A DNA stretch of 64,000 nucleotides, taken from positions 899 through 64,898 of the forward strand of contig CAYSLU010000013.1 in the NCBI GenBank assembly GCA_964431965.1, written 5' to 3'. Shown one piece after another: positions 1 through 64,000 of this stretch. The notes beneath the pieces were generated by a model. That model made no database searches. It saw only the letters and a program-made list of their open reading frames with translations, and was not told where the DNA came from. The position numbers were made by a program, and so were the translations under genes. This DNA is from an uncultured Verrucomicrobiota bacterium. GTDB lineage: Bacteria > Verrucomicrobiota > Kiritimatiellia > CAIKKV01 > CAYSLU01. Numbering within the stretch: position 1 is the stretch's first letter; each line of letters begins with the position of its first letter.

Positions 1-709
1 CCAGCGCCATGTTGGACGGCAGGGTCCACGGCGTGGTCGTCCAGGCCAGGAGGTAGGCGTTCGGCTCGCCGTCCACGCGGAAGCGGATGGTGATGGCGGG
101 GTCGTTCACGTCCTCGTACCCCTGGCCGGTCTCGAAGTTCGAGAGCGGCGTCGCGCAGCGCGGGCAGTACCATACGATCCGGTGGCCCTCGTAGATGAGG
201 CCCTTGTCCCAGAGCGTCTTGAACACCCACCAGATGGACTCCATGTAGGCGGGGTCCATGGTCTTGTAGTCGCGGTCGAAGTCGACCCAGCGGCCCATTC
301 GGGTGACGACCTCCTGCCACTCGCGGGTGTACCGGAGCACGATGCTGCGGCAGTGCTCGTTGAACACGTCCACGCCCATCTTCTCGATGTCGCGCTTGCC
401 GCTGATCTTGAGCGTCTGCTCCATCTCGTACTCGACGGGCAGGCCATGGCAGTCCCAGCCGAAGCGGCGGTCGACGTAGTGGCCGCGCATGGTGTGGTAG
501 CGCGGGACGATGTCCTTGATGGTGCCGGCGAGCAGGTGCCCGTAGTGGGGGAGCCCGGTGGCGAACGGAGGGCCGTCGTAGAAGACGTACTCCGGAGAGC
601 CGCGGCGGTTCTCGAGCGATCGCTTGAATGTCCCGTGCTCCTTCCAGAACGCCAGCACGTCCTGCTCCAGCGCGGGGAAATCCATCTTCTTCGACACGGG
701 CGCGAACAT
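1..709 (-). CDS. ileS: isoleucyl-tRNA synthetase, N-terminal part; the gene continues beyond the window start
   Basis: My own reverse-complement translation from the ATG at 709-707 gives [28 protein letters not shown]...[18 protein letters not shown]...[12 protein letters not shown]...[14 protein letters not shown]. The class-I HIGH motif (PHYGH) and the GWDCHGLP block match IleS. The supplied ORF track does not list this frame, probably because there is no in-window stop. Confidence 0.85.
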
Positions 710-887
710 AGGCACATCTCGCTTTCTGACCTCCGCCCTTTCTCTGTCGGGCGAAGCGGGCACACATTAGCCCAGCGGCTCGGGGCGGATCAAACCATTA
801 GGTGGTTGACGCCGCGCGGCGGCTTCGTGTTCTATGGCGCCTGTCCGGTTCGGCAGGAAGCGGCCGGCGAGAGAAGGGGATCGACGC

Positions 888-1985
888 ATGAGCACGCGGT
901 TGGCTTATCTGGACGGCGACTGGGATCAGGCGCGCGATGTGTTCACGTCATGGTGGCGGCACCAGAAGCCGTCGCGGCCGCTCATCTCCGTCCAAGGCCC
1001 TCGCGAGAGGCCGATTCCGGGGCCGAAGGCGCCGCCGGCGCCGGCCGATGCGAAGGCCATGTGGCTCGACTCCGAGGGCAACCTGGCCCGGTTCGAGCAG
1101 CACCTTCGGAAGAACTGGCATGGCGGGGCCTGCTTCCCCTACATCACCGCCGGGCTGGGCCCGGGCAACATCAACCTCTACCTCGGCTCCAAGCCGGGCT
1201 TTGCGCCGGACACCGTCTGGTACAATCCGTGCTTCGACGATCCCGCCAAGGCCGATCTGAAGTTCGACCCCGACAACGAGTACTGGCAGTGGACCCTCCG
1301 CACCACGCGGCTCTACCAGCAGGCCGCGCGCGGCAAGTTCGTCTGCGGCATCCCCGACCTGATCGAGGGGCTGGACATCCTGGCCGGCGTGCTGGGCACC
1401 CAGGAACTGCTGGCGTACCTGCTGGACTGCCCGCAGGAAATCCACCGCTTGCTTCGGCAGATGGACGATCTCTACTGGAAGTACTTCGACCCGCTGTACG
1501 ATATCGTCAAGGACGAGAGGGACGGCAACGCGTTCATCGCCTTCCAGATCTGGGGGCCGGGGCGAACGCTCAAGACCCAGTGTGACTTCGCGGCGATGAT
1601 TTCGCCGGACATGTTTGCCGAGTTCGTGTGCCCGTACTTGGAGCGACAGTGCGCGCGGGCGGACTTCTCGGTGTTCCATCTCGACGGCCCCAGCTGCATC
1701 TGCCACCTCCCGTTGTTGCTGAAGGTGCCGAGCTTGAAGGCGATCCAGTGGACGCCCGGTGCGGGGTCCCTGAGCTCCAACTCAGCCAGTCCCGTCTGGT
1801 GGAAGACGATCTGGGAGAAGGTCTACGCCTCGGGCAAGTCGGCGCTGGTGCTGGGTAACCCGCCCGAGCTAGTCGAGCCCTTCCTCAAGGAGTTCGGCTG
1901 GACCGGAACCTTCCTGAGCACGGGCTGCGACACCGAGGGCGCCGGACAGCGGATGCTGGCCGACTCGATGAACTGGGGCTCGTAG
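888..1985 (+). CDS. hypothetical protein, possibly a URO-D/MtaA-like TIM-barrel enzyme
   Basis: A 383-aa ORF with non-repetitive composition. The preferred start is the in-frame ATG at 888 (MSTRLAYLDGDW...), preceded by the SD-like AGAAGGGGA. It is divergent from ileS. The family assignment is a weak impression only. Confidence 0.5.
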   Translation: MSTRLAYLDGDWDQARDVFTSWWRHQKPSRPLISVQGPRERPIPGPKAPPAPADAKAMWLDSEGNLARFEQHLRKNWHGGACFPYITAGLGPGNINLYLGSKPGFAPDTVWYNPCFDDPAKADLKFDPDNEYWQWTLRTTRLYQQAARGKFVCGIPDLIEGLDILAGVLGTQELLAYLLDCPQEIHRLLRQMDDLYWKYFDPLYDIVKDERDGNAFIAFQIWGPGRTLKTQCDFAAMISPDMFAEFVCPYLERQCARADFSVFHLDGPSCICHLPLLLKVPSLKAIQWTPGAGSLSSNSASPVWWKTIWEKVYASGKSALVLGNPPELVEPFLKEFGWTGTFLSTGCDTEGAGQRMLADSMNWGS

Positions 1986-1998
1986 CCTGGGCGCCTGC

Positions 1999-2622
1999 TC
2001 AGGCCGCGCCCGGCAGCGCCGGCTTCAGCGCATCGAACACCATTCCGGCGTACTGGCGGTTGCCTTCGGCGGTCAGGTGGATGCCGTCGCCCGTCAGGAA
2101 CCGGGTCAGGTCCACTCGCCACTCCGTCATCAGGCGGGGCAGATCGATGGCGCACACCTTCAGCTCATCAGCCAGTTCGCGGATGGCGGCTTCGTAGGGC
2201 TCGTAGCTCTCCTCGTACGGCTGCCCGTTGCCCTGGACCAGCACGTCGTGCTGGATGTGGTTCACGATCAGCACGACTGTGCCGCCGCGCGTCGTCACGA
2301 TGCGATAGATCTCCCTCATCTTGACCTTGAACTCCGGGACCGTCACCTTGGGCACCATCGTCTGGGCGGGAACCACCGCGTCGTTGAACCCGAACTCCAC
2401 CAGCACGATGGCCGGGAGCCATGGGACGACGTCGCTGAACATCCGGTCCAGCCCCTGTGCCGCCGTCTGGCCGCCGATGCCCCGGTTGAATACCTTGAAC
2501 GCACCCGGCGAAGCGCGGTCGAGCGTCTGCTGCAGGACGCCCGTCCACCGGTCGCAGTCGGGCTGGTCGAACGCCTGGGTGATCGAGTCGCCGAGGCAGA
2601 TGATGCGGGTGGCGTCGGGCAT
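1999..2622 (-). CDS. SGNH/GDSL-family hydrolase (lipase/acylesterase-like)
   Basis: The N-terminal block CLGDSIT is the GDSL motif with the catalytic Ser. The C-terminal DGIHLT is the Asp-x-x-His catalytic motif. Length is 207 aa. Confidence 0.8.
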   Translation of the reverse strand: MPDATRIICLGDSITQAFDQPDCDRWTGVLQQTLDRASPGAFKVFNRGIGGQTAAQGLDRMFSDVVPWLPAIVLVEFGFNDAVVPAQTMVPKVTVPEFKVKMREIYRIVTTRGGTVVLIVNHIQHDVLVQGNGQPYEESYEPYEAAIRELADELKVCAIDLPRLMTEWRVDLTRFLTGDGIHLTAEGNRQYAGMVFDALKPALPGAA

Positions 2623-2635
2623 GTTCGGTCCTTCC

Positions 2636-3523
2636 TCATTCCGTCTGGCGCGCGGAATCGTCCCGCGCGCGGATCGTCAGAATCGCGGGAACAGGGCGTA
2701 TCTTCACGGAGCCCAGCGAGCGGTCGGAGGGGCTGTTCACGACTGACAGCCGCCCGTCAGATCCCCGGAGGGTCATGATGCTGCTGCCGCCGCCGTCCAG
2801 ATTGGCCGCGCTCCAGCATCCGATCCCGCGCATGAGGTCGGCCAGCTCACGGCGTGACATGCCCTCGCTGAGCCCCTTCTGGCGCCCATCGACCACCACG
2901 AGCCAGAGCGTGCGGCCGGACTCATCGAGTCCGATCGCCGTGCGCGGGGCCAGGTTCGCGTCCGGGCCGGGAAGCGAGGCGCCGCCACGGACGATCTGGT
3001 CCCAGCCGGCCAGTCCTTCCCGCGGCACCTGGTTGGTTGGGACGGGGCCGATCGTCAGCCGGCCACGCGCGTCGATCCACACGGGGAAGGACGACCGGTC
3101 GGACGGGCTTTGCACGAAGCCGTTTGTAGCGGCCAGGCCGATGATGTCCACGGGCTGCCCCGCGTACCAGTCGCGGTTCCTCTTGCCGTCTGCGTCCGGA
3201 AGAGCGTCCCAGGGGTTCGTGTTGATGAAGGCGAAAACCGGTCCGTCTCCGGCCAGGGCGAACGGATCGGTCAGCGTGGCCTCGGCGGGACCGCCGCCGT
3301 CCGGGTCGCGTCCGAGCGCCACGGCGAGCGTGAACCCGCGGTCCTCCGTGTCGATCCGGAGGATGCTGGCGCGGTTGGGGCGCGGAACCGTGAGCTCGCG
3401 CCGCTCCAGCTGCACGCCCGGAGGGGGCGGGCCGGGGCAGTCCGGCGCCGCGGCGCATCCGGTCCCGGCGAGGGCGATGGCGGCCGCCACGCACAGGGGC
3501 CATGTCGGGGCGCTCGGCATCAC
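2636..3523 (-). CDS. secreted phosphodiester glycosidase-family protein (NAGPA/DUF2233-like)
   Basis: It has an N-terminal signal peptide with a Cys-containing lipobox-like region. The LDGGGSS motif is typical of the phosphodiester glycosidase family. Confidence 0.55.
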   Translation of the reverse strand: MMPSAPTWPLCVAAAIALAGTGCAAAPDCPGPPPPGVQLERRELTVPRPNRASILRIDTEDRGFTLAVALGRDPDGGGPAEATLTDPFALAGDGPVFAFINTNPWDALPDADGKRNRDWYAGQPVDIIGLAATNGFVQSPSDRSSFPVWIDARGRLTIGPVPTNQVPREGLAGWDQIVRGGASLPGPDANLAPRTAIGLDESGRTLWLVVVDGRQKGLSEGMSRRELADLMRGIGCWSAANLDGGGSSIMTLRGSDGRLSVVNSPSDRSLGSVKIRPVPAILTIRARDDSARQTE

Positions 3524-3528
3524 GCGGG

Positions 3529-4308
3529 CTACTCCGGCTTCTGCGCGAAGAAGACCTTGCGGTGGTTCGTCGCGAGCGGGTGAGGGGAGAGAACAGGCGG
3601 GAACAGGACGAACCGGCGGACCACATCGGGCGCGAAGTTCGACTCGTCCACGGTGGTCACGCGGAAACCGGCCGCCTGGAGCTGGGCCGGGAAGTCGGAC
3701 CCGAAGATGCGCAGGTGATCATCCTGGCCGAACGCGGCTATGCGGCCTTCGGGAGTCACGATGGACGCATCTTCGTAGGTGCGCTCCTCGTTGTCGCGCT
3801 GCGGGACGGTCAGGACGGCCCATCCGCCCGGTGCGAGCACGCGGCGGATCTCCGCCAGCGCGCGGCCGACGTCCGGCACGTGCTCCAGGACGTCGCAGGC
3901 GATTAGCGCGTCGAAGGATCCGTCGGCGATGCCCTCCAGGCGGCACAGGTCCAGCTGCAGGTCGCACGTCGGGTCGAAGGGGTCGCAGGTCACGTACCGG
4001 GCCGCGTGGCCAGCGAGCGGGGCGCGCAGGATCTTCTCGGGGGCGATGTGCAGGATGCGCTTGCCGCCGAAGAGCGCGTCGCGGCGCAGGGCCGGCAGGG
4101 CATCGATCGCCTGGACGAACAGGCGGTGCCGGATGTGCGAGACGCATCGCGGGCACAGGGTGAAGGGGTGCCAGGCATCGCCGAAGAAGCAGCGCCCGCG
4201 CCAGCCGCAGACGTTGCACGCCACGCGCACGGGCCAGCGGCACGCGAGGATCCGTGCCTCCCGCGCGATTTGCCGCCCGAGCCGCTGCAGCCGCCACACG
4301 CCGCGCAT
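3529..4308 (-). CDS. class I SAM-dependent methyltransferase with an N-terminal Cys4 zinc-ribbon
   Basis: CNVCGWRG...CPRCV is a Cys4 ribbon. It is followed by a methyltransferase fold (ILHIAPE...ALIACDVLEHVPD...LAPGGWAVL). Confidence 0.7.
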   Translation of the reverse strand: MRGVWRLQRLGRQIAREARILACRWPVRVACNVCGWRGRCFFGDAWHPFTLCPRCVSHIRHRLFVQAIDALPALRRDALFGGKRILHIAPEKILRAPLAGHAARYVTCDPFDPTCDLQLDLCRLEGIADGSFDALIACDVLEHVPDVGRALAEIRRVLAPGGWAVLTVPQRDNEERTYEDASIVTPEGRIAAFGQDDHLRIFGSDFPAQLQAAGFRVTTVDESNFAPDVVRRFVLFPPVLSPHPLATNHRKVFFAQKPE

Positions 4309-4519
4309 GGTGATGCCTCCGTTGAATCCCGGGCCGTCCGTCGATGGCCCGGAGAATACGGGGCGAGACTATAGCCTGCGTGCCCCGCGATGATCCAGCC
4401 TGCTGTTGCGAGCTCCGTTGCCTCTAGCCGCAAGAAGGCGCGCGGGGGCGGACGGGGATCGAAGGGGAGCGGGGGGCGTGGTAGCATCTGGGCGTGCGTG
4501 ACTGGGGAGGGCATGAGCC

Positions 4520-6007
4520 GTGATGCTGCCGGACAAGGTGAAGCAGAAGCTGCGGGCGCTGCCCGATCAGCCGGGCTGCTACATCATGCGCGATGCCCGC
4601 GGGTCGATCATCTACGTGGGCAAGGCCGCGTCCCTGCGCAAGCGCGTGCAGTCCTACTTCCGCGACGCGACGGCGCGGCGCGGCGATCCCAAGGTCCGCA
4701 GCCTGGTGCACAGCGTCGCGGACCTCGACCTCATCGTGACGCGCACCGAGGCGGAGGCGATCCTGACCGAGGGGCAGCTGATCAAGGACTATCGGCCCCG
4801 GTACAACGTCAGCTTCCGCGACGACAAGCGCTTCCTCCTGCTTCGTGTGAATCCCGCGGATCCGCTCCCGGAGTTCAAGGCCGTCCGATTCTCGCGGGAC
4901 GACGGCGCCCGCTACTTCGGGCCATACGCGTCATCGGCCGCCGCGCGGGCGGCGCTGGACTTTGTGGAGAAGCGCTTTGGCATCCGGAAGTGTCCCCCGA
5001 GGGTTCCCACCGAGGAGGATCATCGCCACTGCATAAACGACATCGTCCGGTTCTGCTCGGCCCCGTGCATCGGGAAGGTGACGGCGGCGGAGTATCACGC
5101 GCGAGTCGCCGAGGCCGGGGCATTCCTGGAGGGCGAGCGCCCCGAGCTGCTGAAGGAGTTGCGTGAGGCCATGACAGCGGCGGCGGCGGCACGTGAGTTC
5201 GAGCGGGCGGCGGCGCTGCGGGACACGCTCCTGCTGCTGCAGGCGGTCGTCCGTCAGCGGAACCGGCTGGGCCTGACGCCGGAGCTGGCCGCGTCCGAAG
5301 GCCTGGCTGGCGTGGCGGAGCTGCAGCGCGTCCTCGAGGCGGATTCCCCCCCCCGCGTGATCGAGGCGTTCGACATATCCAACATATCGGGCACGCACTC
5401 CGTTGCGAGCATGGTCTGTGCGGTTGACGGGATCCCGCAGCGGAACCGCTACCGGCGGTTCCGCATCCGGACGGTCGAGCAGTCCGATGATCCGGCGATG
5501 ATGGCGGAGGTGATCCGCCGCCGGTATCAGCGCGTGCTGGCGGAGGGGGCCGCGCTGCCGGATCTGGTGCTGGTCGATGGCGGCATCACGCAGCTCCAGG
5601 CCGCGCGGCGGGAGCTTGAGCGGCTCGGCCTGCGCCAGCTGGCGGCGGCGGGGCTGGCGAAGCGGTTCGAGGAGCTCTACCGGCCGGGGCGGAGCGAGCC
5701 GCTGCTGCTGCCCCGCGATTCCCGCGCGCTGCGGGTGCTGCAGCGGCTGCGCGACGAGGCCCACCGGTTCGCCCTGACGTACCATCGCCAGCTGCGGGCG
5801 CGCCGGCTGCGCGATTCCGCGCTCGACGACGTGCCCGGCCTGGGCGAGAAGCGCAAGCGGGCCCTCCTGGAGCGGTTCGGGTCGCTGCGCCGCCTGATGC
5901 GCGCGTCTGCCGATGAGATCGCGGGGGTGGCGGGGATCGGACCGGGGCTGTCGCGTTCGGTCCTCGAGCACCTGGGTGTCGTGGCTCCGGCCGATGGGGA
6001 GCCCTGA
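4520..6007 (+). CDS. uvrC: excinuclease ABC subunit C
   Basis: It has a GIY-YIG N-terminus (GCYIMRDARGSIIYVGKA), a UVR motif (EFERAAALRDTL), an RNase H-like endonuclease block (RVIEAFDISN) and a C-terminal (HhH)2 (VPGLGEKRKRALLERFGS...IAGVAGIG). At 495 aa it is compact. Confidence 0.85.
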   Translation: MMLPDKVKQKLRALPDQPGCYIMRDARGSIIYVGKAASLRKRVQSYFRDATARRGDPKVRSLVHSVADLDLIVTRTEAEAILTEGQLIKDYRPRYNVSFRDDKRFLLLRVNPADPLPEFKAVRFSRDDGARYFGPYASSAAARAALDFVEKRFGIRKCPPRVPTEEDHRHCINDIVRFCSAPCIGKVTAAEYHARVAEAGAFLEGERPELLKELREAMTAAAAAREFERAAALRDTLLLLQAVVRQRNRLGLTPELAASEGLAGVAELQRVLEADSPPRVIEAFDISNISGTHSVASMVCAVDGIPQRNRYRRFRIRTVEQSDDPAMMAEVIRRRYQRVLAEGAALPDLVLVDGGITQLQAARRELERLGLRQLAAAGLAKRFEELYRPGRSEPLLLPRDSRALRVLQRLRDEAHRFALTYHRQLRARRLRDSALDDVPGLGEKRKRALLERFGSLRRLMRASADEIAGVAGIGPGLSRSVLEHLGVVAPADGEP

Positions 6008-6028
6008 CGCCGCCGGGGGGGAGGGGCA

Positions 6029-7435
6029 TCAGGTCAGCGCGACCCGGTCTCCGTACGCGGGAACAGACGTCTCAAGCTGCCGGCGCTCCCGGACGTACGA
6101 GGCGAATGACTGCGCGGCGTCCGGCTCGCCGTGTGTAACGAACACGCGGCGAACCGGAGCTTGGAATCCGGACAGCCAGCGCAGCAGCTCGTCGCGATCC
6201 GCGTGGGCGGAGAAGCCGGTCAGCTGCTCCACGTGCGCCTGGACCCGGTAGACCTGGCCGAGGATCCGTACGTCCTTCACCCCGTCGGTGATGATGCGCC
6301 CCAGCGTGCCGACCGCCTGGTAGCCGACGAACACGACGGCGCTTTCGCGCCGCGTAATGTTCGACACGAGGTGGTGCTTGATTCGGCCGCCCGTGCACAT
6401 GCCCGACCCGGCGATGAGCACGGCGCTGCCCTTGACGCGGTTGATCGCCTTCGACTGATCGACGGACTCCACCATCACGAGGCCCGGGAATTCGAAGGGC
6501 GAGCGCCGGCCCTGGACCAGCCGGGTCATCTCCTCGTCGAACAGGTACGTGTGTCGCATGAACACGCGCGTGACGCTGACGGCCATGGGGCTGTCGATGA
6601 AGACCAGGACGTGCGGGATCGAGTTGGCGAGCAGCATCAGGTTCAGGTGGTACAGAATGTCCTGGGTCCGCTCAACGGCGAAGCTCGGGATCACGATGTT
6701 GCCGCCGGCGCGGCAGGTCCGGTCGATGATGGATCCGAGCTTTTCGGCGGACTGGTCGATCCGGTCGTGGAGGCGGTTGCCGTAGGTGGACTCGACGAGG
6801 ATGTAGTCCGCGCGCTCGAGGAGCGTGGGATCCCGGAGGATCGGGCTGTTCCAGCGGCCCAGGTCGCCGGAGAAGACGATCCGCCGCTCGGACGGGCCGG
6901 CGCCAAACCGGGCCTCGACCATCGCCGATCCGAGAATGTGCCCGGCGTCGTGGAGGGTGACGGACAGGTCGTCCGACAGCGCGTGGGCGACTCCGCAGCG
7001 GACGGTTTCGAAGCGCGTGGCCGCCAGCTCCGCGTCGTGGGGGGTGTAGAGCGGGCCCGGCGGCGGGTCCTTCTTCCTGCCCTCCTTCTCGTGGCGCCGG
7101 GCCTTGAAGGCCGCGTCCTCATCCTGTATCCGCGCCGTGTCGAGCATCTGGATCTTGGCGATCTCGGCCGTGGCGGGGGTGCAGACGACCGGCCCTCCGA
7201 ATCCCTCCCGGACGAGGCGCGGCAGCAGGCCGCAGTGGTCGAGGTGGGCGTGGGTGAGCACGACCGCATCGATCGACGACGGGGGGACCGGGAAGGGATC
7301 CCAGTTTCTGGACTGCAGCTGCCGTTCCTGATACAGGCCGCAGTCCACGAGCACGCGCAGCCCGCCCGCCTCGAGGAGGTAGCGGGAGCCGGTAACGCCG
7401 CCGGCGGCGCCGAGGAACCGAAGGCTGGCGGTCAT
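6029..7435 (-). CDS. MBL-fold beta-CASP metallo-hydrolase, a putative RNA-processing ribonuclease
   Basis: The in-frame ATG at 7435 (MTASLRFLGAAGG...) fits better than the 933-aa track ORF, whose first 465 aa are Arg-rich noise overlapping the upstream gene. The MBL motif THAHLDHCG is followed by beta-CASP/RMMBL blocks. The start overlaps the upstream gene's stop as ATGA. Confidence 0.75.
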   Translation of the reverse strand: MTASLRFLGAAGGVTGSRYLLEAGGLRVLVDCGLYQERQLQSRNWDPFPVPPSSIDAVVLTHAHLDHCGLLPRLVREGFGGPVVCTPATAEIAKIQMLDTARIQDEDAAFKARRHEKEGRKKDPPPGPLYTPHDAELAATRFETVRCGVAHALSDDLSVTLHDAGHILGSAMVEARFGAGPSERRIVFSGDLGRWNSPILRDPTLLERADYILVESTYGNRLHDRIDQSAEKLGSIIDRTCRAGGNIVIPSFAVERTQDILYHLNLMLLANSIPHVLVFIDSPMAVSVTRVFMRHTYLFDEEMTRLVQGRRSPFEFPGLVMVESVDQSKAINRVKGSAVLIAGSGMCTGGRIKHHLVSNITRRESAVVFVGYQAVGTLGRIITDGVKDVRILGQVYRVQAHVEQLTGFSAHADRDELLRWLSGFQAPVRRVFVTHGEPDAAQSFASYVRERRQLETSVPAYGDRVALT

Positions 7436-10400
7436 CCCCATATGACGAGCTCCGCTTCCTGCTTGCAGGCCAGGTTCCGGTTGCAGGGCATGACCCGGAT
7501 TCCGTAGGCGTGCGGCCCGTTCTCCTGAACCACGTAGTCGGCGGTCAGGGTCAGCGTGCCCTTCGTGTCCGGCACCGGCCGCAGCGGGACCGACTGGGGG
7601 TAGCCGATGAAATCGCGCCCATCCGTGCGCCCGATGATCAGCTCGGCGAGCACCTCGTCCGGCTCGAGCTGGCCGGGATCGACGCGCACGACGACGGAGA
7701 ACGGCTTCCCGACGACGATGGAGTCGCCGCGCGTTCCCTTCAAGCGCACGTCGAGGATGCGCAGCGAGGAGAACCGCATCGGAATGCGGCGCTTCCAGTC
7801 GGACGTTTCGCGGGCGAGCTTGAACCGGTCGGCGGCGACCAGCGCAGCGCGCTCCGCGGTGGGGATGTAGAGCTCGGAGAGGTACTCCTTGAGCATCCGC
7901 TCCGAGCTGAAGCGGGGGGCGAGCGTCTCGACCGCCCGCTTGCTCATGGCGACCCACTCTTGCGGGATGCCGGATGCGTCCCGGTTGAAATAGAGCCGGA
8001 CGATCGTGTCCTCGATGAGCGAGTAGAGCGACTTGCTGTCCGTCTCGAGCGAATCCTCGTCGTCCGGCGCCGGCGTCGTCGCCACCGGCCCGATCGTCCA
8101 CCCGTTCGTGCCGTCGTAGCCCTCGCACCACCAGCCGTCGGAGATGCTGAGGTTGAGCACCCCGTTGACGGCGGCCTTCTGGCCGCTGGTGCCGCTGGCC
8201 TCGAGCGGGCGGCGCGGCGTGTTCAGCCACACGTCGACGCCGCGCACCATGGCCCGCGCGGCGCGCAGGTCGTAGTCCTCGATGAAGAAGATGCGGCCCT
8301 TGAAGCGGGGCTCGTTGCACACGTCCACGACCTTCTTCAGGAGCTCGATTCCCATCCGGTCCTCCGGGTGGGCCTTTCCCGCGAAGAGGATCTGCACGGG
8401 CATGTCGTCGTCGCTCACGATGCGCTCGAGCCGCTCGAGGTCGGACAGGATCAGGTCCGCCCGCTTGTAGGGCGCGAACCGCCGCGCGAACCCGATCCAG
8501 AGCGCCGACGGGTTGATGAGGGACAGCAGCTCCTCCCGGTAGCTGCAGGACGCGCTGTACTTCGCCCAGCACCGCGTGATGTTCTCGCGGAGGAAGACCG
8601 CGAGCTTCTGCTTGAGCTCGACGCGCGTCTGCCAGAAGGCGGCGCTCGGGATGTCGCGGACGCGCTTCCATCGGTCGGTGCTGCTGATCCGGCGGGGCCA
8701 GTCGAGGCCGAGATAGGTGTTCAGCAGATCGGCCATCCGCGGGTCGATGAAGGACGGGGCGTGGATGCCGTTCGTGACGTGGGTGATCGGCACGTCGGAG
8801 TAGTGGAAGCCCTTCCACGCATCCTGCCACATGCGGCGCGAGACGAACTCGTGCATCCGGCTCACGGCGTTCCGCGCGTGGGAGAGCTTGAGGCCCATCA
8901 TGGTCATGTAGAACGGCTTGTCTTCGCCGGCCTCCCGGCGCCCGAGCTCCCAGAACTGGGACCAGCTGATGCCGACGCGCTGGACGTAGCTCGCGAAGTA
9001 GTACTCGATGATGTCCTTCGCGAAGCGCTCGTGCCCGGCCTCGACCGGGGTGTGCGTGGTGAAGGCGACGCGGGCGCGGACGGCCTCCTTGGCCTCGTCG
9101 AAGCTCAGTCCTTCATCGGCCATCATCTCGCGGATCAGCTCGAGGATGAGGAAGGCGGAGTGCCCCTCGTTCATGTGGTAGACGGAGGGGCGTATGCCGA
9201 GCTTGCGGAGCATGCGGACGCCGCCCATGCCCAGCAGGATCTCCTGCTCGATGCGCGTGCGGCGGTCGGCGCAGTAGAGCCGGGACGTGATGTGGCGGTC
9301 CTGCGGGGTGTTGCGGACGGTGTCGGTGTCCAGCAGGTAGAGCGGGACCCGGCCGACCTGGACTTCCCATATGCTGGCGTGCAGGGTGCGGCCCGGCAGG
9401 TCCAGCGTGATCTGAACGTCGTTCCCGCGGTCGTCGCGGACGACCTGGACCGGCATGTTCGAGAAGTCGCTGTCGGGGTACTCGGCGATCTGCCAGCCGG
9501 CGCGGTCGATGCGCTGGCGGAAGTAGCCCTGCCGGTAGAGCAGTCCGGCGCCGATCAGCGGGAGGTTAAGATCGCTGGACGATTTGAGGTGGTCGCCCGA
9601 CAGGACGCCGAGCCCGCCGGAGTAGACGGGCAGGCACTCGTGAATGCCGTACTCGGTGGAAAAATAGGCGACCGGCGAGGACCACTTGATGCGGCCGCGG
9701 GGCTCGGCTGCCGCGCTCTGCGACTTGTCGTGCATGTACTCGTCAAACTGCTGCAGGATCTGGGCGTAGAGGGCGGTGTACCCCTCGTCCCGCGCCATTT
9801 CCTGGAGCCGGGCCGGCGAGACGGATTCGAGCATCCGGACGGGATTGTTCTCCATCGAATCCCAGAGGTGCGGGTCGAGGTGGGAGAAGAGCGAGAGCGC
9901 GCGCGGGTTCCAGGCCCACCACAGGTTGTACGCCAGCTCGCGGAGCCGGATGAGGTTCTGGGGCAGGTTCACCTCGGCTGTCACGATGCGGAAGTGGGGC
10001 TGGGACGAGCCGGTGCCGACGAAGGCGTGCTTGAGCTCTTCCTTCGGCCCGGCGATTCCCTGCGAGCGGCGGCGGGCCGCCTGCTCGAGCGCGACGTCGT
10101 AGGCGCGGCGGTAGTGCCCGTAGAAGTCCTTCCACTGGGCGTGCTCGGCCACCCGGCGGGCGGACGCCCGCCGCTGGGCGAGCTCCGCGTCGGACCAGCC
10201 GATCACCCCGCGCAGGATTTGATGCAGCTCGCCGGCGATGGTCGGCATGTCCTTCTTCTGCCGGTCCAGCAGGATCACGCCGCCGTTCTGGCCGTCGGTG
10301 GTTTCGCGCGCCCAGAGCCCGAAGCCGGCCTGATCGGTCGTGACGGTCGGCACGGCGAACGCGGCGCTTTCGAGGGGGGTGTAGCCCCACGGCTCGTAGT

Positions 10401-11682
10401 AGGAGGGGAAGACGCCGATGTCCGCGCCGGAGATCGCCGTGTAGTAATCCATGTTGAGGGCGCCGTCGTACCCGTTCAGGAAGGCGGGCACGAAGATGAC
10501 GCCGACCCGGCTGTCCGGGGCGTTGCGCAGGCCGAGCTCGCGGCATGAGTTCGTGATGGGGTCACCGGCCTCGTGGTCGAGGCGGTGGGTGGCGAGCCGG
10601 TGCATGCCGCCGGGGTGGGCGGGGTCGACGATGCTGCTGGGGATCACTTCCTTGTGGCCGGCCATGACGAGGCAGAATGCCAGCACGGGGCGATCGGGGG
10701 TCGTGTCAGCCTCCAGGCGCTGAAGCGCCTGCAGGAAGACGTCGATTCCCTTGTTGTGGAACTCATACCGGCCGGAGATGACCATGATGGTCGTGTGCGG
10801 CGGGAAGGTCTTGTCGAGGAAGCGGGCCGCGAAGTCCAGCAGGCGCTGGCGGGCGGCGAGCGCCGGCGCGCGGTCCACGCTCAGGTCCGGGATCGACCCG
10901 AGGTCGAGGCCGTTGGGAACGATGACGTCCGGGGTTCGGCCCAGAAAGCTCCGGGCCTCGGTTGCCGTGATCGCGCTGACGGTCGTGAAGCAGTCCGACT
11001 CGCGCGCCGTGGCGCACTCCATCGAGCACTTGGCCACGACGTTGAAGGCGGTGGCTTCCTTCTGCGGGGAGATGTGCTCGATGTCGCCGTAGATGTCGAC
11101 GCCCGATCCAGCCAGGGCGCGGCCGAGCATGGTGGCGTGGGTCGTGAACACCGTGGCGATCTCGGGCGTGGACTTCTTCACCTGAAGGAGCGCGGCGCCG
11201 CACATCCACTCGTGCACGTGCGCGATGGCCTCCCCGCCGTGGGGTGCGACGACCACGTTGTAGATCGTCTCGATCACCTCGCCGCAGGCGTGGCCGAACA
11301 TGACCGGTTCGATGTAGTCCCACTGGCCCGCGATGGAGTCGATCCCGTAGTCCTCCCACAGCTGGTAGAGGAGCTGCTCCTTGTTGTACTTCCGCCCGAA
11401 GTCGATCAGGATGGCCTTCGGGTTGCCGGGGATGCGCCACCGGCCGAAGCGGCACGGAATCTCCTTGATCGCCGTGGCCTCGCGCACGCGCTGCCAGCAC
11501 TCCTCGTCGGTCTCCTCGAACTCCGCGTTGGTCTTGAGGTCGGGGCCGAGCACGTAGTAGTTCTCGCCGAAGGTATCGGCGGCCGTGCGGGCCTTGCTCT
11601 GCAGGACCGTGTAGATCCCGCCGACCTTGTTGCAGACTTCCCAGCTCACCTCGAAGAGGTATCGGTTCGGTTTCGGCTCCAT
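7432..11682 (-). CDS. bifunctional fusion of an N-terminal GT3 eukaryote-type glycogen synthase and a C-terminal GT35 alpha-glucan phosphorylase
   Basis: The N-terminus [19 protein letters not shown] is the GT3 glycogen synthase signature. After about 560 aa come the alpha-glucan phosphorylase N-domain ([11 protein letters not shown]...[13 protein letters not shown]) and the PLP-lysine block [25 protein letters not shown]. Total length is 1416 aa. Confidence 0.8.
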   Translation of the reverse strand: [1416 protein letters not shown]

Positions 11683-11685
11683 GGC

Positions 11686-12879
11686 TCAGGCTCCCTTCGG
11701 CTGCTCGACCCGGTTGGCGAAGTCGGCCAGCACGTTCATGTATGTGATGTAGGCATCGTACGGCGAGGCGTACGGGTTGAAGTACTTGTGCACGTCTCCG
11801 TCCGCGAACCACTTGGTGCACATGTAGTAGAAGTGGTCCGACGTCTGCAGCAGGCGCCACGTCCGGAGGAGCTCGGGGTCGCGGCGGCGCTTGACGGCGC
11901 GCTCCATCTTGTAGAGCGCGGCCGCGGCGTCGTTCTGCATGTTGTTGCCGAGCCAGGCCGTGAGGTCGCGCTCGACGTCCGCCCAGGAAACGAAATGCGG
12001 AACGTCGATCTGGGCGACGGGCGCGTAGGAGGAGGCCACTTCCGCGGGTGTCTGGAACCGGAAGTCGGGGTGCTTGAGCACCTCGCGGGGGATGACGCGG
12101 AGGAAGTCGAAGATGCCGGTCTCGCTCCACTGGTGCTCGCCGAAGGTCTCGTAGTCCATGAAGAGATTGATGGTCTCGCCGGCGGCGTTGATCTGGTGGA
12201 TCCAGGCGGCGAACTTCTCGGCCGTGAGGGGGTACTCGGACCACTCGCGGTTGGAGAAGCGGAAGGCGATGTCGTCCGACAGCCGGTAGTTCTTGAGCAG
12301 GCACTTGATGCGCGTGCAGCCGGCGGGCTGGTAGACGTAGTTCGGGCTGCGCCACCCCAGGATGTGGTCGGCGCCCTCGGCCAAGATGGCCTGGTAGCCC
12401 ATGGCTTCGACCGCGCGGGCCACGTCGTTGTTGTAGATCAGCTCCGTGTTGCGGAACGTGCGGGCCGTGTGCCCGAAGAGCGCCTTCACCCGCTGCCGGT
12501 GCTGCAGGACCTGCTGCTTGAACTCGGCGGGCGAGTGCAGGAACGCCAGCGAGTGGTAGTAGGTCTCGTTGAGGAATTCGACGCAGCCGGTGTCGGCGAG
12601 GCGCCGGAAGCTGTCCAGAACGGCCGGGTTGTACTTCTCGAACTGGTCGAGGGCGACGCCGCTGATGGAGAAGGAGAACCGGAACTCGCCCCGGAACTCG
12701 CGGGCGAGCTCGAGCAGGAGCGCGTTGGCGGGGAGGTAGCACTTCGTGGCCACCTTGTTCAGGATGTCGCGGTTCTTCTCCTCGTCCTCGTAGGCGTGCG
12801 AGCGGCCGATGTCGAAGAAGCTGTAGCGCCGCAGCCGGAACGGCTGGTGCACCTGGAAGTAAAAGCACAGTGACGGCAT
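11686..12879 (-). CDS. glycoside hydrolase family 57 protein (alpha-amylase / glucan branching-like)
   Basis: The N-terminal MPSLCFYFQVHQPFRLRRY block is characteristic of GH57. Length is 397 aa. It sits 3 nt downstream of the GT4 gene. Confidence 0.85.
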   Translation of the reverse strand: MPSLCFYFQVHQPFRLRRYSFFDIGRSHAYEDEEKNRDILNKVATKCYLPANALLLELAREFRGEFRFSFSISGVALDQFEKYNPAVLDSFRRLADTGCVEFLNETYYHSLAFLHSPAEFKQQVLQHRQRVKALFGHTARTFRNTELIYNNDVARAVEAMGYQAILAEGADHILGWRSPNYVYQPAGCTRIKCLLKNYRLSDDIAFRFSNREWSEYPLTAEKFAAWIHQINAAGETINLFMDYETFGEHQWSETGIFDFLRVIPREVLKHPDFRFQTPAEVASSYAPVAQIDVPHFVSWADVERDLTAWLGNNMQNDAAAALYKMERAVKRRRDPELLRTWRLLQTSDHFYYMCTKWFADGDVHKYFNPYASPYDAYITYMNVLADFANRVEQPKGA

Positions 12880-12924
12880 GATCGCCTCCGTTGTCCGGCC
12901 CCTTCGGGCGTTCCCCCTCGCGCC

Positions 12925-14214
12925 TCAGCGCGTGATTCGCTCGTAGATCGACAGGACCGCGTCCGCCGCGGCCGCCCATCGGATGGACCGCAGCTCCTGG
13001 CGGCCGTTCCGCACCACCTCCCGCGCCAGAACGGGATACCGAAGGAGGGCGGCGATCTTCCCCGCCATCTCATCGATGTCCCAGAAGTCGACCTGCAGCG
13101 CGTGCTTGAGCACCTCGGCCACTCCGGCCTGGCGGGACACGATCACCGGAACGTCGTAGAGCATGGCCTCGAGCGGCGCGATTCCGAACGGCTCGGACAC
13201 GCTCGGCATGACATAGACGTCGCTCATCGCGTACATCCGCTCGACATCGTCCGCCCCCAGGAAGCCGGTGAAGTGGAACGCGCTCCCGATCCGCAGCTGG
13301 GCGACGCGGTCCACCATCCGCGGCAGCATGTCGCCGCTGCCCGCCATCACAAACGTGACGTCGGGGAGGCTGTGGAGGACGCGCGCGGCGGCCTCGACGA
13401 AGTAGTCCGGGCCCTTCTGGAACGTGACGCGGCCGAGGAAGAGCACGATGCGGCGCCCGTGCTCCTTCCGGACATGGTACACGGCGCCGGCCCGGCGGCG
13501 GGAGACGGCGTTGTGCACGACGGAGACCTTCTCGGGCGCGATTCCGTACCGGCTCAGGATGAGGCCGCGCGTGTAGTGGCTGACGGCGACGACGTGGTCC
13601 GCCGTCTCCATGGCCAGCTTCTCGATGGCGTAGACGTCGCGGTTGATGTTTTCCCCGCTGCGGTCGAACTCCAGGGCGTGCGCGTGGTACACGAGGGGCT
13701 TGCCGGAGAGCTTCCGCGCGCGGATGCCAGCCAGCGCGGTCATCCAGTCGTGCGCGTGGATGACATCAAAGCGCTCCCGCAGGGAGAGGGCGCCGGCCAC
13801 CTCGCTGTAGCGGATGACCTCCGACAGGAGGTTCGGCCCGTAGTCGCCGCCCATGTCGATCACGCTCTCGTGATGCCGGGGCTCCGGTCCGGACTCGCGC
13901 TCCCACTCGCGCCGGCGGAGCAGGGCCCGGTACTCGGGCTCGTTCAGGTAGGGCCGCAGCAGGGAGTCGACGCAGCGGACCTCCTCTTCGAGGAGGAATC
14001 GCTCGAGGCGCCGACGGCCATGGGCCACGCGCAGCGGGACGTGGGCGGCCGAGATCAGGTGCACGTGCGAGTCGGCCGGGCCGCGGGCGCGGGGGATGAC
14101 GAACAGGATCTCGGCGCCCCGTTGCCGCATGGCCATGGTCAGCCCGTGGCAGGCCGTTCCCAGACCGCCGCTGATGTGCGGCGGGAACTCCCAGCCAAAC
14201 ATGAGGACGCGCAT
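12925..14214 (-). CDS. GT4-family glycosyltransferase
   Basis: The N-terminus (VLMFGWEFPPHISGGLGTAC) and the C-terminal EPFGIAPLEAM block fit the GT-B GT4 fold. Length is 429 aa. Confidence 0.8.
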   Translation of the reverse strand: MRVLMFGWEFPPHISGGLGTACHGLTMAMRQRGAEILFVIPRARGPADSHVHLISAAHVPLRVAHGRRRLERFLLEEEVRCVDSLLRPYLNEPEYRALLRRREWERESGPEPRHHESVIDMGGDYGPNLLSEVIRYSEVAGALSLRERFDVIHAHDWMTALAGIRARKLSGKPLVYHAHALEFDRSGENINRDVYAIEKLAMETADHVVAVSHYTRGLILSRYGIAPEKVSVVHNAVSRRRAGAVYHVRKEHGRRIVLFLGRVTFQKGPDYFVEAAARVLHSLPDVTFVMAGSGDMLPRMVDRVAQLRIGSAFHFTGFLGADDVERMYAMSDVYVMPSVSEPFGIAPLEAMLYDVPVIVSRQAGVAEVLKHALQVDFWDIDEMAGKIAALLRYPVLAREVVRNGRQELRSIRWAAAADAVLSIYERITR

Positions 14215-14217
14215 GCT

Positions 14218-16215
14218 TCAGCCTCCCTTCCGCCGCGAAGGGCTGTCCAGCACCTTCAGCAGGCGCAGGATCTCGGCGACGCTCCACGCCTGCGCGATGC
14301 AGCCGTTCGGCCGGTGCGGAGGGTCGCCGTCGAACACCTCCGAGATGCTGCCCAGCCCGGCGTCCGAGAGGTGGTTGTCCAGGAGGGGGGCGATCGACCG
14401 GCGCAGGAAGGCGACGGCCTCCGACCGGTTGCGCGACACCCGCAGCATCGCGTCGCCGAAGTGGCCGAGCAGCCAGGGCCACGCCGTGCCCTGATGATAG
14501 GATCGGTCGCGCTCCTCGGGGCTCCCGGCGTAGCGCCCGCGGTAGCGGGGATCGGTCGGCGAGAGGGTGCGCAGCCCGAAGGGGGTCAGCAGGTCGTCGC
14601 GGACGCGGCGGACCACCGCCGTGGCCTGGTCGGGCTCCAGCGGCGAATGCGGCAGCGACACGGCGAACACCTGGTTCGGGCGTACCGACGCGTCGAGGCG
14701 CGCGCCGTCATGCACGTCTCCGAGGCAGCCGCCGGCGGCGTACCAGAACATCGCCCGGAAGGCGGCGGCGATCTGCTCCGGCGGGGCCGGCGGGGCAAAG
14801 CCCGAGTCGCCGAACGTGCGGGCGAGCGCGACGGCTTCGCAGACGGCGTTGTACCAGAGGGCGTTGACTTCGACCGGGAACCCGTGCCGGGGGGTGACGG
14901 GGCGGCCGTTCAGGCGCGCGTCCATCCACGTCAGCTGGGTGTCGGCGTCGCCGGCGCGCAGCAGCCCGCTCGGCGCCATGCCGATCCCGAAGTCCGTTCC
15001 GCGGGCGAACGCCGCGAGGATGCGCTTCATCGCCGGCCACAGCCCGTCGCGGACCACGGCGTCCGAGCCGCCATACCGTCGCAGTTGCTGGACGGCCCAG
15101 AAGAGCCATAGCGAGGCGTCGACCGAGTTGTAGGCGGCGCGGCCGTCGGATCCGATGCAGTTCGGGATGAGCCCCTTGTGCTCGCGTGCGGCCATGGCCA
15201 GCAGGATGGCCGCTCCCTCGTCTGCCCGGCCGCGACAGAAGGTCAGGCCCGGCAGCGATATGAGCGTGTCGCGGCCCCACGAGCCGAACCAGGGATAGCC
15301 GGCGACCACGGCCGGCTCGCCGCCCGGCCAGCGGACCAGAAAATCATCGGCCTGGTGGGCCAGCCGGACGGCGGGCGATTCCCCGCTTCTGGCGGCACGC
15401 GCGGTGGCGCGGGCGGCGGGCGGGGGGGTGGCGCGCCGGGAAGCCTCCCGCTTCCAGAGGTCCAGCGGCGAGGCGGACGGATCGGACGTGGAGGCGCGCA
15501 GCACGAGCACGCGCCCGGTTCGCAGCGGGAACTCGAACACGCCGGGCTGGAAGAGGTCTTCCCGGCCCGGGTAGCCGCGCTGCTCGTCGGTCACGTACTC
15601 GAACTGCCGGTACCAGAGCGGAGACGGCGAGAAGCCGGGCCGGATGTTCGTCGTGAGGCACAGGGGCGGCATGCCATTGTACGGCTGGATCTTGAACCCA
15701 TTCTCGATGGGGAACGTCCGGACCTGGAGAAAGATGTTTTCGCTCGTCAGCGCATCGGCGGCCCGGAAGGCGAGCAGGGGGCGGATCTGGATCGAGAACG
15801 GCGCGTCGGCGCGCTCGACGAAGTACCGGACGAGAACGGTGTTTTCGCCGTGAACCATCATCACGCTCTTGTGGATTCGGATGCCGCCGACGCGGTAGAC
15901 GGCGTGCGGCCCGTGATCCAGGCGGAACTCCTCCAGGTGGCGGTGGCCGTGCGGGTGGAACACGCCGGGGAACTTGTGGCAGGAGAGGGGGAACTCGCGC
16001 CCCTGGGCCACCAGGGTCTCGTCGATGCCGGAGAGCAGCACGAAGCGGCCGGGCGGCGTGTCCAGGCTGGCGACCAGGTACCCGTGGTATCGGCGGGTGT
16101 GGCACGAGACGACGGTGCTGGACGCGTAGCCGCCCAGGCCGTTCGTATCCAGCCATTCGAGCTCCAGGGCTTCCCGAAGGTTCTGGCTGTGCTCGTGCGT
16201 GAATCTGATTTCCAT
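14218..16215 (-). CDS. amylo-alpha-1,6-glucosidase / glycogen debranching enzyme family protein
   Basis: Its N-terminal domain resembles the bacterial/archaeal GDE N-domain, and the C-terminal region resembles an (alpha/alpha)6 GDE_C catalytic domain. Length is 665 aa. It is the first gene of the minus-strand glucan operon. Confidence 0.75.
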   Translation of the reverse strand: MEIRFTHEHSQNLREALELEWLDTNGLGGYASSTVVSCHTRRYHGYLVASLDTPPGRFVLLSGIDETLVAQGREFPLSCHKFPGVFHPHGHRHLEEFRLDHGPHAVYRVGGIRIHKSVMMVHGENTVLVRYFVERADAPFSIQIRPLLAFRAADALTSENIFLQVRTFPIENGFKIQPYNGMPPLCLTTNIRPGFSPSPLWYRQFEYVTDEQRGYPGREDLFQPGVFEFPLRTGRVLVLRASTSDPSASPLDLWKREASRRATPPPAARATARAARSGESPAVRLAHQADDFLVRWPGGEPAVVAGYPWFGSWGRDTLISLPGLTFCRGRADEGAAILLAMAAREHKGLIPNCIGSDGRAAYNSVDASLWLFWAVQQLRRYGGSDAVVRDGLWPAMKRILAAFARGTDFGIGMAPSGLLRAGDADTQLTWMDARLNGRPVTPRHGFPVEVNALWYNAVCEAVALARTFGDSGFAPPAPPEQIAAAFRAMFWYAAGGCLGDVHDGARLDASVRPNQVFAVSLPHSPLEPDQATAVVRRVRDDLLTPFGLRTLSPTDPRYRGRYAGSPEERDRSYHQGTAWPWLLGHFGDAMLRVSRNRSEAVAFLRRSIAPLLDNHLSDAGLGSISEVFDGDPPHRPNGCIAQAWSVAEILRLLKVLDSPSRRKGG

Positions 16216-16288
16216 CGTCTCGCCACTCCGCTTTACGCTCGAACGCTGTGAGCGGCGACATGGTACATGCGTTTTCCCGGGGGTTCAC

Positions 16289-16312
16289 GCAAAAAGCGAC
16301 AGCAAAAAGCGA
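16289..16312. promoter_or_regulatory. direct repeat GCAAAAAGCGA x2 in the promoter region of the glucan operon, a candidate operator
   Basis: GCAAAAAGCGA occurs at 16289-16299 and 16302-16312. It is one of the few A-rich stretches in the window and lies 75-100 nt upstream of the GDE start at 16215 on the minus strand. Confidence 0.3.
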
Positions 16313-16405
16313 ACCGCCGCGTGATGGGCCGGTGACGCGAGGGGGACGGAGCCCGAACCGGCCGGGCACGGCCGGCTCCAAGGAACCCGCTTCGCTTCGT
16401 CCCGT

Positions 16406-16430
16406 GGAGACGGCGGTCTCCGCCGTTCCG
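16406..16430 (-). terminator. GC-rich hairpin downstream of the two-component operon, a possible U-tract-less terminator
   Basis: GGAGACGGCGGTCTCCGCCGTTCC is a near-perfect palindrome about 45 nt past the stop of the 16474-17256 gene. No T-tract follows it. Confidence 0.25.
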
Positions 16431-16473
16431 ACCCTCCCGTCACGGACGCCTTACACCGCCGCGGGCGGCCGGC

Positions 16474-17256
16474 TCAGACCGGAGCCGGCGTCTCGCCCCG
16501 GCGGATCGCGTCGATCGTCTTGACCAGCCGCACGGGCAGGTTGCTCGGCACGAAGGCGGCCAAGTTGATCGGCCGCGAGGCGGCATCGCGCATCCCGCTC
16601 TCGTCGTAGACGATCACGGGCACGCCTTTGACGCTGGGCAGGGTGGACAGGATGGCGGCCGCGGCCGTGCCTTTCATGCGGGGGAGCAGCTGCTTGATCA
16701 CGATGACGGCCGGCGGCTCCATCACCGCCCGCTCGATGACCGCGTAGCCGTCCGCCACGGCGGTTACGGCATAGCCGGCCATGCCGATCACTTTGACCAT
16801 GTTTTCGCGCACCTCGGGATCGTCCTCGGCGAGGAGGACCTTCCATCCGGCTTCGCTGTCCGCCCCGCCGCCCGCGCTGGCGCGCCGCGCGGAGATGATC
16901 CGCCGCACCTCGCGGGTGAGCGTCTCGGGGTCCGACGTCTTGGGAAGGAACCCCGTCACCTCCACCTGCTGGAAGAACTTGTCCAGCTCGGCGCGCGCCG
17001 TGAAGATCAGGACGGGGTACATCAGGCTGCCCTGCGGAGTGGTCACCTTTCGGAGAAACGCCATGCCGCCCTCGCCGGGCATGCTGATGTCCAGGATGAT
17101 CAGGTCCGGCCGCGCGTCGTTCAGCCGTTCGAGCGCCTGCTCGCTGCTGGCGGCGCGGATCACCGCGTAGCCTTCCGACTCGAGCCGGTCCCCCACGGTC
17201 AACAGGATGGCCGGATCGTCGTCAACCAGCAGAATCGTATCTTTGTGTCCGCTCAT
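16474..17256 (-). CDS. response regulator with two receiver domains; the second looks like a pseudo-receiver
   Basis: Domain 1 has LLVDDD, ILDISMPG and FLPK. In domain 2 the ILD position reads VIVIKQLLP, so the phospho-acceptor Asp appears to be replaced by Lys. Confidence 0.8.
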   Translation of the reverse strand: MSGHKDTILLVDDDPAILLTVGDRLESEGYAVIRAASSEQALERLNDARPDLIILDISMPGEGGMAFLRKVTTPQGSLMYPVLIFTARAELDKFFQQVEVTGFLPKTSDPETLTREVRRIISARRASAGGGADSEAGWKVLLAEDDPEVRENMVKVIGMAGYAVTAVADGYAVIERAVMEPPAVIVIKQLLPRMKGTAAAAILSTLPSVKGVPVIVYDESGMRDAASRPINLAAFVPSNLPVRLVKTIDAIRRGETPAPV

Positions 17257-19955
17257 GGTTTCTCCTCCTGCGTTGTCTGGGGTGTCGTCTTGCCGTGCTG
17301 AAACGCTGTTCGTCCGATGATGGTTTCCTCGACCGCGTCAATGACCCGGTCGCGATGCCGCGGATGGGCGACGACGCGGATGGCCAGGTCTAGGAAGACC
17401 CGCATGTGGGCGTCGGTCGGCGAGTCGGATGCCACGGCCACGATCGGCACCTCGCGGAGCGCGTCACTGCACTTCAGGCGGATGGCCTCATCGAAGCCGC
17501 TGTCCGCGTTGATGACGATGCAGCTCGGCCGCTGGGCTCCGGCTGTCGGCGGCGTCTCCTCGGGGTGCTCGCTCGCGACGAGGCGGTAGCCGAACCCGGC
17601 CAACTGGCGCTCCACGGGCTCGCGCGCGTCTCCGAGCGGCCCGGCGATCAGGATGAGCGGCGGCTCGGTGGGCGGCAGGCGGACGAGGACCTGCGTGCCG
17701 CCGGCTCGCCCGGGCGCGGGGCTCGTCACCGACAGGTCGCCGCCGTGCAGTCCGATGATTTCCTTCGATATGGCCAGCCCGAGGCCAGACCCCTGGGTGT
17801 GGGTGCCGGCCCGGAAGTAGCGCTCGCCGATCTTCGGCAGCGCATCGTGGGGAATGCCGACCCCGGTGTCGGTAACCGTCAGCAGCGGTGCGCCGGACGG
17901 ATCGCGCGACACGGCGACGGACACGGACCCGCCGGCTGGAGTGAACTTGATGGCATTTCCAATGATGTTGTAGATGACACGCTCGAGGCGGGCCGGGTCG
18001 CATTCCACGAAGCCCGCCCTGTTGTCGACGGCCAGCTCGACCGTCACCAGCTTCTCCTCCGCCTGAACGCGCAGGCTCTCGGCGCCGCGCGCGACGATCC
18101 GGGAGAAGGGGAGCCGGATCCGGGCCATCTGCTGGGCGATGGAGTCGGCCTGCCTCATGTCGAGGATCGCGTTGACCGTGTGCAGCATCCGCTGCGACTC
18201 GCCTTCCAGCATTTTGAGGTACCGGTAGGCGTTCTCCGGAAGCGGCCCCGCCACGCCCTTGAGCAGGTTCCGGGTGGCGTAGATGAAGCTCGCGAGCGGG
18301 GTCCGGAGCTCGTGCGACACGTTCGAGACGAACTCCGACCGGATCCGGTCGTGGTCCTGAAGCCGCTCGATCGCGCGGCGCAGATCGACCTCCATGTGCT
18401 TGCGGTCGGTGATGTCGCTCCACATGGCGTGGATCAGGTTCTTGCCCCGGATGGTGATGAGCCGACTGCTGACCAAGACGTCGCGCAGCTCCCCGTTCTG
18501 GCGCCGGAACCGGGTTTCGTAAACGTCACGCCCCTCGCGGGCCGCCTTCTCGATGTGGCGGAGCAGGCCGCTCGCCTCGGTGCCCGCGTCGAAGTCGGTG
18601 ATGCGCAGCCGGGCATACTCCTCGCGGGTGTAGCCGAGCGACTCGTGCGCGGGGTCGTTGAACTCGGCGATCTCCTCGGTCTGGGCGTCGAAGATCACGA
18701 TCGAGTCCGCGGCTTGGTCGAAGATCGTGTGGTACCGCTCCATCGCTTCGCGGAATGCGGCCTCCACCCGCCGGCGCTCGGTGATGTCCTCGGCCATGGT
18801 CAGCTGCCAGATCGGCCGTGCGTCGGCATCCCGGATCATGGACGTGGTGGTGGCGGACCACACGATGTCGCCGGAGCGGGTCACATAGCGCTTCTCGAGC
18901 TTGTAGAAGGGGATCTCGCTCGCCGCCAGCTGATCGGTGTAGACGGTCTCGGCGTGCAGGTCCGGAGGGAAGGTCAGGTCCTGGCTCCTCATCCCGACCA
19001 GCTCCGACTCGGCGAAGCCGAGCATGGCGCACATGCTGCTGTTGACCCTCAGGAAGCGGCCGTCGGGCCCGCTCATCCCCATCCCGATCGGGCTTTCCTC
19101 GAACACCTTGCGGAACCGCTCCTCGCTGTCCCGGAGCGCCTCCTCCCCCCGCCGGTACTCCGTCATGTCCGTGATCATGGCCAGCGAGCCGATGTACCGG
19201 CCCTGCTTGTCGGTCAGGGGGTTCGACGAGACCAGCGTCCAGACGGGCCCGCCGTCCCGCCGCCGGAAGAGGAAGTCGTGGTGCTCGGATATTCCCTGGC
19301 GACGGCGCTCCAGGTAGGCCACGGCCTCCCGCTGGCCGTCCTCGTCCATGAAGTCGAACATGGATGCGCCCAGCATGTCCTGCACGTCCACGCCCAGCAT
19401 GTCGGCCATCTTGGCATTGACGAACGTGGTCATGCCCGAGGCGTCGATGGCCCATATCCCTTCCTGCGCGGTCTCGATGATCTGCCGGTGCCACTCTTCG
19501 CGCTCGTGCAGCAGGTCCTCGATCCGGCGCCGCTCGCGGCGATCCTCGGCCTCGCGCAGCTCCCGCTCGATGGCGGGCGTCAGCCGCGACAGGTTGTCCT
19601 TCATGACGTAGTCCTGCGCGCCGGCCTTCATGGCGCGGACGGCGGCTTCCTCGCCGATGGCGCCGGACACAACGATGAAGGGCGTGCTGAGGCGCGCGCG
19701 GCGGCAGATGTCCAGCGCCGCGAGCGCGTCGAAGGCCGGCATGCTGTGGTCGGACAGGATCACGTCCCACTGGCCCCAGCCGATGGCGTCCTGCATCGCG
19801 AGCGCCGAATCCACGCGGTGGGCCGTCACCTCGTAACCGCCGCGGCGGAGCTCCCTCTGGATGAGCAGCGCGTCATCCTCGGAGTCCTCGATCATGAGGG
19901 CGCGCAGGGGCTTCAGGGGGGCGGCTTCCGGGGCGGTGGGATCCGGGGATGTCAC
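17253..19955 (-). CDS. hybrid sensor histidine kinase (REC-PAS-PAS-PAS-HisKA-HATPase with a degenerate C-terminal receiver-like region)
   Basis: The receiver has MIEDSEDD...ILSDHSMP. It carries three PAS-like segments, an H-box (VSHELRTPL) and a G-box (GSGLGLAISKEI). I place the start at GTG 19955-19953, preceded by a perfect AGGAGG 8 nt upstream, which makes a GTGA overlap with the upstream RR stop. An alternative ATG lies at 19895. Confidence 0.8.
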   Translation of the reverse strand: MTSPDPTAPEAAPLKPLRALMIEDSEDDALLIQRELRRGGYEVTAHRVDSALAMQDAIGWGQWDVILSDHSMPAFDALAALDICRRARLSTPFIVVSGAIGEEAAVRAMKAGAQDYVMKDNLSRLTPAIERELREAEDRRERRRIEDLLHEREEWHRQIIETAQEGIWAIDASGMTTFVNAKMADMLGVDVQDMLGASMFDFMDEDGQREAVAYLERRRQGISEHHDFLFRRRDGGPVWTLVSSNPLTDKQGRYIGSLAMITDMTEYRRGEEALRDSEERFRKVFEESPIGMGMSGPDGRFLRVNSSMCAMLGFAESELVGMRSQDLTFPPDLHAETVYTDQLAASEIPFYKLEKRYVTRSGDIVWSATTTSMIRDADARPIWQLTMAEDITERRRVEAAFREAMERYHTIFDQAADSIVIFDAQTEEIAEFNDPAHESLGYTREEYARLRITDFDAGTEASGLLRHIEKAAREGRDVYETRFRRQNGELRDVLVSSRLITIRGKNLIHAMWSDITDRKHMEVDLRRAIERLQDHDRIRSEFVSNVSHELRTPLASFIYATRNLLKGVAGPLPENAYRYLKMLEGESQRMLHTVNAILDMRQADSIAQQMARIRLPFSRIVARGAESLRVQAEEKLVTVELAVDNRAGFVECDPARLERVIYNIIGNAIKFTPAGGSVSVAVSRDPSGAPLLTVTDTGVGIPHDALPKIGERYFRAGTHTQGSGLGLAISKEIIGLHGGDLSVTSPAPGRAGGTQVLVRLPPTEPPLILIAGPLGDAREPVERQLAGFGYRLVASEHPEETPPTAGAQRPSCIVINADSGFDEAIRLKCSDALREVPIVAVASDSPTDAHMRVFLDLAIRVVAHPRHRDRVIDAVEETIIGRTAFQHGKTTPQTTQEEKP

Positions 19956-20428
19956 AGCGCAACCTCCTGGGCAGGCGCCGCCCCTTGGGGGACAGGCGGC
20001 TGTTCGTTGAGCGTGAGCCAGTACAGCCGGAGGGCGGTCACCACACTCATGAACTCCGTGAAATCGATCGGCTTGCGCACGTAGCTGTTGCACCCGAGCC
20101 GGTAGCTTCGGAGCAGGTCGGTCTCCGTCTGGGACGAGGTGAGGATGACCACCGGCAGCAGCTGGGTGCGCGGGTCCGACCGGAGGCGCCGCAGCACCTC
20201 CAGGCCGTCGATCCGGGGGAGTTTCAGGTCAAGGAGGACCAGCCCGGGCAGATCGTTCGGGTTCCGCCCGGCGTACCCGCCGGTCCCGAAGAGGTAGTCC
20301 AGCGCCTCGGCGCCATCCCGCACCACCGCGACGGGGGGGGCGAGCTTGTGCTGACGGAACGCCCTCAGCGTGAGGTCCGCGTCGTCCGCGTTGTCTTCCA
20401 CCAGAAGGATTGAGGATTGAGTCGCCAT
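19952..20428 (-). CDS. single-domain CheY-like response regulator
   Basis: It starts MATQSSILLVEDNADDADL and has VLLDLKLP (phospho-Asp) and SYVRKP (conserved Lys). An SD-like GGGAGGAG sits 5 nt upstream of the ATG at 20428. The 281-aa track ORF has an N-terminal noise extension. Confidence 0.85.
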   Translation of the reverse strand: MATQSSILLVEDNADDADLTLRAFRQHKLAPPVAVVRDGAEALDYLFGTGGYAGRNPNDLPGLVLLDLKLPRIDGLEVLRRLRSDPRTQLLPVVILTSSQTETDLLRSYRLGCNSYVRKPIDFTEFMSVVTALRLYWLTLNEQPPVPQGAAPAQEVAL

Positions 20429-20480
20429 ACGCTCCTCCCGGGTCATCGGGGGACAAACCCCACGAATCGACGACGCGCGG

Positions 20481-22589
20481 TCATGCGGCCTCCTGCGCCG
20501 GAGCGGGAGGCCCCGGCAGCGTGAAGTAGAACGTCGCGCCCTCGCCGGACTGGCCTTCGGCCCAGACCCGTCCCCCGAGCCGGTGGATCGCCCGCTGCAC
20601 GGTCGCCAGCCCGATGCCGGTCCCGGCGAACTCGCCGGGCGCGTGCAGTCGCTGGAACGCCCCGAACAGCTTGTCCGCATAGCGCATGTCAAAGCCGACG
20701 CCATTGTCCCGCACGAAGAACGCGCGGCCGTCGCCGTCGCCCGTCCGTCCGACTTCAATGCGCGCATCCGCCCGCCTGGCCGTGAACTTCCATGCATTGC
20801 CGATCAGGTTGGAAAGCGCGATCCTCAGCAGGCGCGCGTCAGCGATGGCACGGAGCCCGGCCTCCGGGACGAACGTCACCTGCCGATCCGGTGCCTCCGC
20901 CCGCACATCCTCGAAGGCGTCCGCGGCGATGGCGCCGACGTCAACCAGCTGCCACGCCACGTCGCTGCGCGTGACGCGGGAGAGCGAGAGCAGGGCGTCG
21001 ATCAGCTGGCCCATGTGCTGGGCCGCCGCCCGCACTCGGGCCAGATCGGCGGCTCCCGCCGGGATCAGCCGGTCGCCGCAGTCCTCCTCGAGCGCCTGTC
21101 CGAAGCCGTCGATCGCGCGGAGCGGCGCCCGCAGGTCGTGCGACACGGAGTAGGCGAAGGACTCGAGCTCCCGGTTGATGCTGTCGAGCTCGGCCGTGCG
21201 CGCCTGGACGCGGCGCTCGAGGTCCGCGTTGAGATTCCGCAGCCCGGCCTCGGCGGCTCGCTTGTCGGTGATGTCGATCCCGGTCCCGATGACGTACTGC
21301 ACGGCCCCGTCGGGGCCGACGATGCAGGTGTTGGACCAGTCGATCCACCGGCGCTCGCCGCTCCGTCGGAGCCAGTGGTTCTCGTGCCGGCTCGGGAAGT
21401 CGCCCGCCCGGAGCCGCTGGAAGATCCGCCGCACCTCGCCGACCTCTTCGGGCGCGAGGAACAGATCCCAGAAGGGCCGGCCGACGACCTCCGCGAACGT
21501 GTAGCCCGTGGTCTGCTCGCATGCGCGGTTGAACCGGGCTATCCGGCCTTCGGGGTCGAGAACCACGACCAGGGCGCCGACGGTCTCGGTCAGCGCCGCC
21601 AGGAAATCCCGCTCGTCCCGGAGCTCGCACTCGCTCTGGAACCGCGCGCCGATCTCCCGGACCAGGTCGTCGTTGGCCTGCCGGAGCTGAGCGGTCCGCG
21701 CCTGCACCTGCTGCTCCAGCTCGGCGTTGAGCCGGCTGACCTCTTGGGCGCTCTCCTCCAGCCGCTGCTCGCTGCAGTGGATGGAGCGGGCGCTGGTCCA
21801 GATGAGGGCGGCGAGCAAGGCGGTGACGGCGGTGGTCATTAGCGTTAGCCCGAACTCAGTGCCGTAGAGGCTGGCGCGCTCGCCTGCGATGCGGAGCCAG
21901 CCGAGCGCGACGGGGATCAGGACCGCCGCGGGGATAAGGCGGCGCAGCATGGAGCCCGACAGGCTGCGGCTGGCGAGCACGCGCACGAGGGTGGCGTCCG
22001 GGGTCATGGCCATCGAGCCGACCGCCAGCGCCAGAACCATCGCGATCCCCGGCGTGGGGATGGCCAGGTGCGCGGCGATGCCGTCGTCGGAGCGGTTCCC
22101 ATACAGGTGCTGGATGGCGGCGATGAAGGCGATGCCGGCGGCCGCGAGCGCGGGGAGGGCGATCAGGCGGGGGCGGATGCGGGCGGAGCCCAGCAGCAGG
22201 GCCCCCGCCGCGAGTGCGATCGCGGCATGGGTGGCGGCCGCCGGAGCGCCATGCTCGGCGGTGGCGGCTCCAACGCGCGCAGCCAGTGCGCACTGAGCGG
22301 AGCCGAAGGCGCCCAGCACGAAAGCGGCTCCGGCGAGACAGGCGGCAGCCGCGTCGCCGGTTGCACTCTGCCCGTTCGCGCGGCCCCGTGCCTGCACGGC
22401 GAGCGCGATGCCGCACAGGCAGAACTCGAGCGTCACCGCTCCGCACGGGATGGGGGAGCGCCCGGCGGCGGCCCACGCCAGGGCGCCGGCCGATACCGCG
22501 ATGCCCGCCGTTCCGGCCAGGAGCCCGGCGTGCCGCCCGGCCGAGAGCAGCGCGGCGTCCAGGATCGCCATGGGGTTCGGGAGTCTCAT
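20481..22589 (-). CDS. membrane-anchored PAS sensor histidine kinase
   Basis: The in-frame ATG at 22589 (MRLPNPMAILD...) forms an ATGA overlap with the upstream gene's stop. About 280 aa of multi-helix hydrophobic sensor region are followed by a coiled coil, a PAS domain, an H-box (VSHDLRAPL) and an HATPase (GTGIGLATV). The first 378 aa of the 1080-aa track ORF are noise. Confidence 0.8.
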   Translation of the reverse strand: MRLPNPMAILDAALLSAGRHAGLLAGTAGIAVSAGALAWAAAGRSPIPCGAVTLEFCLCGIALAVQARGRANGQSATGDAAAACLAGAAFVLGAFGSAQCALAARVGAATAEHGAPAAATHAAIALAAGALLLGSARIRPRLIALPALAAAGIAFIAAIQHLYGNRSDDGIAAHLAIPTPGIAMVLALAVGSMAMTPDATLVRVLASRSLSGSMLRRLIPAAVLIPVALGWLRIAGERASLYGTEFGLTLMTTAVTALLAALIWTSARSIHCSEQRLEESAQEVSRLNAELEQQVQARTAQLRQANDDLVREIGARFQSECELRDERDFLAALTETVGALVVVLDPEGRIARFNRACEQTTGYTFAEVVGRPFWDLFLAPEEVGEVRRIFQRLRAGDFPSRHENHWLRRSGERRWIDWSNTCIVGPDGAVQYVIGTGIDITDKRAAEAGLRNLNADLERRVQARTAELDSINRELESFAYSVSHDLRAPLRAIDGFGQALEEDCGDRLIPAGAADLARVRAAAQHMGQLIDALLSLSRVTRSDVAWQLVDVGAIAADAFEDVRAEAPDRQVTFVPEAGLRAIADARLLRIALSNLIGNAWKFTARRADARIEVGRTGDGDGRAFFVRDNGVGFDMRYADKLFGAFQRLHAPGEFAGTGIGLATVQRAIHRLGGRVWAEGQSGEGATFYFTLPGPPAPAQEAA

Positions 22590-23701
22590 GCCTCCGCCCC
22601 TCCCGATGGCTGGGTGCCGGGCGCGCCGGCGGGGGAGGGGAACTGGAACTCGAACGACAGGCCGGCGCGCCGCCCGATCGTCATCGTTCCGTGGAGCTGC
22701 TCGCTCAGGGTTCGGACGAGGTTGAGCCCGAACGAGTGGTCCCGCTCGGAGTCCAGCCCCGGCGGCAGTCCGCAGCCGTTGTCCGCCACGCCGAGGTGAA
22801 GCACCCCGTCGCGCGAGTGGAGCGAGAGGCGAATCTCGCGGGACGCCCGCCGAGGCTTGCCGTCGCCCGGCTCCGGCGGGAAGGCGTACTTCATCGCGTT
22901 CGACACGAGCTCGGTGATGATCAGGCCGCAGGGGATGGCCGTGTTGATGTCGAGCTCGACGTCCTCGCACTCGTATCGGAGCGCGATTCCCCGCGCGAGG
23001 GCGCCGTGCGAGCGGACGAGCTCGTCCCCGAGGCTGCGGATGTAGGCGGCGAACGAGATGCGCGTGAAGTCCTGGGACTCGTACAACTTTTCGTGCAACA
23101 GAGCCATGGATCGGACGCGGTTGCGCAGGTCCATGAACCGGTCCAGGTCGCGGCGGTTCTTGACGAATCGGGCCTCCATGTTGACGAGGCTGCAGATGAT
23201 CTGCAGGTTGTTCTTCACGCGGTGGTGAATCTCGGTGATCAGGATCTCCTTCTCCCGAAGGGATGCCTTGAGCCGCTCCTCGGCCGACCGCCGCTCCTGC
23301 CGCACCCTCGCTTCGCGCAGCTCGCGCTCGACCACCGAGAGCAGCCGCGCGGTGTGCCCCTTCATCAGGAAGTCGTGGGCGCCCGACTTCATGTCCGCCA
23401 CGGCGCGCTCTTCGCCGATGACGCCGGAGACGATCACGAACGGGATGTCGAGTTGGCGGGCGGTGATGATCGCCAGGGCCTCGGTTGACGAGAAGCTCGG
23501 CAGGCTGTGGTCGGCGAAGACGAAGTCCCACCCGCCGGCGTCCAGGGCGGCGGTGAGGGCGGCCGCCGTCTCGACCCGGAGGTGATCGACGGCATAGCCG
23601 CCCCGCTGGAGCTCGCGCAGCAGGAGGAACGCGTCGTCCTCGCTGTCCTCGACGATCAGCACGCGTAACGGCTTCGCTTCGGCGTGAACATCGGCATCCA
23701 T
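22586..23701 (-). CDS. receiver-domain histidine kinase of HisKA_2/HWE type (REC + HWE kinase)
   Basis: The N-terminal REC (LIVEDSEDD...FADHSLP...MKSGAHDFLMK) is a close paralog of the REC in the 17253-19955 kinase. HHRVKNNLQIICSLV is the HisKA_2 H-box. An HATPase_c_2 domain is at the C-terminus. Confidence 0.8.
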   Translation of the reverse strand: MDADVHAEAKPLRVLIVEDSEDDAFLLLRELQRGGYAVDHLRVETAAALTAALDAGGWDFVFADHSLPSFSSTEALAIITARQLDIPFVIVSGVIGEERAVADMKSGAHDFLMKGHTARLLSVVERELREARVRQERRSAEERLKASLREKEILITEIHHRVKNNLQIICSLVNMEARFVKNRRDLDRFMDLRNRVRSMALLHEKLYESQDFTRISFAAYIRSLGDELVRSHGALARGIALRYECEDVELDINTAIPCGLIITELVSNAMKYAFPPEPGDGKPRRASREIRLSLHSRDGVLHLGVADNGCGLPPGLDSERDHSFGLNLVRTLSEQLHGTMTIGRRAGLSFEFQFPSPAGAPGTQPSGGAEA

Positions 23702-23765
23702 CGTCCACCTCCGCGCCCGGCATCCCTCCCGTCCGGCACGCCCCCTCCCCATCGGTCCCGCCTCC

Positions 23766-24218
23766 TCAGGCGCTTCGGTCCGGGGGTGGCGGGATCTCGT
23801 TGAGCACGAGCCAGTAGAGCCCGAGCTGCTTCACGGCGTCCATGAACTGGCCAAAGTCCACCGGCTTGACCACGTAGCTGTTGCAGCCCAGCCGATAGCT
23901 CTCGGCCAGATCCCGCTCCTCCTTGGATGTCGTCAGCATGACGATCGGAAGGAGCCGGGTCCGGGGATCGGACCGGAGCCGGGACAGGACTTCCAGGCCG
24001 CTGATCCGCGGGAGCTTCAGGTCGAGCAGAACGACCGCCGGCAGGTCGTACGGGTCGCGCCCGGCGTGCGCGCCCTCGGCGAAGAGGTAGTCGAGCGCTT
24101 CCTCGCCGTCCCGGCAGACCACCAGGTCGTTGGCGATGCTGTTCTTCTTGAATGCCCGCCGCGTGAGCTCCACATCGTCCGGCGTGTCTTCGACGAGCAG
24201 GATATGCGAACGCTTCAT
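23766..24218 (-). CDS. single-domain CheY-like response regulator, paralog of 19952-20428
   Basis: It starts MKRSHILLVEDTPDD and has VLLDLKLP and SYVVKPVDF. It is about 60% identical by eye to the 19952-20428 protein. Confidence 0.85.
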   Translation of the reverse strand: MKRSHILLVEDTPDDVELTRRAFKKNSIANDLVVCRDGEEALDYLFAEGAHAGRDPYDLPAVVLLDLKLPRISGLEVLSRLRSDPRTRLLPIVMLTTSKEERDLAESYRLGCNSYVVKPVDFGQFMDAVKQLGLYWLVLNEIPPPPDRSA

Positions 24219-24449
24219 CCGGTCTCCCCCGCTGAGTCGCCGCGCAATCGATCCGACGACATTACCCGCCAGCTGCCGTGATTCTGATAACGAGAGGGGT
24301 GAGTTGGCAACAACTATTTACACCGCTCTGGCTCGCGCCCGCTGCGCGTCAGAAACGCCCCGGAAAGACGTTGGCCGGCGGGCCGCCGGGACCTATGCTA
24401 CGGGCTTTCGGCCGCTGTCGAGCAGGCGGCTGACGACGCGGGAGGATCC

Positions 24450-25409
24450 ATGAAGCTATCGGTCTATGAGCCGCTCGCGCACTATGCGGACATACGCGGG
24501 CTGTGGGAACGGGCGCTGGGCGGAACCTATCCGGTGAGCGAGCGCGTCCTGTGGCCGCGCGTGGCCGCCCGGGTCACGCAGGAGCCGGGCGATGGGGTGG
24601 TGGCCGAAGCCGGCGGGCGGGTGGTCGGATTCGCTCTGGCGGAGATCGATCGGGCGCCTCTTCGCCCGACGGATACCGGCTCCGTGCAGGTCCTGATGGT
24701 GGACCCGGAGCACCGGCGCCAGGGGATCGCCGCGGCCCTGCTCGAGCGTCTCCATGCGAGGCTCGCCGGCGCAGGGTGCCGCCAGGCCATGGTGGGCACC
24801 GGGCTGCACCGATTCTGGAGCGGCGTGCCCGTGGACCTCGCGGACGCCGGCCGGTTCTTTGAGCGTCACGGCTATAGCGTGAGCTATGAAGCGATCGACA
24901 TGTACGGCGCGTGGTCCGGGTTTCGAATGGAGGACCGGTGTCGCGCCCGGCTGTGTGAGCACCGGGTCGAGGTGGGTGCGGTCACGGACGCCGACGTCGG
25001 CTCGTTCTACGACTTCCTGTCGCGTGAGCAGCCGGGGTGGCGGGCGTCCATGCTGGCCATGGTCCATGCCGGAGACATGGACCACCTGGTCTTCCTGCGC
25101 GTCGGAGCGGAAGTCGTCGGCGCGATACAGACCTTCTCGCCCCGCAGCCGGTTCCGCGCGGCCAACCTGGTCTGGGAGCGGCTGTACGGCGAGCAGATGG
25201 GCGGGTTCGGCGCCGTGTTGATCGCCAACGCGTGGCGGGGGAAGGGGCTGGGCACATGCCTCTGCCAGGCCGCGGCGGAGCATATTGCCGCGCGCGGCGC
25301 GACCGGGTGCTTCATCGACTGGACGTCACACGCCCGGGCACCCCTGTACCGGAAGGTGGGCACGGAGGTGTGCCGCACCAACCGCATGTATCTCAGGGCG
25401 CTGGTCTGA
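24450..25409 (+). CDS. GNAT-family N-acetyltransferase, apparently with two GNAT-like halves
   Basis: VDPEHRRQGIAAALL and ANAWRGKGLGTCL are Q/RxxGxG/A acetyl-CoA binding motifs. Length is 319 aa. Confidence 0.65.
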   Translation: MKLSVYEPLAHYADIRGLWERALGGTYPVSERVLWPRVAARVTQEPGDGVVAEAGGRVVGFALAEIDRAPLRPTDTGSVQVLMVDPEHRRQGIAAALLERLHARLAGAGCRQAMVGTGLHRFWSGVPVDLADAGRFFERHGYSVSYEAIDMYGAWSGFRMEDRCRARLCEHRVEVGAVTDADVGSFYDFLSREQPGWRASMLAMVHAGDMDHLVFLRVGAEVVGAIQTFSPRSRFRAANLVWERLYGEQMGGFGAVLIANAWRGKGLGTCLCQAAAEHIAARGATGCFIDWTSHARAPLYRKVGTEVCRTNRMYLRALV

Positions 25410-26817
25410 CCGCACGCCGCGCGATCGTCCGCCACGCCTCCTCCGCGTCCGGCAGGAGCGAGAACAGGACGAAGAGGCCGGCCGGCACGAGGTGCGAGAA
25501 GAGCCGGTCGATGGTCGTCCGGACGTGCCACGCCAGGTCGTGCGGAGTCAGCAGCAGGACGAGCAGGTAGGCGAGCGCGGTCGCGGCGAGCGCGGCCGCC
25601 GGAGCGGCCAGCGCGCGGGACGGACGCAGGGCGCGAAGGGCGAGCATGACGACGATCGACGCCGCGAGCGCGATTTCCCACGGCCGGAGCAGGAGGGCGC
25701 GCAGGCCGTCCAGCAGGATCCGGTAGCGGAGCGGATCGGCCAGGCGGCCGAGCGTGGCTGACGGATCGGCGCACCATGCCGCCATGAGGTCGTTCGCCGG
25801 GGCGCCGGCGGCCTTGGCTGAAAGCGCGGGCATCAGCGCGGGTAGTGAGCCCAGCACAAAGCACGCAAGCGCCCGGAACTCGGCCTTGCGGCGGGGGCCG
25901 ACGAGCACGCGCCTGCCGAGGATGGCCAGCAGAACACCGAGCGGAATCAGCCCCTCGTTCTTGGCCGATGCGGCGAAGCCGGCGAAGAACCCGGCGAGGG
26001 CGGCCAGCGCGTTTCCGCGGGTTCCGCCGGTGTCCCGCATGTGCAGGAACACGACGGCGCCCAGCAGCCCGTAGGCAACGAAGTTGTCGGCGTACTGCCA
26101 GGACGCGAAGATCCACGTCCACGAGGCCGTCGCGAGGAACATGCCGGCCAGCATGCCGTTCCAGCGGCCGGCGCGGCGAGCGATCCCCGCCGCCAGGAGC
26201 AGCGCGGCGGCGAGCAGGACGGCGACCTGGATCGCGATGGGGATGAGCGGGGTCTCCATGCCGCCGACCGTCCATCCGCGCGCGACGCTGAGCGGGAGCA
26301 GGGGCGGGTACTCCGAATGGGACACCAGCGGAGAGAAGATGTCGGCCCAGTGTGCCCCGCCGTCCCGAACCAGCATCCGGGCCCGCATGTTCCAGATGGC
26401 CCAGGCATCCCACTGGCCGTGCGGGCTGAGCAGTGCGACAAGGAACGCGGAGACGCAGCCGACGGCCAGCGTGAACGCGAAGAGAGCGACGAGCGTGCGC
26501 TGGGGGGCAGGCGGGGCGTCGGAGCGGTCGGGACTGCCGGACCCGTCCGACCGGCCAGACGGGCGGCGCCGCCAGGCGAGGGCGGCGGCCAGGGCGAGCA
26601 CGGCCGCGCACTCCGCGGCCAGCGTCAGCGGTCGGCTGGGGCCGCACGTGGCGACCCACGCGAGGAACGCGGTGGAGGTCAGGCCCAGGCCGATGCCGAA
26701 GCCGGCGGCCAGTTGCATCGCGCGGCGCCAGGGAGCGCGCGAGTCCGGAACGCCCAGAAGCGCGAGGATGCACCAGCCGATGAGCAGCGGGAGTACGATG
26801 ACCGGAAGGGCGTACAC
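25393..26817 (-). CDS. polytopic membrane protein, putative GT39/ArnT-like glycosyltransferase
   Basis: The start is a GTG at 26817 with GGAAGGAG upstream. The protein has more than 10 predicted TM helices. The 588-aa ORF at 25007-26773 in another frame is Arg/Pro noise. Confidence 0.6.
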   Translation of the reverse strand: MYALPVIVLPLLIGWCILALLGVPDSRAPWRRAMQLAAGFGIGLGLTSTAFLAWVATCGPSRPLTLAAECAAVLALAAALAWRRRPSGRSDGSGSPDRSDAPPAPQRTLVALFAFTLAVGCVSAFLVALLSPHGQWDAWAIWNMRARMLVRDGGAHWADIFSPLVSHSEYPPLLPLSVARGWTVGGMETPLIPIAIQVAVLLAAALLLAAGIARRAGRWNGMLAGMFLATASWTWIFASWQYADNFVAYGLLGAVVFLHMRDTGGTRGNALAALAGFFAGFAASAKNEGLIPLGVLLAILGRRVLVGPRRKAEFRALACFVLGSLPALMPALSAKAAGAPANDLMAAWCADPSATLGRLADPLRYRILLDGLRALLLRPWEIALAASIVVMLALRALRPSRALAAPAAALAATALAYLLVLLLTPHDLAWHVRTTIDRLFSHLVPAGLFVLFSLLPDAEEAWRTIARRAVRPAP

Positions 26818-26818
26818 C

Positions 26819-27346
26819 TCAGGGCGTCTCCTTCCGGTAGAGGCGGAGGAACAGGCCGCCGGATATCGAGTCGCTCCAGACGATCCGGTAGCCGGACACG
26901 GCGCCTTCCGCGATAGCCGGGGCGGCATTGGTCGAGACCTCGAGCACCGCGGCGCGCGGCGTCGGGTGCGTCCGGTCCATCGCGAGGCCGACGATCTCGA
27001 AGCGATGCGCGGCGCCCGCCAGGCGCGCCGGGAGTCGCGGGTTGAGATCGAACAGCAGCGGGGCCGCATCATACTGGAGGCTGAATGCCACCAGCTCCGC
27101 ATCCGGCGACGGCAGGTCCGTGATGTATCCGACGGGAGCCGGGCCCGCGGCCGCCCGGGCCGCGGCCGCCTTTGCGGTGGACTCGGACGCGAAGGCGTCG
27201 GGATCGGAGCGTGCGAAGCCGAGGCCGGGGTAGCGAGCCGCCACGTGCGGCCAGGCGCCGCACGTCGTGCGGATGCCGGTTGCGACGGAGCCGCCGGCTA
27301 CGCCGAGGGCGAAGAGCAGCATGAGGATGGCGGCCGGCTTCTTCAT
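26819..27346 (-). CDS. small secreted hypothetical protein
   Basis: It has a signal peptide (MKKPAAILMLLFALGVAGG). Its stop lies 1 nt before the downstream membrane-protein start. Confidence 0.5.
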   Translation of the reverse strand: MKKPAAILMLLFALGVAGGSVATGIRTTCGAWPHVAARYPGLGFARSDPDAFASESTAKAAAARAAAGPAPVGYITDLPSPDAELVAFSLQYDAAPLLFDLNPRLPARLAGAAHRFEIVGLAMDRTHPTPRAAVLEVSTNAAPAIAEGAVSGYRIVWSDSISGGLFLRLYRKETP

Positions 27347-27494
27347 GGCTGAAAGCGGAACCGTGAAGTGCGCCTTGTACTCCCCGGGTGCGCCGATGGC
27401 AAGCGCGGGGCGGCTTCGTCTGCCCGGACGTTGTGCGGCCGGCGGCGAGTGATATAGTAGCGCGCTTCGGACCTTGGAGATCGAGGAGGATCAC

Positions 27495-28724
27495 ATGACA
27501 TCTGGCACCATTCGGTTCGGCGTCGTCGGCATTCACGGCTATTCGCGTGCACACATCGGCTCGATTCAGGGCGTGGCCAGGAGTGGCGGGCCGGCCAGGC
27601 TGTCGGCGGCTGTCGGCTTTGCGCGTGAGCTGGACGAGCCGTACGCCGCAGGCCTTGAGGCGGCGGGCGTGAAGCTCGTGCCGGACCTGGATGCCCTGCT
27701 GGGGTTGAACGGGGAGATCGACATCGTCACGCTGCCGGTCGGGATTGCGCTTCACGTGCCGATGGCGACGAAAGCGCTGCAGGCCGGGTTCCCGGTGTAT
27801 CTCGAGAAGCCCGTGACGGGCACCATCCAGGACTTCGACCGGCTGGCGGAGATTGCGCGTGCCGCGCGGGGCCCTCTGTTCATCGGGTTCCAGGACATCT
27901 TCCAGCCGTCGCTGCGCGAGCTGAAGCGGCGCATCCTGGGCGGCGACCTCGGGAAGCTGCGCCGCGTGGTCCTGATGGCGGCGTGGCCGCGGGACATGCA
28001 GTACTACGGCCGCAACGGATGGGCGGGCCAGCTCGTGAACAAAGGAGTCATCGTGCTCGACTCCCCCCTGAACAACGCGTGCGCCCACTACCTGAACATC
28101 GCGCTGTTCCTGGCGGGCGCGCAGGCGGATGAGGCCGCACGCCCCCTGCGCGTGGAGGCGGAACTGTACCGGGCGAATCCGATCGAGTCGGCCGACACCA
28201 TGGCCGTGCGCGTGAAGACGGGCGAGTCCGTGGACGTCGTGTTCGCCGTCTCGCATGCCTGCGAGACGCACCGCGGCCCCATCTTCCGTCTCGAGTTCGA
28301 CGGCGGGGCGACGGTCACGATGGACCGGACGGCGGGCGTGTCGGATCCCTGGCGGCTGCGCTGGCCCGGCGGGCGCGAGGAGGCGATCGCGATCAACTGG
28401 GTGGATTCGCTCGGGCAGACGGCCCGGATTCTGCTCGGAGAGCGGGATCTGCCGGCCTGCACGCTGGCCATGTCGCGGGCTCACACGCTGGTTGTGAACG
28501 GGTGTCACCTGGCGACTCCGATCGTCACCATCGCGGAGTCGCGGCGGGCGTCGAAGACGCGCCTCGAGAACGGGGCGCTGCTCAACTACGTGCCGGGGAT
28601 GAACGCGGCGCTGGATGAGTCCTTTGAGAAGGGGTGCCTGCTGTCCGAGACCGGGCTGGCTCCATGGGCGGCGCGCGGCGGCTGTGCCGACGTGAGCGCG
28701 CTCCGCCGCTTCGCGCTTCCGTGA
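27495..28724 (+). CDS. Gfo/Idh/MocA-family NAD(P)-dependent oxidoreductase
   Basis: The Rossmann N-terminus reads IRFGVVGIHGYSRAH, and an EKP motif (YLEKPV) is present. GAGGAGGA precedes the ATG at 27495. The track ORF starts 21 nt earlier. Confidence 0.8.
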   Translation: MTSGTIRFGVVGIHGYSRAHIGSIQGVARSGGPARLSAAVGFARELDEPYAAGLEAAGVKLVPDLDALLGLNGEIDIVTLPVGIALHVPMATKALQAGFPVYLEKPVTGTIQDFDRLAEIARAARGPLFIGFQDIFQPSLRELKRRILGGDLGKLRRVVLMAAWPRDMQYYGRNGWAGQLVNKGVIVLDSPLNNACAHYLNIALFLAGAQADEAARPLRVEAELYRANPIESADTMAVRVKTGESVDVVFAVSHACETHRGPIFRLEFDGGATVTMDRTAGVSDPWRLRWPGGREEAIAINWVDSLGQTARILLGERDLPACTLAMSRAHTLVVNGCHLATPIVTIAESRRASKTRLENGALLNYVPGMNAALDESFEKGCLLSETGLAPWAARGGCADVSALRRFALP

Positions 28725-28739
28725 TTCGGGCGGGGCCGC

Positions 28740-30140
28740 TCAGGCGTTCGCCCGGAGCTCGCGGAGCAGCCGAACGGCCGCCTCGCCCATGCGCTTCCCG
28801 GCATCGGGTGCCAGCCGGCTCTGCAGGGCCAGGCACGACTCGTAGCCACCACGGGCGATTCCGTCCTCCTCCGGGATGTAGCCTTGCCAGCCGTTGGCCA
28901 GCTCGACCAACTGGGTGGCGGGAAAGGGCGAGGCGGCCCGGACGGCGTGTCCCAGCGTGCTGAAGTACTCGCAGGGGAATCCGACGATCGCCAGATCGCC
29001 GCAGGCGAGCGCTTGGATCTCGACGTCCTCAACCAGTTCGCGCGCCCCGACGCGGCGCTGGTGCTCCCACGTCCCGACGATGTCGCGAGCCAGCCAGTCG
29101 TCGACCGCCTCGGAATTGTGATGGAAATGGTACGCGTAGCCGTACAGGTCCCGCGCCAGGCGTCCGCTCGACGGCTCGCCCCGGGCGCGCGACTCCAGAT
29201 GTCGACGGGCGGTTTCGACCTGCGTGCCGGTCACACGCCGCTGGGCTATGCGGAGGATCTCGCGCCGGACGAGGAGGGGCGAAGCCCGGATGGCGGTCGC
29301 ATCGCGAAGGGCCACGATCGTTCGGTCGGCGATGCCTTCGCCCATCCGCCGGGCATACTCGGCTCCACCCTCGCCGGTGCGGCCTGGGATGCCGCTGTTC
29401 TGAGACAGATCGCCCGCCGGCCCGTTCGCGAAGACGAACGTGCCGCCCAGCTGCTGCTCCAGCCGGTCCCTCAGAGGCCCGGGGTAGTCGGCGCTGAAGC
29501 GCGTGTCGCTGTACATCGCGGTGGGGTGACAGCCGAAGTTGACGATGCCACCCATGGGCCGGCTGTCGGCGGCGACGGCGAGCAGCGCCCAGACGTCGCG
29601 CTCGTCCGGGCCCTCCATGCGGACGAAGCCGGGGGCGTCGCGCCGTCCGTGGGTGCCGACCTGCTCGCGCCCGTCCGCATCCCGGTAGATCGGTCGGCGG
29701 TTGAAGGACCAGCCCGGCGCGTCGCCGTGCGCGAAGCGGAGCGTGGCCGGGGCCAGCGCGACCGCCGTGCGCCGGGCGAGGTCGCCGAGCAAGGGGAGGA
29801 TGCGATCGACCCCGGCATACGCGTCATCGACGGGCAGCCACGGGTTCGTGGCCGGCGCGCAGTGCGTGTGCGTGGTGGCGACCATCACGTGCGCGGGCGG
29901 CAGCCCGGCCGCGGTCGCGATGGCGGCCCGGAACTCGGCGGCCACGGGCGGGAAGATCACGTTCAGGTCGAGCACGCACACGGCCAGCCGGGCGGACCCG
30001 TCGTCGAACAGCGCCAGCCGCGCGGTGAGCGGCCACTTGACGCCGGTGGACGTCAGGATGTTGATGCCGAACCGTCCGAACCGAGGACCGATTTCAGGGG
30101 TGATGTCGATCGCGCCGAATGCCGCCTGTAGTGTGCTCAT
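28740..30140 (-). CDS. hypothetical hydrolase, possibly neutral/alkaline ceramidase-like
   Basis: The N-terminal AAFGAIDITPEIG and the THTHCAP His cluster are reminiscent of bacterial neutral ceramidases. Length is 466 aa. The function call is low confidence. Confidence 0.5.
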   Translation of the reverse strand: MSTLQAAFGAIDITPEIGPRFGRFGINILTSTGVKWPLTARLALFDDGSARLAVCVLDLNVIFPPVAAEFRAAIATAAGLPPAHVMVATTHTHCAPATNPWLPVDDAYAGVDRILPLLGDLARRTAVALAPATLRFAHGDAPGWSFNRRPIYRDADGREQVGTHGRRDAPGFVRMEGPDERDVWALLAVAADSRPMGGIVNFGCHPTAMYSDTRFSADYPGPLRDRLEQQLGGTFVFANGPAGDLSQNSGIPGRTGEGGAEYARRMGEGIADRTIVALRDATAIRASPLLVRREILRIAQRRVTGTQVETARRHLESRARGEPSSGRLARDLYGYAYHFHHNSEAVDDWLARDIVGTWEHQRRVGARELVEDVEIQALACGDLAIVGFPCEYFSTLGHAVRAASPFPATQLVELANGWQGYIPEEDGIARGGYESCLALQSRLAPDAGKRMGEAAVRLLRELRANA

Positions 30141-30182
30141 GTCGCTCCTCGCCCCGCTGTTTCGCCGGGCTGCCCTTCCGCT

Positions 30183-30869
30183 CTACTCCACAATCGTCCG
30201 CAGCCTCTCGACGCGATGCTTTCGCAGGAACTCCTTCAGAAACTGAACCGCGACGGGGGTGTCCTGGATCTCGTAGTACTCCTCCCCGGTCTCCAGCTGC
30301 CTCCACATCTTGGCCGTCAAGGACTGGGCGAAGTCGACGTTCTCCGGGTCGAGTCCCTTCGCGATCTCGACCTCGTCGATCGGCTTCCCGTCCCGGAACC
30401 CGTTCTCGCGCCGCAGCCAGAGATTCTGCACGGCAATCTCTGCGGGGAAGTCGCGCGCGGCGATCTCGGCTAGCACGCCGTGGTCCTGCCGAAAGTATCG
30501 GAACCGGATCCGCGATTCATCCGACTCGCGGTCGAAGACGACGAGGTGGAGCAGGTTGCTGTGTGCCCGGAGGCAGATCGGCACTCCGGGGCCAACCCAG
30601 AGGACCTGCCGTCCCTGCCAGGGGATGGAGAGGTACGTGGTGTCGTGCTGAAAGAACTCCGCTTTCGGCGTGCTGAGGAGGTGGACCGCTCCGAACGACT
30701 TGTACTTCAAGCCCCAGCGCTCGGCGTGCTCCCGGTAGTCGATGAACCTGCCCGGCTCAACTTCCGCCCTTCCCCTGATGTCGACCGCCTCGCGCACGAG
30801 CCGGTTCTCCACGCCGCGGCAGACGGACGGCAGCAGCAGGAGAAAGAGCAACGGGAGTCTCGGGCTCAT
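30183..30869 (-). CDS. secreted hypothetical protein
   Basis: The signal peptide is MSPRLPLLFLLLLPSVCRG. Length is 228 aa. No motif was recognised. Confidence 0.55.
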   Translation of the reverse strand: MSPRLPLLFLLLLPSVCRGVENRLVREAVDIRGRAEVEPGRFIDYREHAERWGLKYKSFGAVHLLSTPKAEFFQHDTTYLSIPWQGRQVLWVGPGVPICLRAHSNLLHLVVFDRESDESRIRFRYFRQDHGVLAEIAARDFPAEIAVQNLWLRRENGFRDGKPIDEVEIAKGLDPENVDFAQSLTAKMWRQLETGEEYYEIQDTPVAVQFLKEFLRKHRVERLRTIVE

Positions 30870-31034
30870 ATCACTTCCTTCCTTCCGAATGCACCGGCCG
30901 GATTCCCGGGCTTGGGGTCGCCGGACAGCGAGAGCACAGGCGACGGCATTCCGATGTGTCTGCGGACACTAGATCGGCGGTTGGAGGAGATCAACGGGAA
31001 AGTCCGATCTGGAGCGGCTCGGAAGCCATCTGAG

Positions 31035-31946
31035 CTACCCGACCGCCACAAGGACCAGGCCGGCGAACATGATGAGCACGCCGACAAGTTTGGGGCCGTG
31101 CGGCGGTTCGCGCAGAACGAGGATGCCGAAGGTCGCGCCCAGCGGGATGCTGAGCTGGCGGAACGCCACGACGTAGCTGATGTTGCTCACGTGTGCCATG
31201 GAGACCAGGACGAGCGCGTAGGCGGCATAGATCACGGCGCCGGCCGCGGCGGCGTGCGGGAGGTGTGCGCGGACGGTTTCCTTGAGGTTCAGGCGGCCTT
31301 CGCGGCGGGGAAGGATGAATAGCAGGAGCCAGAGCGACGTGATCGCGCCGTCCAGGCACAGGTAGAGGAGCGTGATCGCCGGCACTCCCCAGCCGTCGGC
31401 TGCGGCGCCCCGCAGTCGGCGCAGTGCTTCATCGTCCACGAGCGAGTAGCCGGCCGTCCCGAACGCCGCTATCAGCGCGAGCGCGCACGTGGCATTCAGA
31501 TAATGCCGGACGTGGATCTGCGAGAATCTCTGCATGGGGAGCAGGAAGCATCCCGTCACGACGAGCACGATGCCGGTGACGCAGCCCATGCCGACCTGGG
31601 TCCGGCGGCCGAGCGCGAAGGTCACGAGGGCCACGAGCAACACGGGCACTGAGCGCGCCAGCGGGTAGGCCACGGACATATCCCCCGCGCGGTACGCGCC
31701 GGCGAGCGCGGCATAGTAGACGGCCATGAAGAAGCCGGTCGCCAGCAGCAGCGGTCCGACATCGGCGAGCGCGCGGATGGCCGCGCCGTCGAGGCCGCGG
31801 ATGAGCACCGGCAGGAGCAGCAGGGAGCCGGTTGTGTTCGCCAGAAGGAAGAACGACGCCGACGGGTGCCGGCTCTTCGTAAAGAGGTTCCACCCCGCGT
31901 GCATCACGGAGGAGAGGAGGATCAGGATGATGGCGGCGAGCGTCAT
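31035..31946 (-). CDS. DMT-superfamily (EamA-like) transporter
   Basis: It has ten predicted TM helices arranged as two duplicated EamA-like halves. Length is 303 aa. Confidence 0.8.
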   Translation of the reverse strand: MTLAAIILILLSSVMHAGWNLFTKSRHPSASFFLLANTTGSLLLLPVLIRGLDGAAIRALADVGPLLLATGFFMAVYYAALAGAYRAGDMSVAYPLARSVPVLLVALVTFALGRRTQVGMGCVTGIVLVVTGCFLLPMQRFSQIHVRHYLNATCALALIAAFGTAGYSLVDDEALRRLRGAAADGWGVPAITLLYLCLDGAITSLWLLLFILPRREGRLNLKETVRAHLPHAAAAGAVIYAAYALVLVSMAHVSNISYVVAFRQLSIPLGATFGILVLREPPHGPKLVGVLIMFAGLVLVAVG

Positions 31947-32060
31947 GACCGGCGGATGCTACGCTGGGACCCGCCGGGGATCAACGCGCGGATTGGCGTA
32001 GCAGCGGGGCATGCTGTGAGCTCGCTCTACGTGGCCGGCGAGCTCGCCCGGGTTCCGACA

Positions 32061-32696
32061 GGTAGGGCGGTCTCGCCGAGACCGCCGCGTGTAGGCGGAC
32101 TGCGCGATACGAGACAGCTCGACGGATTGGGCCGAAGGGCGACACGCCAGCCCGGCCCATCTGGGCGGTTGCCGGGGGACGGCACATACAGGAGTATGGT
32201 GCCGCCCCCGGCGCCCGCCCATCTGGACCAGTCTGACGTATCGCCCTTCGGGCCTCTCGCAGACTCGGGGCGACCCAATCCGCCTCGCGGGTCGCCCCGT
32301 TCCGTCGCGGACTCGGAACGGTGGGTCAGGGTGACCTTCGACACTCTGCTGTTCCTGGTCTGCCGGGTAGGGCGGTCTCGCCGAGACCGCCGCGTGTAGG
32401 CGGACTGCGCGATACGAGACAGCTCGACGGATTGGGCCGAAGGGCGACACGCCAGCCCGGCCCATCTGGGCGGTTCCCGGGGGACGGCACATACAGGAGT
32501 ATGGTGCCGCCCCCGGCGCCCGCCCATCTGGACCAGTCTGACGTATCGCCCTTCGGGCCCCTCGCAGACTCGGGGCGACCCAATCCACCTCGCGGGTCGC
32601 CCGTTCCGTAGCGGACTCGGAACGGTGGGTCAGGGTGACCTTCGACATTCCGCTGTTCTTGGTCTGCCGGGTAGGGCGGGCTCGCCGAGACCGCCA
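32061..32696. repeat. tandem direct repeat with a ~305-bp unit, 2 full copies plus a ~27-bp start of a third, each unit beginning with the hairpin GGCGGTCTCGCCGAGACCGCC
   Basis: Unit 1 is 32061-32365, unit 2 is 32366-32669 and the partial unit 3 is 32670-32696. The two full units differ at about 8 positions plus one 1-nt indel. A 304/305 unit is not a multiple of 3. Several internal inverted repeats are present. There is no credible ORF in the region. Confidence 0.9.
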
Positions 32697-32769
32697 TACC
32701 GTTCACGGTATCGGCTCTGCGGGCGCGAAAGAACGATCGGGCGAAACGGATGCCGTCCGCAGTCACCTC

Positions 32770-33591
32770 TCACGGCGCCGGCGTGAAGGTCCGGATGGCC
32801 TCTTGTGCCTGCTCGACGTCGTCCGAGTTCAGGATGTCGGCGCCCATGGCGAGGCGCTCGTGATAGAGGCCAAGCCCCTCCTGGCGGGCGCGGCGGTCCA
32901 CCTCCAGGAATGTGCCGTAGGTGGTGAGGATGCCTTCGTCGTGCAGGCGCTCGAACACCTCGGGAGGGGTCTCGTCGTGGATCCACGCGACGAGCCGCTC
33001 GTGCGGGATGCCGGACGAGAGCAGGTCGCGCATGTGCGCTTCGTTGGTGGCGCGCCCGTACACCATGACATCGGGGTCCAGTTGGTGGGCCCGCACGGTG
33101 TCCACGATGGCGTAGGTCAGGACGACGCAGCACGTGTGCTGGCGCCGTTCGCGGACATGGCGGAGCACGCGCCCCCAGGCGTCGCCTTCCTCCTTGATGT
33201 CCAGGAACACCACGGTCGTGCCTGCTGCCCAGTCCATCACCGCGTCGAGCGTCTCGACGGTCTGGTCAAGCACCCGGTGTTCCTCGTCCTTGAGGCGCAG
33301 GCTCCGCAGTTCGGCGAGGGTGCGCTCCGAGAGGTCGCCCGTGCCGGTGGTGCAGCGATCGAGGGTGCGGTCGTGGTTCAGGACCAGCGAGCCGTCCCGG
33401 GTGGTGCGCACGTCCACCTCGGTCCAGCAGCCGGACGCTTCCCATGCCCGGCGATAGGCCGCGAGCGTGTTCTCCGCGAAGCCGATGGGCGGCGCCCCGC
33501 GGTGGGCGAGGATGGCGGCTTCGCGGCCCGGGAGCCAGCGCATGTACTCGTAGAGATCGCTCGGCCGCTTGAACTGGATCGGACTGGGCAT
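32770..33591 (-). CDS. glycerophosphodiester phosphodiesterase family protein (GDPD/UgpQ-like)
   Basis: The in-frame ATG is at 33591 (MPSPIQFK...). ILAHRGAPPIGFAENTLAAY and TEVDVRTTRDGSLVLNHD are the GDPD catalytic His/Arg and Glu/Asp blocks. The upstream 588 aa of the 861-aa track ORF are noise. Confidence 0.8.
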   Translation of the reverse strand: MPSPIQFKRPSDLYEYMRWLPGREAAILAHRGAPPIGFAENTLAAYRRAWEASGCWTEVDVRTTRDGSLVLNHDRTLDRCTTGTGDLSERTLAELRSLRLKDEEHRVLDQTVETLDAVMDWAAGTTVVFLDIKEEGDAWGRVLRHVRERRQHTCCVVLTYAIVDTVRAHQLDPDVMVYGRATNEAHMRDLLSSGIPHERLVAWIHDETPPEVFERLHDEGILTTYGTFLEVDRRARQEGLGLYHERLAMGADILNSDDVEQAQEAIRTFTPAP

Positions 33592-33620
33592 GTGCGTGCT
33601 CTCCCGGCTTCGTGATTGCC

Positions 33621-35552
33621 TCAACGGGCCGCGCCGTCTGTCAGCCGGTACACCCAGAGGTCCACCTCCGGGAACTGAAGTGCCGGCGCGGCCATGCGGA
33701 GAAAGCCGGGCGAGTCGGAGGGTGCGGGCAGCACCAGGTATCGCACGCCCAGCGCGCGCCACACGTCGGATGTCGGGCTGATCGTGACCGCATAGGCGTC
33801 GAACGCCGTGAGCGCGAACCGGGCTTGCGCGGTTTCGCCCGTGGCGAGCGCCATGTGGCCGTAGCGATTGTAGACGGCGGCGCCGTCGCCGCTCGGATCC
33901 AGGACGCGCATCAGCTCCGGGTCCGGCACCACGCGCGTTCCATTGAGGACCGTGGCGCCCGCCGCCTTCAGGTAGTTGGCGAACAGGTAGTTGCCGTAGA
34001 CGGCCCAGCGGGCGCCGGGCTCGGCGGCGGCCAGGCGGCTCGCCTCCCGGTGCAGGCGGGTCTGGGCGATGGGGGCGAGGCCGCGGGCCAGCGGGTTGAC
34101 GAGGGCGTGGGCGATAAGCGTGGGCGCCACGACGCAGGCGGCCAGGACCGCGATCCGGCCCGACCAGATGGCGTAGCCCGCGCCGCCGGCGGCGAGCGTC
34201 ACGAGTGCGATCCGGCCGCCGGACAGGAGTTCGGGGGCCGACGGCCGGAGGGCGATGCCGACGGCCAGGGCCATCGCGGCCAGCGCGACGCCGGCGGCGA
34301 TGGCCGGCGCATGGGCCCGGCGGCCGGTGCGCCCGGCGGCGCAGACCGTACACCACAGCACGCTGGCCACGCCGAGGCCGAGCATGGCCCGGGCGGAGGG
34401 GACCAGCGCCAGGCCGGTGATCCGGGCGAGCGGGGCGGGCCAGCCGAACACGATCCACGCGAACAGGGCGATGGTGTAGAGCGCGAGGGCCATCTCGATG
34501 GGGCGGACTGGCCGCCGGCGCACAGCGTCCCAGGCCAGTGCGGCGAGGGGGAGGGGAAAGAGGAGGACAAAGCGGCTGGCCTCGCAGACATTCGGATAGG
34601 GACGGGGATGGGCCCCTTCGGACATCCAGACATCGAACAGCCCGCCGAACGCCTGTGCGAGCGTGCTGTCGCCGCCGGCCGCTACGCGGGCGCCGGGGTA
34701 GACGGTGGCGTGGACGAGGGCCAGCGGCTCGGATGCCTGCAGGAAGTAGGACGCCGAAAGCGCCAGCCCGGCGGCGACCGCGGCGGCGGCCGGCAGCCAG
34801 GTCCACCGGCGGGTGCCGCGGGGAATCCGGGCGGCCACGAGGACGACGCACAGCCAGGCCAGCGGGATCTGGAACGGAGGGTAGCAGCTCATCGTGAAGT
34901 TGAGCGCCGCCGCCGCTGCGAGCGCGGCGGCCGCGACGGATCGGGCGGGGCGGCCGGCCGTCAGGGACCCGATGAGGCCGGCGGTCATCAGGGCCCAGGA
35001 GCCGAGCATCTCGGGCAGAGCCGAGGGGGAGGAGAACCACCACTGGACAAACGCCGACCCTGAGATCCAGGCGGCGCCGACGGCTGCGGCGCCGGGGCGG
35101 CCGGTCAGGACGAGCAGCAGGGCGAAGCAGCCGCCGGCGAGGAGGATGGCCTTCATCAGCCAGTAGAACGCGAAGGCCCGCTCCGCGTCCAAGGCAAAGA
35201 ATCCCCAGAACTGCGGGCGGAAGACGGCGCTCCAGTGACGGATCGGCACGTTCATCAGCATCGTGGTCCGGCCGGGGCCCCAGGCGGGATTGACGAGCGG
35301 ACAGGAGGGGCTCCGGTTCAGCTGGCTGAGGATGGCCGGCGTCACGACCGACCACTCGTCGATGCGGATGAATCGCGGCGTGCCAGCGACGACTCCGTCG
35401 TCCGGCGTCCGGCCCGGGAAGCCGGAGTTCCAGATACCGATCGAGGACCCGTGAAGCCGCGCCAGCGTGCCGGCCGCGAGGAGGGCCAGCGCGACGAATC
35501 CGGCGGCGGCAAGCGTCCGGTGGATCGGCGCGGCGGAGTGGACGGTCGACAC
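33621..35552 (-). CDS. large polytopic membrane protein of unknown function
   Basis: The GTG at 35552 has GGGAGG 7 nt upstream. The protein has at least 12 predicted TM helices and is 644 aa long. It is tightly linked to the aldolase upstream and the GDPD downstream. Confidence 0.6.
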   Translation of the reverse strand: MSTVHSAAPIHRTLAAAGFVALALLAAGTLARLHGSSIGIWNSGFPGRTPDDGVVAGTPRFIRIDEWSVVTPAILSQLNRSPSCPLVNPAWGPGRTTMLMNVPIRHWSAVFRPQFWGFFALDAERAFAFYWLMKAILLAGGCFALLLVLTGRPGAAAVGAAWISGSAFVQWWFSSPSALPEMLGSWALMTAGLIGSLTAGRPARSVAAAALAAAAALNFTMSCYPPFQIPLAWLCVVLVAARIPRGTRRWTWLPAAAAVAAGLALSASYFLQASEPLALVHATVYPGARVAAGGDSTLAQAFGGLFDVWMSEGAHPRPYPNVCEASRFVLLFPLPLAALAWDAVRRRPVRPIEMALALYTIALFAWIVFGWPAPLARITGLALVPSARAMLGLGVASVLWCTVCAAGRTGRRAHAPAIAAGVALAAMALAVGIALRPSAPELLSGGRIALVTLAAGGAGYAIWSGRIAVLAACVVAPTLIAHALVNPLARGLAPIAQTRLHREASRLAAAEPGARWAVYGNYLFANYLKAAGATVLNGTRVVPDPELMRVLDPSGDGAAVYNRYGHMALATGETAQARFALTAFDAYAVTISPTSDVWRALGVRYLVLPAPSDSPGFLRMAAPALQFPEVDLWVYRLTDGAAR

Positions 35553-35569
35553 GGCTGACCTCCCGCTAT

Positions 35570-36223
35570 TCAGACCGCCTTGCCGGTGTTCTCGGCCCGC
35601 AGGGACATGAGGTGGGCGGCGTCTGACTTGGAGAGCGGCTGAAGCCGGTCGCCCGTGTCGAGGATGATCCGGCACGCGAGTTCAAAGAAGGCGGCGCGCT
35701 GGAGGGCCTCCTCGTAGTCCTGTCCCACCGTGACCTGCCCGTGGTTTCGCATGACGACGAGGTTGTGGTGGATCACGGAGGCGATCACCGCCTCGGAGAG
35801 GGTGGCCGAGCCGGGGAGGTAGAAGGGCACCGTCCCGACGGGGCCGACATAGTAGGGGATCTCGGGGATGACAAAGTAGTTCGGCGGATCGCCGGCGCGG
35901 CAGGCCAAGGCCGTGGCGCAGGGCGAGTGGAAGTGGAGCACGACGTTCACTTCCGGCCGCTTGCGCATCGCGCCGGAGTGGAAGCCGGCTTCCATGGATG
36001 GGCGGACCGCGCCGAGGGGGGTGGCGTCGGCGATCCGGCAGACGGCGACCTGCTCCGGCGTGATGGTGCCGAGCCAGCTCTGCGTGGCCGAGACGAGCAT
36101 GCGGTCGCCATCGATCCGGAGCGACATGTTGCCGCTGCTGCAGCGGGTGAGCCCGTACTGGTCCACGCGGTGGCACGCCGCCACGAATGCATCGATCACG
36201 CCCGGCGAAACGGCATCGCTCAT
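35570..36223 (-). CDS. class II aldolase/adducin-family protein
   Basis: It has metal-binding His clusters (VVLHFHSP and VIHHNLVVMRNHGQVTVG). AGGGAGGG lies 6 nt upstream of the ATG at 36223 (MSDAVSPG). Confidence 0.8.
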   Translation of the reverse strand: MSDAVSPGVIDAFVAACHRVDQYGLTRCSSGNMSLRIDGDRMLVSATQSWLGTITPEQVAVCRIADATPLGAVRPSMEAGFHSGAMRKRPEVNVVLHFHSPCATALACRAGDPPNYFVIPEIPYYVGPVGTVPFYLPGSATLSEAVIASVIHHNLVVMRNHGQVTVGQDYEEALQRAAFFELACRIILDTGDRLQPLSKSDAAHLMSLRAENTGKAV

Positions 36224-36242
36224 GACAGTCCCTCCCTTTTCT

Positions 36243-37457
36243 TCATGGGGTCTCCGGTCTGCGGGACGGGGCATCGACCAGCTGGTCCAGCGGCGTGCCG
36301 TCGGCGGGCACGGCCTGGCGCCAGAAGTCCGCGCTGGCTTTCATTCGCGCGAGTATGTCATCCGGAGCGTCCGCCGTTCCGCTGAACGCCTCGATGGTCA
36401 GGAAGATATCCGCGCAGCGGGGCGGCATCAGCGGATCGGGCGGCCGCTCGTACGATGCCTTCAGGGCGCGCAGCACCCGGTGCGGGTCAATGATCCCGGC
36501 GGCGTTGTGCTCGGCGGTGAACGGCTTGTGGGCGGAGGATGTGCCATCTGTCTGCTGCAGGTGCACGATGGGCGAGTAGCAGCCCAGCCGGTCGAGCCAC
36601 TGATACGGATCACCGTCCTCGTGCGAGGCGAACAGGTGCGGATGCTCCGCGGCATCGGCCAGCACGTCGGCGACCGCGCGGTCCTGCCCGGCTGCGCCCG
36701 CGCCGGCCGCGGCGCGCAGCGCCGCCCGGGCGCGCTCGGATCCAGCCCATGGCATCCGGGCCGGCGGCGAGCCCGGCGCGCCGGCTCGCAGCCAGGCCGT
36801 CAGCGCCTCTCCGGTCGGCCGCAGGAATCGGCGCTGTCCGTACTGGTGCCCGACGTCGATGGTGACGTAGAGGGGGCAGCCGCGGCGGCGCAGGACGCCG
36901 GCGAGCATCGCGTGCGTGCCCGCGAGGGTCCATGGCGGCTGATGGGGCGAGTACATCTGCTCCACCCCCACGGTGGTGGCGCCCGCTTCGGCGCCATAGG
37001 CGGCGGCCTGCGCGAGCCGGTCGTACAGGTCCTGCTCCGCTTCCTCGAAGCGGGCCCGATCGTTCAGAACCGACTGCGGGAAGGCGTGGGCGAAGAAGCC
37101 CAGGCCCGCGTGGAGCCGACCGGCGGCCTCTGCCATGGGCTTGATCCACTGCGTCAGCAGGTGATCGCGCACCCGCCGGTCAGTGTGGGCCAGGCCGAGC
37201 GTCGCATAGGTTCCGTGCCCGGAGTAGAGGCTGACTACACGAGCGCCGGTCCGGGCCTGGGCCTCCTGGACGGCGGCGATCCAGTCGTGGCGATAGGCGG
37301 CCGGCGCGTACAGGGGATCGCACTCATTGTCCGCGCTGGCCTCGATGCAGGACAGGCCCAGTTCGTCGCGCACGATCCGGAACCACTCGTCGGGGGTCGT
37401 CCAGCGCTTTGAGGCAAAGCAGTTGTCGACGGACAGATGGATGCGCGGGTAGTTCAC
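36243..37457 (-). CDS. sugar phosphate isomerase/epimerase (xylose-isomerase-like TIM barrel)
   Basis: Composition and length (404 aa) fit the AP-endonuclease-2/xylose-isomerase-like TIM barrel family. It is the first gene of a minus-strand four-gene cluster. Confidence 0.65.
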   Translation of the reverse strand: MNYPRIHLSVDNCFASKRWTTPDEWFRIVRDELGLSCIEASADNECDPLYAPAAYRHDWIAAVQEAQARTGARVVSLYSGHGTYATLGLAHTDRRVRDHLLTQWIKPMAEAAGRLHAGLGFFAHAFPQSVLNDRARFEEAEQDLYDRLAQAAAYGAEAGATTVGVEQMYSPHQPPWTLAGTHAMLAGVLRRRGCPLYVTIDVGHQYGQRRFLRPTGEALTAWLRAGAPGSPPARMPWAGSERARAALRAAAGAGAAGQDRAVADVLADAAEHPHLFASHEDGDPYQWLDRLGCYSPIVHLQQTDGTSSAHKPFTAEHNAAGIIDPHRVLRALKASYERPPDPLMPPRCADIFLTIEAFSGTADAPDDILARMKASADFWRQAVPADGTPLDQLVDAPSRRPETP

Positions 37458-37680
37458 GCGGCATCGTCCGTCGTCGAGCTTCTTTCGCGTGAGCGATCAG
37501 TCAGCATGGCATCCGTGCACAGGCCGGTGGTTGAGACATCGGGCTAAAGTAGACTGCACGAACGGGTTTGGCAAGGACTGGAGAACTGGGGTCGTGCACG
37601 TCTCTCTGGACATTCGGCCGCACGGCTGGCTAGAGTGCGAGCGTGCAGCCGGAACGGAAACTGCGAAGACGGAGGATATC

Positions 37681-39765
37681 ATGAGCACATGGTGGAGGGT
37701 GGTGGCCATTGCGATGGCGGCGCTGATGGGCGTGGCTCCGTCAGCCGGGGCGGCCGGCGGCTTGCCGGGCGACGCCGAGGCGGCCACGCACGGCGACGAG
37801 GCGGCCACTCTTCAAGTGGTCAAGGAGACCGTCGAGAGCCAGCCGGACTTCGTGTTCCGGCAGTACAATCTGGCCGTGCTCTCGCACTATTCGTATCTGA
37901 TCGGCAGCGGCGGCGAGGCGATTGTGGTCGACCCGGCGCGGGATATCAGCCGGTACCTCAAGGACGCCGCGGAGCTGAAGCTGAAGATCAAGTACGTCTA
38001 CCTCACGCACTCGCACGCCGACTTCGTCGCCGGCCACATGGAGCTGCGCAAGGCCACCGGCGCGGAGGTGGTGATGAATGAGGACGCGGGCGCGCTCTTC
38101 CCGCACCGGCGCGTGCGCGAGGGCGACGAGATCCGGGTCGGCTCGGTGCGCGGGATCGTGATGGCGACGCCGGGCCACACGCCCGACGGCACGTGCCTGT
38201 GCGTGTTCCGGCCCGCGGATGCGCCGGCGCCGGCGTTCGTCTGCACGGGGGATACGCTGTTCATCGGCAGCGTCGGACGCCCCGACCTGATGGGCGAGGG
38301 CATGAGCGCGGCCACGCTGGCGCGCCAGGCGTTCCGGTCGTGGACCGACAAGCTGGCGAAGCTGCCCGATGCGACGCGGATCTTCCCGGCGCACGGCGCG
38401 GGGTCGCTGTGCGGCGCGCACCTGAGCGACAAGCCCGTGTCGACGATCGGCGAGCAGCGGCGGGAGAACCCGTACCTGCAGCACGCCGGCGTCAACTCGT
38501 TCGTGATGGCCATGATCGACGGCCTGCCGGCCGCGCCCCAGTACTTCGCCCACAACGCGAAGATGAATCACGACGGTCCTCCGCTCGTGGACTGGTCGGA
38601 GAGCCTGCCTCGCCCGCTCAAGCCGACGGTGGTCTCGGAACTGCCCGACATGGGCGCTTGGATTATCGACCTCCGGGACTCGGTGGCCTTCGCCGCCGGC
38701 CATCCGAAGGATGCGATCAACATCGGCATTCGCGGGCGCTTCGAGACGTGGACCGGCATGATGATCCCGTGGGGCGAGCCGATCGTGCTGGCCGGGTCCG
38801 ACGATGAGGTCAAGGAGGCGAGGTTCCGGCTGCACCGGATCGGGTACGACCGGCTGGCGGGCTACCTCGAGGGCGGAGTGGACGCGTGGAAGAAGGAGAA
38901 GCTGCGGATGCCGACGCTGACTCTGCTCCAGCCGGCGGATCTGTACGCACGCATGCGGGCCGGGACAGCCCCGGTGATCGTGGACGTACGCCTGCCGACC
39001 GAGTGGATGGGCCTGCGGATCGGCGATGTGCTGAACATTCCCGTCAACCGGCTGTTCATCGACGGCCGTCGGCTGGACTCCTCGATGCCTGTTCTGACGG
39101 TGTGCAACTCGGCTTATCGGTCGAGCATGGGGGCCTCGGTGCTGCAGAAGATGGGCTTCACGAACCTGTTCAACCTGGCAGGCGGCAGCGAGGCCTGGAT
39201 CGCCGCCGGGCTTCCGACTCTGAGCGCTCCGGCTGCTGGCGGGCCTGCGGCCCCGGCGGGCGCGGCCGCTTCCGGGAGCCGCGTCAATCTGCCGGAAGGA
39301 GTTGGCGCCCCGGATCTGGCGCAGCGGCTGATGGATCTGCCGGGAACGGTCGAGATCGTGGACATCCGGCCGGCTTGGCAGTTCGCCGAGTTCAGCATCC
39401 CGGGGTCCGCCAATGTGTCCGTCGAGCAACTGCTGCTGTCGCCGGTATCGCCCGCACCGGCTGACGCGCGACCGCTGGTCATCGTATCGCGCGACGGCTA
39501 TGTGGCCGCCGCCGCGGGCGGCGTGCTGAGCCAGAGAAGCGGGCGCTCGATCCGGTACCTGGTGGGAGGGGCTCAGCAGTACTACGATCAGGTGATGCGC
39601 CCCGCCGGCATCATGAGCGAGAAGTCGCCCCTGCCGGCCGTCTCCCCGCCGCCGGCGGCCCCGAAGCCCGGCGCCCCTGCTGCGGCGCCCCCGCCCGCGG
39701 CGCCCCCGTCGCCACCGGCTGCATCACCGCCGGTGGCTGCACCGAAGAAAAGCGCGGGCTGCTGA
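37681..39765 (+). CDS. secreted CstB-like persulfide dioxygenase (ETHE1-type MBL domain) fused to rhodanese domains, with a Pro/Ala-rich C-terminal tail
   Basis: The ATG at 37681 has GGAGG 6 nt upstream. A signal peptide is present (MSTWWRVVAIAMAALMGVAPSAGAAGG). The MBL motifs are YLTHSHADFVAGH and GDTLFIGSVGRPDL. Three rhodanese-like modules follow, and only the middle one has an active-site Cys (TVCNSAYRS). The C-terminus is PPAAPKPGAPAAAPPPAAPPSPPAASPPVAAPKKSAGC. Confidence 0.75.
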   Translation: MSTWWRVVAIAMAALMGVAPSAGAAGGLPGDAEAATHGDEAATLQVVKETVESQPDFVFRQYNLAVLSHYSYLIGSGGEAIVVDPARDISRYLKDAAELKLKIKYVYLTHSHADFVAGHMELRKATGAEVVMNEDAGALFPHRRVREGDEIRVGSVRGIVMATPGHTPDGTCLCVFRPADAPAPAFVCTGDTLFIGSVGRPDLMGEGMSAATLARQAFRSWTDKLAKLPDATRIFPAHGAGSLCGAHLSDKPVSTIGEQRRENPYLQHAGVNSFVMAMIDGLPAAPQYFAHNAKMNHDGPPLVDWSESLPRPLKPTVVSELPDMGAWIIDLRDSVAFAAGHPKDAINIGIRGRFETWTGMMIPWGEPIVLAGSDDEVKEARFRLHRIGYDRLAGYLEGGVDAWKKEKLRMPTLTLLQPADLYARMRAGTAPVIVDVRLPTEWMGLRIGDVLNIPVNRLFIDGRRLDSSMPVLTVCNSAYRSSMGASVLQKMGFTNLFNLAGGSEAWIAAGLPTLSAPAAGGPAAPAGAAASGSRVNLPEGVGAPDLAQRLMDLPGTVEIVDIRPAWQFAEFSIPGSANVSVEQLLLSPVSPAPADARPLVIVSRDGYVAAAAGGVLSQRSGRSIRYLVGGAQQYYDQVMRPAGIMSEKSPLPAVSPPPAAPKPGAPAAAPPPAAPPSPPAASPPVAAPKKSAGC

Positions 39766-39778
39766 GGAGGGAAATCTC

Positions 39779-40306
39779 ATGGCTTCCGATAATCGACATG
39801 TGCCGTACTGGTCGCCCTACGCGGCCGGTTTTGGCTTGGGCGTGACGCTGTTGCTGTCGTTCTGGCTGCTGGGCGCCGGGCTGGGGGCGTCGGGCGGCCT
39901 GGCGCGGATGGCCGCATGGGCTCAGCACCTGGTCGCTCCGGCGCGCGTGGAGGCATCGGCCTATTTCGGGCCGTGGTTCGCGGCAGGCGCGCCGCACGTG
40001 CTGGCCTATTACCTGGTATTCATGGCCGTCGGCGTGTTCGTCGGGGGGCTCCTCTCGGCGATCGGGTCGGGGCGCGTCCGCCCGATGGTGGAGCGCGGGC
40101 CGCGCGTGACGCCGGGCGTCCGCCTGGCGCTGGCGCTGGCGGGCGGGGTGATCGTGGGGTTCGCCAGCCGGCTGGCTCGGGGCTGCACCTCGGGGCAGGC
40201 CCTTACGGGAACCGCGATGCTCCTGACGGGAAGCGTGATCTTCCTGGTCTGCATCTTTATCGGCGCCTACCTGACGGCATTCTTTGTGCGGAGGGAATGG
40301 CTGTGA
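39779..40306 (+). CDS. YeeE/YedE-family (Sulf_transp, TsuA-like) sulfur-compound transporter, first half
   Basis: The protein is 175 aa with four TM helices and the conserved LARGCTSGQ cysteine motif. Its last 10 nt overlap the start of the next gene. Confidence 0.8.
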   Translation: MASDNRHVPYWSPYAAGFGLGVTLLLSFWLLGAGLGASGGLARMAAWAQHLVAPARVEASAYFGPWFAAGAPHVLAYYLVFMAVGVFVGGLLSAIGSGRVRPMVERGPRVTPGVRLALALAGGVIVGFASRLARGCTSGQALTGTAMLLTGSVIFLVCIFIGAYLTAFFVRREWL

Positions 40307-42339
40307 GCGGAACCCTTTACTCCCTCGACATGCTGAACACGCCGGTCGGATTCGCCATGGCCGGCCTGATCGGAATCCTGTTCGGCCTGTTCCTCGAGCA
40401 GGCCGGCTTCGGCAGCAGCCGGCGCCTCACGGGCATTTTCTACTTCCGGGACATGGCCGTGCTGAAGGTGATGTTCACGGCGGTGGTGACGGCCATGGTG
40501 GGCTACCCGTATCTGTCGGCGTTCGGCTGGGTGAAGCCGGGACAGCTCTATCTGCTGGACACGTACTGGGGCGCCCAGATCGTGGGCGGGCTCATCTTTG
40601 GCGTCGGCTTTGTGATGGGCGGCTGGTGCCCGGGCACCGCCTTTGTGGGGCTGGCCAGCGCCAAGTGGGATGCCTTGGTGTTCCTGGCTGGCGCCGTGGG
40701 CGGCTCCGTCCTGTTCAGCGAGGTGTATCCGGCGGTCGAGCGGCTGTACAACGGCCAGTGCGCCGGGCCGCTCTTCCTGGCCGACTCGCTTGGCGTCTCG
40801 ACGCCGGCTGTCGTGTTGGGCATGTGCATCGCGGCCGTGCTGGCGTTTGCGGGCGCGACATGGCTGGAGAGCCGGTTCGGCGAGCGTCCCCGGCCCGAGG
40901 CGGGGGAGCGGCTGCGGAACCGGCTGGCTGCGCTGGCGCTGATGGCGCTGGCGGCCGGCACGTTCGCGCTTCCGGCGCCCAGAGCGGCCGGCGGGGGAGA
41001 GGCGACGGCTACCGCGGCGCCGGCCCGCGGGGCGGCAGATGCCGGCCTTCTGGCTGCGGTGGACCGGGGCGAGGATCACGTGGAGCCGCTGGATCTGGCC
41101 GCGCGCATGATGGCCGGGGAGCCCGGCCTGACCGTGGTGGACATCCGGTCGCCTGAAGCGTTCTCCTCGTTTCACCTGCGCGGGGCGGTGAGCATCCCTC
41201 TCGACCGGCTGATGGCCGAGGCGGCGGGGCGGGTGCCGAGGACGGGCACGGTCGTCCTCTACTCAAACGGCACGACGCACGCGGCGCAGGCCTGGATGGC
41301 CCTGCGCCAGGCGGGGTGGACGAACGTGCTCGTGCTGACCGACGGGATTCTCGCGTTCTGGCGCGAGTGCCTGACGCCGCCCTCGCTCGCCGACGTCACC
41401 GACGAGCGGTCGGCGCGCGCGCAGTCCGCGGCATTCGCTGCTCGACGGGCGTGGTTTCTCGCCCCTGCAGCGCCGGCCAAGCCGGCGCCCCAGCCGCCGC
41501 CTCCTCCCGCGCTGGCAGAGCCCGGCCTCGCAGCCCGCGTGGTGTCCACGGACTGGCTGGCCTCCGAGCTCGACGATCCGCGGATCCGCATCGTCGACGC
41601 GCGGGCCAAGAGCACGGCGTATACGACGGCGCACCTTCCCGGCGCCGTGTACCTGGGATACGACGGGGTGCGCGGGACCGTGGAAGGCAGCCCCACGATG
41701 GTGCTTCCGGCCGCCGAGCTGGCCGGAGTCTTCGGTCGGCTGGGGATCGCCACGGGCCACACCGTGATCGTGTACAGCGACACGATTCGCGACGCGACGC
41801 TGGTCGGCATGGCGCTCGCGCGGGTGGGGCATCGCTCGTTCGCGATTCTTCACGGCGGGTACGACAAGTGGGTGGCCGAGAAGCGGCCGGTGACGTCGGC
41901 CATCCCGGTGGTTGCGGCGGCGCGCTACGAGCCGACTCCGGGAGCGGATGCCTTCACGGCTTCGACGGAGGACGTCGCGGCCGCGATGCGGGACGGCCGA
42001 ACGGCGATTCTCGATGTGCGTCCGGCGGAGTTCTTCACCGGGAAGAAGACCGACGAGGCGCGAGCGGGGCACATTCCCGGCGCCGTGAACCGCGAGTTCA
42101 AGATGGACCTGCTTCCGGAGAAGGAGCTGTGGCTGTCGGCGGATCTGATCCGCGCCGCCTACGAGAAGCTGGGCATCCGCGAGGATACGCCCGTGATCGT
42201 GCACTGCCGGACCGGGCACCAGGCGAGCCAGACGTATTTCACCCTGAAGCACCTGCTGGGACTGAAGGACGTCCGCTGGTACGACGGCTCCTGGGCCGTG
42301 TGGGCCGCGCGCCCCGACCTGCCGGTCGCGGGCCCCTGA
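40297..42339 (+). CDS. YeeE/YedE second half fused to three rhodanese domains (a single domain plus a tandem thiosulfate-sulfurtransferase-like pair)
   Basis: The ATG is at 40297 (MAVSGTLY...). The membrane half carries the GGWCPG cysteine motif. Rhodanese 1 has no Cys. Rhodaneses 2 and 3 form a TST-like tandem with the catalytic loop VHCRTGHQAS. The 807-aa track ORF starts earlier in noise. Confidence 0.75.
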   Translation: MAVSGTLYSLDMLNTPVGFAMAGLIGILFGLFLEQAGFGSSRRLTGIFYFRDMAVLKVMFTAVVTAMVGYPYLSAFGWVKPGQLYLLDTYWGAQIVGGLIFGVGFVMGGWCPGTAFVGLASAKWDALVFLAGAVGGSVLFSEVYPAVERLYNGQCAGPLFLADSLGVSTPAVVLGMCIAAVLAFAGATWLESRFGERPRPEAGERLRNRLAALALMALAAGTFALPAPRAAGGGEATATAAPARGAADAGLLAAVDRGEDHVEPLDLAARMMAGEPGLTVVDIRSPEAFSSFHLRGAVSIPLDRLMAEAAGRVPRTGTVVLYSNGTTHAAQAWMALRQAGWTNVLVLTDGILAFWRECLTPPSLADVTDERSARAQSAAFAARRAWFLAPAAPAKPAPQPPPPPALAEPGLAARVVSTDWLASELDDPRIRIVDARAKSTAYTTAHLPGAVYLGYDGVRGTVEGSPTMVLPAAELAGVFGRLGIATGHTVIVYSDTIRDATLVGMALARVGHRSFAILHGGYDKWVAEKRPVTSAIPVVAAARYEPTPGADAFTASTEDVAAAMRDGRTAILDVRPAEFFTGKKTDEARAGHIPGAVNREFKMDLLPEKELWLSADLIRAAYEKLGIREDTPVIVHCRTGHQASQTYFTLKHLLGLKDVRWYDGSWAVWAARPDLPVAGP

Positions 42340-42352
42340 GGGGGGAGATGGC

Positions 42353-43579
42353 ATGCAGCCCGATGACGTTGCTGGACCGCCGCTCCCGGAGCGCCACCCC
42401 GCCGTGCGGGAGAAGGCGCGGATCGTGCGGGTCGAGGTGTCGCCCGCGACGCTGATCCAGATCATCCTCGTCGTGGCCGGCGTGTGGCTGCTGATCCGGC
42501 TTTGGCCGGTCTTCCTCGTTCTGGTCGTCGCGCTCCTCATCGTCGGAACGATGAGTCCGGCGGTCCGGTGGATGGAGGCGCGCCGCGTCAGCCGCGGCCT
42601 GGGGATAGCCGTCGTTTTCAGCATCCTCCTCCTCGTTGCGATTCTCGCCCTGACGCTGACGGTTCCCTCGCTGGTGGTGCAGGTCTCCGAGCTGGTCGAG
42701 AAGGAGCCCGCGTTCCGCGCGCACCTGGCGGACCATCTCGCGCGCTCCAACCTGACCGCGCCGCTGGCGGGCTGGCTGCAGACGGTCACGTACGACGATC
42801 CCCTGAGTGCCGTCAGCGCGTCGGCGTTCGCCTTCCTGCGTCGCATCTTCGAGATCGCCGCATACGGCGCGAGCGCGATCTTCCTCGCGCTGTACGTCAT
42901 GATCGACCGCGACCGGCTTCGCGGCGGGCTGTTCGCGGCCGTTCCGCGGTCGCATCACATCCGCCTCGCGCGTGTCATGATGAACCTGGAGACGATCGTC
43001 GGCGCGTACATCCGGGGGCAGATGATGACCTGCCTGCTCATGTCGGTCTTCGCGTTCATCCTGCTGGTGGCCTGCGGCGTCCCGAACGCGCTGGCGCTGG
43101 CCGTTCTGGCGGGGCTTGTGGATGTCCTGCCGTACGTGGGCGCCCTCCTGGCGATGGGGCCGATGGTCCTTGCGGCGCTGGCGCGCGGCCCGGCCGTCGC
43201 GGCGATCGTCCTGCTGGTCATGTTCGCATACCAGGAGTTCGAGAGCCGCGTGCTGGTTCCCCGAATCTATGGGCGGACGATGAGGCTTCCGTCGTCGGTC
43301 GTGCTCTTCGCGCTTCTGACGGGCGGGATGATGATGGGGGTGCTCGGCGCGCTCCTGGCGCTCCCCGTGGCGGCGACCGTCATGATGCTCATCGAGGAGC
43401 TTCGCGTCGAGTTGCCGGGCCAGCAGGAGCAGGTTGCGGACGTGGAGCAGCGGGTCGGCGACGCGCGCGCGGAGGAAGAGTACGAGCGCCGGACAGAGGG
43501 CGTGCCGGCCGAGCAGGCCGCCGCCATTGCCGTCGAAATGTCAGACGACCGGCGCAAGGAGCATGAAGAGGACCCATGA
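42353..43579 (+). CDS. AI-2E family (PerM/UPF0118) transporter
   Basis: It has eight predicted TM helices in the typical AI-2E topology and an acidic C-terminal tail. Length is 408 aa. Confidence 0.8.
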   Translation: MQPDDVAGPPLPERHPAVREKARIVRVEVSPATLIQIILVVAGVWLLIRLWPVFLVLVVALLIVGTMSPAVRWMEARRVSRGLGIAVVFSILLLVAILALTLTVPSLVVQVSELVEKEPAFRAHLADHLARSNLTAPLAGWLQTVTYDDPLSAVSASAFAFLRRIFEIAAYGASAIFLALYVMIDRDRLRGGLFAAVPRSHHIRLARVMMNLETIVGAYIRGQMMTCLLMSVFAFILLVACGVPNALALAVLAGLVDVLPYVGALLAMGPMVLAALARGPAVAAIVLLVMFAYQEFESRVLVPRIYGRTMRLPSSVVLFALLTGGMMMGVLGALLALPVAATVMMLIEELRVELPGQQEQVADVEQRVGDARAEEEYERRTEGVPAEQAAAIAVEMSDDRRKEHEEDP

Positions 43580-43778
43580 CCGGAAGGCCCGAATCCTGGC
43601 GGTTGCGATCCGCCCCGGTCTGCCCGTCATCCTCTGCTCGGGGTTCAGCGAGCGGACCCAGCACCTGTCGGCGCGCGACGGCGTGGCGCGGGTGCTGGAC
43701 AAGCCCGTGAGCGCGAAGGAGCGGGCGCAGGCGCTCCGAGAGACGCTCGACGGTGCCGTCGCCGCCGCGAGCGCGTGA
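43563..43778 (+). pseudogene. orphan C-terminal fragment of a receiver (REC) domain
   Basis: The ORF tail RILAVAIRPGLPVILCSGFSERTQHLSARDGVARVLDKPVS matches only the beta4-alpha4-beta5 part of a receiver (T/S, then K in ...KPV). No N-terminal acidic pocket is encoded upstream. Confidence 0.3.
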
Positions 43779-43935
43779 CCCGCTACAGCTTCCCGAGCGC
43801 CCCGCCCTGTCCACCGCGCGGCCATCCGTGGGCGGGCTCCACATCGGCTGTCGCCGTCTTGGCGATGGAGAGACGGTTTGCGCTTCGTCCGCCGCGCCCA
43901 ACAGCCGGTCTCAACCATCACGGCTCACGCGACGG

Positions 43936-43965
43936 TTGACTCAGCTTCCTGGCACGTCGTAGGCT
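43936..43965 (+). promoter_or_regulatory. candidate promoter for the GT2 gene
   Basis: TTGACT, an 18-nt spacer and TAGGCT lie about 90 nt upstream of the ATG at 44054. The same stretch, CTGGCACGTCGTAGGCT, also partly matches a sigma-54 -24/-12 element (TGGCACG-N4-TTGCW). Confidence 0.3.
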
Positions 43966-44053
43966 CCCGGACAGCTGGCAGGATGCGTTGCATGCTGTGG
44001 AGTCTGACTCGTGCGCGAGAGAGCTTCCTTCACCGAAGCGCAATGGATGGACC

Positions 44054-45025
44054 ATGACTGATACTCCGCTGATTTCAATCATCATTCCGGCGCGCAATGA
44101 GGAAGGCAGTATTCCGCGCTTGGCGGACGAGGTGCACGCGGCTTTGGATGGGTTGCCGTACCGCTTTGAGTTCATCGTGGTCGACAACCACAGCACCGAC
44201 CGGACGGGCGCGCTGGTGAAGGACCTCTGCCGGCGCGATCCACGCTGGAAGTACCTGCGGTTCAGCCGCGACTTTACGGTTGAGATGTCCATCACGGCCG
44301 GCTACCGCTACGCCTCGGGTGACGCCATGGTTGTCCTGTACTCCGACCTTCAGGATCCTCCGGCCGCCATTCCCAGCCTGATTGCCAAGTGGCGCGAGGG
44401 CCATGACGTCGTGTACGGCGTGCGCACCCGGCGCCCGGGCGACCCCGCATGGCGCAATCTGGCGGTGAAGATCGCCTATCGGCTGATCACGTGGTTTTCG
44501 GACGTGAAGATCCCGACGGACGCCGGCGATTTCCGGCTCATCACGCGGCAGGTCCGCGACGCCCTCGAGCAGTGCGGCGAGAACAACCGGTACATGCGCG
44601 GCCTGATCGCCTGGCTGGGATTCCGTCAGGCGGGAGTTCCCTATGAACGCCGGCCCCGCCAGGAGGGCGTCAGCAAAGCGCCCTTCCGGGCCCTGCTGAT
44701 GTTCGCGTTCAACGCCATCACCAGCTTCTCGTTGAAGCCGCTTCGGCTCTTCATGTTCATGGGTGTCATCCTGGTCGCGCTGTCGGCTGTGGCCGCCGTG
44801 GTCTACACCGTGCTCTTCTTCTTCGCTTCGCCCCCGCCCGGCATAACGACGCTGATCATTCTCACGTTTCTCGGCATTGGCCTCAACAGCCTGGGCATCG
44901 GCGTGCTGGGCGAGTACATCGGGCGGACCTACGCGGAGGTCAAGCGGCGTCCCCTCTACATTGTCGAAGAGGCTGTGAATCTGCCGACGCAAAGCGGGTA
45001 CGACAGAACCGGGACTCGCGGGTGA
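44054..45025 (+). CDS. GT2-family polyprenol-phosphate glycosyltransferase (GtrB/ArnC/DPM1-like)
   Basis: ISIIIPARNEE...FIVVDNHSTD is the GT2 DXD region. Two C-terminal TM helices are typical of GtrB-like enzymes. Confidence 0.85.
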   Translation: MTDTPLISIIIPARNEEGSIPRLADEVHAALDGLPYRFEFIVVDNHSTDRTGALVKDLCRRDPRWKYLRFSRDFTVEMSITAGYRYASGDAMVVLYSDLQDPPAAIPSLIAKWREGHDVVYGVRTRRPGDPAWRNLAVKIAYRLITWFSDVKIPTDAGDFRLITRQVRDALEQCGENNRYMRGLIAWLGFRQAGVPYERRPRQEGVSKAPFRALLMFAFNAITSFSLKPLRLFMFMGVILVALSAVAAVVYTVLFFFASPPPGITTLIILTFLGIGLNSLGIGVLGEYIGRTYAEVKRRPLYIVEEAVNLPTQSGYDRTGTRG

Positions 45026-45316
45026 CGGCTCACACATTGACGCTCTTGCTGATCATGTTTCTGGTTGTGTACGCTGTGACCGTCTGCTCCCGCGCCAGAT
45101 CCGCCGACTCGGCGCAAGCAGGATGCCTGCGCCGGAGCGCAAAGGTGCAGCCTTCAAGAGTGCGACCAAGGACTATCACGATGGCGACACGCTGGCTCGA
45201 TGAGATGGCCGGGTTGCGCCTGAGCTCCAGGCTTTGGCGATAGCTTGAGCCTGATGGCGAGTGGTACGCTCCCCTTGCTGTTGGGGCGGACGTGATGGAT
45301 TGCTTTGAGCTGAGGC

Positions 45317-46507
45317 ATGAAGGCCGGTGGATCTGAGACACCAATCATGAAAATCGCACGCATCGCACCGTTGAGTTACACGCCGGGGAAACTGGGCTAT
45401 TTCTCGTTCGTCCGGGGCGGGGTGGGGGCGGATTACCATCAGGGGCCGCAGTTTCACGTGCGGGCGAGTGGGGAGCTGCTGGTCTACTGGGGCGCCTATG
45501 ACTTCGACGAGTGCTCCAATGATTCGGTCTCGCTCTACTCGGTCTCGCGCGATCGCGGTCTGACGTGGTCGGATCCGAACCTTTTCATGGCCGATTACCC
45601 GGGCGGGCCGCAGCGGGTGATGCTATTGCGGCTGCGCGATACGAGCCGGACGCTGATGGTCGTCACGCAGACCAAGATGGACGAGATCACGGTCGATCCG
45701 GCGCGTCGCGTCGCCACGGCCGGAAGCAACTATTTCCGGAGCCGCACCCGGTTCCATCTGCGCCGGTCGGCTGACGGCGGACGGGGGTTCGATCGCGGCG
45801 AGGAGCTGTCCCACCGGCTGATCATGGGGGGGCAGGAGCTGCCCGGCGTCGGCTGCTACGGGGCGGCCGAGGAGCTCGTGCAACTGCAGAGCGGACGCAT
45901 CGTGGCGGCGTTCATGTACCTGGATCCGGATCGGTCGGACGCGCGGGCGCAGACCGTTGCGGCCCAGCATTACACGGTCGCATGCCTGCTGTCCGACGAC
46001 GAGGGGCGCACCTGGAGGCGGGGCGGCGAGATCACCGTCGATACTCCGCGCGGAGTCATGGAGCCGCAAATCGTGGAGACGGCCCCGGACCGCCTGTTCT
46101 GCCTGTTTCGCACCAAGGGCGGCTATCTGTACCAGACGTCATCGGCCGATGGGGGGCAGACCTGGAGCGCCTCGACACCGTCGGCGCTGCCGGCGCCGGA
46201 GTCGATCGCGCGCATGATCCGGCTGCTGAGCGGCAACCTGCTGGTGGTGTGGAACAACGTCTCGTCGGTCACCCAGCACCCCCGCCATCCGCTGGTGGCG
46301 GCCGTTTCCTCCGACGGCGGCGCAACGTGGTCGGCTCCCAGGAGTCTGGCCGACGAGACCGGCGCCAACCAGCTGAGCAACCACGGCGTGGTGCAACTGG
46401 ACGACGGCCGCATTCTGGTCGGGATCTCGCACTACCACGCGATCCGTCCGATGGCCAGCGATCTGGACATGGCGATCTTTGACGAGGAATGGCTGTTGCG
46501 CGGCTGA
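45317..46507 (+). CDS. BNR/Asp-box repeat protein, sialidase (GH33)-like
   Basis: Four Asp-box motifs are present (SVSRDRGLTWS, SDDEGRTWR, SADGGQTWS, SSDGGATWS). The start may instead be the ATG at 45347 (MKIARIA...). Confidence 0.7.
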   Translation: MKAGGSETPIMKIARIAPLSYTPGKLGYFSFVRGGVGADYHQGPQFHVRASGELLVYWGAYDFDECSNDSVSLYSVSRDRGLTWSDPNLFMADYPGGPQRVMLLRLRDTSRTLMVVTQTKMDEITVDPARRVATAGSNYFRSRTRFHLRRSADGGRGFDRGEELSHRLIMGGQELPGVGCYGAAEELVQLQSGRIVAAFMYLDPDRSDARAQTVAAQHYTVACLLSDDEGRTWRRGGEITVDTPRGVMEPQIVETAPDRLFCLFRTKGGYLYQTSSADGGQTWSASTPSALPAPESIARMIRLLSGNLLVVWNNVSSVTQHPRHPLVAAVSSDGGATWSAPRSLADETGANQLSNHGVVQLDDGRILVGISHYHAIRPMASDLDMAIFDEEWLLRG

Positions 46508-46800
46508 AGGCTTCGACGGCGTGGGTGTTTCGGTAGTGCCTCCCGGTGGGGCACAAGCATCCCGGCTGGCGTCCGTGAGAGGACACGAGCCTGGAGGCTC
46601 GTGCCACGGGAGGTGGCGCACGGTCCCGATGGGCAGCCCCGCGGAGGGGCGCCGGCCTCGTCGCCCGATCCGGTGAGAGCGCCCGGGCGGCGAAGGGGAA
46701 TCCGGGTAGGCGCCGCCTGCCGGGCGGCGGCCCGGGCGCGCGATAGCGTGGTTGTGATGAGGCGCTGAGAAACAGAAGCCAGACTCAGGTGGAGTGAGTA

Positions 46801-47709
46801 ATGAACGATTATCTGTTGTCCGTCCTGCTGGGGGTCGTTGAGGGCCTGACGGAGTTCCTGCCGGTCAGTTCCACCGCTCACCTGCGCATTACGCAAGCGC
46901 TCCTCGACGTTGATCTGAGCAGCGGCTACTGGAAGATGTATACCATCGTCATCCAGTTGGGCGCGGTCCTCTGTCTCCCCCTGTACTTCCGGAGCCGCAT
47001 CGTGCAATGGATGAAGGCCTTCCCGCGCGGAACGCAGGGACGCCACGCCATCTGGAGCCACCCCTTCGCTCTGACGGCGTATGCCTTTGCATGCACGATG
47101 GTGCTCTCTCTGCTGTCCGTCAAACTCATCGGCAAGCACCTGGAGAGCATCGTCCTGATGGCTCAGTCCCTGATCGTGGGCGGCATCGTCATGGGAGTCG
47201 TGGACGCGATCTTCGGCCGGCCGCGGGCCGGGGCGCCGAAATCCGAGGGCGGTGCGAGCGCTGGATCGCGAACGCAGTCGGTCGATGAGATGACCGTTCC
47301 ACAGGCGATCTGGATCGGCTGCTGCCAGGCGTTGTCGGCGGTCTTTCCCGGGACGTCGCGGTCCATGGCGACGATCGCGGCCGGACAGATTGCCGGCATG
47401 TCGCGGCCGGCCGCGCTGGAGTTTTCGTTCCTGCTGTCGATTCCGACCATGGTGGCGGCGACGGGCTACGACCTGATCGAGTCCATGCGCCACATGGACG
47501 GCGGCAGCACGATGGGCGTGGGGCCCAGCAACGTCCACGAGTGGATCGTTCTGGCGATCGGGTTCGTGACATCGTTTATCGTGGCGTACGCGGTGGTGGT
47601 CTGGTTCATGAACTGGGTGCGCCAGCGCGGATTCCTGCCGTTCGCCATCTACCGGGTTGTGATCGGCCTGTCCGTCTGGTGGTGGGCGGCTCATCGGTCG
47701 ATCGGGTGA
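46801..47709 (+). CDS. uppP: undecaprenyl-diphosphate phosphatase
   Basis: GVVEGLTEFLPVSSTAH and the later PGTSRSMATI block are the two conserved BacA/UppP motifs. Length is 302 aa with eight TM helices. Confidence 0.9.
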   Translation: MNDYLLSVLLGVVEGLTEFLPVSSTAHLRITQALLDVDLSSGYWKMYTIVIQLGAVLCLPLYFRSRIVQWMKAFPRGTQGRHAIWSHPFALTAYAFACTMVLSLLSVKLIGKHLESIVLMAQSLIVGGIVMGVVDAIFGRPRAGAPKSEGGASAGSRTQSVDEMTVPQAIWIGCCQALSAVFPGTSRSMATIAAGQIAGMSRPAALEFSFLLSIPTMVAATGYDLIESMRHMDGGSTMGVGPSNVHEWIVLAIGFVTSFIVAYAVVVWFMNWVRQRGFLPFAIYRVVIGLSVWWWAAHRSIG

Positions 47710-47836
47710 ATGGGCCACGATGCCCCCGCTGTTTTCGCTCCCCGCATTGAACCTCCTGCGATCTCCGCGCGTTTGTACGGCTAGTCCACCCGGGCGGGTG
47801 GGCCCGTGGCGCGAACGCATTTCCGAGGAGCGGCTC

Positions 47837-50005
47837 ATGAGATCAGCGGGACATGCAGGGCGGCGGATGGCGGCGGGTATCCTGGCGGGCGCGGCAGCGA
47901 TCGGCGGGGCGCGGGACGGGCTGGGGGCCGGCGGTACGAACGCCCCGGCAGGTACCCATGCGGCGACACGCGCGACGGAGGCCGGGCATCTGGTGATCGT
48001 CACGGCCAGCCGCTTCGAGCGCCAGTGGCAGGAGCTGCCGGTCAGCGCGAACAGCATCCCCGGCGAGACCATCCGGATCGACCGGGCGGCGCGGACGGTG
48101 CCTGAGGCGCTGAAGGGAGTCCCCGGCGTCATGGTCCAGAAGACGGCCCAGGGCCAGGGCTCTCCCTACCTGCGCGGATTCACCGGCTTCCGCACCCTCT
48201 TCCTCATCGACGGCGTCCGGCTCAACAACTCGGTCTTCCGGGACGGCCCGAACCAGTACTGGAGCACGGTCGATCCGCTTAGCCTCAAGGGGATCGAACT
48301 CGTCAAGGGCCCGGCGTCGGTTCTCTACGGCAGTGACGCCATCGGCGGGGCCGCGAACGCGCTGACCGCCAGCCCGGAGTTCGGCGATGGATTCCTGTGC
48401 CGGCGCCGGCTTTACTATCGCGGGGCCACGGCCGATCGCTCGACGGTTGCGCGTGCGGAAGCCAGCGCGGCGTCCGGGCAGAAAGCGGGCGCGGTGGCCG
48501 GGATATCGTGGAAGGACTTTGGCAACGTTCGCGCGGGCGGAACGGTCGGCGAGCAGCCCAAGACCGGCTACAGCGAGCTGGATTGGGACGCGAAGGTCGC
48601 CTACCGCCCCGACCGGCGGTCGATGCTGACCGTGGCGCATCAGTCCGCCGATCAGGACGACGTCTGGCGCGCGCACTCGACGGCGTACGGGACCTGGTGG
48701 CGGGGCGCGAAGCCGGGCTCGGACCAGCAGCGCATCCTCGACCAGACGCGCCACCTGACGTATGCGCAGTATGACGTCGGCGACCTCGGCTCGTTTGCAG
48801 ATCGCATGAAAGTGGGCGTCTCGCACCAGGTACAGGACGAGGACCAGTACCGGGTGCGAAAGGACGGGGCCGCCGACAGCCAGGCGTTCTCCGTGAACAC
48901 CGTCGGCTCGTTCATTCAGTTCGAGAGCCCGAGCAGCCTCGGCAACTGGGTGTACGGCGCCGAGTACTACCACGACGGCGTCGACTCGGTTGGGCTCAAG
49001 TACGCGGCCGACGGGTCCGTGAAGAGCCGGGCCGTGCAGGGGCCCGTGGCGGACGACGCCACCTACGACACGCTCGGCGCCTTCGTGGAGGACACGGTGC
49101 CGCTGGGCGGCCGCGTCAGCTTCGTGCCCGGCCTCCGCTACACCTACGCAGCAGCCGACACCGAGCAGGCGGCGGATCCACTGACCGGGAAGGCCATGCC
49201 CGTGGACGGCGACTGGGACACCGTGGTCGGCAGCGCCCGCCTGCTCGTCGCGCTTGACGAGCAGCAGCTCTGGCACGCCTTCGCGGGGGCGTCCCAGGGC
49301 TACCGCGCGCCCAATCTCTCCGATCTGACGCGCTTTGACATCGCCCGCTCGGGCGAGCTCGAGACGCCGGCGCCCGACCTGGACCCGGAGCGGTATGTGA
49401 CGTACGAGACGGGCCTCAAGGGACTGGCCGGCCGGTGGCAGGCGCAGGCGGCCTACTACTACACCGACATCCGGGACATGATCGTGCGGGTCCCGACCGG
49501 CCGCACGGTGGACGGCGCGACCGAGGTGACCAAGAAGAACTCCGGGAACGGCTATGTTCATGGAGTGGAAGCAGAGGGGCGGTACCGGATCGTCGAGGAT
49601 TTGGCCGTGTTCGGCTCCGCCTCGTGGGCGCGGGGCGACGTGGACACCTACGCCACCTCCTCGCCGGACCTGTCCCGGGAGCCGATCGACCGCCTGATGC
49701 CCCCCGCGGGGACGCTGGGGCTGCGGTGGGATCTGGTTCGCGGCTTCTGGCTGCAGGGGGAGTGCACGGCGGCGGTCAAGCAGACCCGACTGTCGCCGGG
49801 CGACGTCGCCGACACGCAGCGCATCCCGTCCGGCGGCACGCCGGGCTACACGGTGTGCGAGGTGCGCGCCGGCTGGGACGTCTCCAAGGATCTCCGCCTG
49901 GCGGTCGCATGCGAGAACGTGGCGGACGTCGACTACCGGATCCACGGATCCGGCGTCAACGAGACCGGCCGCAACTTCGTCCTCAGCGCCGAATACGCGT
50001 TCTGA
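47837..50005 (+). CDS. TonB-dependent outer-membrane receptor
   Basis: It has a plug domain (GVMVQKTAQGQGSPYLRGF...LIDGVRLN), a long beta-barrel and a C-terminal aromatic residue (EYAF). GAGGAG precedes the ATG at 47837. Confidence 0.85.
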   Translation: MRSAGHAGRRMAAGILAGAAAIGGARDGLGAGGTNAPAGTHAATRATEAGHLVIVTASRFERQWQELPVSANSIPGETIRIDRAARTVPEALKGVPGVMVQKTAQGQGSPYLRGFTGFRTLFLIDGVRLNNSVFRDGPNQYWSTVDPLSLKGIELVKGPASVLYGSDAIGGAANALTASPEFGDGFLCRRRLYYRGATADRSTVARAEASAASGQKAGAVAGISWKDFGNVRAGGTVGEQPKTGYSELDWDAKVAYRPDRRSMLTVAHQSADQDDVWRAHSTAYGTWWRGAKPGSDQQRILDQTRHLTYAQYDVGDLGSFADRMKVGVSHQVQDEDQYRVRKDGAADSQAFSVNTVGSFIQFESPSSLGNWVYGAEYYHDGVDSVGLKYAADGSVKSRAVQGPVADDATYDTLGAFVEDTVPLGGRVSFVPGLRYTYAAADTEQAADPLTGKAMPVDGDWDTVVGSARLLVALDEQQLWHAFAGASQGYRAPNLSDLTRFDIARSGELETPAPDLDPERYVTYETGLKGLAGRWQAQAAYYYTDIRDMIVRVPTGRTVDGATEVTKKNSGNGYVHGVEAEGRYRIVEDLAVFGSASWARGDVDTYATSSPDLSREPIDRLMPPAGTLGLRWDLVRGFWLQGECTAAVKQTRLSPGDVADTQRIPSGGTPGYTVCEVRAGWDVSKDLRLAVACENVADVDYRIHGSGVNETGRNFVLSAEYAF

Positions 50006-50050
50006 TGCGGGCCCCGCGCGACGCGGCGGCCGCCCCGGGCCGGCGCGCAC

Positions 50051-50067
50051 GGGATGGCCGCCATCCC
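50051..50067 (+). terminator. perfect 17-nt palindrome GGGATGGCCGCCATCCC after the TonB receptor gene, a possible terminator hairpin
   Basis: It lies 46 nt past the stop at 50005 and is followed by TTG only. Confidence 0.25.
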
Positions 50068-50205
50068 TTGCCGCCGGGGCCCGCTTTCCCGGTTGCGTCC
50101 GGTAGTCGGCCGGACTAGCCTGCATCCAATCCGGGACCGGGTGCAGCCGCGCGGATCGGCCGAGCGCGTCTTTCGGGTCTCTGACCGGGGGCATCGGAAG
50201 GGCCT

Positions 50206-51438
50206 ATGAAACCGACATCGGGCGGGGCGGATCACCGGCATGCGTCTCCCGAGCGGCGGCGCAGCATGCTCGGGCTGGTCGGCATGATCGTGCTCGTCGG
50301 CATGGGCGAGCACATGGCCGAGCGCTTCTTGCCGCTGTATCTGCAGCAGCTGGCGCAGGCATCGACCGCCGTTCTGGCGATCGGGCTCCTAGCGGGGATG
50401 GACGACCTGCTGTCCGCGCTCTACTCCTTCCCGGGCGGCTACTTGAGCGACCGGCTGGGCACGAAGCGCGCGCTCCTGTTCTTCAATGCCCTGTCGATGG
50501 CCGGCTACCTGTGCGTCATCCTGATCCGGTCCTGGTGGGCGGTCCTGATTGGCGCGGCCCTCTTCATCTCGTGGTCGGCCATCTCGCTTCCGGCCACGAT
50601 GGACCTGCTCGCCCGGATCGTGCCGAAGAACCGGCGCACCATGGGCGTATCGATGCTGGCGCTGGTCCGGCGCGTGCCGAAGATGCTGGGGCCCGTCGTC
50701 GGCGGAGCGTGCATCGCGGCCTGGGGCGTCGAGCAGGGCGTGCGCGCGGCGTTCATCCTGGCGCTGGGCCTCGCACTGGCGGCTTCCGTGCTGCAGCAGG
50801 TGATGATCGCCGAGGATCCGAAGGGCGACCGGACGGCCGAGGCGAATCCGCTGCGGCTGTGGCGCGAGATGCCGGCCGGCCTGAGGAACCTGCTGTGGTC
50901 GGACATCCTGATCCGCTTCTGCGAGCGCATCCCGGATGCGTTCGTGGTCATCTGGGCTACGCGGTACATCGCGAGCCCCGTGTCGGAGCTGGCCTTCGGC
51001 TGGCTGTCCGCCCTCGAGAACGTCACGGCCGTCCTGGTGTATGTGCCCGTGGCGTACATGGCGGACCGCTTCGGAAAGAAGCCGTTCGTGCTGATCACCT
51101 TCGCGTTCTTCACCTGCTTCCCCCTGGCGCTGCTGCAGGCGCACTCGCTGGCCCCCCTGGCGGCGGCGTTCGTGCTGCGCGGGCTCAAGGAGTTCGGCGA
51201 GCCGACGCGCAAGGCGCTGATCATGGATCTGGCGCCGGAGGGGCGCAAGGCGGCGATGTTCGGTCTCTACTACCTCATCCGCGACGTGCTCGTCGCGTTC
51301 GCGGCCTTCGGCGGCGCCCTGCTGTGGCGCGTGTCGCCGGAGCTGAACCTGAAGGTCGCGTTCGGTTTCGGCGTGCTGGGCACGCTCTGGTTCGCGTGGC
51401 GCGGGCGCGACTGCACGGCCGGGCGGCCGGCGGCATGA
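50206..51438 (+). CDS. MFS transporter
   Basis: It has twelve predicted TM helices and an MFS-like loop motif GYLSDRLGTKR between TM2 and TM3. Confidence 0.8.
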   Translation: MKPTSGGADHRHASPERRRSMLGLVGMIVLVGMGEHMAERFLPLYLQQLAQASTAVLAIGLLAGMDDLLSALYSFPGGYLSDRLGTKRALLFFNALSMAGYLCVILIRSWWAVLIGAALFISWSAISLPATMDLLARIVPKNRRTMGVSMLALVRRVPKMLGPVVGGACIAAWGVEQGVRAAFILALGLALAASVLQQVMIAEDPKGDRTAEANPLRLWREMPAGLRNLLWSDILIRFCERIPDAFVVIWATRYIASPVSELAFGWLSALENVTAVLVYVPVAYMADRFGKKPFVLITFAFFTCFPLALLQAHSLAPLAAAFVLRGLKEFGEPTRKALIMDLAPEGRKAAMFGLYYLIRDVLVAFAAFGGALLWRVSPELNLKVAFGFGVLGTLWFAWRGRDCTAGRPAA

Positions 51439-51470
51439 CGTCGGCGTCTTGTCCTTTGAGGAGTGGTGGG

Positions 51471-51491
51471 GATACGAGACAGCTCGACGGA
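51471..51491 (+). promoter_or_regulatory. third copy of the 21-nt motif GATACGAGACAGCTCGACGGA, about 100 nt upstream of the NYN gene
   Basis: The same 21-mer occurs at 32106-32126 and 32411-32431 inside the tandem repeat units. Confidence 0.5.
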
Positions 51492-51587
51492 CAACGATCG
51501 GCGTCGTGCCAAAAGGATGTCGACGCCTCGGCGCACGGCTTGTAGAGTGACGGCAAATCGGCGCCGTGCCGGTGTTGGAGATCCACG

Positions 51588-52412
51588 ATGAGCCATCAGT
51601 CCGAGACGAGAAACATGGCGGTGTTCTGCGACTTCGAGAATATCGCGCTGGGCGTGCGGGACGCCAACTACGCCAAGTTCGACATCGACAAGGTGCTCGA
51701 GCGCCTGCTCCTCAAGGGCAACATCGTGGTGAAGAAGGCCTACTGCGACTGGAGCCGCTACAAGGAGTTCCGGCCCTCGATGCACGAGGCGTCGTTCGAG
51801 CTCATCGAGATCCCGCACCTGCGGCAGTCGGGCAAGAACTCCGCGGACATCCGGATGGTCGTGGACGCGCTCGACCTGTGCTACACGAAGGGGCACGTGG
51901 ACACCTTCGTGATCGTCAGCGGCGACTCGGACTTTTCGCCGCTGGTGAGCAAGCTGCGCGAGAACGACAAGACGGTGATCGGCGTGGGGGTGCGGAATTC
52001 GACGTCCGACCTGCTCATCGCGAACTGCGATGAGTTCATCCACTACGACGACCTGGTGCGCGCGCAGCCGGCCCGCGCGCCGGCCCCCCGGTCCGCCTCC
52101 GGGCGGAGCCGCTCCGCGGCGGCGGGCGAGGCCGAGAAGCCGGCCGCGCCATCGGCGGACTCGAAGGACGACGCGCTGAACCTGATCCTCGAAACCTACG
52201 ACGCGCTGGTCGAGGAGCGCGGGGAGGGGGAGAAGATCTGGGGCTCGATGATCAAGCAGACCCTGAAGCGCCGCAGGCCGGGCTTCAGCGAGTCCGCGTA
52301 TGGGTTCCGGACGTTCGGACTGCTCCTCGAGGAGGTTGAGGCGCGCGGGCTGGTGAAGCTCGAGCGCGACGAGAAGTCCGGCGGCTTCATCGTTCGACGC
52401 GTGCGGCCGTGA
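51588..52412 (+). CDS. NYN-domain (PIN-like nuclease) protein with a C-terminal OST-HTH/LOTUS domain
   Basis: MAVFCDFENI...VIVSGDSDFSPLV is the NYN/LabA signature. The C-terminal ~80 aa (LILETYDAL...IWGSMIKQTLKRRRPGFSESAYGFRTFGLLLEEVEARGLV) fit OST-HTH. Confidence 0.8.
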   Translation: MSHQSETRNMAVFCDFENIALGVRDANYAKFDIDKVLERLLLKGNIVVKKAYCDWSRYKEFRPSMHEASFELIEIPHLRQSGKNSADIRMVVDALDLCYTKGHVDTFVIVSGDSDFSPLVSKLRENDKTVIGVGVRNSTSDLLIANCDEFIHYDDLVRAQPARAPAPRSASGRSRSAAAGEAEKPAAPSADSKDDALNLILETYDALVEERGEGEKIWGSMIKQTLKRRRPGFSESAYGFRTFGLLLEEVEARGLVKLERDEKSGGFIVRRVRP

Positions 52413-53104
52413 CGGACAGCGGGAGTGGCGCCATGGACCTGACGCTCAATCCGGTTGAAGCCCGAGTGCTGGCGTGCCTGGTGGAGAAGTCGATCACGAC
52501 GCCGGAGTACTACCCGCTCACGCTGGGCGCGCTGACCGCCGCCTGCAACCAGAAGTCGAACCGCGATCCCGTGATGCAGGTCGGGGAGTCGGATGTTGTC
52601 CGCGCGCTGGACGGGTTGCGCGACCGCAAGCTGGCCTGGTCGGTGGCGCTGGCCGGAAGCCGGGTCCCGAAGTACCGGCACAGCCTGACGGACGTGATCC
52701 TGCTGACGCCGCCGCAGGTGGCCGTCCTGTGCGAACTCATGTTGCGCGGCGCGCAGACGGCGGCCGAGCTGCGACTTCGCGCGGGTCGGATGGCGGCGTT
52801 CGCGGACGTGGCGGCCGCGCAGGCGACGCTGCAGGAGCTGGCGAGCCGCGAGGCGGGCGCGCTGGCGGCTCGGATGCCCCGCCAGCCGGGCCAGCGGGAG
52901 GAGCGTTACCTGCACCTCCTGTGTGGCGGCGTACCGGCGGAGTCCGCGGCCGGCGCGGCGCTGCCGGCGCCGGAGCCGGCGCGGGTGGCGGTCATGGCCG
53001 AGAACGAGCGCCTGGGCGCGTTGGAGAGCCGCGTGGCCGCGCTGCAGGACGAGCTGGAGCAGCTGAAGGCCCGGTTCGGCGATTTCATCAAGCAGTTCCA
53101 GTGA
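52409..53104 (+). CDS. YceH/DUF480-family protein
   Basis: LNPVEARVLACLVEKSITTPEYYPLTLGAL is the YceH signature. It overlaps the NYN gene stop by 4 nt. Confidence 0.8.
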   Translation: MTDSGSGAMDLTLNPVEARVLACLVEKSITTPEYYPLTLGALTAACNQKSNRDPVMQVGESDVVRALDGLRDRKLAWSVALAGSRVPKYRHSLTDVILLTPPQVAVLCELMLRGAQTAAELRLRAGRMAAFADVAAAQATLQELASREAGALAARMPRQPGQREERYLHLLCGGVPAESAAGAALPAPEPARVAVMAENERLGALESRVAALQDELEQLKARFGDFIKQFQ

Positions 53105-53129
53105 GCGATGCTTCCGCGCGAGGGGACAC

Positions 53130-53924
53130 ATGACCGCACCCGGACTTCGCGAGCTGGCGATCGGGCCCGAGGAATCTCCCTGGGCGCCGGCAGGACTGCA
53201 GCGCATCGACTACACGAGCGGGCTGGACGGCCGGAGGGACTGGGCCTTGGCCTGGCCGGGCCGGGATCCCGCGCGGTGGGTGGTTCACCTTCATGGGCAC
53301 GGGTCGACGGGCGACCAGCTGCACACGCGCCCGGACATCAACCGCCTCTGGCTTCCGAAGTACCGCGCGGCCGGGCTCGGCGTGCTGTCGCCCAATCTGC
53401 GGGGGAATGCCTGGATGGCGCCAGCCGCGGCCCACGACCTGCACGCGCTACTGGAGGCCGTGCGCCGCGAGTTCGGGGCGCGACGGTTCCTGCTCTTCAG
53501 CGGGTCGATGGGCGGGACCGGAAACCTGGCCTACGCGGTGTTGCACCCCGATGACGCGCAGGCCGTGGGGGCGCTGTGCCCGGCCGTGGACGTTGCCTCT
53601 TACTACGCCTGGTGCCGCGAGCGGAACACGGGCGTGATCCGCGAGATCGCGGACGCCATCTGCGAGTCCTACGGCGGCGACCCAGTCGCGCGCCCGGACG
53701 TCTACGCGGCGCACTCGGCGCTGCGACGGTGCGACCGGCTGACCATGCCCGTGGTCGTGGTACACGGCTCAGCCGACGCCGTGATCCCGGTGGAGCCCGC
53801 GCGCGAGCTGGCCCGCCGGATGTCGGGCCGCGCGACGTTCCGGTACGAGGAGCAGCCGGGCGGCCACCACGACTCGCCCCTGGAAGCCGCCTGGGCGATC
53901 GACTGGGCCATCGCCCAGCTGTGA
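53130..53924 (+). CDS. alpha/beta-hydrolase (esterase/S9 peptidase-like)
   Basis: The nucleophile elbow is FSGSMGG, and a C-terminal HGSADAVIP...GGHH acid/His arrangement is present. Length is 264 aa. Confidence 0.75.
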   Translation: MTAPGLRELAIGPEESPWAPAGLQRIDYTSGLDGRRDWALAWPGRDPARWVVHLHGHGSTGDQLHTRPDINRLWLPKYRAAGLGVLSPNLRGNAWMAPAAAHDLHALLEAVRREFGARRFLLFSGSMGGTGNLAYAVLHPDDAQAVGALCPAVDVASYYAWCRERNTGVIREIADAICESYGGDPVARPDVYAAHSALRRCDRLTMPVVVVHGSADAVIPVEPARELARRMSGRATFRYEEQPGGHHDSPLEAAWAIDWAIAQL

Positions 53925-54113
53925 GCGGCCGGCGCGGGATTGGTCATCCGGATGACGTCTTCCGGCAGGAGGCGCCCGCCGGAGTTGGACGCCGTCACCC
54001 CTCGCGACGGCGCATCCCTGCTGCTTCCGTGGCGCAGGGCATCGCGTCCGGTCGAATCGGATTTCAAAAAGGCCGACTCTTCGGGTAAGCTTTTAGCTCA
54101 CGTGGAGGGACTG

Positions 54114-55070
54114 ATGCCGCCGTTGTCCGCCTACATCCGATGGCAGCCGCCGATGGTGCGGGTTCTGCAGGCGAGCATCCCGCTCGCGGCGGGGGCCGTG
54201 TACTTTTTCGGCTGGCGGGTTCTGATGCTGCTCGTCGTGGTGAACGCCGTCGCGTACGTGTCGGAGTACCTGTTCACACGCCAGTGGAAGGAGCCGGTCA
54301 CCTCAGCCGTCTTCGTCACGGCCACGCTGTTCACGTTCTCGCTGCCGCCGACCATTCCGGTCTGGATGGCCGTTGTGGGGATCGTGTTTGCGGTGGTGTT
54401 CGGCAAGATGGTGTTCGGGGGATTCGGGCGGAACGTGTTCAACCCGGCGCTGACGGGGCGGGCGTTCCTGTACATCAGCTTCGGGCTGCAGATGACCGCG
54501 ATGTGGTCCGAGCCCGTCGGCGGGACGATCGGCGGGTTCGGCGCGTGGGCGTCGGACGCGATCACAAGCGCCACGCCCGGCATGCGCCTCAAGCAGGGCG
54601 AGCTGTTCGACCTGTGGCCGCTCTTCGTCGGGACGGCCTCCGGCACGATCGGGGGGAGCAGCGCGCTGCTGGCGCTGCTGGGCGGGATCTACCTGCTGTG
54701 GACGAAGACGGCCAACTACCGGATCGTCGCGTCGTGCTTCGCGGGCTTCCTTCTGCCGCAGGCGGCGCTGTGGCTGGCGAAGGTTCCGGCCGCGGCCGAT
54801 CCGCTGCATGCCGTGCTGGCCGGCAGCTTCGTCGTCGGCGCGTTCTTCTATGCCACCGACCCGGTGTCGGCCTCGCAGACCAAGCCGGGCCAGTGGATGT
54901 ACGGGGCCTTCATCGGGCTGATGTCGTGCCTGATCACGATCTACTCGGTGTGGCCGGCAGGGACGATGTTCGCGGTCCTGCTCGCGAACATGTTCGCGCC
55001 GATCACGGACTACACGATCCGGCTGCGGCAGGCGAAGGCGAAGGCGGGGACCGCGGCCAAGCCGGCTTGA
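54114..55070 (+). CDS. nqrB: NqrB/RnfD-family membrane subunit with an FMN-threonine motif
   Basis: GGAGGG lies 5 nt upstream of the ATG at 54114. FGGFGRNVFNPA and DAITSATPG (FMN attachment) are the family signatures. At 318 aa it is short for NqrB. Confidence 0.75.
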   Translation: MPPLSAYIRWQPPMVRVLQASIPLAAGAVYFFGWRVLMLLVVVNAVAYVSEYLFTRQWKEPVTSAVFVTATLFTFSLPPTIPVWMAVVGIVFAVVFGKMVFGGFGRNVFNPALTGRAFLYISFGLQMTAMWSEPVGGTIGGFGAWASDAITSATPGMRLKQGELFDLWPLFVGTASGTIGGSSALLALLGGIYLLWTKTANYRIVASCFAGFLLPQAALWLAKVPAAADPLHAVLAGSFVVGAFFYATDPVSASQTKPGQWMYGAFIGLMSCLITIYSVWPAGTMFAVLLANMFAPITDYTIRLRQAKAKAGTAAKPA

Positions 55071-55090
55071 GCGGCGGCGGGCGGGGTGAC

Positions 55091-55708
55091 ATGGCGGATC
55101 GATCCATAGCGCGGGAGCGGGCCTACACCCTGGGGTTCATGACGCTGGTGACGCTGGTCATCACCGGCCTGATCGCCGGGCTGCAGCTGCTGACGGCCGA
55201 GCAGGTCGAGCGGAATGAGAAGCTGTTCCTGAAGCGGGCCGTGATGGCGGCGGCCGGGGTTCAGCCTCCCGCCGATGCGGCGGGGATCGAGCGGTGGTAC
55301 GAGGCGCACGCGCGCCCGCTGGACGCGGCGAATCCCCGGGAGCCGGCGTTCGCGGTGGTGGACGAGGCGACGGGCGCGACGCAGGGGTATGTGTTCGTGC
55401 GCAGCGGCGCGGGGCTGTGGGGGACAATCCGGGCCGCGGCCGGCCTGGACGCCGCGCTCGAGCGGTTCACGGGCGTGACCTTCACCGAGCAGCAGGAGAC
55501 GCCGGGGCTCGGGGCGCGCATCGACGAGGCGTGGTACAAGGAGCAGTTCCGGGGTCGGCAGGCTCCGCTCACGCTGCGGCCCGAGGGCACCCGCTCCCGG
55601 GCGGCGGGCGAGGTGGACGCGATTACGGGCGCGACGATCACGAGCCGGGCGGTACAGGGCATTCTGAATCGGACCCGGGCCGGGGCGGCGGCCGCGCTCG
55701 GCCGCTGA
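55091..55708 (+). CDS. nqrC: NqrC/RnfG-family FMN-binding subunit
   Basis: It has a single N-terminal TM helix and the DAITGATITS FMN-attachment motif. Confidence 0.8.
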   Translation: MADRSIARERAYTLGFMTLVTLVITGLIAGLQLLTAEQVERNEKLFLKRAVMAAAGVQPPADAAGIERWYEAHARPLDAANPREPAFAVVDEATGATQGYVFVRSGAGLWGTIRAAAGLDAALERFTGVTFTEQQETPGLGARIDEAWYKEQFRGRQAPLTLRPEGTRSRAAGEVDAITGATITSRAVQGILNRTRAGAAAALGR

Positions 55709-55729
55709 GGCCGGCGCGGGGAGGGCGAC

Positions 55730-56362
55730 ATGGCACAATCCAAGGTGCGGCGGGTATTCCTCGACAACATGGGGGCGAACAACCCGGTCTTTGTTCAGAT
55801 CCTGGGGATCTGCTCGACGCTGGCCGTGACGAACGTGGTCCTGAACACGATCGTCATGTGCGTGGGGCTCATCTACACGACGGCGCTGTCGAATCTGACG
55901 GTGTCCGCGCTGCGGCGCTGGATCCCGTCGCGCATCCGCATGATGGTCGAGGTGCTGATCATCGCCGCGTACGTGATCGTCGTGGACCTCGTGCTTCGCG
56001 CCTTCTACCCGGACATCTCGCGCCAGCTCGGGCCGTACGTGGGGCTGATCATCACCAACTGCATCGTGATGGGGCGAACCGAGGCGTTTGCGCTGAGCAA
56101 TCCGCCCTTCCTGTCCTTTGTGGACGGGCTGTCGGCGGGGCTTGGCTATTCGTACATCCTGCTGCTGATCTCGGTGCTGCGGGAGCTGCTGGGCTCCGGG
56201 ACGATCCTGGGGTTCCGCGTGATGGCGGCGGGGTGGGTGAACTGGTCGATCATGGTCATGGCGCCGGGCGCGTTCTTTATGCTGGCAGTGCTGATCTGGA
56301 TCATCCGCGTGTACTGGCTGAAACCGAAGGCGGCCGCCGGCGGGCAGCCGGCCGGCGCGTGA
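55730..56362 (+). CDS. nqrD: NqrD/RnfE-family membrane subunit
   Basis: NNPVFVQILGICSTLAVT is a typical NqrD/RnfE N-terminus. The protein is 210 aa with six TM helices. Confidence 0.85.
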   Translation: MAQSKVRRVFLDNMGANNPVFVQILGICSTLAVTNVVLNTIVMCVGLIYTTALSNLTVSALRRWIPSRIRMMVEVLIIAAYVIVVDLVLRAFYPDISRQLGPYVGLIITNCIVMGRTEAFALSNPPFLSFVDGLSAGLGYSYILLLISVLRELLGSGTILGFRVMAAGWVNWSIMVMAPGAFFMLAVLIWIIRVYWLKPKAAAGGQPAGA

Positions 56363-56372
56363 GAGGGCGGCG

Positions 56373-56972
56373 ATGAGCGAGTTTGCAGGGTGTCTGACCA
56401 TCTTTTTCGCGGCGATCTTCACGGGCAACATCCTGCTCACGAACTACCTGGGGATGTGCTCGTTCCTCGCTGTGTCGCGGGAGGTGAAGACCTCCGTGGG
56501 GCTGGGGGCCGCCGTGGTGCTGGTGATGACCGCGACGAACGTCCTGAACTGGCTCGTCTACACCTACGTGCTGGTCCCGCTGCATCTGGACTACCTGCGG
56601 TTCATCGTGTTCATCGTGGTGATCGCCGGGTTCGTGCAGGTGGTGGAGATGATCATCGAGCGCGTGTCGGACGCCTTGTACGCCGCGCTGGGGATCTTCC
56701 TGCCGCTCATCACGGTCAACTGCGCCGTGCTGGGCGCGGCGCTGTTCATGATCATCCGCGAGTACACGCTGGCCGAGTCGTTCGCCTACGGGCTGGGCGG
56801 CGGGATCGGGTGGGCGGTGGCGATCATCGCGATGGCGGGCATCCGGCAGAAGCTGGCCGCCGCCCGGATTCCGAAGGGCCTGGAGGGGGCGGGCATTGCC
56901 CTCATCATCGCGGGCATCATGTCGCTGGCCTTCGTCGGCTTCAACGGCATGCTGAGTGGGGGTGGCCAGTGA
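56373..56972 (+). CDS. nqrE: NqrE/RnfA-family membrane subunit
   Basis: NILLTNYLGMCSFLAVS is a typical NqrE/RnfA N-terminus. Length is 199 aa. Confidence 0.85.
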   Translation: MSEFAGCLTIFFAAIFTGNILLTNYLGMCSFLAVSREVKTSVGLGAAVVLVMTATNVLNWLVYTYVLVPLHLDYLRFIVFIVVIAGFVQVVEMIIERVSDALYAALGIFLPLITVNCAVLGAALFMIIREYTLAESFAYGLGGGIGWAVAIIAMAGIRQKLAAARIPKGLEGAGIALIIAGIMSLAFVGFNGMLSGGGQ

Positions 56973-56991
56973 GCCGCGGGGGGGCGTGCGC

Positions 56992-58092
56992 ATGCTGACG
57001 GCCCTGTTGATCGCGGTGGGCGCGATGTGCGCCATCACGGCGGGGCTGACCGTCGCGATCCTGATCGCCGAGGCGACCGTCGGCAACTACGGCGAGATCC
57101 GCCTGACGGTCAACGGCAAGCGGGACCTGACCGTGACGGGCGGCCGGCCCCTGCTCGGGGCGCTCCGGGATCACGGGATCTTCATCCCCTCGGCCTGCGG
57201 CGGGCGCGGCTCGTGCGGGCTGTGCAAGCTGAGCATCCCGGACGGAGGCGAGCCGGTCGCGACGGAGCTGCCGTGGCTGAGCAAGGACGAGGTGGCCCGG
57301 AAGGTCCGCCTATGCTGTCAGGTCAAGGTGAAGCGCCCGCTGCGCATTGAGATTCCCGAGGAGCTGCTCAGCGTCCGCCAGTACCGCACCGTCGTCACCG
57401 AGATCCGCGACCTCACGCACGACATCAAGGAAGTCCGGCTCCGCCTGGAGGACCCCCCGGAGATGGAGTTCGTCCCCGGCCAGTTCGTCCAGTTCGAGGT
57501 GCCGCCCTATGACCTGACTGACGAGCCGGTCTATCGCGCCTACTCCATCTCGTCGGACGCCCGGAACCGCGGCGAGATCGAGCTTCAGGTCCGGTATGTG
57601 CCGAACGGGATCTGCACGACCTACGTGCACCAGCACCTGAGGGTGGGCATGCCGGCGGTCATCAACGGCCCGTACGGCGACTTCCGCCTGCAGGACACGC
57701 AGCGCGAGATCGTCTTCGTGGCCGGCGGGTCGGGCATGGCGCCGATCCGGAGCATGCTGCTGCACATGGCGGCCACGCGCAACCCGCGGAAGGCCCGCTA
57801 CTACTACGGGGTCCGCTCGCGCCGCGACCTGTATCTGGTGGACGAGATGCGGGAGCTGGAGCGGACGATCCCGGACTTCCGGTTCATCCCCACGCTGAGC
57901 CGCAGCCAGCCGGAGGACCAGTGGAACGGCGAGAAGGGGCGGGTCACGGTCATCGTGGATCGCGAGGTGCCCGCCGGCGCGGATGCGGAGGCCTACCTGT
58001 GCGGCAGCCCCCTGATGATCGATGCCTGCGTGGAGATCCTGAAGGCCAAGGGGCTGCCCGGAAGCCGGATCTTCTTCGACAAGTTCGCGTGA
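56992..58092 (+). CDS. nqrF: NqrF-type subunit: TM anchor, 2Fe-2S ferredoxin and an FAD/NADH-binding FNR-like domain
   Basis: MLTALLIAVGAMCAI is the TM anchor. The ferredoxin cysteines are CGGRGSCGLCK...CCQ. RAYSISS is the FAD motif, and VAGGSGMAP is the NAD motif. The track ORF starts at 56956, overlapping nqrE. Confidence 0.85.
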   Translation: MLTALLIAVGAMCAITAGLTVAILIAEATVGNYGEIRLTVNGKRDLTVTGGRPLLGALRDHGIFIPSACGGRGSCGLCKLSIPDGGEPVATELPWLSKDEVARKVRLCCQVKVKRPLRIEIPEELLSVRQYRTVVTEIRDLTHDIKEVRLRLEDPPEMEFVPGQFVQFEVPPYDLTDEPVYRAYSISSDARNRGEIELQVRYVPNGICTTYVHQHLRVGMPAVINGPYGDFRLQDTQREIVFVAGGSGMAPIRSMLLHMAATRNPRKARYYYGVRSRRDLYLVDEMRELERTIPDFRFIPTLSRSQPEDQWNGEKGRVTVIVDREVPAGADAEAYLCGSPLMIDACVEILKAKGLPGSRIFFDKFA

Positions 58093-58114
58093 TGGAAAGG
58101 GCGGAGGTGGACCC

Positions 58115-58594
58115 GTGAAGCAGAGCCCGGTCTATGATCGCATCGAGGCCGCCATGCGGCCTGGCGCCATCACGCGCGACGGTTTCCTGGGGGCTGACAC
58201 CCGGCGGCTGTCCGAGATCCTGGATGCCGATGCGGGGGATGTGAAGCGCCTCGGGTTCTCGCACCAGGCGCTGGCCGCGCGGATGCGCGCTCTGCGCGAC
58301 GCGGCCGCCGCCGGGCTGGGCGAGCCGATCGAGGTGGGCGAGCACCTCGAGGTGCGGGTCGATGCCGCCCGCGGGCGCCTCCCGTGTCCGTTCGGCGACT
58401 GCGGGCTCCACGAGAAGACCTTCGTCGTAGCGCGGAACCGGCGCACCGGACGCGAGCTCACGTATTCCGACTTGAACATCCACCTCATCGAGCGCCACGG
58501 GTTCTACGAGGGGCTGGGCGCGGCGTTCCGGGTGGCGCCGGCCGACATCGTGGCCGTGCTGGAGCCCGAGCCGGATCCGCGGGAGGGAGCATGA
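58115..58594 (+). CDS. hypothetical protein (GTG start)
   Basis: The protein is 159 aa, and GGAGGTGG precedes the GTG at 58115. A CPFGDCGLHEK Cys pair is present. No family was recognised. Confidence 0.5.
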   Translation: MKQSPVYDRIEAAMRPGAITRDGFLGADTRRLSEILDADAGDVKRLGFSHQALAARMRALRDAAAAGLGEPIEVGEHLEVRVDAARGRLPCPFGDCGLHEKTFVVARNRRTGRELTYSDLNIHLIERHGFYEGLGAAFRVAPADIVAVLEPEPDPREGA

Positions 58595-59247
58595 GCGCGC
58601 CGCGCGCATCGGCGGGCGGATCGCGGTTTGACCGGATGGCGGCCGAGTGGGATTCGAACCCGGGGCGCGTGCGCGTCGCGGGAGCGGTGGCGGACGCCAT
58701 TCGCCGGCGGATTCCGCTCTCGGCCGGCATGCGCGTCCTCGACTACGGAAGCGGCACCGGCCTGCTGGCCTTGGCCCTGCTGCCGCAGGTCGGACCCGTG
58801 ACCGCGGTGGATCGGTCCGAGGGCATGCTGAAGGTGCTGGCCGGTAAGGTTCGCCTGGGCGGGATCGGGAACGTGGACGTCTGCTTCGGGGATGCCGAGG
58901 CCGGGCCTCTGGCCGAGCGAGGGTTCGACGCGGTCGTGAGCTCCATGACGCTCCATCACGTGCGGGATGCGCGGCGGGTCCTGCGTCGGCTGGCGGCGGT
59001 ACTCAAGCCCGGCGGGTGGCTCGCGGTGGCGGATCTGGACGCCGAGGACGGAACGTTTCACGACGATCCGGAGGGAATCCATCACTTCGGATTCGAGCGC
59101 CGGATCGTGCGGGAGTACCTGCGCGCCGCCGGCCTGGTACGCGTGACCGCCGTCACCGTGCACCGCATCGAGAAGCCCGGCTGCGACGGCCATCCCCGTG
59201 TCTACCCGGTGTTCCTCGCGGCCGGCCGCAAGCCGTCCCGGTTGTAG
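58591..59247 (+). CDS. class I SAM-dependent methyltransferase
   Basis: The ATG at 58591 overlaps the upstream stop (ATGA), and GGGAGGGAG lies upstream. VLDYGSGTG is motif I, and AVLKPGGWLAVADL is the post-II block. Confidence 0.75.
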   Translation: MSAPRASAGGSRFDRMAAEWDSNPGRVRVAGAVADAIRRRIPLSAGMRVLDYGSGTGLLALALLPQVGPVTAVDRSEGMLKVLAGKVRLGGIGNVDVCFGDAEAGPLAERGFDAVVSSMTLHHVRDARRVLRRLAAVLKPGGWLAVADLDAEDGTFHDDPEGIHHFGFERRIVREYLRAAGLVRVTAVTVHRIEKPGCDGHPRVYPVFLAAGRKPSRL

Positions 59248-59271
59248 GAGCGACGTCCGGAGTCCGGATCG

Positions 59272-59619
59272 TCAGCCGAACGTTCCGCCGTTGTGTCCCC
59301 AGTTCGCGGCGGCGATTTCGATGAAGTTGATGTAGACGCGGTCGGGCGGGACGCCGAGCACTTCCTTGAGGGTTCGGCAGATCCGCTCGGCGAGCTTCTG
59401 GTTGGCGTCCGCAGTGAGACCGCCGATCGAGCGCACATCGACGAATGCCCCCGGTCCGGCCTTGCCGCCCAGCAGCACGCAGCCGGTCTCGACCGTCACC
59501 ATGGTGTAGCGCTCAGGCTTGCCGGTGACCTCCGTGATGGCTCGATACACGTCGCCGCAGAGGGAGTCGCGGCGTTCGGGATCGACAGTGGCTGACGTCA
59601 GGATCTTTACGAGCGGCAT
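59272..59619 (-). CDS. MIF / phenylpyruvate tautomerase-family protein
   Basis: The in-frame ATG at 59619 gives MPLVKILTS..., with the catalytic Pro1 after Met removal. The ~115 aa size is typical of the family. The remainder of the 182-aa track ORF is noise. Confidence 0.75.
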   Translation of the reverse strand: MPLVKILTSATVDPERRDSLCGDVYRAITEVTGKPERYTMVTVETGCVLLGGKAGPGAFVDVRSIGGLTADANQKLAERICRTLKEVLGVPPDRVYINFIEIAAANWGHNGGTFG

Positions 59620-59829
59620 GGCGGCACCTCCTGCAAGTCGGTCTTCAGCCCGCCGGACGGGGCGGCGCACGTCCCCCAGCGTCCGGCCGGCAAGTCCAGA
59701 GTATACCCGAATCGACACCCGCACCAAGTTTGCAATGCGCGCAAACGGGACGAGGCGGCGGCTCTCTCGGAGGGCACGCATGGCGCGCCGGCGAACGTGG
59801 CTCGTGCGCGGCCGCTGCAAGCCCCGCCC

Positions 59830-61596
59830 TCACGGTCCGGCGATGGGGTAGGGCGGGTGGACGCCGAAGGCCCGGGCCACCGCGTCCAGTTCGTCGCGGA
59901 TGCGATCGTCGCGGGTCCGGATGTACTGGCCGTAGAGGTAGTAGACCTTCTGCCAGGCCCAGCGCTCGCGCAGGTCCTCGCCGGCCTCCGGCGCGGCGGC
60001 CAGATCCACGTCGAACAGCATGTCGCCGGCGCGGTCGCCCGCCCGGCCCGCGGCGTGGAACACGAGCCGCTTCTGTCCGCGCGGGATGCGTCCGTAGAGC
60101 ACCAGCGGGCGGTCCAGGTAGAGGTTGGCGGGGAGCGCCGGGTAAACCTCGCAGGGCACCGAGCGGGGGAAGCCGAACCGGAGGTCCGTGAGCACCGGCC
60201 GGGCCACCTCTGCCGCCCGGCCGGCGATCGCCTCCGGAAGCTCCCATCGGCCGCGCGTGATGACCTCGGAGTCGCCGCGGTTGAGGCGGCTGAGCAGGTC
60301 CAGCAGGTATCCGTTGGCCGTGCGGGCCGTGCCCAGCGTGAAGATCGAGATGGCGCCGTCGCTCTCCCGGCTGAACTCGCCGATGATCCGCGGGCTGCTC
60401 GTCAGGCCCACGGTCGGGACGCCGTCGCTCACGACCACGGCGATCAGCGGGCGCCCCGGGGTACGAGGCATCCGCAGAAGCTCGCCGAGCGAGCGGTAGA
60501 TGTCCGTGTTGCCGGAGGACTTCAGGCCGGAGATGAACTGCGCCGCGGCCGCGATGGCGCCGGCGCTGTTGGTGGCCCAGCCGGGGAAGCATGGCTCGAC
60601 GGTCTCCCGGAAGCCGAGCACGTTGAACCGGTCGCCGGGCTGCACCGACGCGAGCGCGCGGGCCAGCCCGTCGCGGCAGAAGTGCAGGCGCTGCTCGGTC
60701 ATGCTGGCCGAGCAGTCCTGCACGAAGACGATATCCTTTGGGATCGCGGGGATGCCGTCCGACTCCCGGGAGATTCCGATCTCGACGTACACGTGCGCGA
60801 GGTCGCGGATCGTGCTGTAGGTGCGCACGTCGACGCGCAGCAGGCGCTCGAGCGGCCGCGCGCCGGTGACCGACTCGGCGGTCTCGCGAAGCGCCTCGGG
60901 CGGCTGGCGCTCGATGTTGTCCGCGGGGCGCGGGGGGCGGCCCGGCCGGCCGACGCGCGGCCCGGGCGCGGACACGGCGTCGAGCGTGCCGGACGGGGAG
61001 CCCGGGCGGGCAAAGTCGTCGCGGGCACCCGGCGGCAGCGGGAGCGCCGACCCGCGGTCCGCGGGCGGCACGAAGTCGGCGGCCCGGGACGTGCGGGTAA
61101 TGTCCGCGACGAAGGTCCGCGGGAGGGCCGAGGCGGCGTCGGGGATCGACGGGTGGCTCATCCTCAGGATGTCGAGGTGCGGGTCCATGTCGGCGCGGGG
61201 GCCGGGCTGAACCGGCGCCGCCTTCGCCGTGGTCTCGCCCGCCCGCGCTTCGGCCGGGAGGATGCGGGGCTCGAAGAGCGACTCGGCGGGCGCGGCCCGG
61301 GCGGCGCCCGCCTCGCCGGGCAGGCCGGGCTGGGTGTCGGGCGCCTCGGGTCGCAGCCGCTCGGGGCGGCTGAAGTCCAGGCTTTCAGCGCCTCGCTCGA
61401 TCCGCTCGACACGGGTGGCCGGGGACTGGCGCTGCCGGATCGCCTGCGCCACGGTGCCGAACGAGAGACTGGGGAAGCGGTAAATGAGAAAGGCGTGGAT
61501 GATCAGCGACCCGACGATCGCGATGGCGGCGTAAGAATCACGCCGCCGCCTCAGTCGCCGCTCGATCCAGGACAGCTCGGTGTTCACGGGTTCCAC
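59830..61596 (-). CDS. membrane-anchored vWA-domain protein (BatA/BatB-like)
   Basis: It has an N-terminal TM helix (AAIAIVGSLIIHAFLIY). The vWA MIDAS motif is VFVQDCSASM...SGNTDI. Length is 588 aa. Confidence 0.75.
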   Translation of the reverse strand: MEPVNTELSWIERRLRRRRDSYAAIAIVGSLIIHAFLIYRFPSLSFGTVAQAIRQRQSPATRVERIERGAESLDFSRPERLRPEAPDTQPGLPGEAGAARAAPAESLFEPRILPAEARAGETTAKAAPVQPGPRADMDPHLDILRMSHPSIPDAASALPRTFVADITRTSRAADFVPPADRGSALPLPPGARDDFARPGSPSGTLDAVSAPGPRVGRPGRPPRPADNIERQPPEALRETAESVTGARPLERLLRVDVRTYSTIRDLAHVYVEIGISRESDGIPAIPKDIVFVQDCSASMTEQRLHFCRDGLARALASVQPGDRFNVLGFRETVEPCFPGWATNSAGAIAAAAQFISGLKSSGNTDIYRSLGELLRMPRTPGRPLIAVVVSDGVPTVGLTSSPRIIGEFSRESDGAISIFTLGTARTANGYLLDLLSRLNRGDSEVITRGRWELPEAIAGRAAEVARPVLTDLRFGFPRSVPCEVYPALPANLYLDRPLVLYGRIPRGQKRLVFHAAGRAGDRAGDMLFDVDLAAAPEAGEDLRERWAWQKVYYLYGQYIRTRDDRIRDELDAVARAFGVHPPYPIAGP

Positions 61597-63953
61597 CGGC
61601 TTTCCGGGTAGCGGCGCTTGAGCTCCGCGAGCGCCTTGTCGTGATCGGCCGCCCGGCCCAGCCGGTCGAATGCGTCAGCCGCTGCCCGGAGGCATTCGGG
61701 CACGAGCTCCGGGTCGTCGAAGAGCAGCGCCACGGCCAGGAAATAGCGGGCCGCGGCTTCCGCGTCGCCTCGGGCCCGCGCGGAGCGGCCGAGCGCGGCA
61801 TACGCCTGCACGCGGATGCCGAGGGTGCGATCGTCCGACGCGAGCTGGGCGGCCTGCTCGAGGTAGCGGACCGCGGCGGCGTGGTTGGTGCGCGCGATGG
61901 CGATTTCGCCGAGCCGGAGCGCGGCCTCGGCGCCATAGGGGGTGGTGGCCTTGGCGGAGAGGGCACGGGTGAACGCCTGCTCGGCGTCGGCCGGGCGGCC
62001 CTGGCCCAGGTAGGCGCGTCCGGCGAGCGACCAGCCGATCTGCTGCCAGGACGGGTTGTTGGTGGCGGCGGCGACGAGGCGGGCCGGAGCGACGGCCCGG
62101 TCGAACTCGCGGCGCTGGATCCGGTACTCGGCGAGCCACTCCATGAGCTCCGGCCTCAGCTCGGGCCGGGCTGGCGAGTCCACCAGCTCCTGGAGCAAGC
62201 CGGCGGCCTCGTCGGGCTGGCCCAGCTTCTGCAGGGCGCTGGCCAGCCGCAGGCGGATCTTCTGCGTGAGCTCGGGGGGCGGCTGGGCGGCGAGGGCGGC
62301 GCGGAGGGCCGGCTCGGCGTCCGCCGGGCGCCCGGTCTCGAGGAGCAGCGTGCCGATCCAATGGTTGGCATCGGCGGCGTGGCCGGTGGCCGGGTAGCGG
62401 GCCAGCAGGTCGCGCAGCGTGGCGATTGCGTCCGCATCGCGCCGCATGAAGGCCTCGGTCATCCCCTTCTGATAGAGGGATTCCTCGGTGTAGGGGCCCC
62501 GCGGGAAGCGCTGGGCCACGAGCCCCCAGTTGCGCACGGCCGACTCGTGGCGCTGCGCGCGCGCCAGGCAGGCGGCCGCGGCGAACAGCGCCTGCGCCGC
62601 GAGGTCGGTTGAGTTGGTCCCGGCCGCGGCCTCGTACAGCGCGGCGGCCTGGCCGGGGTCGCCGCGCTCCTGAAGCAGGCGGGCCAGGCGGAACCGGGCG
62701 TCGGGCGCGAGGGGGTCGGAGGGGAACTGATCCGCGAACAGCCGGTAGAACTGGGTCGCGTCGTCCGGCTGCTTGACGGCGGCGTACGACTCGGCCAGCA
62801 GCCAGTAGACATCGCGCTGGAGCACGCCGGGCCCGGAGACCAGCGGACGGGCGGAGCGGGCGGCGTCCGCGAAGCGTCCGAGCCGGAACAGCGCGGCCGC
62901 CTGCTCGTAGGCGGCGTAGGGGGCCAGCCGGTGCTGCGGGTACTCGTCGAGCAGCGCGGCATACGCGCGGACGGCGGCTTCGTCGTCCATGAGCTGGCGC
63001 CGGGCGTTCGCCTGCAGGTACAGCCAGTCGGGCCGGTCGGCGCCGGCGGAGGCGTTGGTTACGGCGGTCGAGCATCGGCGCAGGCAGTCCGCGTACAGCC
63101 CCGCGTAGAAGTCGGCCCATGCGGCCTGGAGTCGGGCCTCAGGCACGCGGCGGTCGCCCGGGTGGCGCGTGAAGAGCTGGCCGTACGCCTGAGCGCTGAG
63201 GGCGAACTCCTTGCGCCGGAAGCGGAGCTCTCCCAGCTGGAAGAGCGCCTCGGCCGCGACGCGGTTGGTGCCGGGCGCGGTGGCGGCGGCGGCGTAGAGC
63301 TCGGCCGCCCGCGCGCTGGCGGGATCGCTCTGCGCGAGTATCCCGGCCAGGGCCAGTTGGGCGGCCGGCTGGTATTCCGCCGCGGCGGGATCGCGGACGA
63401 CGGCCTCGAACATCGCGGCGGCTTCGTCGCGGTCGCCCCGGCGCAGCGCGCCATCCCCGAGCGCGCAGCGCGCGGCCGCCGCGAGGTCGGGCGGCGGCCC
63501 GTCCTTGAGGAGCGCCCGGAGGGTGGCGACGGACTCGGCTGCGCGATCGCCGTCGCGCTGGAGCTCCGCCAGGCGGAAGGCCGCGCGGAAGCGGAACGGG
63601 CTCTTCGGATGCTCGCCGACCACGCGGGCGTAGGCCCGCTCGGCCGCGGTGGGGCTGCCGGTGAGCCGCTGGCTCTCGGCGATCCGGAAGAGCACCGAAT
63701 CGGCCTTCGGGGTGTCGGGGAAGTCGCGCAGGAAGGCCTCGTACTCGCGGATCGCCATGTCGTACATCGCCCGGGAGTAGAGCGCGTCGGCGAACTGCAG
63801 CCGGTCGTCGGCCTGCAGCCCGGCCGCGGGCGGGGCGAGCGCCAGCGCGCAGAGGGCGATCGCGGCCAGGCGCCGGGCGGCGCTCGCGGAGAGCCGGATG
63901 TGGCGGGCGGTTGACACGGATGCCTCCCGGGCGCTCGGGCGGAGTCTGCTCAT
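61584..63953 (-). CDS. secreted tetratricopeptide-repeat protein
   Basis: It has a signal peptide and more than 15 TPR-like Ala/Leu/Tyr-rich repeats. It overlaps the vWA start by 13 nt. Confidence 0.75.
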   Translation of the reverse strand: MSRLRPSAREASVSTARHIRLSASAARRLAAIALCALALAPPAAGLQADDRLQFADALYSRAMYDMAIREYEAFLRDFPDTPKADSVLFRIAESQRLTGSPTAAERAYARVVGEHPKSPFRFRAAFRLAELQRDGDRAAESVATLRALLKDGPPPDLAAAARCALGDGALRRGDRDEAAAMFEAVVRDPAAAEYQPAAQLALAGILAQSDPASARAAELYAAAATAPGTNRVAAEALFQLGELRFRRKEFALSAQAYGQLFTRHPGDRRVPEARLQAAWADFYAGLYADCLRRCSTAVTNASAGADRPDWLYLQANARRQLMDDEAAVRAYAALLDEYPQHRLAPYAAYEQAAALFRLGRFADAARSARPLVSGPGVLQRDVYWLLAESYAAVKQPDDATQFYRLFADQFPSDPLAPDARFRLARLLQERGDPGQAAALYEAAAGTNSTDLAAQALFAAAACLARAQRHESAVRNWGLVAQRFPRGPYTEESLYQKGMTEAFMRRDADAIATLRDLLARYPATGHAADANHWIGTLLLETGRPADAEPALRAALAAQPPPELTQKIRLRLASALQKLGQPDEAAGLLQELVDSPARPELRPELMEWLAEYRIQRREFDRAVAPARLVAAATNNPSWQQIGWSLAGRAYLGQGRPADAEQAFTRALSAKATTPYGAEAALRLGEIAIARTNHAAAVRYLEQAAQLASDDRTLGIRVQAYAALGRSARARGDAEAAARYFLAVALLFDDPELVPECLRAAADAFDRLGRAADHDKALAELKRRYPESRWNP

Positions 63954-63975
63954 GGCGCCGTCGGCCGCTCCGCGG

Positions 63976-64000
63976 TCAGCGCGGCGAACGAGATGTTCCA
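63976..64000 (-). CDS. 3' end of an unidentified upstream minus-strand gene (partial)
   Basis: The reverse complement reads ...WNISFAAL followed by a stop at 63976-63978. It is too short to classify. Confidence 0.2.

Follow-up and report, generated by a model that had tools for sequence, protein, structure and literature searches.

Organisation of the locus

The window, a 64,000-nt stretch of DNA from an uncultured Verrucomicrobiota bacterium, contains four co-directional genes (referred to as A to D), whose open reading frames were present where the original prediction had placed them. In window coordinates, the genes and a putative promoter are as follows:

37607..37636, plus strand, sigma-70-like promoter candidate upstream of A (TGGACA, 18-nt spacer, TAGAGT)
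37681..39765, plus strand, gene A (694 aa), CstB-type persulfide dioxygenase-sulfurtransferase, predicted to be exported, with one additional rhodanese-like domain and a cysteine arm at the C-terminus
39779..40306, plus strand, gene B (175 aa), half channel resembling PmpA/YedE1, 4 TM with a predicted N-in/C-in orientation
40303-42339, plus strand, gene C, PmpB/YedE2-like half channel with three rhodanese domains
42353..43579, plus strand, gene D, AI-2E family transporter, 408 aa

The promoter candidate is a weak lead (1 site vs. 0.4 expected in the consensus scan). GGAGGA is found 6 nt 5' of the ATG of gene A, 13 nt lie between the A stop and the B start, preceded by GGAGGG, and another 13 nt separate the C stop from the D start. 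The TGA stop of B (40304-40306) overlaps the start of C, an arrangement observed in 63 of 68 cases. For gene C, GTG 40303 is a better start than the previously chosen ATG 40297 two codons upstream: it follows GGAGGG at a distance of 7 nt, shares the sequence GTGA with the stop of B, and yields a protein identical to the 678-aa database entry P0001. Protein A is likewise identical to a database entry (P0121, 694 aa). The domain matches are very strong and the conservation is family-wide, both far beyond chance.

Gene A, a predicted exported CstB-type enzyme with a cysteine arm

Within gene A, the following features were delimited:

37681..37752, plus strand, predicted Sec signal peptide (residues 1-24, MSTWWRVVAIAMAALMGVAPSAGA, cleavage after AGA)
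37765..37806, plus strand, conserved mature N-terminal motif PGDAEAATHGDEAA (residues 29-42)
37849..38580, plus strand, MBL / persulfide-dioxygenase domain (alignment to 3r2u and 3tp9; invariant columns)
38617..39219, plus strand, middle Cys-less rhodanese homology (approximately residues 313-405) and catalytic rhodanese (approximately 415-513)
39292..39600, plus strand, Rhd3, third rhodanese-like domain (approximately residues 538-640; third Pfam Rhodanese stretch)
39601..39762, plus strand, Pro/Ala-rich flexible linker and C-terminal KKSAGC, Cys694 being the last residue

Pfam assigned Lactamase_B (1.4e-17) and three Rhodanese stretches (2.8e-32) to A. Sequence matches were 1.5e-69 for 3tp9 and 3.6e-51 for 3r2u (S. 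aureus CstB), and Foldseek gave TM values of 0.81-0.87 to both. The MBL domain carries the His2Asp triad H110/H166/D191 and a CstB-type Cys244-Gly245 loop, and the catalytic rhodanese contains the loop C475-NSAYR480 together with R437; in the alignment to CstB, C475, R480 and R437 correspond to C408, R413 and R370. Every catalytic residue listed for CstB (H56/H119/D145, F148, R154, C201-G202, L205, R370, C408, R413; preprint PMC12934615) maps to an invariant position of A. The MBL domain ranked with CstB and the persulfide dioxygenases, ahead of glyoxalase II. Of the earlier description as an ETHE1-type dioxygenase in CstB architecture, the CstB-like MBL-rhodanese arrangement was retained and the ETHE1 assignment dropped, HxHxDF and the Cys-Gly loop being of CstB type. 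In Rhd3, the catalytic position is occupied by Ser in the window (VIVSRDG), and among 58 A homologues by D in 49 and C in 7; the domain shares 24% identity with Rhd1 of C (E 6e-07).

The signal peptide proposed earlier for A was borne out at the level of prediction. Read from the sequence, the N-terminal segment comprises MSTWWR-VVAIAMAALMGVA-PSAGA, followed by AGG after the putative cleavage site; the hydrophobic core spans 13 residues, positions -3 and -1 are occupied by Ala, and residues 3-17 are helical in the AF2 model, with disorder thereafter. In all 57 scorable homologues, a hydrophobic 10-mer preceded the conserved N-terminal motif by 2-16 residues, and in some homologues lipobox-like signal peptides replace the usual type. 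The mature N-terminal motif itself had been overlooked; G30, D31, E33, H37, D39, A41 and A42 are invariant (50 sequences), its strict pattern was matched in 57/62 loci, and it recurs in some stand-alone carriers (see below).

The most striking feature of A, also overlooked before, is the terminal KK(K/R)SAGC arm. The C-terminus reads xAGC in 61 of 62 homologues and exactly KKKSAGC in 36/58. The linker preceding it has a median length of about 48 aa (range 41-78) and a median P+A fraction of 0.45, and AF2 modelled the arm as disordered (pLDDT < 50). In the exception (P0247/L060), the terminal Cys is missing, but a Cys is found in the rhodanese loop.

Genes B and C form a predicted two-piece channel

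Pfam matched B to Sulf_transp (6e-18) at profile positions 176-310 of 310, and C (680 aa from ATG 40297) at positions 4-191 (6.9e-14). By these profile matches, B is the homologue of the C-terminal half and C that of the N-terminal half. The NCBIfam TsuA profile was matched by B at positions 248-335, TsuA scores being 27-29 bits, far under the cut-offs of 400-645; the best NCBIfam match of B was the selenium protein YedE/FdhT (1.2e-08, below cut-off). HMMER gave no direct match of B or of the C membrane part to YeeE PDB sequences, and the link to YeeE is made by the Pfam and NCBIfam profiles. Each half has an invariant cysteine: Cys136 of B (RGCTSGQ; 68/68 homologues), the predicted counterpart of the periplasm-facing Cys293 of YeeE, and Cys109 of C (GGWCPGT; 56/56), which would correspond to YeeE Cys91.

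A TsuA-like transporter split in halves with one conserved Cys each had been proposed. The two-part YeeE/YedE channel stood, the broken TsuA did not, and the two-gene architecture is already known from PmpA/PmpB, synonymous with YedE1/YedE2 (PMC11582611, PMC10812762). A sequencing frameshift at the split was ruled out, because the upstream gene B is the homologue of the C-terminal half and the split is kept in 61/61 loci. B (N-in/C-in) and TM1-4 of C (N-out/C-out) are accordingly predicted to be the inverted halves of a YeeE-type pore, each contributing one invariant Cys.

The rhodanese trio of C is predicted on the periplasmic face

Gene C was divided into three parts:

40303..40980, plus strand, membrane part, half channel TM1-4 followed by TM5-TM6, an additional hairpin whose cytoplasmic loop is rich in Arg
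41065..41382, plus strand, Rhd1, Cys-less rhodanese-like domain (invariant loop YSNGxTHxAQA, then Cys356)
41536..42339, plus strand, TST/SseA-like tandem rhodanese (catalytic loop C635-RTGHQAS)

Three Rhodanese stretches were found by Pfam (1.5e-48), in agreement with the claimed fusion of the second half channel to an inactive rhodanese and a TST-like tandem with CRTGHQAS. The tandem was matched to 1uar (1.3e-41) and 3hzu (2.3e-34), and in Foldseek to two-domain rhodaneses with TM 0.82-0.91; all three domains were matched by YnjE and EanB. C635, R636, T637, G638 and H639 are invariant, with Cys635 of CRTGHQAS present in 56/56 homologues. NCBIfam matched C to the selenite/tellurite-operon rhodanese ExtH (6.3e-16, below cut-off). 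Rhd1 is kept in short one-rhodanese variants, and 3' of its loop lies the near-invariant Cys356 (FWRECLTPPSL).

The extra TM5-TM6 hairpin, not recognised before, bears on the sidedness of these domains. Topology was assessed from charge bias, homology and split variants, and the three independent lines agree in predicting the rhodaneses to be periplasmic, not cytoplasmic. Across the family, six hydrophobic segments are seen, and the mean K+R of the loops in 56 homologues is 0.2 (N-terminus), 2.6, 0.4, 1.0 (after TM3), 1.6 and 3.6 (TM5-TM6 loop), followed past TM6 by 2.2 K+R vs. 4.7 D+E; B has the opposite pattern (5.5 K+R in loop 2). In the YeeE crystal structure, the N-terminus is outside and the N-terminal half both starts and ends there (PMC7449682). 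In four Planctomycetia loci (L058, L062, L064, L078), C is split after TM5 and the trio gains its own basic N-terminus and hydrophobic anchor. The hairpin would thus return the chain to the outside and tether a YnjE-like rhodanese trio to the periplasmic face.

In the original prediction, thiosulfate or persulfide enters through the split channel and passes directly to the fused rhodaneses in the cytoplasm, which replace TsuB/YeeD. The fusion itself speaks for such a hand-off, as does the precedent of TsuA-TsuB, where uptake cannot proceed without the TusA-like partner in the cytoplasm (PMC11582611). The predicted periplasmic position of the rhodaneses, however, puts them on the wrong side for it: the charges point to a cytoplasmic TM5-TM6 loop and external rhodaneses, C adds two TM segments, not one, to a half that begins and ends outside, the split variants equip the trio with a signal-anchor, and the genetically linked partner A is exported. 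The model is highly improbable.

Distribution and variants of the cassette

The order A-B-C was found in 58/61 loci from at least eight phyla, with B present in 61/61; this widespread three-gene cassette is apparently undescribed, no description of such a cst/tsu-like arrangement having been found in the literature searched. D, an AI-2E_transport protein (Pfam 1.1e-49), had been thought to complete the cluster. The gene is real and probably co-transcribed with the cassette here, but in 80 related loci no D homologue was located beside the cassette, and D was found only in contigs of the same organism; it is a local passenger outside the conserved cassette.

Where the CstB core is missing, stand-alone carriers (177-185 aa; signal peptide, rhodanese-like domain, linker, KKSAGC) are encoded directly upstream of B-C. 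In Pseudomonadota, only this small exported rhodanese-arm-Cys protein precedes B-C, and many stand-alone arm forms were among 196 representative clusters. The arm, the two channel cysteines and one or more catalytic rhodanese Cys are retained in all variants, the terminal Cys of P0247/L060 excepted.

Three carrier-B-C loci (L083-L085) belong to a resistance island for Hg/Cu that also encodes MerR, MerT, HMA, DUF305, DUF411, CusRS and CusF. Together with the sub-threshold matches to YedE/FdhT and ExtH, this would suit a role in other chalcogen or metal stress (selenite, tellurite, Hg, Cu) in place of sulfur, with metal or selenium ligands supplied by the D/E/H motif at the N-terminus and by the terminal Cys. 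Such a role is very unlikely, as no other conserved neighbour of the cassette was found in 77 loci, the window flanks are unrelated to metals, and the full CstB catalytic set of A favours persulfide chemistry.

Proposed relay

The favoured reading, to which a probability of about 0.5 is assigned, is that A, B and C constitute a self-contained extracytoplasmic system for capture and relay of sulfane sulfur, feeding a cysteine-lined two-piece YeeE-family channel, with the periplasmic persulfide oxidase as an optional part. For A-B-C, we infer the following substrate, transport direction and function of the terminal Cys. Sulfane sulfur would be stripped from thiosulfate or polysulfide, as cysteine persulfide, by a catalytic rhodanese in the periplasm (Cys475 of A, Cys635 of C, or both). 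Cys694 on the arm of A may act as a mobile protein-bound carrier, like the SoxY C-terminal arm or cytoplasmic glutathione, and would deliver sulfur to the periplasm-facing Cys136 of B, then to Cys109 of C and into the cytoplasm. When O2 is present, the arm could alternatively deliver to the CstB core of A, which would oxidise the Cys244 persulfide to S-sulfonate, with thiosulfate released at Cys475. Carrier and channel would form the conserved core unit, and the dioxygenase a frequent add-on clearing excess reactive sulfur before cell entry. The cassette thus looks like a hard-wired route by which reactive sulfur is caught outside the cell and either burnt there or moved across the membrane.

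Published precedents exist for several steps: import of zero-valent sulfur by YedE1E2 depends on both of its conserved Cys (PMC10812762), sulfane sulfur produced by PspE in the periplasm reaches the cell interior (PMC10215317), and SoxT was proposed to receive sulfur from the periplasmic carrier SoxYZ (PMC11582611). Against the relay, the mouths of YeeE and of the CstB rhodanese site are positively charged and would repel the basic KKK beside the Cys, the terminal Cys is missing from P0247/L060, and the O2-dependent CstB reaction would rarely run in strictly anaerobic host lineages.

The hosts, many of them strict anaerobes, also bear on a reversed flow, in which a PmpAB-like pore releases cytoplasmic sulfane sulfur, the arm Cys catches it and the periplasmic CstB core oxidises it to thiosulfate. 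Export of this kind would keep O2 chemistry out of the cytoplasm of oxygen-sensitive bacteria, the cassette being common in anaerobes and microaerophiles; A is its most conserved component (60-68% identity across phyla), and pmpAB/yedE1E2 often lie beside pdo genes in detoxification operons (PMC10812762). It is nevertheless rather unlikely, since YedE1E2 boosted import, not export, of zero-valent sulfur (PMC10812762) and carrier-only variants without the oxidase keep a periplasmic TST-like rhodanese that export does not need.

Comparably improbable is a structural function of the terminal Cys, either as a disulfide tether of A to Cys356 of C or the channel, or as a regulatory redox switch, with an MBL domain that is possibly O2-independent, e.g. 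a S-sulfocysteine/thiosulfonate hydrolase like SoxB. The periplasm is oxidising, Cys356 is retained even in minimal variants, the hosts are largely anaerobic, and a parallel exists in SoxH, an MBL protein of the periplasm that is encoded in sox clusters and has no assigned role. PMC11582611 mentions its gene. The long linker, conserved in composition and variable in sequence, however, is more in keeping with mobility of the arm than with fixed tethering, and the O2-dependent CstB mechanism has its Fe-triad and Cys-Gly loop conserved without exception.

Comparison with known systems

Compared with CstB (3r2u; relative 3tp9), A has the same succession of MBL/PDO, Cys-less rhodanese homology and catalytic rhodanese, including the His2Asp triad, HxHxDF, the Cys-Gly 'glutathione-mimic' loop and the catalytic rhodanese Cys with its Arg wall. 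A differs by its signal peptide, conserved mature N-terminal motif, third rhodanese-like domain and Pro/Ala arm of about 48 aa with terminal Cys; it is linked to a membrane channel and stands outside a cst operon (CstR, CstA, SQR and TauE are not nearby).

TsuA/YeeE with TsuB/YeeD belongs to the same transporter superfamily and likewise has a dedicated Cys-bearing sulfurtransferase adjoining the channel. TsuA, however, is a single 9-TM chain with three conserved Cys, and TsuB a small cytoplasmic TusA-fold protein, whereas the cassette partners are of rhodanese fold and on the outer face. Exported sulfurtransferases are also known in E. coli as the periplasmic rhodaneses YnjE and PspE. YnjE resembles the periplasmic part of C in that, of its three rhodanese domains, only the last has a catalytic Cys (Foldseek, approximately 445-470 columns), and PspE converts external thiosulfate to sulfane sulfur entering the cell (PMC10215317); both are soluble, without channel fusion, and their route into the cytoplasm is unknown.

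For the arm of A, the closest analogue is SoxYZ, whose (near-)terminal Cys on a mobile peptide (C-terminal GGCGG arm) carries sulfur adducts between active sites. A second one is the C-terminal Cys tail of APS/PAPS reductases, which forms an S-sulfocysteine intermediate. Neither is related to A in sequence or fold, and in A the Cys is the very last residue, connected to a rhodanese-like domain through a long Pro/Ala linker and a patch of basic residues. SoxYZ is periplasmic and was proposed to feed a YeeE-like importer (PMC11582611).

B and C resemble PmpA/PmpB (YedE1/YedE2 of Serratia, Cupriavidus and Sinorhizobium), half-size YeeE/YedE proteins forming a zero-valent-sulfur importer, in that adjacent genes encode 4-TM halves, the C-half homologue first and the N-half second, with one conserved Cys per half that is essential in PmpA/PmpB (PMC11582611, PMC10812762). 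Unlike PmpB, C carries two extra TM helices and about 450 predicted periplasmic residues forming three rhodanese domains, and the partner enzyme A is predicted to be periplasmic, whereas yedE1E2-associated PDOs are cytoplasmic.

Locus organization

Between 37681 and 43579 of the window (G+C about 70%), four co-directional open reading frames (ORFs) were found and their domains were assigned with Pfam; both the genes and the domains named for them in the original prediction proved real.

37607-37636, + strand: candidate sigma-70-like site upstream of gene A
37681-39765, + strand: gene A, 694 aa, with GGAGGA 6 nt upstream of the ATG; Lactamase_B (1.4e-17) and three Rhodanese stretches (2.8e-32)
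39779-40306, + strand: gene B, 175 aa, starting 13 nt past the A stop, with GGAGGG before the start; Sulf_transp, profile positions 176-310 of 310 (6e-18)
40303-42339, + strand: gene C, counted from its most probable start, a GTG with GGAGGG 7 nt before it; Sulf_transp, positions 4-191 (6.9e-14), and three Rhodanese stretches (1.5e-48)
42353-43579, + strand: gene D, 408 aa, 13 nt after C; AI-2E_transport (1.1e-49)

Gene C most probably starts at GTG 40303, which overlaps the B stop as GTGA and agrees with an identical 678-aa database protein (P0001); the ATG 40297 proposed originally lies two codons upstream. No Rfam match was obtained upstream of or inside the region up to E = 1, and a terminator scan of the region performed no better than shuffles. 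Very long antisense or alternate-frame ORFs (up to 562 aa; for example 37741-39429 and 41263-42900, both − strand) overlap genes A-D and recur in related loci as 'conserved' shadow clusters; because of the G+C content of about 70% they were treated as artefacts, not genes. Within the window, the flanks of the cassette encode a class II aldolase, a TIM-barrel protein, GT2, a BNR protein, UppP and a DUF7657 protein, none with a link to sulfur. The last is a large membrane protein (33621-35675, − strand; DUF7657, 1.1e-92, and DUF7654, 1.1e-24), whose minus-strand neighbours, a GDPD-family gene, the class II aldolase gene and a xylose-isomerase-like TIM-barrel gene, are likewise unrelated to the sulfur cassette.

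Conservation of the A-B-C cassette

At least 120 relatives were found for A (58-68% identity), and at least 120 full-length relatives for C (44-78% identity). Possible cultured carriers of the cassette among the hits are Pontiella sp. (P0401) and Desulfatirhabdium butyrativorans (L056). A scan of one genome per species yielded 80 loci, which include Lentisphaerota/Victivallales, Kiritimatiellia, Verrucomicrobiota, Planctomycetota, Desulfobacterota, Pseudomonadota (with Accumulibacter), Riflebacteria, Wallbacteria, Chlamydiota and one metagenome-assembled genome labelled Bathyarchaeia. This last locus (L057, DATKVG010000102.1, binned as 'Candidatus Bathyarchaeia archaeon') carries a complete bacterial-type A-B-C including the signal peptide, and reflects either a binning error or horizontal transfer. 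Synteny held in related genomes: where at least 2.8 kb lay upstream of C (n = 61), B was present in 61/61 loci and A, in the same order, in 58/61. When the 3,610 ORFs of 77 loci were clustered all against all, the conserved families were A, B, C and their shadows in antisense or alternate frames; no further conserved neighbour (regulator, TusA, DsrE, SQR, TauE) emerged. Apparent frameshifts or read-throughs in metagenomic copies (locus L072, 5564-7500, with a broken A; database protein P0257, an A-tail/B fusion ORF) are likely assembly errors and were left out of the counts.

Gene D belongs to the AI-2E family (PF01594; 169.8 bits against a gathering score of 34.3). With a homologue in 0/80 related loci (tblastn), this exporter, which had been thought to complete the cluster, is not conserved and was rejected as a cassette member. 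It adjoins C only in contigs of the same organism (L081, L082). In this organism D is probably co-transcribed with C.

Gene A has a CstB-type core

In sequence searches, the best solved relatives of A were 3tp9 (1.5e-69) and 3r2u, the CstB of S. aureus (3.6e-51), with the single-domain persulfide dioxygenases 4ysb and 4chl far behind (1e-22 to 1e-14) and glyoxalase II at 1e-12 or worse. Foldseek with the AlphaFold2 model of A (mean pLDDT 79) gave the same ranking, with TM scores of 0.81-0.87 to 3tp9 and 3r2u. For CstB, a 2026 preprint describes an Fe(II) triad, H56/H119/D145, together with F148, R154 and L205, a CstB-specific loop in which C201-G202 is a built-in glutathione mimic and is self-S-sulfonated, and a rhodanese Cys408 behind R370 and R413; the features that stabilise GSH are absent from CstB-type enzymes (PMC12934615). 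These residues were mapped onto A from the alignment to 3r2u.

Counterparts in A of catalytic residues of CstB
H56, H119, D145: H110, H166, D191; predicted non-heme Fe(II) His2Asp facial triad of the metallo-β-lactamase (MBL) fold
F148, R154, L205: F194, R200, L248
C201-G202: C244-G245, in the dynamic loop HGAGSLC244G245AHL
C408, R370, R413: C475, R437, R480; catalytic rhodanese Cys and Arg wall

All counterparts were invariant in 50 family members. The first rhodanese stretch of A is without Cys and corresponds to the middle rhodanese homology domain, as in CstB, and the metal motif reads HSHADF, as in CstB and 3tp9. By its triad, Cys-Gly loop and rhodanese domains, A is a predicted CstB-type persulfide dioxygenase-sulfurtransferase. 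The earlier assignment to the ETHE1 type (GSSH-specific, single-domain, HxHxDH) had to be replaced on account of HSHADF and the much weaker ETHE1 match (4chl, 1.9e-14, versus 3tp9, 1.5e-69). Glyoxalase II (binuclear, HxHxDH), against which a check had been proposed, was rejected as well: TIGR03413 scored 72.6 bits against a cut-off of 200.8, and glyoxalase II structures ranked below all persulfide dioxygenases in sequence and fold searches. A rival reading assigns a non-oxygen chemistry to the MBL domain; an O2-dependent enzyme sits oddly with the many strictly anaerobic hosts, and the residues invariant in A are those catalytic in CstB.

Export signal, third rhodanese domain and terminal cysteine of A

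The frame upstream of the MBL match was taken from 62 related loci whose 5' ends were intact. The motif [GKRQ]D[AST]E[AS]A[ST]H was found by strict pattern in 57/62 and as near variants in the other five; in 57/57 a strongly hydrophobic 10-mer lies 2-16 residues upstream of it. A of the window begins MSTWWR / VVAIAMAALMGVA / PSAGA|AGG. Its n-region is short and basic, Ala occupies positions -3 and -1, and the core, at 13 residues, is not long enough to anchor the protein in a membrane. The signal peptide originally assigned to A is thus borne out. Some A homologues (L076, L079) have lipobox-like signal peptides. Given the signal peptide, the mature protein would begin with a conserved motif.

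37765-37806, + strand: mature N-terminal motif PGDAEAATHGDEAA, A residues 29-42

Residues G30, D31, E33, H37, D39, A41 and A42 of the motif are invariant, and two flavours, GDAEAA[TS]H and KD[ST]ES[AS][ST]H, occur across phyla.

Between the CstB core and a C-terminal linker lies a third rhodanese-like domain (Rhd3). Its catalytic position is Ser in the window, whereas 49 homologues have Asp there and 7 have Cys. The C-terminus of A reads xAGC in 61/62 homologues (exactly KKKSAGC in 36/58), the sole exception appearing frameshifted. The linker before this terminal motif (median 48 residues, range 41-78) is conserved in composition (median P+A fraction 0.45), not in sequence, and AlphaFold2 rendered this arm disordered (pLDDT <50). 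The N-terminal motif is acidic, versus the basic C-terminal tail. Neither the mature N-terminal motif nor the Cys arm had been noticed in the original prediction.

Genes B and C encode a predicted split channel with fused rhodaneses

Half-size YeeE/YedE proteins have been described, of which PmpA aligns with the C-terminal half and bears the counterpart of Cys293, and a heterodimer of PmpA and PmpB has been suggested (PMC11582611). Their orthologues YedE1 and YedE2 together import zero-valent sulfur, which requires both cysteines (PMC10812762). According to Pfam and NCBIfam profile coordinates, B is the C-half and C the N-half homologue; the assignment rests on these coordinates since phmmer and a 27-sequence profile did not connect B or the membrane portion of C directly with any solved YeeE structure. 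Four hydrophobic segments are present in B and four in the first 142 residues of C. Cys136 of B (RGCTSGQ), counterpart of YeeE C293, is invariant in 68/68 homologues, and Cys109 of C (GGWCPGT), counterpart of YeeE C91, in 56/56; both positions agree with the NCBIfam TsuA profile coordinates. The B-C order is that of pmpA-pmpB, permuted relative to full-length YeeE. Because the C-terminal-half homologue thus lies upstream, a sequencing frameshift, raised originally as a possible origin of the split, cannot have produced it, and in 63/68 homologues the same split recurs, with the B stop overlapping the C start. Of the TsuA-like transporter predicted earlier, the two halves with one conserved Cys each stood, while TsuA models scored far below their cut-offs (NF041049, 27.8 bits versus 645; NF052577, 26.8-29.4 versus 400). 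The profile matches point to the known PmpA/PmpB (YedE1/YedE2) two-gene arrangement with an addition in C. The cassette holds no further ORF for a TusA-like TsuB/YeeD protein, nor was such a neighbour family conserved in the 77 loci.

The addition in C begins after TM4 with two extra hydrophobic segments, 170-188 and 208-226, and an Arg-rich loop between them; three rhodanese domains follow. The first (Rhd1) is Cys-less, with Ser replacing Cys in an invariant loop at the catalytic position, and is followed by a near-invariant Cys.

41260-41292, + strand: Rhd1 loop YSNGxTHxAQA, C residues 320-330
About 41368, + strand: Cys356 of C (FWRECLTPPSL), after Rhd1

Loop and Cys356 are both retained in short C variants with one rhodanese domain, which suggests a binding or docking role of Rhd1 and not a dead domain. 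Residues ~412-678 match 1uar (1.3e-41, TM 0.88) and form a predicted two-domain TST/SseA-like rhodanese with an inactive N domain, a putatively active C domain and a six-residue Cys loop, C635-RTGHQAS, which is invariant. In the TST type a basic residue follows the catalytic Cys. The tandem scores below the SseA equivalog (NF008557, 129.9 versus a cut-off of 250). A fold search with the AlphaFold2 model of C returned rhodaneses only, the three domains together resembling the periplasmic three-domain rhodanese YnjE. In the AlphaFold2 models of A and C the soluble domains were confident, the half-channel (pLDDT 44-87) being uninformative.

Sidedness

In the YeeE crystal structure the N-terminus is outside and the first half (H1-H6) begins and ends outside, after which H7 reverses the topology so that the second half begins and ends inside (PMC7449682). 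Loop charges of C were averaged over 56 homologues.

Mean K+R in extramembrane segments of C
N-terminus: 0.2
Loop 1: 2.6
Loop 2: 0.4
Loop 3 (after TM3): 1.0
Loop 4: 1.6
TM5-TM6 loop: 3.6
After TM6: 2.2, versus 4.7 D+E

These family-wide counts agree with the YeeE topology, and C was therefore predicted to be N-out with six TM segments and its rhodaneses outside. B, with 5.5 K+R in the central loop and a basic C-terminus, was therefore predicted to be N-in/C-in. In four loci of Planctomycetia (L058, L062, L064, L078), C breaks off after TM5 and the three rhodanese domains form a protein of their own, which opens with basic residues and then a hydrophobic anchor that matches TM6; this arrangement lends independent support to rhodaneses lying outside. 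With A exported, all soluble domains of the system would face the periplasm, a location considered probable. The hand-off of transported cargo to the rhodaneses fused to C, as first envisaged, is therefore unlikely.

Cassette variants

In Pseudomonadota (L010, L026, L083-L085) a 177-185-aa carrier consisting of signal peptide, Rhd3-like domain, linker and KKSAGC replaces A directly upstream of B and full-length C. A search of 1.84 billion representatives with Rhd3 and the tail gave 196 clusters, among them many stand-alone forms of 170-270 aa that carry signal peptides of their own and end in the same way. Some stand-alone carriers without the MBL core (P0270, P0263) also bear the N-terminal motif of A. 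In about ten loci C ends after Rhd1 and Cys356, and A is full length there. Apart from the P0247/L060 carrier, which has no terminal Cys but a Cys at the rhodanese catalytic position, all versions retain the cysteine of each channel half, the Rhd3-arm-Cys module and Rhd1 of C, together with one or more catalytic rhodanese Cys. Judged from these variants, the dioxygenase is dispensable.

The L083-L085 wastewater metagenome contigs carry the carrier-only cassette (L083:5603-8695) in a Hg/Cu resistance island beside MerR, MerT, an HMA protein, DUF305, DUF411, an ECF sigma factor, CusRS-like two-component genes and CusF. This setting keeps alive a metal or chalcogen role of the cassette.

Proposed sulfur relay

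Sulfane sulfur made by periplasmic PspE gets into cells along a route not yet known (PMC10215317), a general model has periplasmic sulfurtransferases feeding YeeE/YedE (PMC12142623), and SoxT was proposed to take sulfur from SoxYZ, a precedent with the C-terminal arm of SoxY (PMC11582611). In the relay proposed here (probability about 0.5), a periplasmic catalytic rhodanese (Cys635 of C or Cys475 of A) would take sulfane sulfur from thiosulfate or polysulfide, and the terminal Cys694 of A would serve, on its long arm, as a mobile protein-bound persulfide carrier. The arm would deliver the sulfur to the periplasm-facing Cys136 of B, from which it would pass via Cys109 of C to the cytoplasm. Alternatively, with O2, the arm could deliver to Cys244 and Cys475 of A, where two persulfides would be converted to thiosulfate as by CstB; the arm would then replace what low-molecular-weight thiol persulfides supply to cytoplasmic CstB.

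The single steps carry different weight. Whether the terminal Cys is a sulfur carrier is an even call; it could instead be structural or redox-active, for example with Cys356 of C, and charge repulsion would be expected between the basic KKK patch of the arm and the positive mouths that have been described in YeeE and the CstB rhodanese site. Net import is about evenly poised, its direction following that shown for YedE1E2; the rival is export and detoxification. In the import relay, more tentatively, and with the odds somewhat against it, the module of signal peptide, rhodanese-like domain, Pro/Ala arm and KKSAGC-COOH could represent a new class of periplasmic protein-bound sulfur carrier. 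Its terminal Cys, as a persulfide, would enter the mouth of a PmpAB-type pore, and the sulfur would then move between cysteines to the other side of the membrane; in most lineages the arm would also supply an extracytoplasmic persulfide dioxygenase.

A trans-membrane persulfide relay of this kind, if real, would be the first to be genetically hard-wired. Recent work describes as unknown both the way in which reactive (sulfane) sulfur passes the cytoplasmic membrane and its transfer from periplasmic carriers or rhodaneses to YeeE-family channels (PMC10215317, PMC11582611); because the cassette fuses or links every proposed player (catalytic rhodanese, Cys carrier, pore halves, oxidase), that open question becomes directly testable. 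Bacterial persulfide dioxygenases are treated as cytoplasmic (PMC11507549, PMC6548844). Exported A would be the first known extracytoplasmic one, its arm replacing the low-molecular-weight thiol of cytoplasmic enzymes, and would illustrate how such an enzyme could function when glutathione or CoA is in short supply. Metagenomic proteins of the cassette number in the hundreds and come from PVC bacteria, Desulfobacterota, Pseudomonadota (with Accumulibacter among them) and candidate phyla; at oxic-anoxic interfaces the cassette may thus make a widespread contribution to sulfur cycling that has been overlooked.

Comparison with known systems

In the literature searched for DUF6691, YeeE/YedE-rhodanese fusions, periplasmic persulfide dioxygenases and C-terminal Cys arms on rhodaneses, with subscription journals mostly outside its scope, no description of the cassette was found, in line with the original view of an undescribed arrangement. 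Its building blocks, CstB, PmpAB/YedE1E2 and rhodaneses, are known. CstB is cytoplasmic and belongs to the CstR-regulated cst operon (cstA, cstB, sqr, tauE), whereas A has a conserved signal peptide and only B and C as conserved neighbours. TsuA/YeeE is a single 9-TM polypeptide with three conserved Cys, whereas B and C are two polypeptides, and YeeE Cys22 has no counterpart in C, where the loop reads FGSSRR. Known PmpB proteins are without TM5-TM6 and the three rhodanese domains, both present in C. A SoxY-type carrier has the SoxY fold, a C-terminal GGCGG and the partner SoxZ, whereas A bears its KKSAGC tail on a rhodanese-like domain; Pfam and NCBIfam gave no SoxY or SoxZ matches among the cassette proteins, and the likeness is functional only. 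New are the predicted extracytoplasmic location of a CstB-type enzyme, the predicted covalent tethering of rhodaneses to the outer face of a PmpB half via an extra TM hairpin and, most notably, the conserved rhodanese-arm-terminal-Cys module with its linkage to the channel genes.

Follow-up and report, generated by a model that had tools for sequence, protein, structure and literature searches.

An exact 21-nt sequence shared by a lineage-specific, repeat-bearing insertion and the region upstream of an NYN-domain gene in an uncultured bacterium

Bacterial MITEs, for example Correia/CREE, ERIC and RUP, have been reviewed together with the features that define MITE, REP/BIME and BOX sequences (PMC3184786). 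Here we describe a tandem-repeat array lying between two genes of an uncultured bacterium, together with a 21-nt sequence that occurs in each repeat unit and once more, 19 kb away, in front of another gene. A contiguous match of this length recalls IstR-1/tisB, in which a trans-encoded antisense RNA reportedly shows a long perfect match of about 21 nt. The whole stretch of DNA that was analysed, 64 kb in length, is called the window throughout. The identity between the two loci is real, sharp-edged and isolated, and the stretch bearing the repeats is an insertion when compared with the nearest relative.

Both strands of the window were scanned for the 21-mer, GATACGAGACAGCTCGACGGA. Exactly three exact copies are present, all of them on the plus strand. 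Two lie in the array, one per repeat unit, and the third stands alone by the NYN-domain gene, exactly where a first-pass annotation of this DNA had placed them. The features referred to in the text are as follows.

31035-31946, minus strand: EamA/DMT transporter gene (Pfam PF00892), the downstream neighbour of the insertion
31991-32784, no strand assigned: lineage-specific insertion of 794 nt, which holds the whole array and is missing from the closest relative
32054-32695, no strand assigned: tandem array of two units of 305 and 304 nt plus the 33-nt start of a third unit
32106-32126, plus strand: 21-mer of tandem unit 1, antisense to the flanking GDPD and EamA genes
32129-32189 and 32194-32254: palindrome core arms of unit 1
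32411-32431, plus strand: 21-mer of tandem unit 2, the duplicate of the unit 1 copy
32434-32494 and 32499-32559: palindrome core arms of unit 2
32770-33591, minus strand: GDPD-family phosphodiesterase gene (Pfam PF03009), the upstream neighbour of the insertion
50206-51438, plus strand: MFS transporter gene (Pfam PF07690), ending 33 nt before the solitary 21-mer
51471-51491, plus strand: solitary 21-mer (copy 3) in the 149-nt MFS-NYN intergenic region, sense to both MFS and NYN
51588-52412, plus strand: NYN-domain gene (Pfam PF01936), which overlaps the following DUF480 gene

The solitary copy follows the MFS stop codon (51436-51438) and lies 97 nt ahead of the NYN start codon (ATG at 51588), a distance previously given as about 100 nt. 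In sensitive BLAST comparisons the identity ends sharply on both sides and comprises exactly 21 nt. Neither sensitive BLAST nor gapped local alignment extended the match significantly into the flanks, which had already been described as unrelated in the third copy. The search for mismatch variants that had been proposed was run to three mismatches on both strands of the 64-kb window and yielded no further match, and sub-words of 10-14 nt occur elsewhere in the window only as single chance hits. An apparent similarity, with gaps, linking the right flank of the insertion to the 40-60 nt that follow the solitary 21-mer was discarded, being no better than that of the best unrelated window tiles.

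With respect to the neighbouring genes, the copies at the two loci have opposite orientations. Since GDPD and EamA are both encoded on the minus strand, the 21-mer is antisense in the repeat locus, and it is sense at the NYN locus. In independent k=31 Logan assemblies from the same strain, the copy at NYN recurs together with its two flanks at 100% identity (contig L001), and the unit 1 copy is also present (contigs L004 and L005). Thus the sharing of the 21-mer is not an assembly artefact.

The solitary 21-mer lies in the apical and 3' part of a weak hairpin (51437-51505), the stability of which is not significant (z -1.3), and the MFS-NYN intergenic region as a whole does not fold significantly better than shuffled sequences. 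The peptide DTRQLDG can be read from the 21-mer in open frames at both loci; a coding role was rejected on third-position GC. An ORF of 36 codons (51435-51545) begins in an ATGA overlap with the MFS stop and runs through the 21-mer. It was judged to be non-coding because its third-position GC is 0.67 (hand count), compared to about 0.9 in real genes.

The downstream gene had been named NYN/OST-HTH in the first-pass annotation. Pfam confirms the NYN domain, while the OST-HTH domain stays below the Pfam threshold (E ≤ 0.001 not reached). The NYN protein is 67-76% identical in the best 80 homolog loci (L006-L085), which belong to Verrucomicrobiota, Planctomycetota, Pseudomonadota, Bipolaricaulota and others and show almost no conserved neighbourhood; a DUF480 gene is also present in only two of these 80. 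None of these loci has the 21-mer near NYN; the best match in them has at least five mismatches and is not specific to the upstream region. An alignment of 15 NYN upstream regions, from homologs that are distant (at most 76% amino-acid identity), revealed no shared block.

The MFS gene shows a pattern of its own. Over positions 50255-51418 its DNA is 83-85% and its protein 85-91% identical to genes of unrelated genomes, in which the flanking genes are different ones, and the homology ends about 20 nt before the stop codon. These relatives come from organisms of 60-63% GC, hits with an NCBI name including Kiritimatiellia, Latescibacterota and Verrucomicrobiota, and the MFS homologs are not syntenic with NYN. 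Judged from the sequences, the similarity may reflect either unusually strong conservation or horizontal spread. Elsewhere in the window, the minus strand holds a single ORF of 1416 aa (7432-11682) with glycogen-synthase, DUF3417 and alpha-glucan phosphorylase domains, which adjoins GH57, GT4 and debranching-enzyme genes. At 90% identity, every protein of the window that was checked is a singleton or a near-singleton, and according to this the organism is without a close sequenced relative.

The array is a tandem duplication, whose units (32054-32358 and 32359-32662) are 96% identical. Each unit is opened by the hairpin GGGCGGTCTCGCCGAGACCGCC, and a scan of the window for the hairpin GGCGGTCTCGCCGAGACCGCC with up to three mismatches detected it only at the three unit boundaries of the array. 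Each unit further contains a long imperfect palindrome, the 61-nt core arms of which are 75% complementary. The predicted folding energy of a unit is -181.6 kcal/mol for the plus strand (z -7.5 versus shuffles) and -191.2 kcal/mol for the minus strand (z -8.2 versus shuffles). Mismatches in the core arms comprise four A:C versus one G:T, and both units fold better on the minus strand; this is a weak hint that a minus-strand RNA would be the folded species of the array. The 21-mer lies immediately next to the core palindrome, where pairing is comparatively sparse. Its mean unpaired probability is predicted to be 0.44-0.47 versus 0.27-0.29 for the whole RNA, which places it among the top 5-7% of the folding windows.

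Logan contigs that enter the repeat (L002-L005 and L086-L089, from five runs) all end inside it, at approximately 32090-32167 and 32518-32621. As every short-read contig ends within the repeat, the unit number of 2.1 is taken from the NCBI assembly alone.

The closest relative that was found (EamA with 74% amino-acid identity; Logan contigs L153 and L154) is syntenic for the genes encoding, in this order, aldolase, DUF7657, GDPD, EamA, a 466-aa protein and a GFO_IDH oxidoreductase, and its DNA is 75-82% identical in the flanks. EamA relatives in JGI metagenomes reached at most 56% identity and showed no synteny. In the relative only 34 nt separate the GDPD stop from the EamA start, and positions 31991-32784 of the window are without counterpart (compared with L153 4869-4879). 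Because GDPD and EamA are so close together in the relative, the repeat-bearing stretch represents a lineage-specific insertion, the pre-insertion state of which is still visible there. The 19 nt that end with the EamA ATG are conserved in the relative as well, and on the EamA side of the insertion a vestige of the former GDPD stop region can still be made out. The insertion replaced the last GDPD codons, so that the protein now ends in RTFTPAP in place of RTFRAEDAH.

Both edges of the insertion carry the 5-nt direct repeat GGCGT (31995-31999 and 32780-32784), a candidate target-site duplication; a match of 5 nt with a few nt of positional slack could, however, also come from chance or microhomology. 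Terminal inverted repeats are absent: one end compared to the reverse complement of the other scores 8.5, and the mean for shuffles is 9.1. No second copy of the unique flanks of the insertion exists in the window. Beyond EamA, on its far side from the insertion, there is a further lineage-specific indel (30141-31043, 903 nt, compared with L153 5827-5906). Its 228-aa ORF has an N-terminus resembling a signal peptide and matches no family; a transposase was considered for this ORF and rejected, the product being a signal-peptide protein.

Relatives of the motif and of the element were searched for in large collections. The exact 21-mer had no hit in 185,579 GTDB species genomes (roughly 600 Gb), in JGI metagenomes or in IMG/VR. 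The repeat unit was translated in six frames to catch spurious ORF calls and matched nothing among 5.8 billion proteins, and the insertion had no match among plasmids and phages. When the repeat was compared by blastn and nhmmer to the loci retrieved by then, only contigs of the same strain matched. Rfam 15 gave no match in the window at the gathering score, and an E-value scan produced only sub-threshold noise at both loci. A consensus for a sigma-70-like promoter or an intrinsic terminator was not found at either site. Neither a donor element nor a transposase nor a second full copy was detected in the window, in the 154 retrieved loci or in the protein, plasmid, phage, GTDB, JGI and IMG/VR searches.

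The two array copies of the 21-mer arose by one tandem duplication, and therefore only one independent coincidence has to be accounted for. As a null, 300 windows were simulated with codons shuffled within coding sequences and intergenic DNA resampled by a first-order Markov model. In an all-against-all comparison this null yields about 0.043 maximal exact repeats of at least 21 nt, of any kind, per 64-kb window. For an intergenic/intergenic pair or for a GC content of at most 58% (the 21-mer has 57%) the extrapolated expectation is about 3e-4 to 3e-3. Exact repeats of 20-21 nt are to be expected in roughly 4% of 64-kb windows from a 69%-GC genome, and they call for an all-against-all null, not for a single-word probability. 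The chance of 1e-8 calculated in the first-pass annotation applies to a word chosen beforehand and overstated the case by four to six orders of magnitude. An example of a long chance match is found in the window itself: the unrelated exact 20-mer CGGCGCTGCCGGCGCCGGAG (90% GC), located in coding DNA at 46182-46201 and 52956-52975, is common to a BNR-repeat gene and the DUF480 gene.

A pure coincidence, by which two unrelated intergenic sequences happen to have 21 bases in common, is unlikely, but it deserves to be taken seriously. It would be in line with the all-against-all null, with the 20-mer in the same window, with the lack of residual similarity in the flanks and with the absence of the 21-mer from all of the genome, metagenome and viral collections. 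Nevertheless, chance matches are expected in GC-rich coding DNA, and the expectation for intergenic DNA or for 57% GC is far lower, as given above. Within the about 8.4 kb of intergenic DNA in the window, the real exact matches between intergenic sequences comprise sixteen 12-mers, two 13-mers and one 14-mer, followed directly by the 21-mer. Moreover, one of the partners belongs to the single most unusual element of the window. The 21-mer is a true outlier among intergenic matches and probably not a product of chance. The margin over chance is thousands-fold, not hundred-million-fold. Scanning many windows will meet such cases, and chance becomes a possible origin if very many windows have been screened.

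Our preferred explanation, with a probability of about 0.4, takes the 21-mer to be a relic at the DNA level, stemming from whatever process made or moved the insertion. Among the options named in the first-pass annotation was a footprint of repeat generation, and this option gains support from the location of the repeat within a 794-nt insertion absent from the closest relative. Under this explanation, a non-coding, hairpin-rich and tandemly duplicated insertion would have been acquired recently between GDPD and EamA, and the 21-mer at NYN would be a second copy, made only once, of a short segment from its interior. A fragment of that element might have stayed behind at a second site, or a short tract might have been copied to, from or between the two loci. 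Since 21 of 21 positions are identical and the flanks are completely unrelated, we infer that the two loci share the sequence by copying, not by chance, and that convergent or independently selected sites are not the source. Because one partner sits inside the recent insertion, this copying would belong to the history of the insertion.

Several observations argue for a relic. The 21-mer is an outlier among intergenic matches (next longest 14 nt, with the low intergenic null given above); the array stretch is absent from the contigs of the relative and has 5-nt direct repeats at its edges; and no degenerate copies, no conservation at NYN and no promoter, terminator or Rfam signal were found. 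In addition, the 21-mer is a poorly paired appendage lying outside the core palindrome. Its features do not suggest a selectively maintained binding site, and the copy would have no regulatory role of its own. On the other side, a relic is made less convincing by the failure to find a donor element, a transposase or a second full copy. A relic would normally decay and the 21-mer is perfect; therefore it must be recent or constrained. As a relic and nothing more, the 21-mer would make for an ordinary finding: an uncultured high-GC bacterium with a palindromic insertion specific to its lineage, and one stray fragment of that insertion.

A role as a trans-acting antisense RNA is doubtful, more so than coincidence. 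In this model a minus-strand transcript of the insertion would pair perfectly with the mRNA of the MFS-NYN intergenic region through its two 21-mer complements, and the NYN-DUF480 message would as a result differ in stability or be processed differently, for instance through cleavage specific for double strands. The orientation of the genes makes the two transcripts complementary. Because of these orientations any action of the 21-mer would consist in RNA-RNA pairing, which is the only functional mechanism that would fit the anatomy. Predictions place no terminator between GDPD and EamA and give the duplex an energy of -41 kcal/mol, and the 21-nt segment is among the less paired parts of the RNA, with a predicted unpaired probability of 0.45-0.47 compared to a mean of 0.29. 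The hairpin mismatches together with the folding energies also slightly favour the minus strand as the folded strand.

Several points weaken the model. An orientation of this kind would by itself arise in half of all cases, the site lies 97 nt away from the start codon and leaves the ribosome-binding site uncovered, and the strand bias amounts to four mismatches versus one. Transcription of either partner is only predicted from gene orientation. Furthermore, bacterial trans-encoded small RNAs normally pair through short imperfect seeds. A little less probable still is the complete scenario, in which the insertion would be expressed together with GDPD and EamA and act in trans on the leader of the NYN-nuclease/DUF480 message; more remotely, it might give rise to an orphan guide-type RNA with an unlinked effector. 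If antisense pairing did take place, a regulatory RNA-target pair would have been born in one step from a recent DNA insertion.

An operator or promoter element, as suggested in the first-pass annotation, is improbable. A protein-binding site common to NYN and to a plus-strand transcript of each unit would agree with the position of the solitary copy about 100 nt upstream of a gene start and with a small inverted repeat, CGAG-N4-CTCG, which can be read directly within the 21-mer. Nevertheless, neither a further copy nor a degenerate variant was found in the about 8.4 kb of intergenic DNA or anywhere else in the 64 kb, and at the repeat locus the 21-mer points away from both neighbouring genes, in an orientation opposite to that at NYN. 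Promoter consensus sequences were not found, and the 80 homolog loci and 15 aligned upstream regions gave no indication of conservation ahead of NYN. Independent binding sites would not be expected to be identical at 21 of 21 positions.

A recombination core, the other suggestion made for this sequence, can be set aside: the copies are all in direct orientation and 21 bp is a typical length for an att core, but the 19.3-kb segment that they would bound as a mobile unit (32127-51470) contains ordinary metabolic and transport genes and lacks any integrase, recombinase or transposase, it does not differ in composition from the remainder of the window, with a flat GC content and without a break between the copies, the units continue for 52 nt ahead of the 21-mers and for 264 nt after them, a pattern of simple duplication and not of stacked elements, and the relative keeps synteny across the left boundary. 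CRISPR or guide-RNA, retron and ribozyme readings were rejected as well, as neither a partner gene nor an Rfam signal was present. Searches with Pfam and NCBIfam models, covering nearly all ORFs of the window, detected no genes for TnpB, IscB, Cas or Argonaute-like proteins. Two window proteins of 383 and 569 aa have no family assignment; both are encoded far from the two loci.

Among known systems, the guide RNAs of TnpB/IscB (omega-RNA) and of TldR resemble the locus in having a long structured scaffold beside a match of about 20 nt to a distant upstream site. They differ from it, as no effector gene was detected in the window and no Rfam match was obtained. IstR-1/tisB is similar in that about 21 contiguous nt are complementary to the untranslated leader of a different transcript. 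Such pairs, however, come from a single locus with defined promoters and terminators, whereas the loci compared here are 19 kb apart, with no transcription signals found and no toxin gene.

The insertion considered as a DNA element is closer to the small intergenic repeats. Like the REP/BIME and pneumococcal BOX elements, it has a GC-rich hairpin of 21-22 nt that punctuates a modular tandem array (PMC3184786). The array lies between co-directional genes, with which it is likely to be co-transcribed, and could affect mRNA stability. In contrast to REP/BIME sequences, which are dispersed in many intergenic regions, the hairpin occurs in the window only inside this array, and the units measure 305 nt, not 35-45 nt as in REP/BIME and BOX.

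Terminal inverted repeats, which are expected for MITEs, are lacking, and the insertion is not filed as a member of this group. With 794 nt (about 490 nt when the duplication is collapsed) it is also larger than most MITEs, its internal structure is a tandem duplication, and no other copy of the insertion and no cognate transposase were found in the window, the retrieved loci or public collections. In other respects it is like MITEs: the insertion is non-coding and intergenic, a few hundred bases long and without an ORF, and it would form a very stable RNA or DNA hairpin (PMC3184786). It is present in one lineage and absent from the same site in the relative, and short direct repeats stand at its edges. 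While not a demonstrated member of any of these families, the insertion behaves much as do the small non-autonomous repeats of intergenic DNA that belong to the MITE, REP/BIME or BOX type.

Follow-up and report, generated by a model that had tools for sequence, protein, structure and literature searches.

An operon that encodes the subunits of an NQR-type complex and has no nqrA beside it raises two questions: to which branch of the Rnf/Nqr superfamily does it belong, and what would accept its electrons? A preliminary description of this locus had placed three answers side by side: an NQR whose nqrA is encoded elsewhere, an Rnf-to-Nqr intermediate, and a reduced complex. Judged by sequence comparison, the locus is a member of a distinct and widespread branch of the superfamily, an NqrA-less NQR-type membrane complex. 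We refer to the whole 64-kb stretch of DNA analysed as the window.

Gene content of the operon

Five Nqr/Rnf-type genes occupy positions 54114-58092, all on the + strand and separated by intergenic gaps of 10-22 bp (Table 1). Their Pfam assignments bear out the proposed succession of NqrB/RnfD, NqrC/RnfG, NqrD, NqrE and NqrF-type genes, and the motifs quoted for them are present: DAITSATP (B), DAITGAT (C) and SACGGRGSCGLCK...CCQV (F). The upstream neighbour is, as first stated, an alpha/beta hydrolase and not nqrA. A conserved sixth gene, here called X, was overlooked in the preliminary description. It begins with a GTG preceded by a GGAGGTG SD sequence, 22 bp after F.

Table 1. Genes of the operon and its immediate neighbours in the window
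Feature	Position	Strand	Product	Basis or remark
alpha/beta hydrolase	53130-53924			upstream neighbour of B
B subunit	54114-55070	+	318 aa; RnfD-type architecture, NqrB-like core	Pfam PF03116, E=3e-82
C subunit	55091-55708	+	205 aa; N-terminal membrane anchor and FMN_bind	Pfam PF04205, E=2e-16
D subunit	55730-56362	+	210 aa; NqrD-like	PF02508
E subunit	56373-56972	+	199 aa; NqrE/RnfA-like	PF02508
F subunit	56992-58092	+	366 aa; N-terminal TM anchor, 2Fe-2S ferredoxin domain, FAD/NADH domain	Pfam Fer2, FAD_binding_6 and NAD_binding_1
X	58115-58594	+	159 aa; conserved, soluble	directly 3' of F in the clade
Methyltransferase	58591-59247	+	class I SAM-dependent methyltransferase	Pfam Methyltransf_11/25/31; weaker Ubie_methyltran match

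Absence of NqrA, RnfC and RnfB

NqrA, RnfC, RnfB, ApbE and NqrM were not found within the 64-kb window. None of the ~49 plausible ORFs that cover it had a Pfam match to NQRA, RnfC_N or SLBB, and phmmer searches of its six-frame ORFs of at least 60 aa with NqrA (P. distasonis, R. pomeroyi) and E. coli RsxC and RsxB returned no match, in agreement with the earlier statement that no NqrA-like ORF lies in this stretch. As a positive control, the identical NqrA queries recovered nqrA by tblastn in a canonical locus (L126). The related loci gave the same result: 89 of them, searched out to 10 kb, and 25 metagenome loci, searched out to 7 kb, contained no NqrA or RnfC, and RnfB and ApbE were likewise absent within 7-10 kb of every locus.

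These results bear on the reading that the genes belong to an ordinary six-subunit Na+-NQR with nqrA elsewhere in the genome or, in a variant, that RnfC is borrowed from a separate rnf operon. Such an operon has been reported from NqrA-less hosts, namely Thermotoga species, P. lettingae and C. ultunense (PMC4148951, PMC5924567), and the inspected part of this genome is the 64 kb of the window. Against this, NqrA is missing beside the operon throughout the family, in more than 100 loci; the genome papers find no NqrA gene in P. thermarum and P. lettingae (PMC4148951) or in C. ultunense (PMC5924567); B lacks the N-terminal extension specific to NqrB; and the clade is monophyletic, outside canonical NQR. 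An nqrA elsewhere is therefore very unlikely for the family that contains this operon, and we give this explanation, in either form, a very small chance of being correct.

B subunit

The ATG at 54114 gives B the ~318 aa that had been proposed for it from an SD-supported start. It is preceded at 6 nt by a GGAGG, homologous ORFs start at the corresponding alignment position, a stop codon immediately precedes the B ORF of one homologous locus (L017), and GC3 falls from 0.94 to 0.74 going upstream. An extension to TTG 53940 was rejected, as it is not conserved in homologues; it does not hold the NqrA remnant that had been considered for such a start.

The suggestion that B is closer to RnfD in size also proved correct, and both B and C are Rnf-like in size and architecture. 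B passes the NCBIfam rnfD cutoff (TIGR01946, 234 bits, cutoff 207), while the nqrB models align to it only from model position ~114-120. Among PDB sequences, V. cholerae NqrB matches with 149 bits starting at residue 133, and C. tetanomorphum RnfD with 129 bits over the full length. The multiple alignment shows that B, unlike canonical NqrB, lacks both the N-terminal extension, with its amphipathic segment of ~45 aa, and the insertion after TM1.

The flavin sites are retained in the alignment. B carries the covalent-FMN motif DAITSAT and keeps all the riboflavin ligands named for V. cholerae NqrB (T162, G198, N200, A205, F342 and D346; PMC10643135). The F160 equivalent is conserved; G140/G141 are not. 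The acidic residues of the NQR ion path are all conserved, namely E144/D346/D397 of NqrB, D88/D133 of NqrD and E95 of NqrE.

C, D, E and F subunits

C has the size of RnfG. It scores 83.5 against rnfG and 77.2 against nqrC in NCBIfam, both under the cutoff, and its top PDB match is A. woodii RnfG. D is the only subunit to pass its nqr-type NCBIfam equivalog cutoff (NqrD NF006777, 239 bits, cutoff 235; rnfE, 169-177), and in the PDB it scores 186 against V. cholerae NqrD and 95-138 against RnfE. E scores 227.8 for nqrE and 219.9 for rnfA, both slightly under the cutoff, and in the PDB 189 for V. cholerae NqrE compared with 178 for A. woodii RnfA. Both Fe-S cysteines are present in D (GICS, TNCIV) and in E (GMCS, VNCAV), and the four align to NqrD C29/C112 and NqrE C26/C120 of V. 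cholerae.

F contains the four Cys of its 2Fe-2S cluster. It does not pass the NCBIfam nqrF cutoff (266 bits, cutoff 295); V. cholerae NqrF matches with 208 bits, compared with at most 134 for soluble oxygenase and P450 reductases. F is ~40 aa shorter than canonical NqrF, and its homologues have 366-367 aa. An alternative in-frame start at GTG 56956, upstream of ATG 56992, is less likely.

Phylogenetic position and known systems

In paralog-rooted D/E trees the clade is monophyletic and sister of canonical NQR (bootstrap 100 and 97), and D and E join Rnf in 0-1% of bootstrap replicates. Together with the Rnf-like B and C, this placement makes the clade a sister lineage in which Rnf and NQR characters are combined. 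The idea of an Rnf-to-Nqr intermediate is thus partly upheld, in the sense of such a sister group and not of a proven ancestor. A reduced complex, in which an NQR-like ancestor would have lost A, is equally compatible with the tree.

The complex shares with canonical NQR a TM-anchored NADH module of the NqrF type, a D/E pair with four Cys for the intramembrane 2Fe-2S cluster, the flavinylation motifs on C and B, the riboflavin ligands, the acidic ion-path residues and the B-C-D-E-F gene order. It differs in the lack of NqrA and of apbE/nqrM, and in the additional conserved gene. The four-subunit membrane core is common to it and Rnf (RnfCDGEAB; ferredoxin:NAD+ oxidoreductase; C. tetanomorphum 7ZC6, A. 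woodii 9ERI), but RnfC, with the NAD+ site, and RnfB, with the ferredoxin site, are missing from this operon, which has NqrF instead. Partial systems of Actinobacteria and CPR (Meheust et al. 2021, PMC8238504) are likewise Rnf/Nqr-derived and flavinylated, with an NAD-binding module; in those, the NqrB/RnfD membrane domain is fused to PF00175 and D/E are lacking, whereas the five subunits here are separate and complete.

The NqrA-less five-gene arrangement is not new, having appeared in genome papers of 2014 and 2018. Clusters of 'NqrBCDEF lacking NqrA' with the identical gene order were described in Thermotoga (Pseudothermotoga) thermarum/lettingae (PMC4148951), Clostridium ultunense (PMC5924567) and Ca. 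Izimaplasma ZiA1 (PMC6256511); these papers give the five genes, call the acceptor unknown and do not mention a sixth gene. The P. thermarum cluster (L100), reported in 2014, belongs to the same family as this operon: its B has 291 aa, the domain set is the same, and an X homologue lies right after F. The five-gene layout had therefore already been published, uncharacterised.

A conserved sixth gene

The B-C-D-E-F-X order is conserved across relatives. It is colinear in ~70 of the 80 GTDB genomes found with X, from at least six phyla (hosts include Spirochaetota, Kiritimatiellia, Lentisphaerae and Sumerlaeota), in Ilyobacter polytropus, Pseudothermotoga thermarum and Thermosipho, and in all 20 metagenome loci anchored on an F at least 51% identical. 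X follows F directly on the same strand, with a gap of 6-170 bp, in 78 of 80 X-anchored and all 20 F-anchored loci, and the genes that flank BCDEF-X differ among loci of many phyla. The conservation of X as a sixth gene defines the unit as BCDEF+X and not as a bare five-subunit remnant. A related NqrA-less subgroup has no X (L117-L121, L124); some NqrA-less complexes thus do without it.

X belongs to a family of 1742 clusters at 50% identity and has no Pfam, NCBIfam or PDB sequence match. Its AF2 model (pLDDT 93.3, pTM 0.88) found nothing with E<0.1 in the PDB by Foldseek, and hhalign gave a probability of <1% against NqrA, RnfC and RnfB. The residues conserved family-wide (D28, R30, D39, C91, which is Ser in 9%, K101, H123, H128 and R139) would be equally consistent with a catalytic site, a nucleotide/flavin pocket or a metal site; no redox-cofactor motif is recognisable in X.

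Several X homologues are joined to redox proteins, as fusions with a rubrerythrin-like domain (P0270), a nitroreductase (P0314) or an AhpC/TSA domain (P0344), or by read-through into rubredoxin (P0318). Two loci pair X alone with a soluble F that has no TM helix (L064, L075), and in L075 the pair adjoins ferritin and rubrerythrin. Of 82 loci, ~21 have a gene for ferritin, rubrerythrin, Fur/PerR, desulfoferrodoxin or flavodiiron protein within 10 kb, and counting nitroreductase and MutY as well raises the number to 26; both are raw counts in which many loci are phylogenetically related. The loci concerned belong to Spirochaetota, Verrucomicrobiota/Kiritimatiellia and Lentisphaerae; in the window itself no oxidative-stress genes adjoin the operon.

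X might instead have no functional link to the complex and only share its transcript, as a small transcription factor or a stress protein could. Faint sub-threshold HTH_50 matches in 9 of 41 X homologues (best E=0.005), the occurrence of X alone in L086 and the existence of the X-less subgroup are compatible with this. The HTH matches are non-significant across 41 x 24,736 comparisons, however, Foldseek found no winged-helix/HTH match, and X keeps its place after F while the flanks vary. We consider an unrelated role improbable.

Proposed electron path and acceptor

We hold, with moderate confidence, that the complex is NADH-driven and probably ion-translocating, with an acceptor side that involves X and is possibly tied to oxidative-stress defence. 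The FAD of F would oxidise NADH and pass electrons through the 2Fe-2S cluster of F to the intramembrane 2Fe-2S cluster held by D/E. From there they would reach the two covalent FMNs, first that on periplasmic C and then that in B, and end at the B riboflavin near the cytoplasmic face, a loop probably coupled to export of Na+ (or H+). For the clade, we infer the acceptor and the ion coupling from homology and context. The acceptor would be other than a quinone in the canonical N-terminal pocket of NqrB, as that pocket is missing here, and X, the candidate acceptor-side partner of the BCDEF complex, would take or relay electrons on the cytoplasmic side. The fusions and neighbours of X (rubrerythrin, rubredoxin, peroxiredoxin, nitroreductase, SOR, flavodiiron protein, ferritin and PerR) suggest that NADH electrons may be fed into the oxidative-stress defence of anaerobes.

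Alternatively, the complex could be an NADH:(mena)quinone oxidoreductase in which riboflavin reduces quinone at the membrane rim of B and NqrA is dispensable. In that case X would serve in maturation, assembly or regulation, comparable to NqrM/ApbE in position after nqrF. In V. cholerae the quinone sits on NqrB, 11.6 Å from riboflavin (PMC10643135), and because the F160 equivalent is conserved, B could still reduce quinone at its rim; the full set of riboflavin ligands, the sister relationship to NQR and the X-less subgroup point the same way. However, B has no counterpart of the amphipathic N-terminal helices that, in NqrB, are recruited by quinone and HQNO to build the high-affinity site (PMC10643135), and G140/G141 are not conserved. 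The soluble F+X pairs and the fusions of X to redox enzymes also do not match a role of X restricted to assembling a membrane complex. Further against quinone reduction, the hosts (Thermotogae, Spirochaetes, Fusobacteria and Kiritimatiellia) are mostly strictly fermentative anaerobes, many of which are not known to have quinones. We regard this alternative as rather unlikely.

Electrons could also leave one way, from the periplasmic FMN of C to an extracytosolic acceptor as in other ApbE-flavinylated systems, with B and X outside the main path. Unidirectional partial NQR/RNF-like systems have been proposed (PMC8238504), and no cytoplasmic acceptor subunit of known type was found within 7-10 kb at the loci. 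Those systems differ in architecture: their NqrB is joined to an NAD-binding domain and D/E are missing. No conserved periplasmic reductase gene lies beside the operon. Since the flavinylation motif of B and its full set of riboflavin ligands are retained, a full return path is favoured, and we consider one-way export improbable.

Downstream of X, the SAM-methyltransferase is not among the conserved neighbour clusters of X in other loci. Its ATG overlaps the X stop (ATGA), so the two genes are probably co-transcribed in this genome.

Gene organization of the cluster

The preliminary description of this window (64 kb of a 75.5-kb contig, ~70% GC) reported five consecutive genes for NqrB/RnfD-, NqrC/RnfG-, NqrD-, NqrE- and NqrF-type subunits, here called B, C, D, E and F, with no nqrA beside them. 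Both the cluster and the motifs quoted for it are present; the observation stands and goes beyond chance. Intergenic gaps from B to F are 10-22 bp, and a sixth gene, X, which had been missed, starts 22 bp past F. Coordinates are listed in the table below.

Positions of features in the window and in related loci (L-numbers)
Locus	Feature	Positions	Strand	Details
Window	ORF	810-1985	+	sizeable; good coding statistics; no Pfam match
Window	1417-aa ORF, head of glycogen cluster	7432-11685	-	Glycogen_syn + DUF3417 + alpha-glucan Phosphorylase
Window	interval accompanying the 1417-aa ORF	11686-16284	-	
Window	ORF	25393-27297	-	sizeable; good coding statistics; no Pfam match
Window	ORF	28740-30182	-	sizeable; good coding statistics; no Pfam match
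Window	ORF	30183-30968	-	sizeable; good coding statistics; no Pfam match
Window	ORF	33621-35681	-	DUF7657 + DUF7654
Window	sulfur-handling protein	37453-39765	+	metallo-beta-lactamase fold + three rhodanese domains
Window	sulfur-handling protein	39793-42339	+	Sulf_transp (YeeE/YedE-like) membrane domain fused to rhodaneses
Window	alpha/beta-hydrolase	53130-53924	+	precedes B
Window	B	54114-55070	+	PF03116; 318 aa
Window	C	55091-55708	+	FMN_bind
Window	D	55730-56362	+	PF02508
Window	E	56373-56972	+	PF02508
Window	F	56992-58092	+	Fer2 + FAD_binding_6 + NAD_binding_1; N-terminal TM helix
Window	X	58115-58594	+	GTG start behind GGAGGTG; 159 aa; no TM segment
Window	class I SAM methyltransferase	58591-59247	+	weak UbiE/COQ5 match
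L005/L021	split B	6090-6999		two called ORFs, 192 + 67 aa
L040	TM-anchored F + X	1047-2725		no B-E in ~1 kb of upstream sequence on contig
L052	E-F-X	5805-8864		B, C, D not detected
L064	soluble F (no TM helix) + X	8892-10456		no B-E
L075	soluble F (no TM helix) + X	4612-6118		no B-E; adjoins ferritin + rubrerythrin
L086	X alone	6284-6775		
L119	B-C-D-E-F	4228-8065		no NqrA, no X

The start of B was assigned to ATG 54114, which has a GGAGG 6 nt upstream. GC3 falls from 0.94 to 0.74 upstream of this codon, and the ORFs of B homologues share this start in the alignment, in one case immediately past a stop codon. These three lines of evidence support a B of 318 aa with no NqrA remnant upstream, and an earlier start at 53940 (TTG) that would include such a remnant, raised as an alternative, was rejected on the same grounds. 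At the other end, the stop codon of X and the ATG of a methyltransferase gene overlap (ATGA). Co-translation of the methyltransferase with the operon is therefore probable, and peculiar to this genome.

NQR-like and Rnf-like features of the subunits

To place the subunits between the two families, we took bit scores against solved structures. B scored 149 against NqrB, over the core only (from residue 133), and 129 against RnfD of C. tetanomorphum (7ZC6_D) over its full length. C scored 32-45 against NqrC and 54 against RnfG; D, 186 against NqrD and 95-138 against RnfE; and E, 189 against NqrE and 157-178 against RnfA. F scored 208 against NqrF; it has no Rnf counterpart, and soluble oxygenase/P450 reductases reached at most 134.

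The NCBIfam models gave a similarly mixed picture. D alone passes an Nqr equivalog cutoff, and just (239 vs 235); B, C, E and F fail theirs, F with 266 bits against an nqrF cutoff of 295, and C, E and F pass no NCBIfam cutoff of any kind. B passes the RnfD-type test (rnfD TIGR01946, 234 bits vs 207), and nqrB HMMs align to it only from model position ~114-120. In a multiple alignment with three NqrB and two RnfD sequences, B and RnfD both lack the ~45-aa N-terminal segment of canonical NqrB and its insertion after TM1. Canonical NqrB (~400 aa) carries an N-terminal amphipathic extension with the quinone/HQNO site, which B does not have. F, by contrast, shares the NqrF plan of the canonical Na+-NQR, with a TM anchor, a 2Fe-2S domain (four Cys) and an FAD/NADH domain.

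Alignment to V. cholerae chains showed that the flavinylated Thr motifs are present in B and C and that all four Cys of the D/E cluster are kept, as are all four of the F cluster. Riboflavin in NqrB is held by T162, G198, N200, A205, F342 and D346 (PMC10643135); all six ligands, together with F160, are conserved in B, while G140/G141 and the N-terminal helices are not. The acidic residues of the ion path, which the preliminary description had proposed to check, are likewise all conserved (NqrB E144/D346/D397, NqrD D88/D133 and NqrE E95). The arrangement also differs from the NQR/RNF-like partial systems of Meheust 2021, in which NqrB/RnfD is fused to a PF00175 NAD-binding domain in a single transmembrane path; here D/E occur as well, and B is not joined to F.

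Absence of NqrA, RnfC and RnfB

In canonical Na+-NQR, NqrA is encoded in the operon, and Rnf has the subunits RnfC (FMN, 2x[4Fe-4S], NAD+ site) and RnfB, a poly-ferredoxin; none of the three is found here. Pfam detected no NQRA, RnfC_N, SLBB, RnfB or ApbE domain in the ~49 plausible ORFs across the 64 kb, and phmmer queries with NqrA (Parabacteroides, Ruegeria), RsxC, RsxB (both from E. coli), ApbE and NqrM matched no six-frame ORF of the window. The two NqrA queries also found nothing in 89 related loci, and the same queries did pick up nqrA in a canonical locus (L126) used as a positive control. RsxC and RsxB matches in the related loci were confined to ferredoxin-like ORFs, two of them of ~75 aa.

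The reported absence of nqrA from the window is confirmed. One of the explanations suggested for it, an nqrA encoded elsewhere, is very unlikely for the family: NqrA, RnfC, RnfB, ApbE and NqrM were all missing within 7-10 kb of every family locus examined. Taken together, we regard the identity of the complex and the family-wide lack of NqrA as very probable.

Phylogeny

To position the complex, we built a neighbour-joining tree (Kimura distances; 67 sequences, 188 columns, 100 bootstraps) in which the D and E paralogs root each other. References were canonical nqr operons of Parabacteroides, Prevotella, Ruegeria and Neisseria and rnf/rsx operons of E. coli, Bacteroides, Acetoanaerobium and Fusobacterium (for E also Methylococcus), with PDB-derived fragments from Vibrio, C. 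tetanomorphum and A. woodii. The NqrA-less complexes form a clade in both halves of the tree (98% for D, 97% for E). Canonical NQR is monophyletic without them (92% and 91%), so that the clade lies outside NQR rather than nested in it. NqrA-less and NQR sequences group to the exclusion of Rnf at 100% and 97%, and NqrA-less with Rnf at 0% and 1%, in a tree that is limited to neighbour joining and to a sampling without Chlamydiae, Planctomycetes and Chlorobi. An unrooted B tree recovers the three groups as monophyletic (88/100/100%).

By these groupings the clade is sister to canonical NQR, with which it has NqrF and NQR-like D/E in common, and its B and C remain Rnf-like. The proposed Rnf-to-Nqr intermediate is partly supported, as far as a sister lineage with mixed characters goes. 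Its position fits an early-diverging form, and it fits equally well a lineage that has lost the A/C subunit.

Distribution and conserved gene order

The gene order is common to loci of many phyla. Homologues of F (~366 aa) from Lentisphaerae, Kiritimatiellia and Sumerlaeota lie in B-C-D-E-F-X arrays, with B of 318-333 aa and unrelated flanks. We then scanned one genome per GTDB species with an X profile, which matched 310 genomes. Among the matches listed, X directly follows F in 78 of 80 loci, and the full B-C-D-E-F-X order appears wherever the contig extends far enough (~70 of the 80). These loci belong to Spirochaetota, Verrucomicrobiota/Kiritimatiellia, Lentisphaerae/Victivallales, Sumerlaeota, Mcinerneyibacteriota and Armatimonadia. 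An F-anchored metagenome scan found X downstream in 20/20 loci whose F is at least 51% identical. Two loci depart from the pattern in other ways. The split B of a Spirochaetales MAG (L005/L021, 832-kb contig) may be a frameshift, a pseudogene or an assembly error, and a Victivallales MAG (L052) has a 476-aa polytopic membrane protein ORF in place of B, C and D.

Cultured carriers include Ilyobacter polytropus DSM 2926, Pseudothermotoga thermarum and Thermosipho melanesiensis. The P. thermarum cluster (L100; CP002351, Theth_1137-1141) has the same order, sizes (291/203/201/195/370 aa) and domains, followed by an X homologue. It is a member of the published NqrA-less clusters of the Thermotogae type and belongs to the same family; the layout of five genes has thus been published before, as an unexplained curiosity. 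P. lettingae and Clostridium ultunense (PMC5924567) were likewise noted to lack NqrA, as was Ca. Izimaplasma ZiA1 (PMC6256511). For P. thermarum, P. lettingae and C. ultunense, the genome papers report that nqrA is missing from the genome as a whole. Among the papers searched we found genome-paper remarks only; none was a functional, biochemical or transcriptomic study of X or the NqrA-less complex, and none mentioned a sixth gene. A 2025 Rnf/NQR review describes NqrA as having no cofactor and no assigned function and does not discuss the NqrA-less form. What appears undescribed so far is the breadth of the clade (hundreds of species in seven or more phyla), its sister relationship to NQR, and the conserved, novel-fold partner X with its links to oxidative-stress enzymes.

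Annotation is inconsistent. PGAP names the six Ilyobacter genes RnfD, FMN-binding protein, NqrD, Rnf-Nqr domain protein, 2Fe-2S protein and hypothetical protein, and JGI labels F as NqrF; pathway reconstructions are thus likely to score the hosts as having NQR.

Beyond the six genes, no neighbour is conserved across phyla, and no apbE, nqrM, cytochrome bd or menaquinone gene recurs. A subgroup with more distant F (45-47% identical; L117-L121, L124) has B-C-D-E-F with neither NqrA nor X. There the genes past F lie on the opposite strand (GGDEF, DHFR, ThyA), and these neighbours, with P5CR, give no clue to an acceptor.

The sixth gene product

X has no match in Pfam, NCBIfam or PDB sequences, whether queried singly or as a profile of 41 sequences. 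Its AlphaFold2 model is of high confidence (pLDDT 93.3, pTM 0.88), and Foldseek returned no PDB fold at E<0.1. X was rejected as a remnant of NqrA, RnfC or RnfB (hhalign probability <1%, no Foldseek match to those chains), and faint HTH_50 matches were dismissed as chance. Among 1.84 billion representatives, the profile retrieves 1742 clusters at 50% identity (E<=1e-3), or 778 at E<=1e-10. Residues conserved across the family are G23, F24, G26, D28, R30, D39, G87, P92, K101, H123, H128, F130, G133, R139 and P142; position 91 is Cys in 88% and Ser in 9%.

Several X-family proteins (P-numbers) are fusions. X is joined in frame to a rubrerythrin-like domain (P0270), a nitroreductase (P0314) and part of an AhpC/TSA domain (P0344), and reads through into rubredoxin in P0318. 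That X is so often joined to enzymes reducing peroxide, oxygen or nitro compounds suggests a role in electron transfer or stress in anaerobes that has yet to be described. Tandem X copies occur in P0336, which with P0241, P0254 and P0347 forms a set of proteins that have two to four X domains or are very long (885-2506 aa) without Pfam domains. X is also encoded outside the full complex, with F or alone (L040, L064, L075 and L086 in the table).

To survey the neighbourhood, we clustered all flank ORFs of 82 non-redundant loci and confirmed identities by Pfam. The sole recurrent neighbours are ferritin, rubrerythrin, a Fur/PerR-family regulator, desulfoferrodoxin, flavodiiron protein, nitroreductase and MutY. 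The first five types occur in ~21 of the 82 loci (26 counting the last two), against a rough estimate, not a computed control, of <10% for random 16-20 kb flanks and with loci that are phylogenetically non-independent. The stress-gene loci come from Spirochaetota, Verrucomicrobiota/Kiritimatiellia and Lentisphaerae, often with the genes immediately past X. In the window, none of these stress-type genes lies near the operon.

Proposed mechanism

Rnf and NQR are regarded as two functional forms of one ancient redox-pump family. The sequence shows a complete electron wire that starts at the NADH site in F and ends at the riboflavin in B, with the ion-path residues intact. By homology, NADH oxidation would drive the export of Na+ or H+. 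The anatomy of B and the genomic context suggest that electrons exit by a route other than the canonical quinone pocket and that X would serve as a dedicated cytoplasmic-side partner. X could dock on B at the position of NqrA/RnfC, or, as the pairs of soluble F and X suggest, it could have the F ferredoxin domain as its direct partner.

In this role X may link NADH to the detoxification of peroxide, superoxide or O2. That X is an acceptor or relay with an oxidative-stress role is a tentative suggestion, which we consider possible and somewhat doubtful. The main rival reading is a menaquinone reductase that does not need NqrA and for which X would be an accessory factor. More speculative still, and in our judgement improbable, is that BCDEF and X form a third functional type of Rnf/Nqr pump. 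Such a pump would act as an NADH:X oxidoreductase and translocate Na+; the novel-fold X would take the place of NqrA/RnfC at the cytoplasmic exit and pass electrons to scavengers of the rubredoxin, rubrerythrin, peroxiredoxin or SOR type, and the clade would represent the state just after the gain of NqrF and before that of the quinone-binding N-terminus of NqrB. A pump of this type would let strict anaerobes use NADH to detoxify O2 and ROS while conserving energy.

Since the clade runs without NqrA or RnfC across its whole range, it offers a natural experiment on the purpose of the A/C subunit, on the origin of NQR from Rnf and on the other substrates that such a pump can reduce. The acceptor is directly testable, because the three named hosts are cultured and have complete or near-complete genomes.

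Other genes in the window

Elsewhere in the window, four sizeable ORFs have no Pfam match and a fifth is made up of two DUF domains (see table). The glycogen cluster comprises, behind its leading ORF, GH57, a GT4 glycosyltransferase and a debranching enzyme (GDE_N/GDE_C); the fusion of synthase and phosphorylase in that ORF is unusual. The two sulfur-handling proteins are both large and are encoded next to each other.
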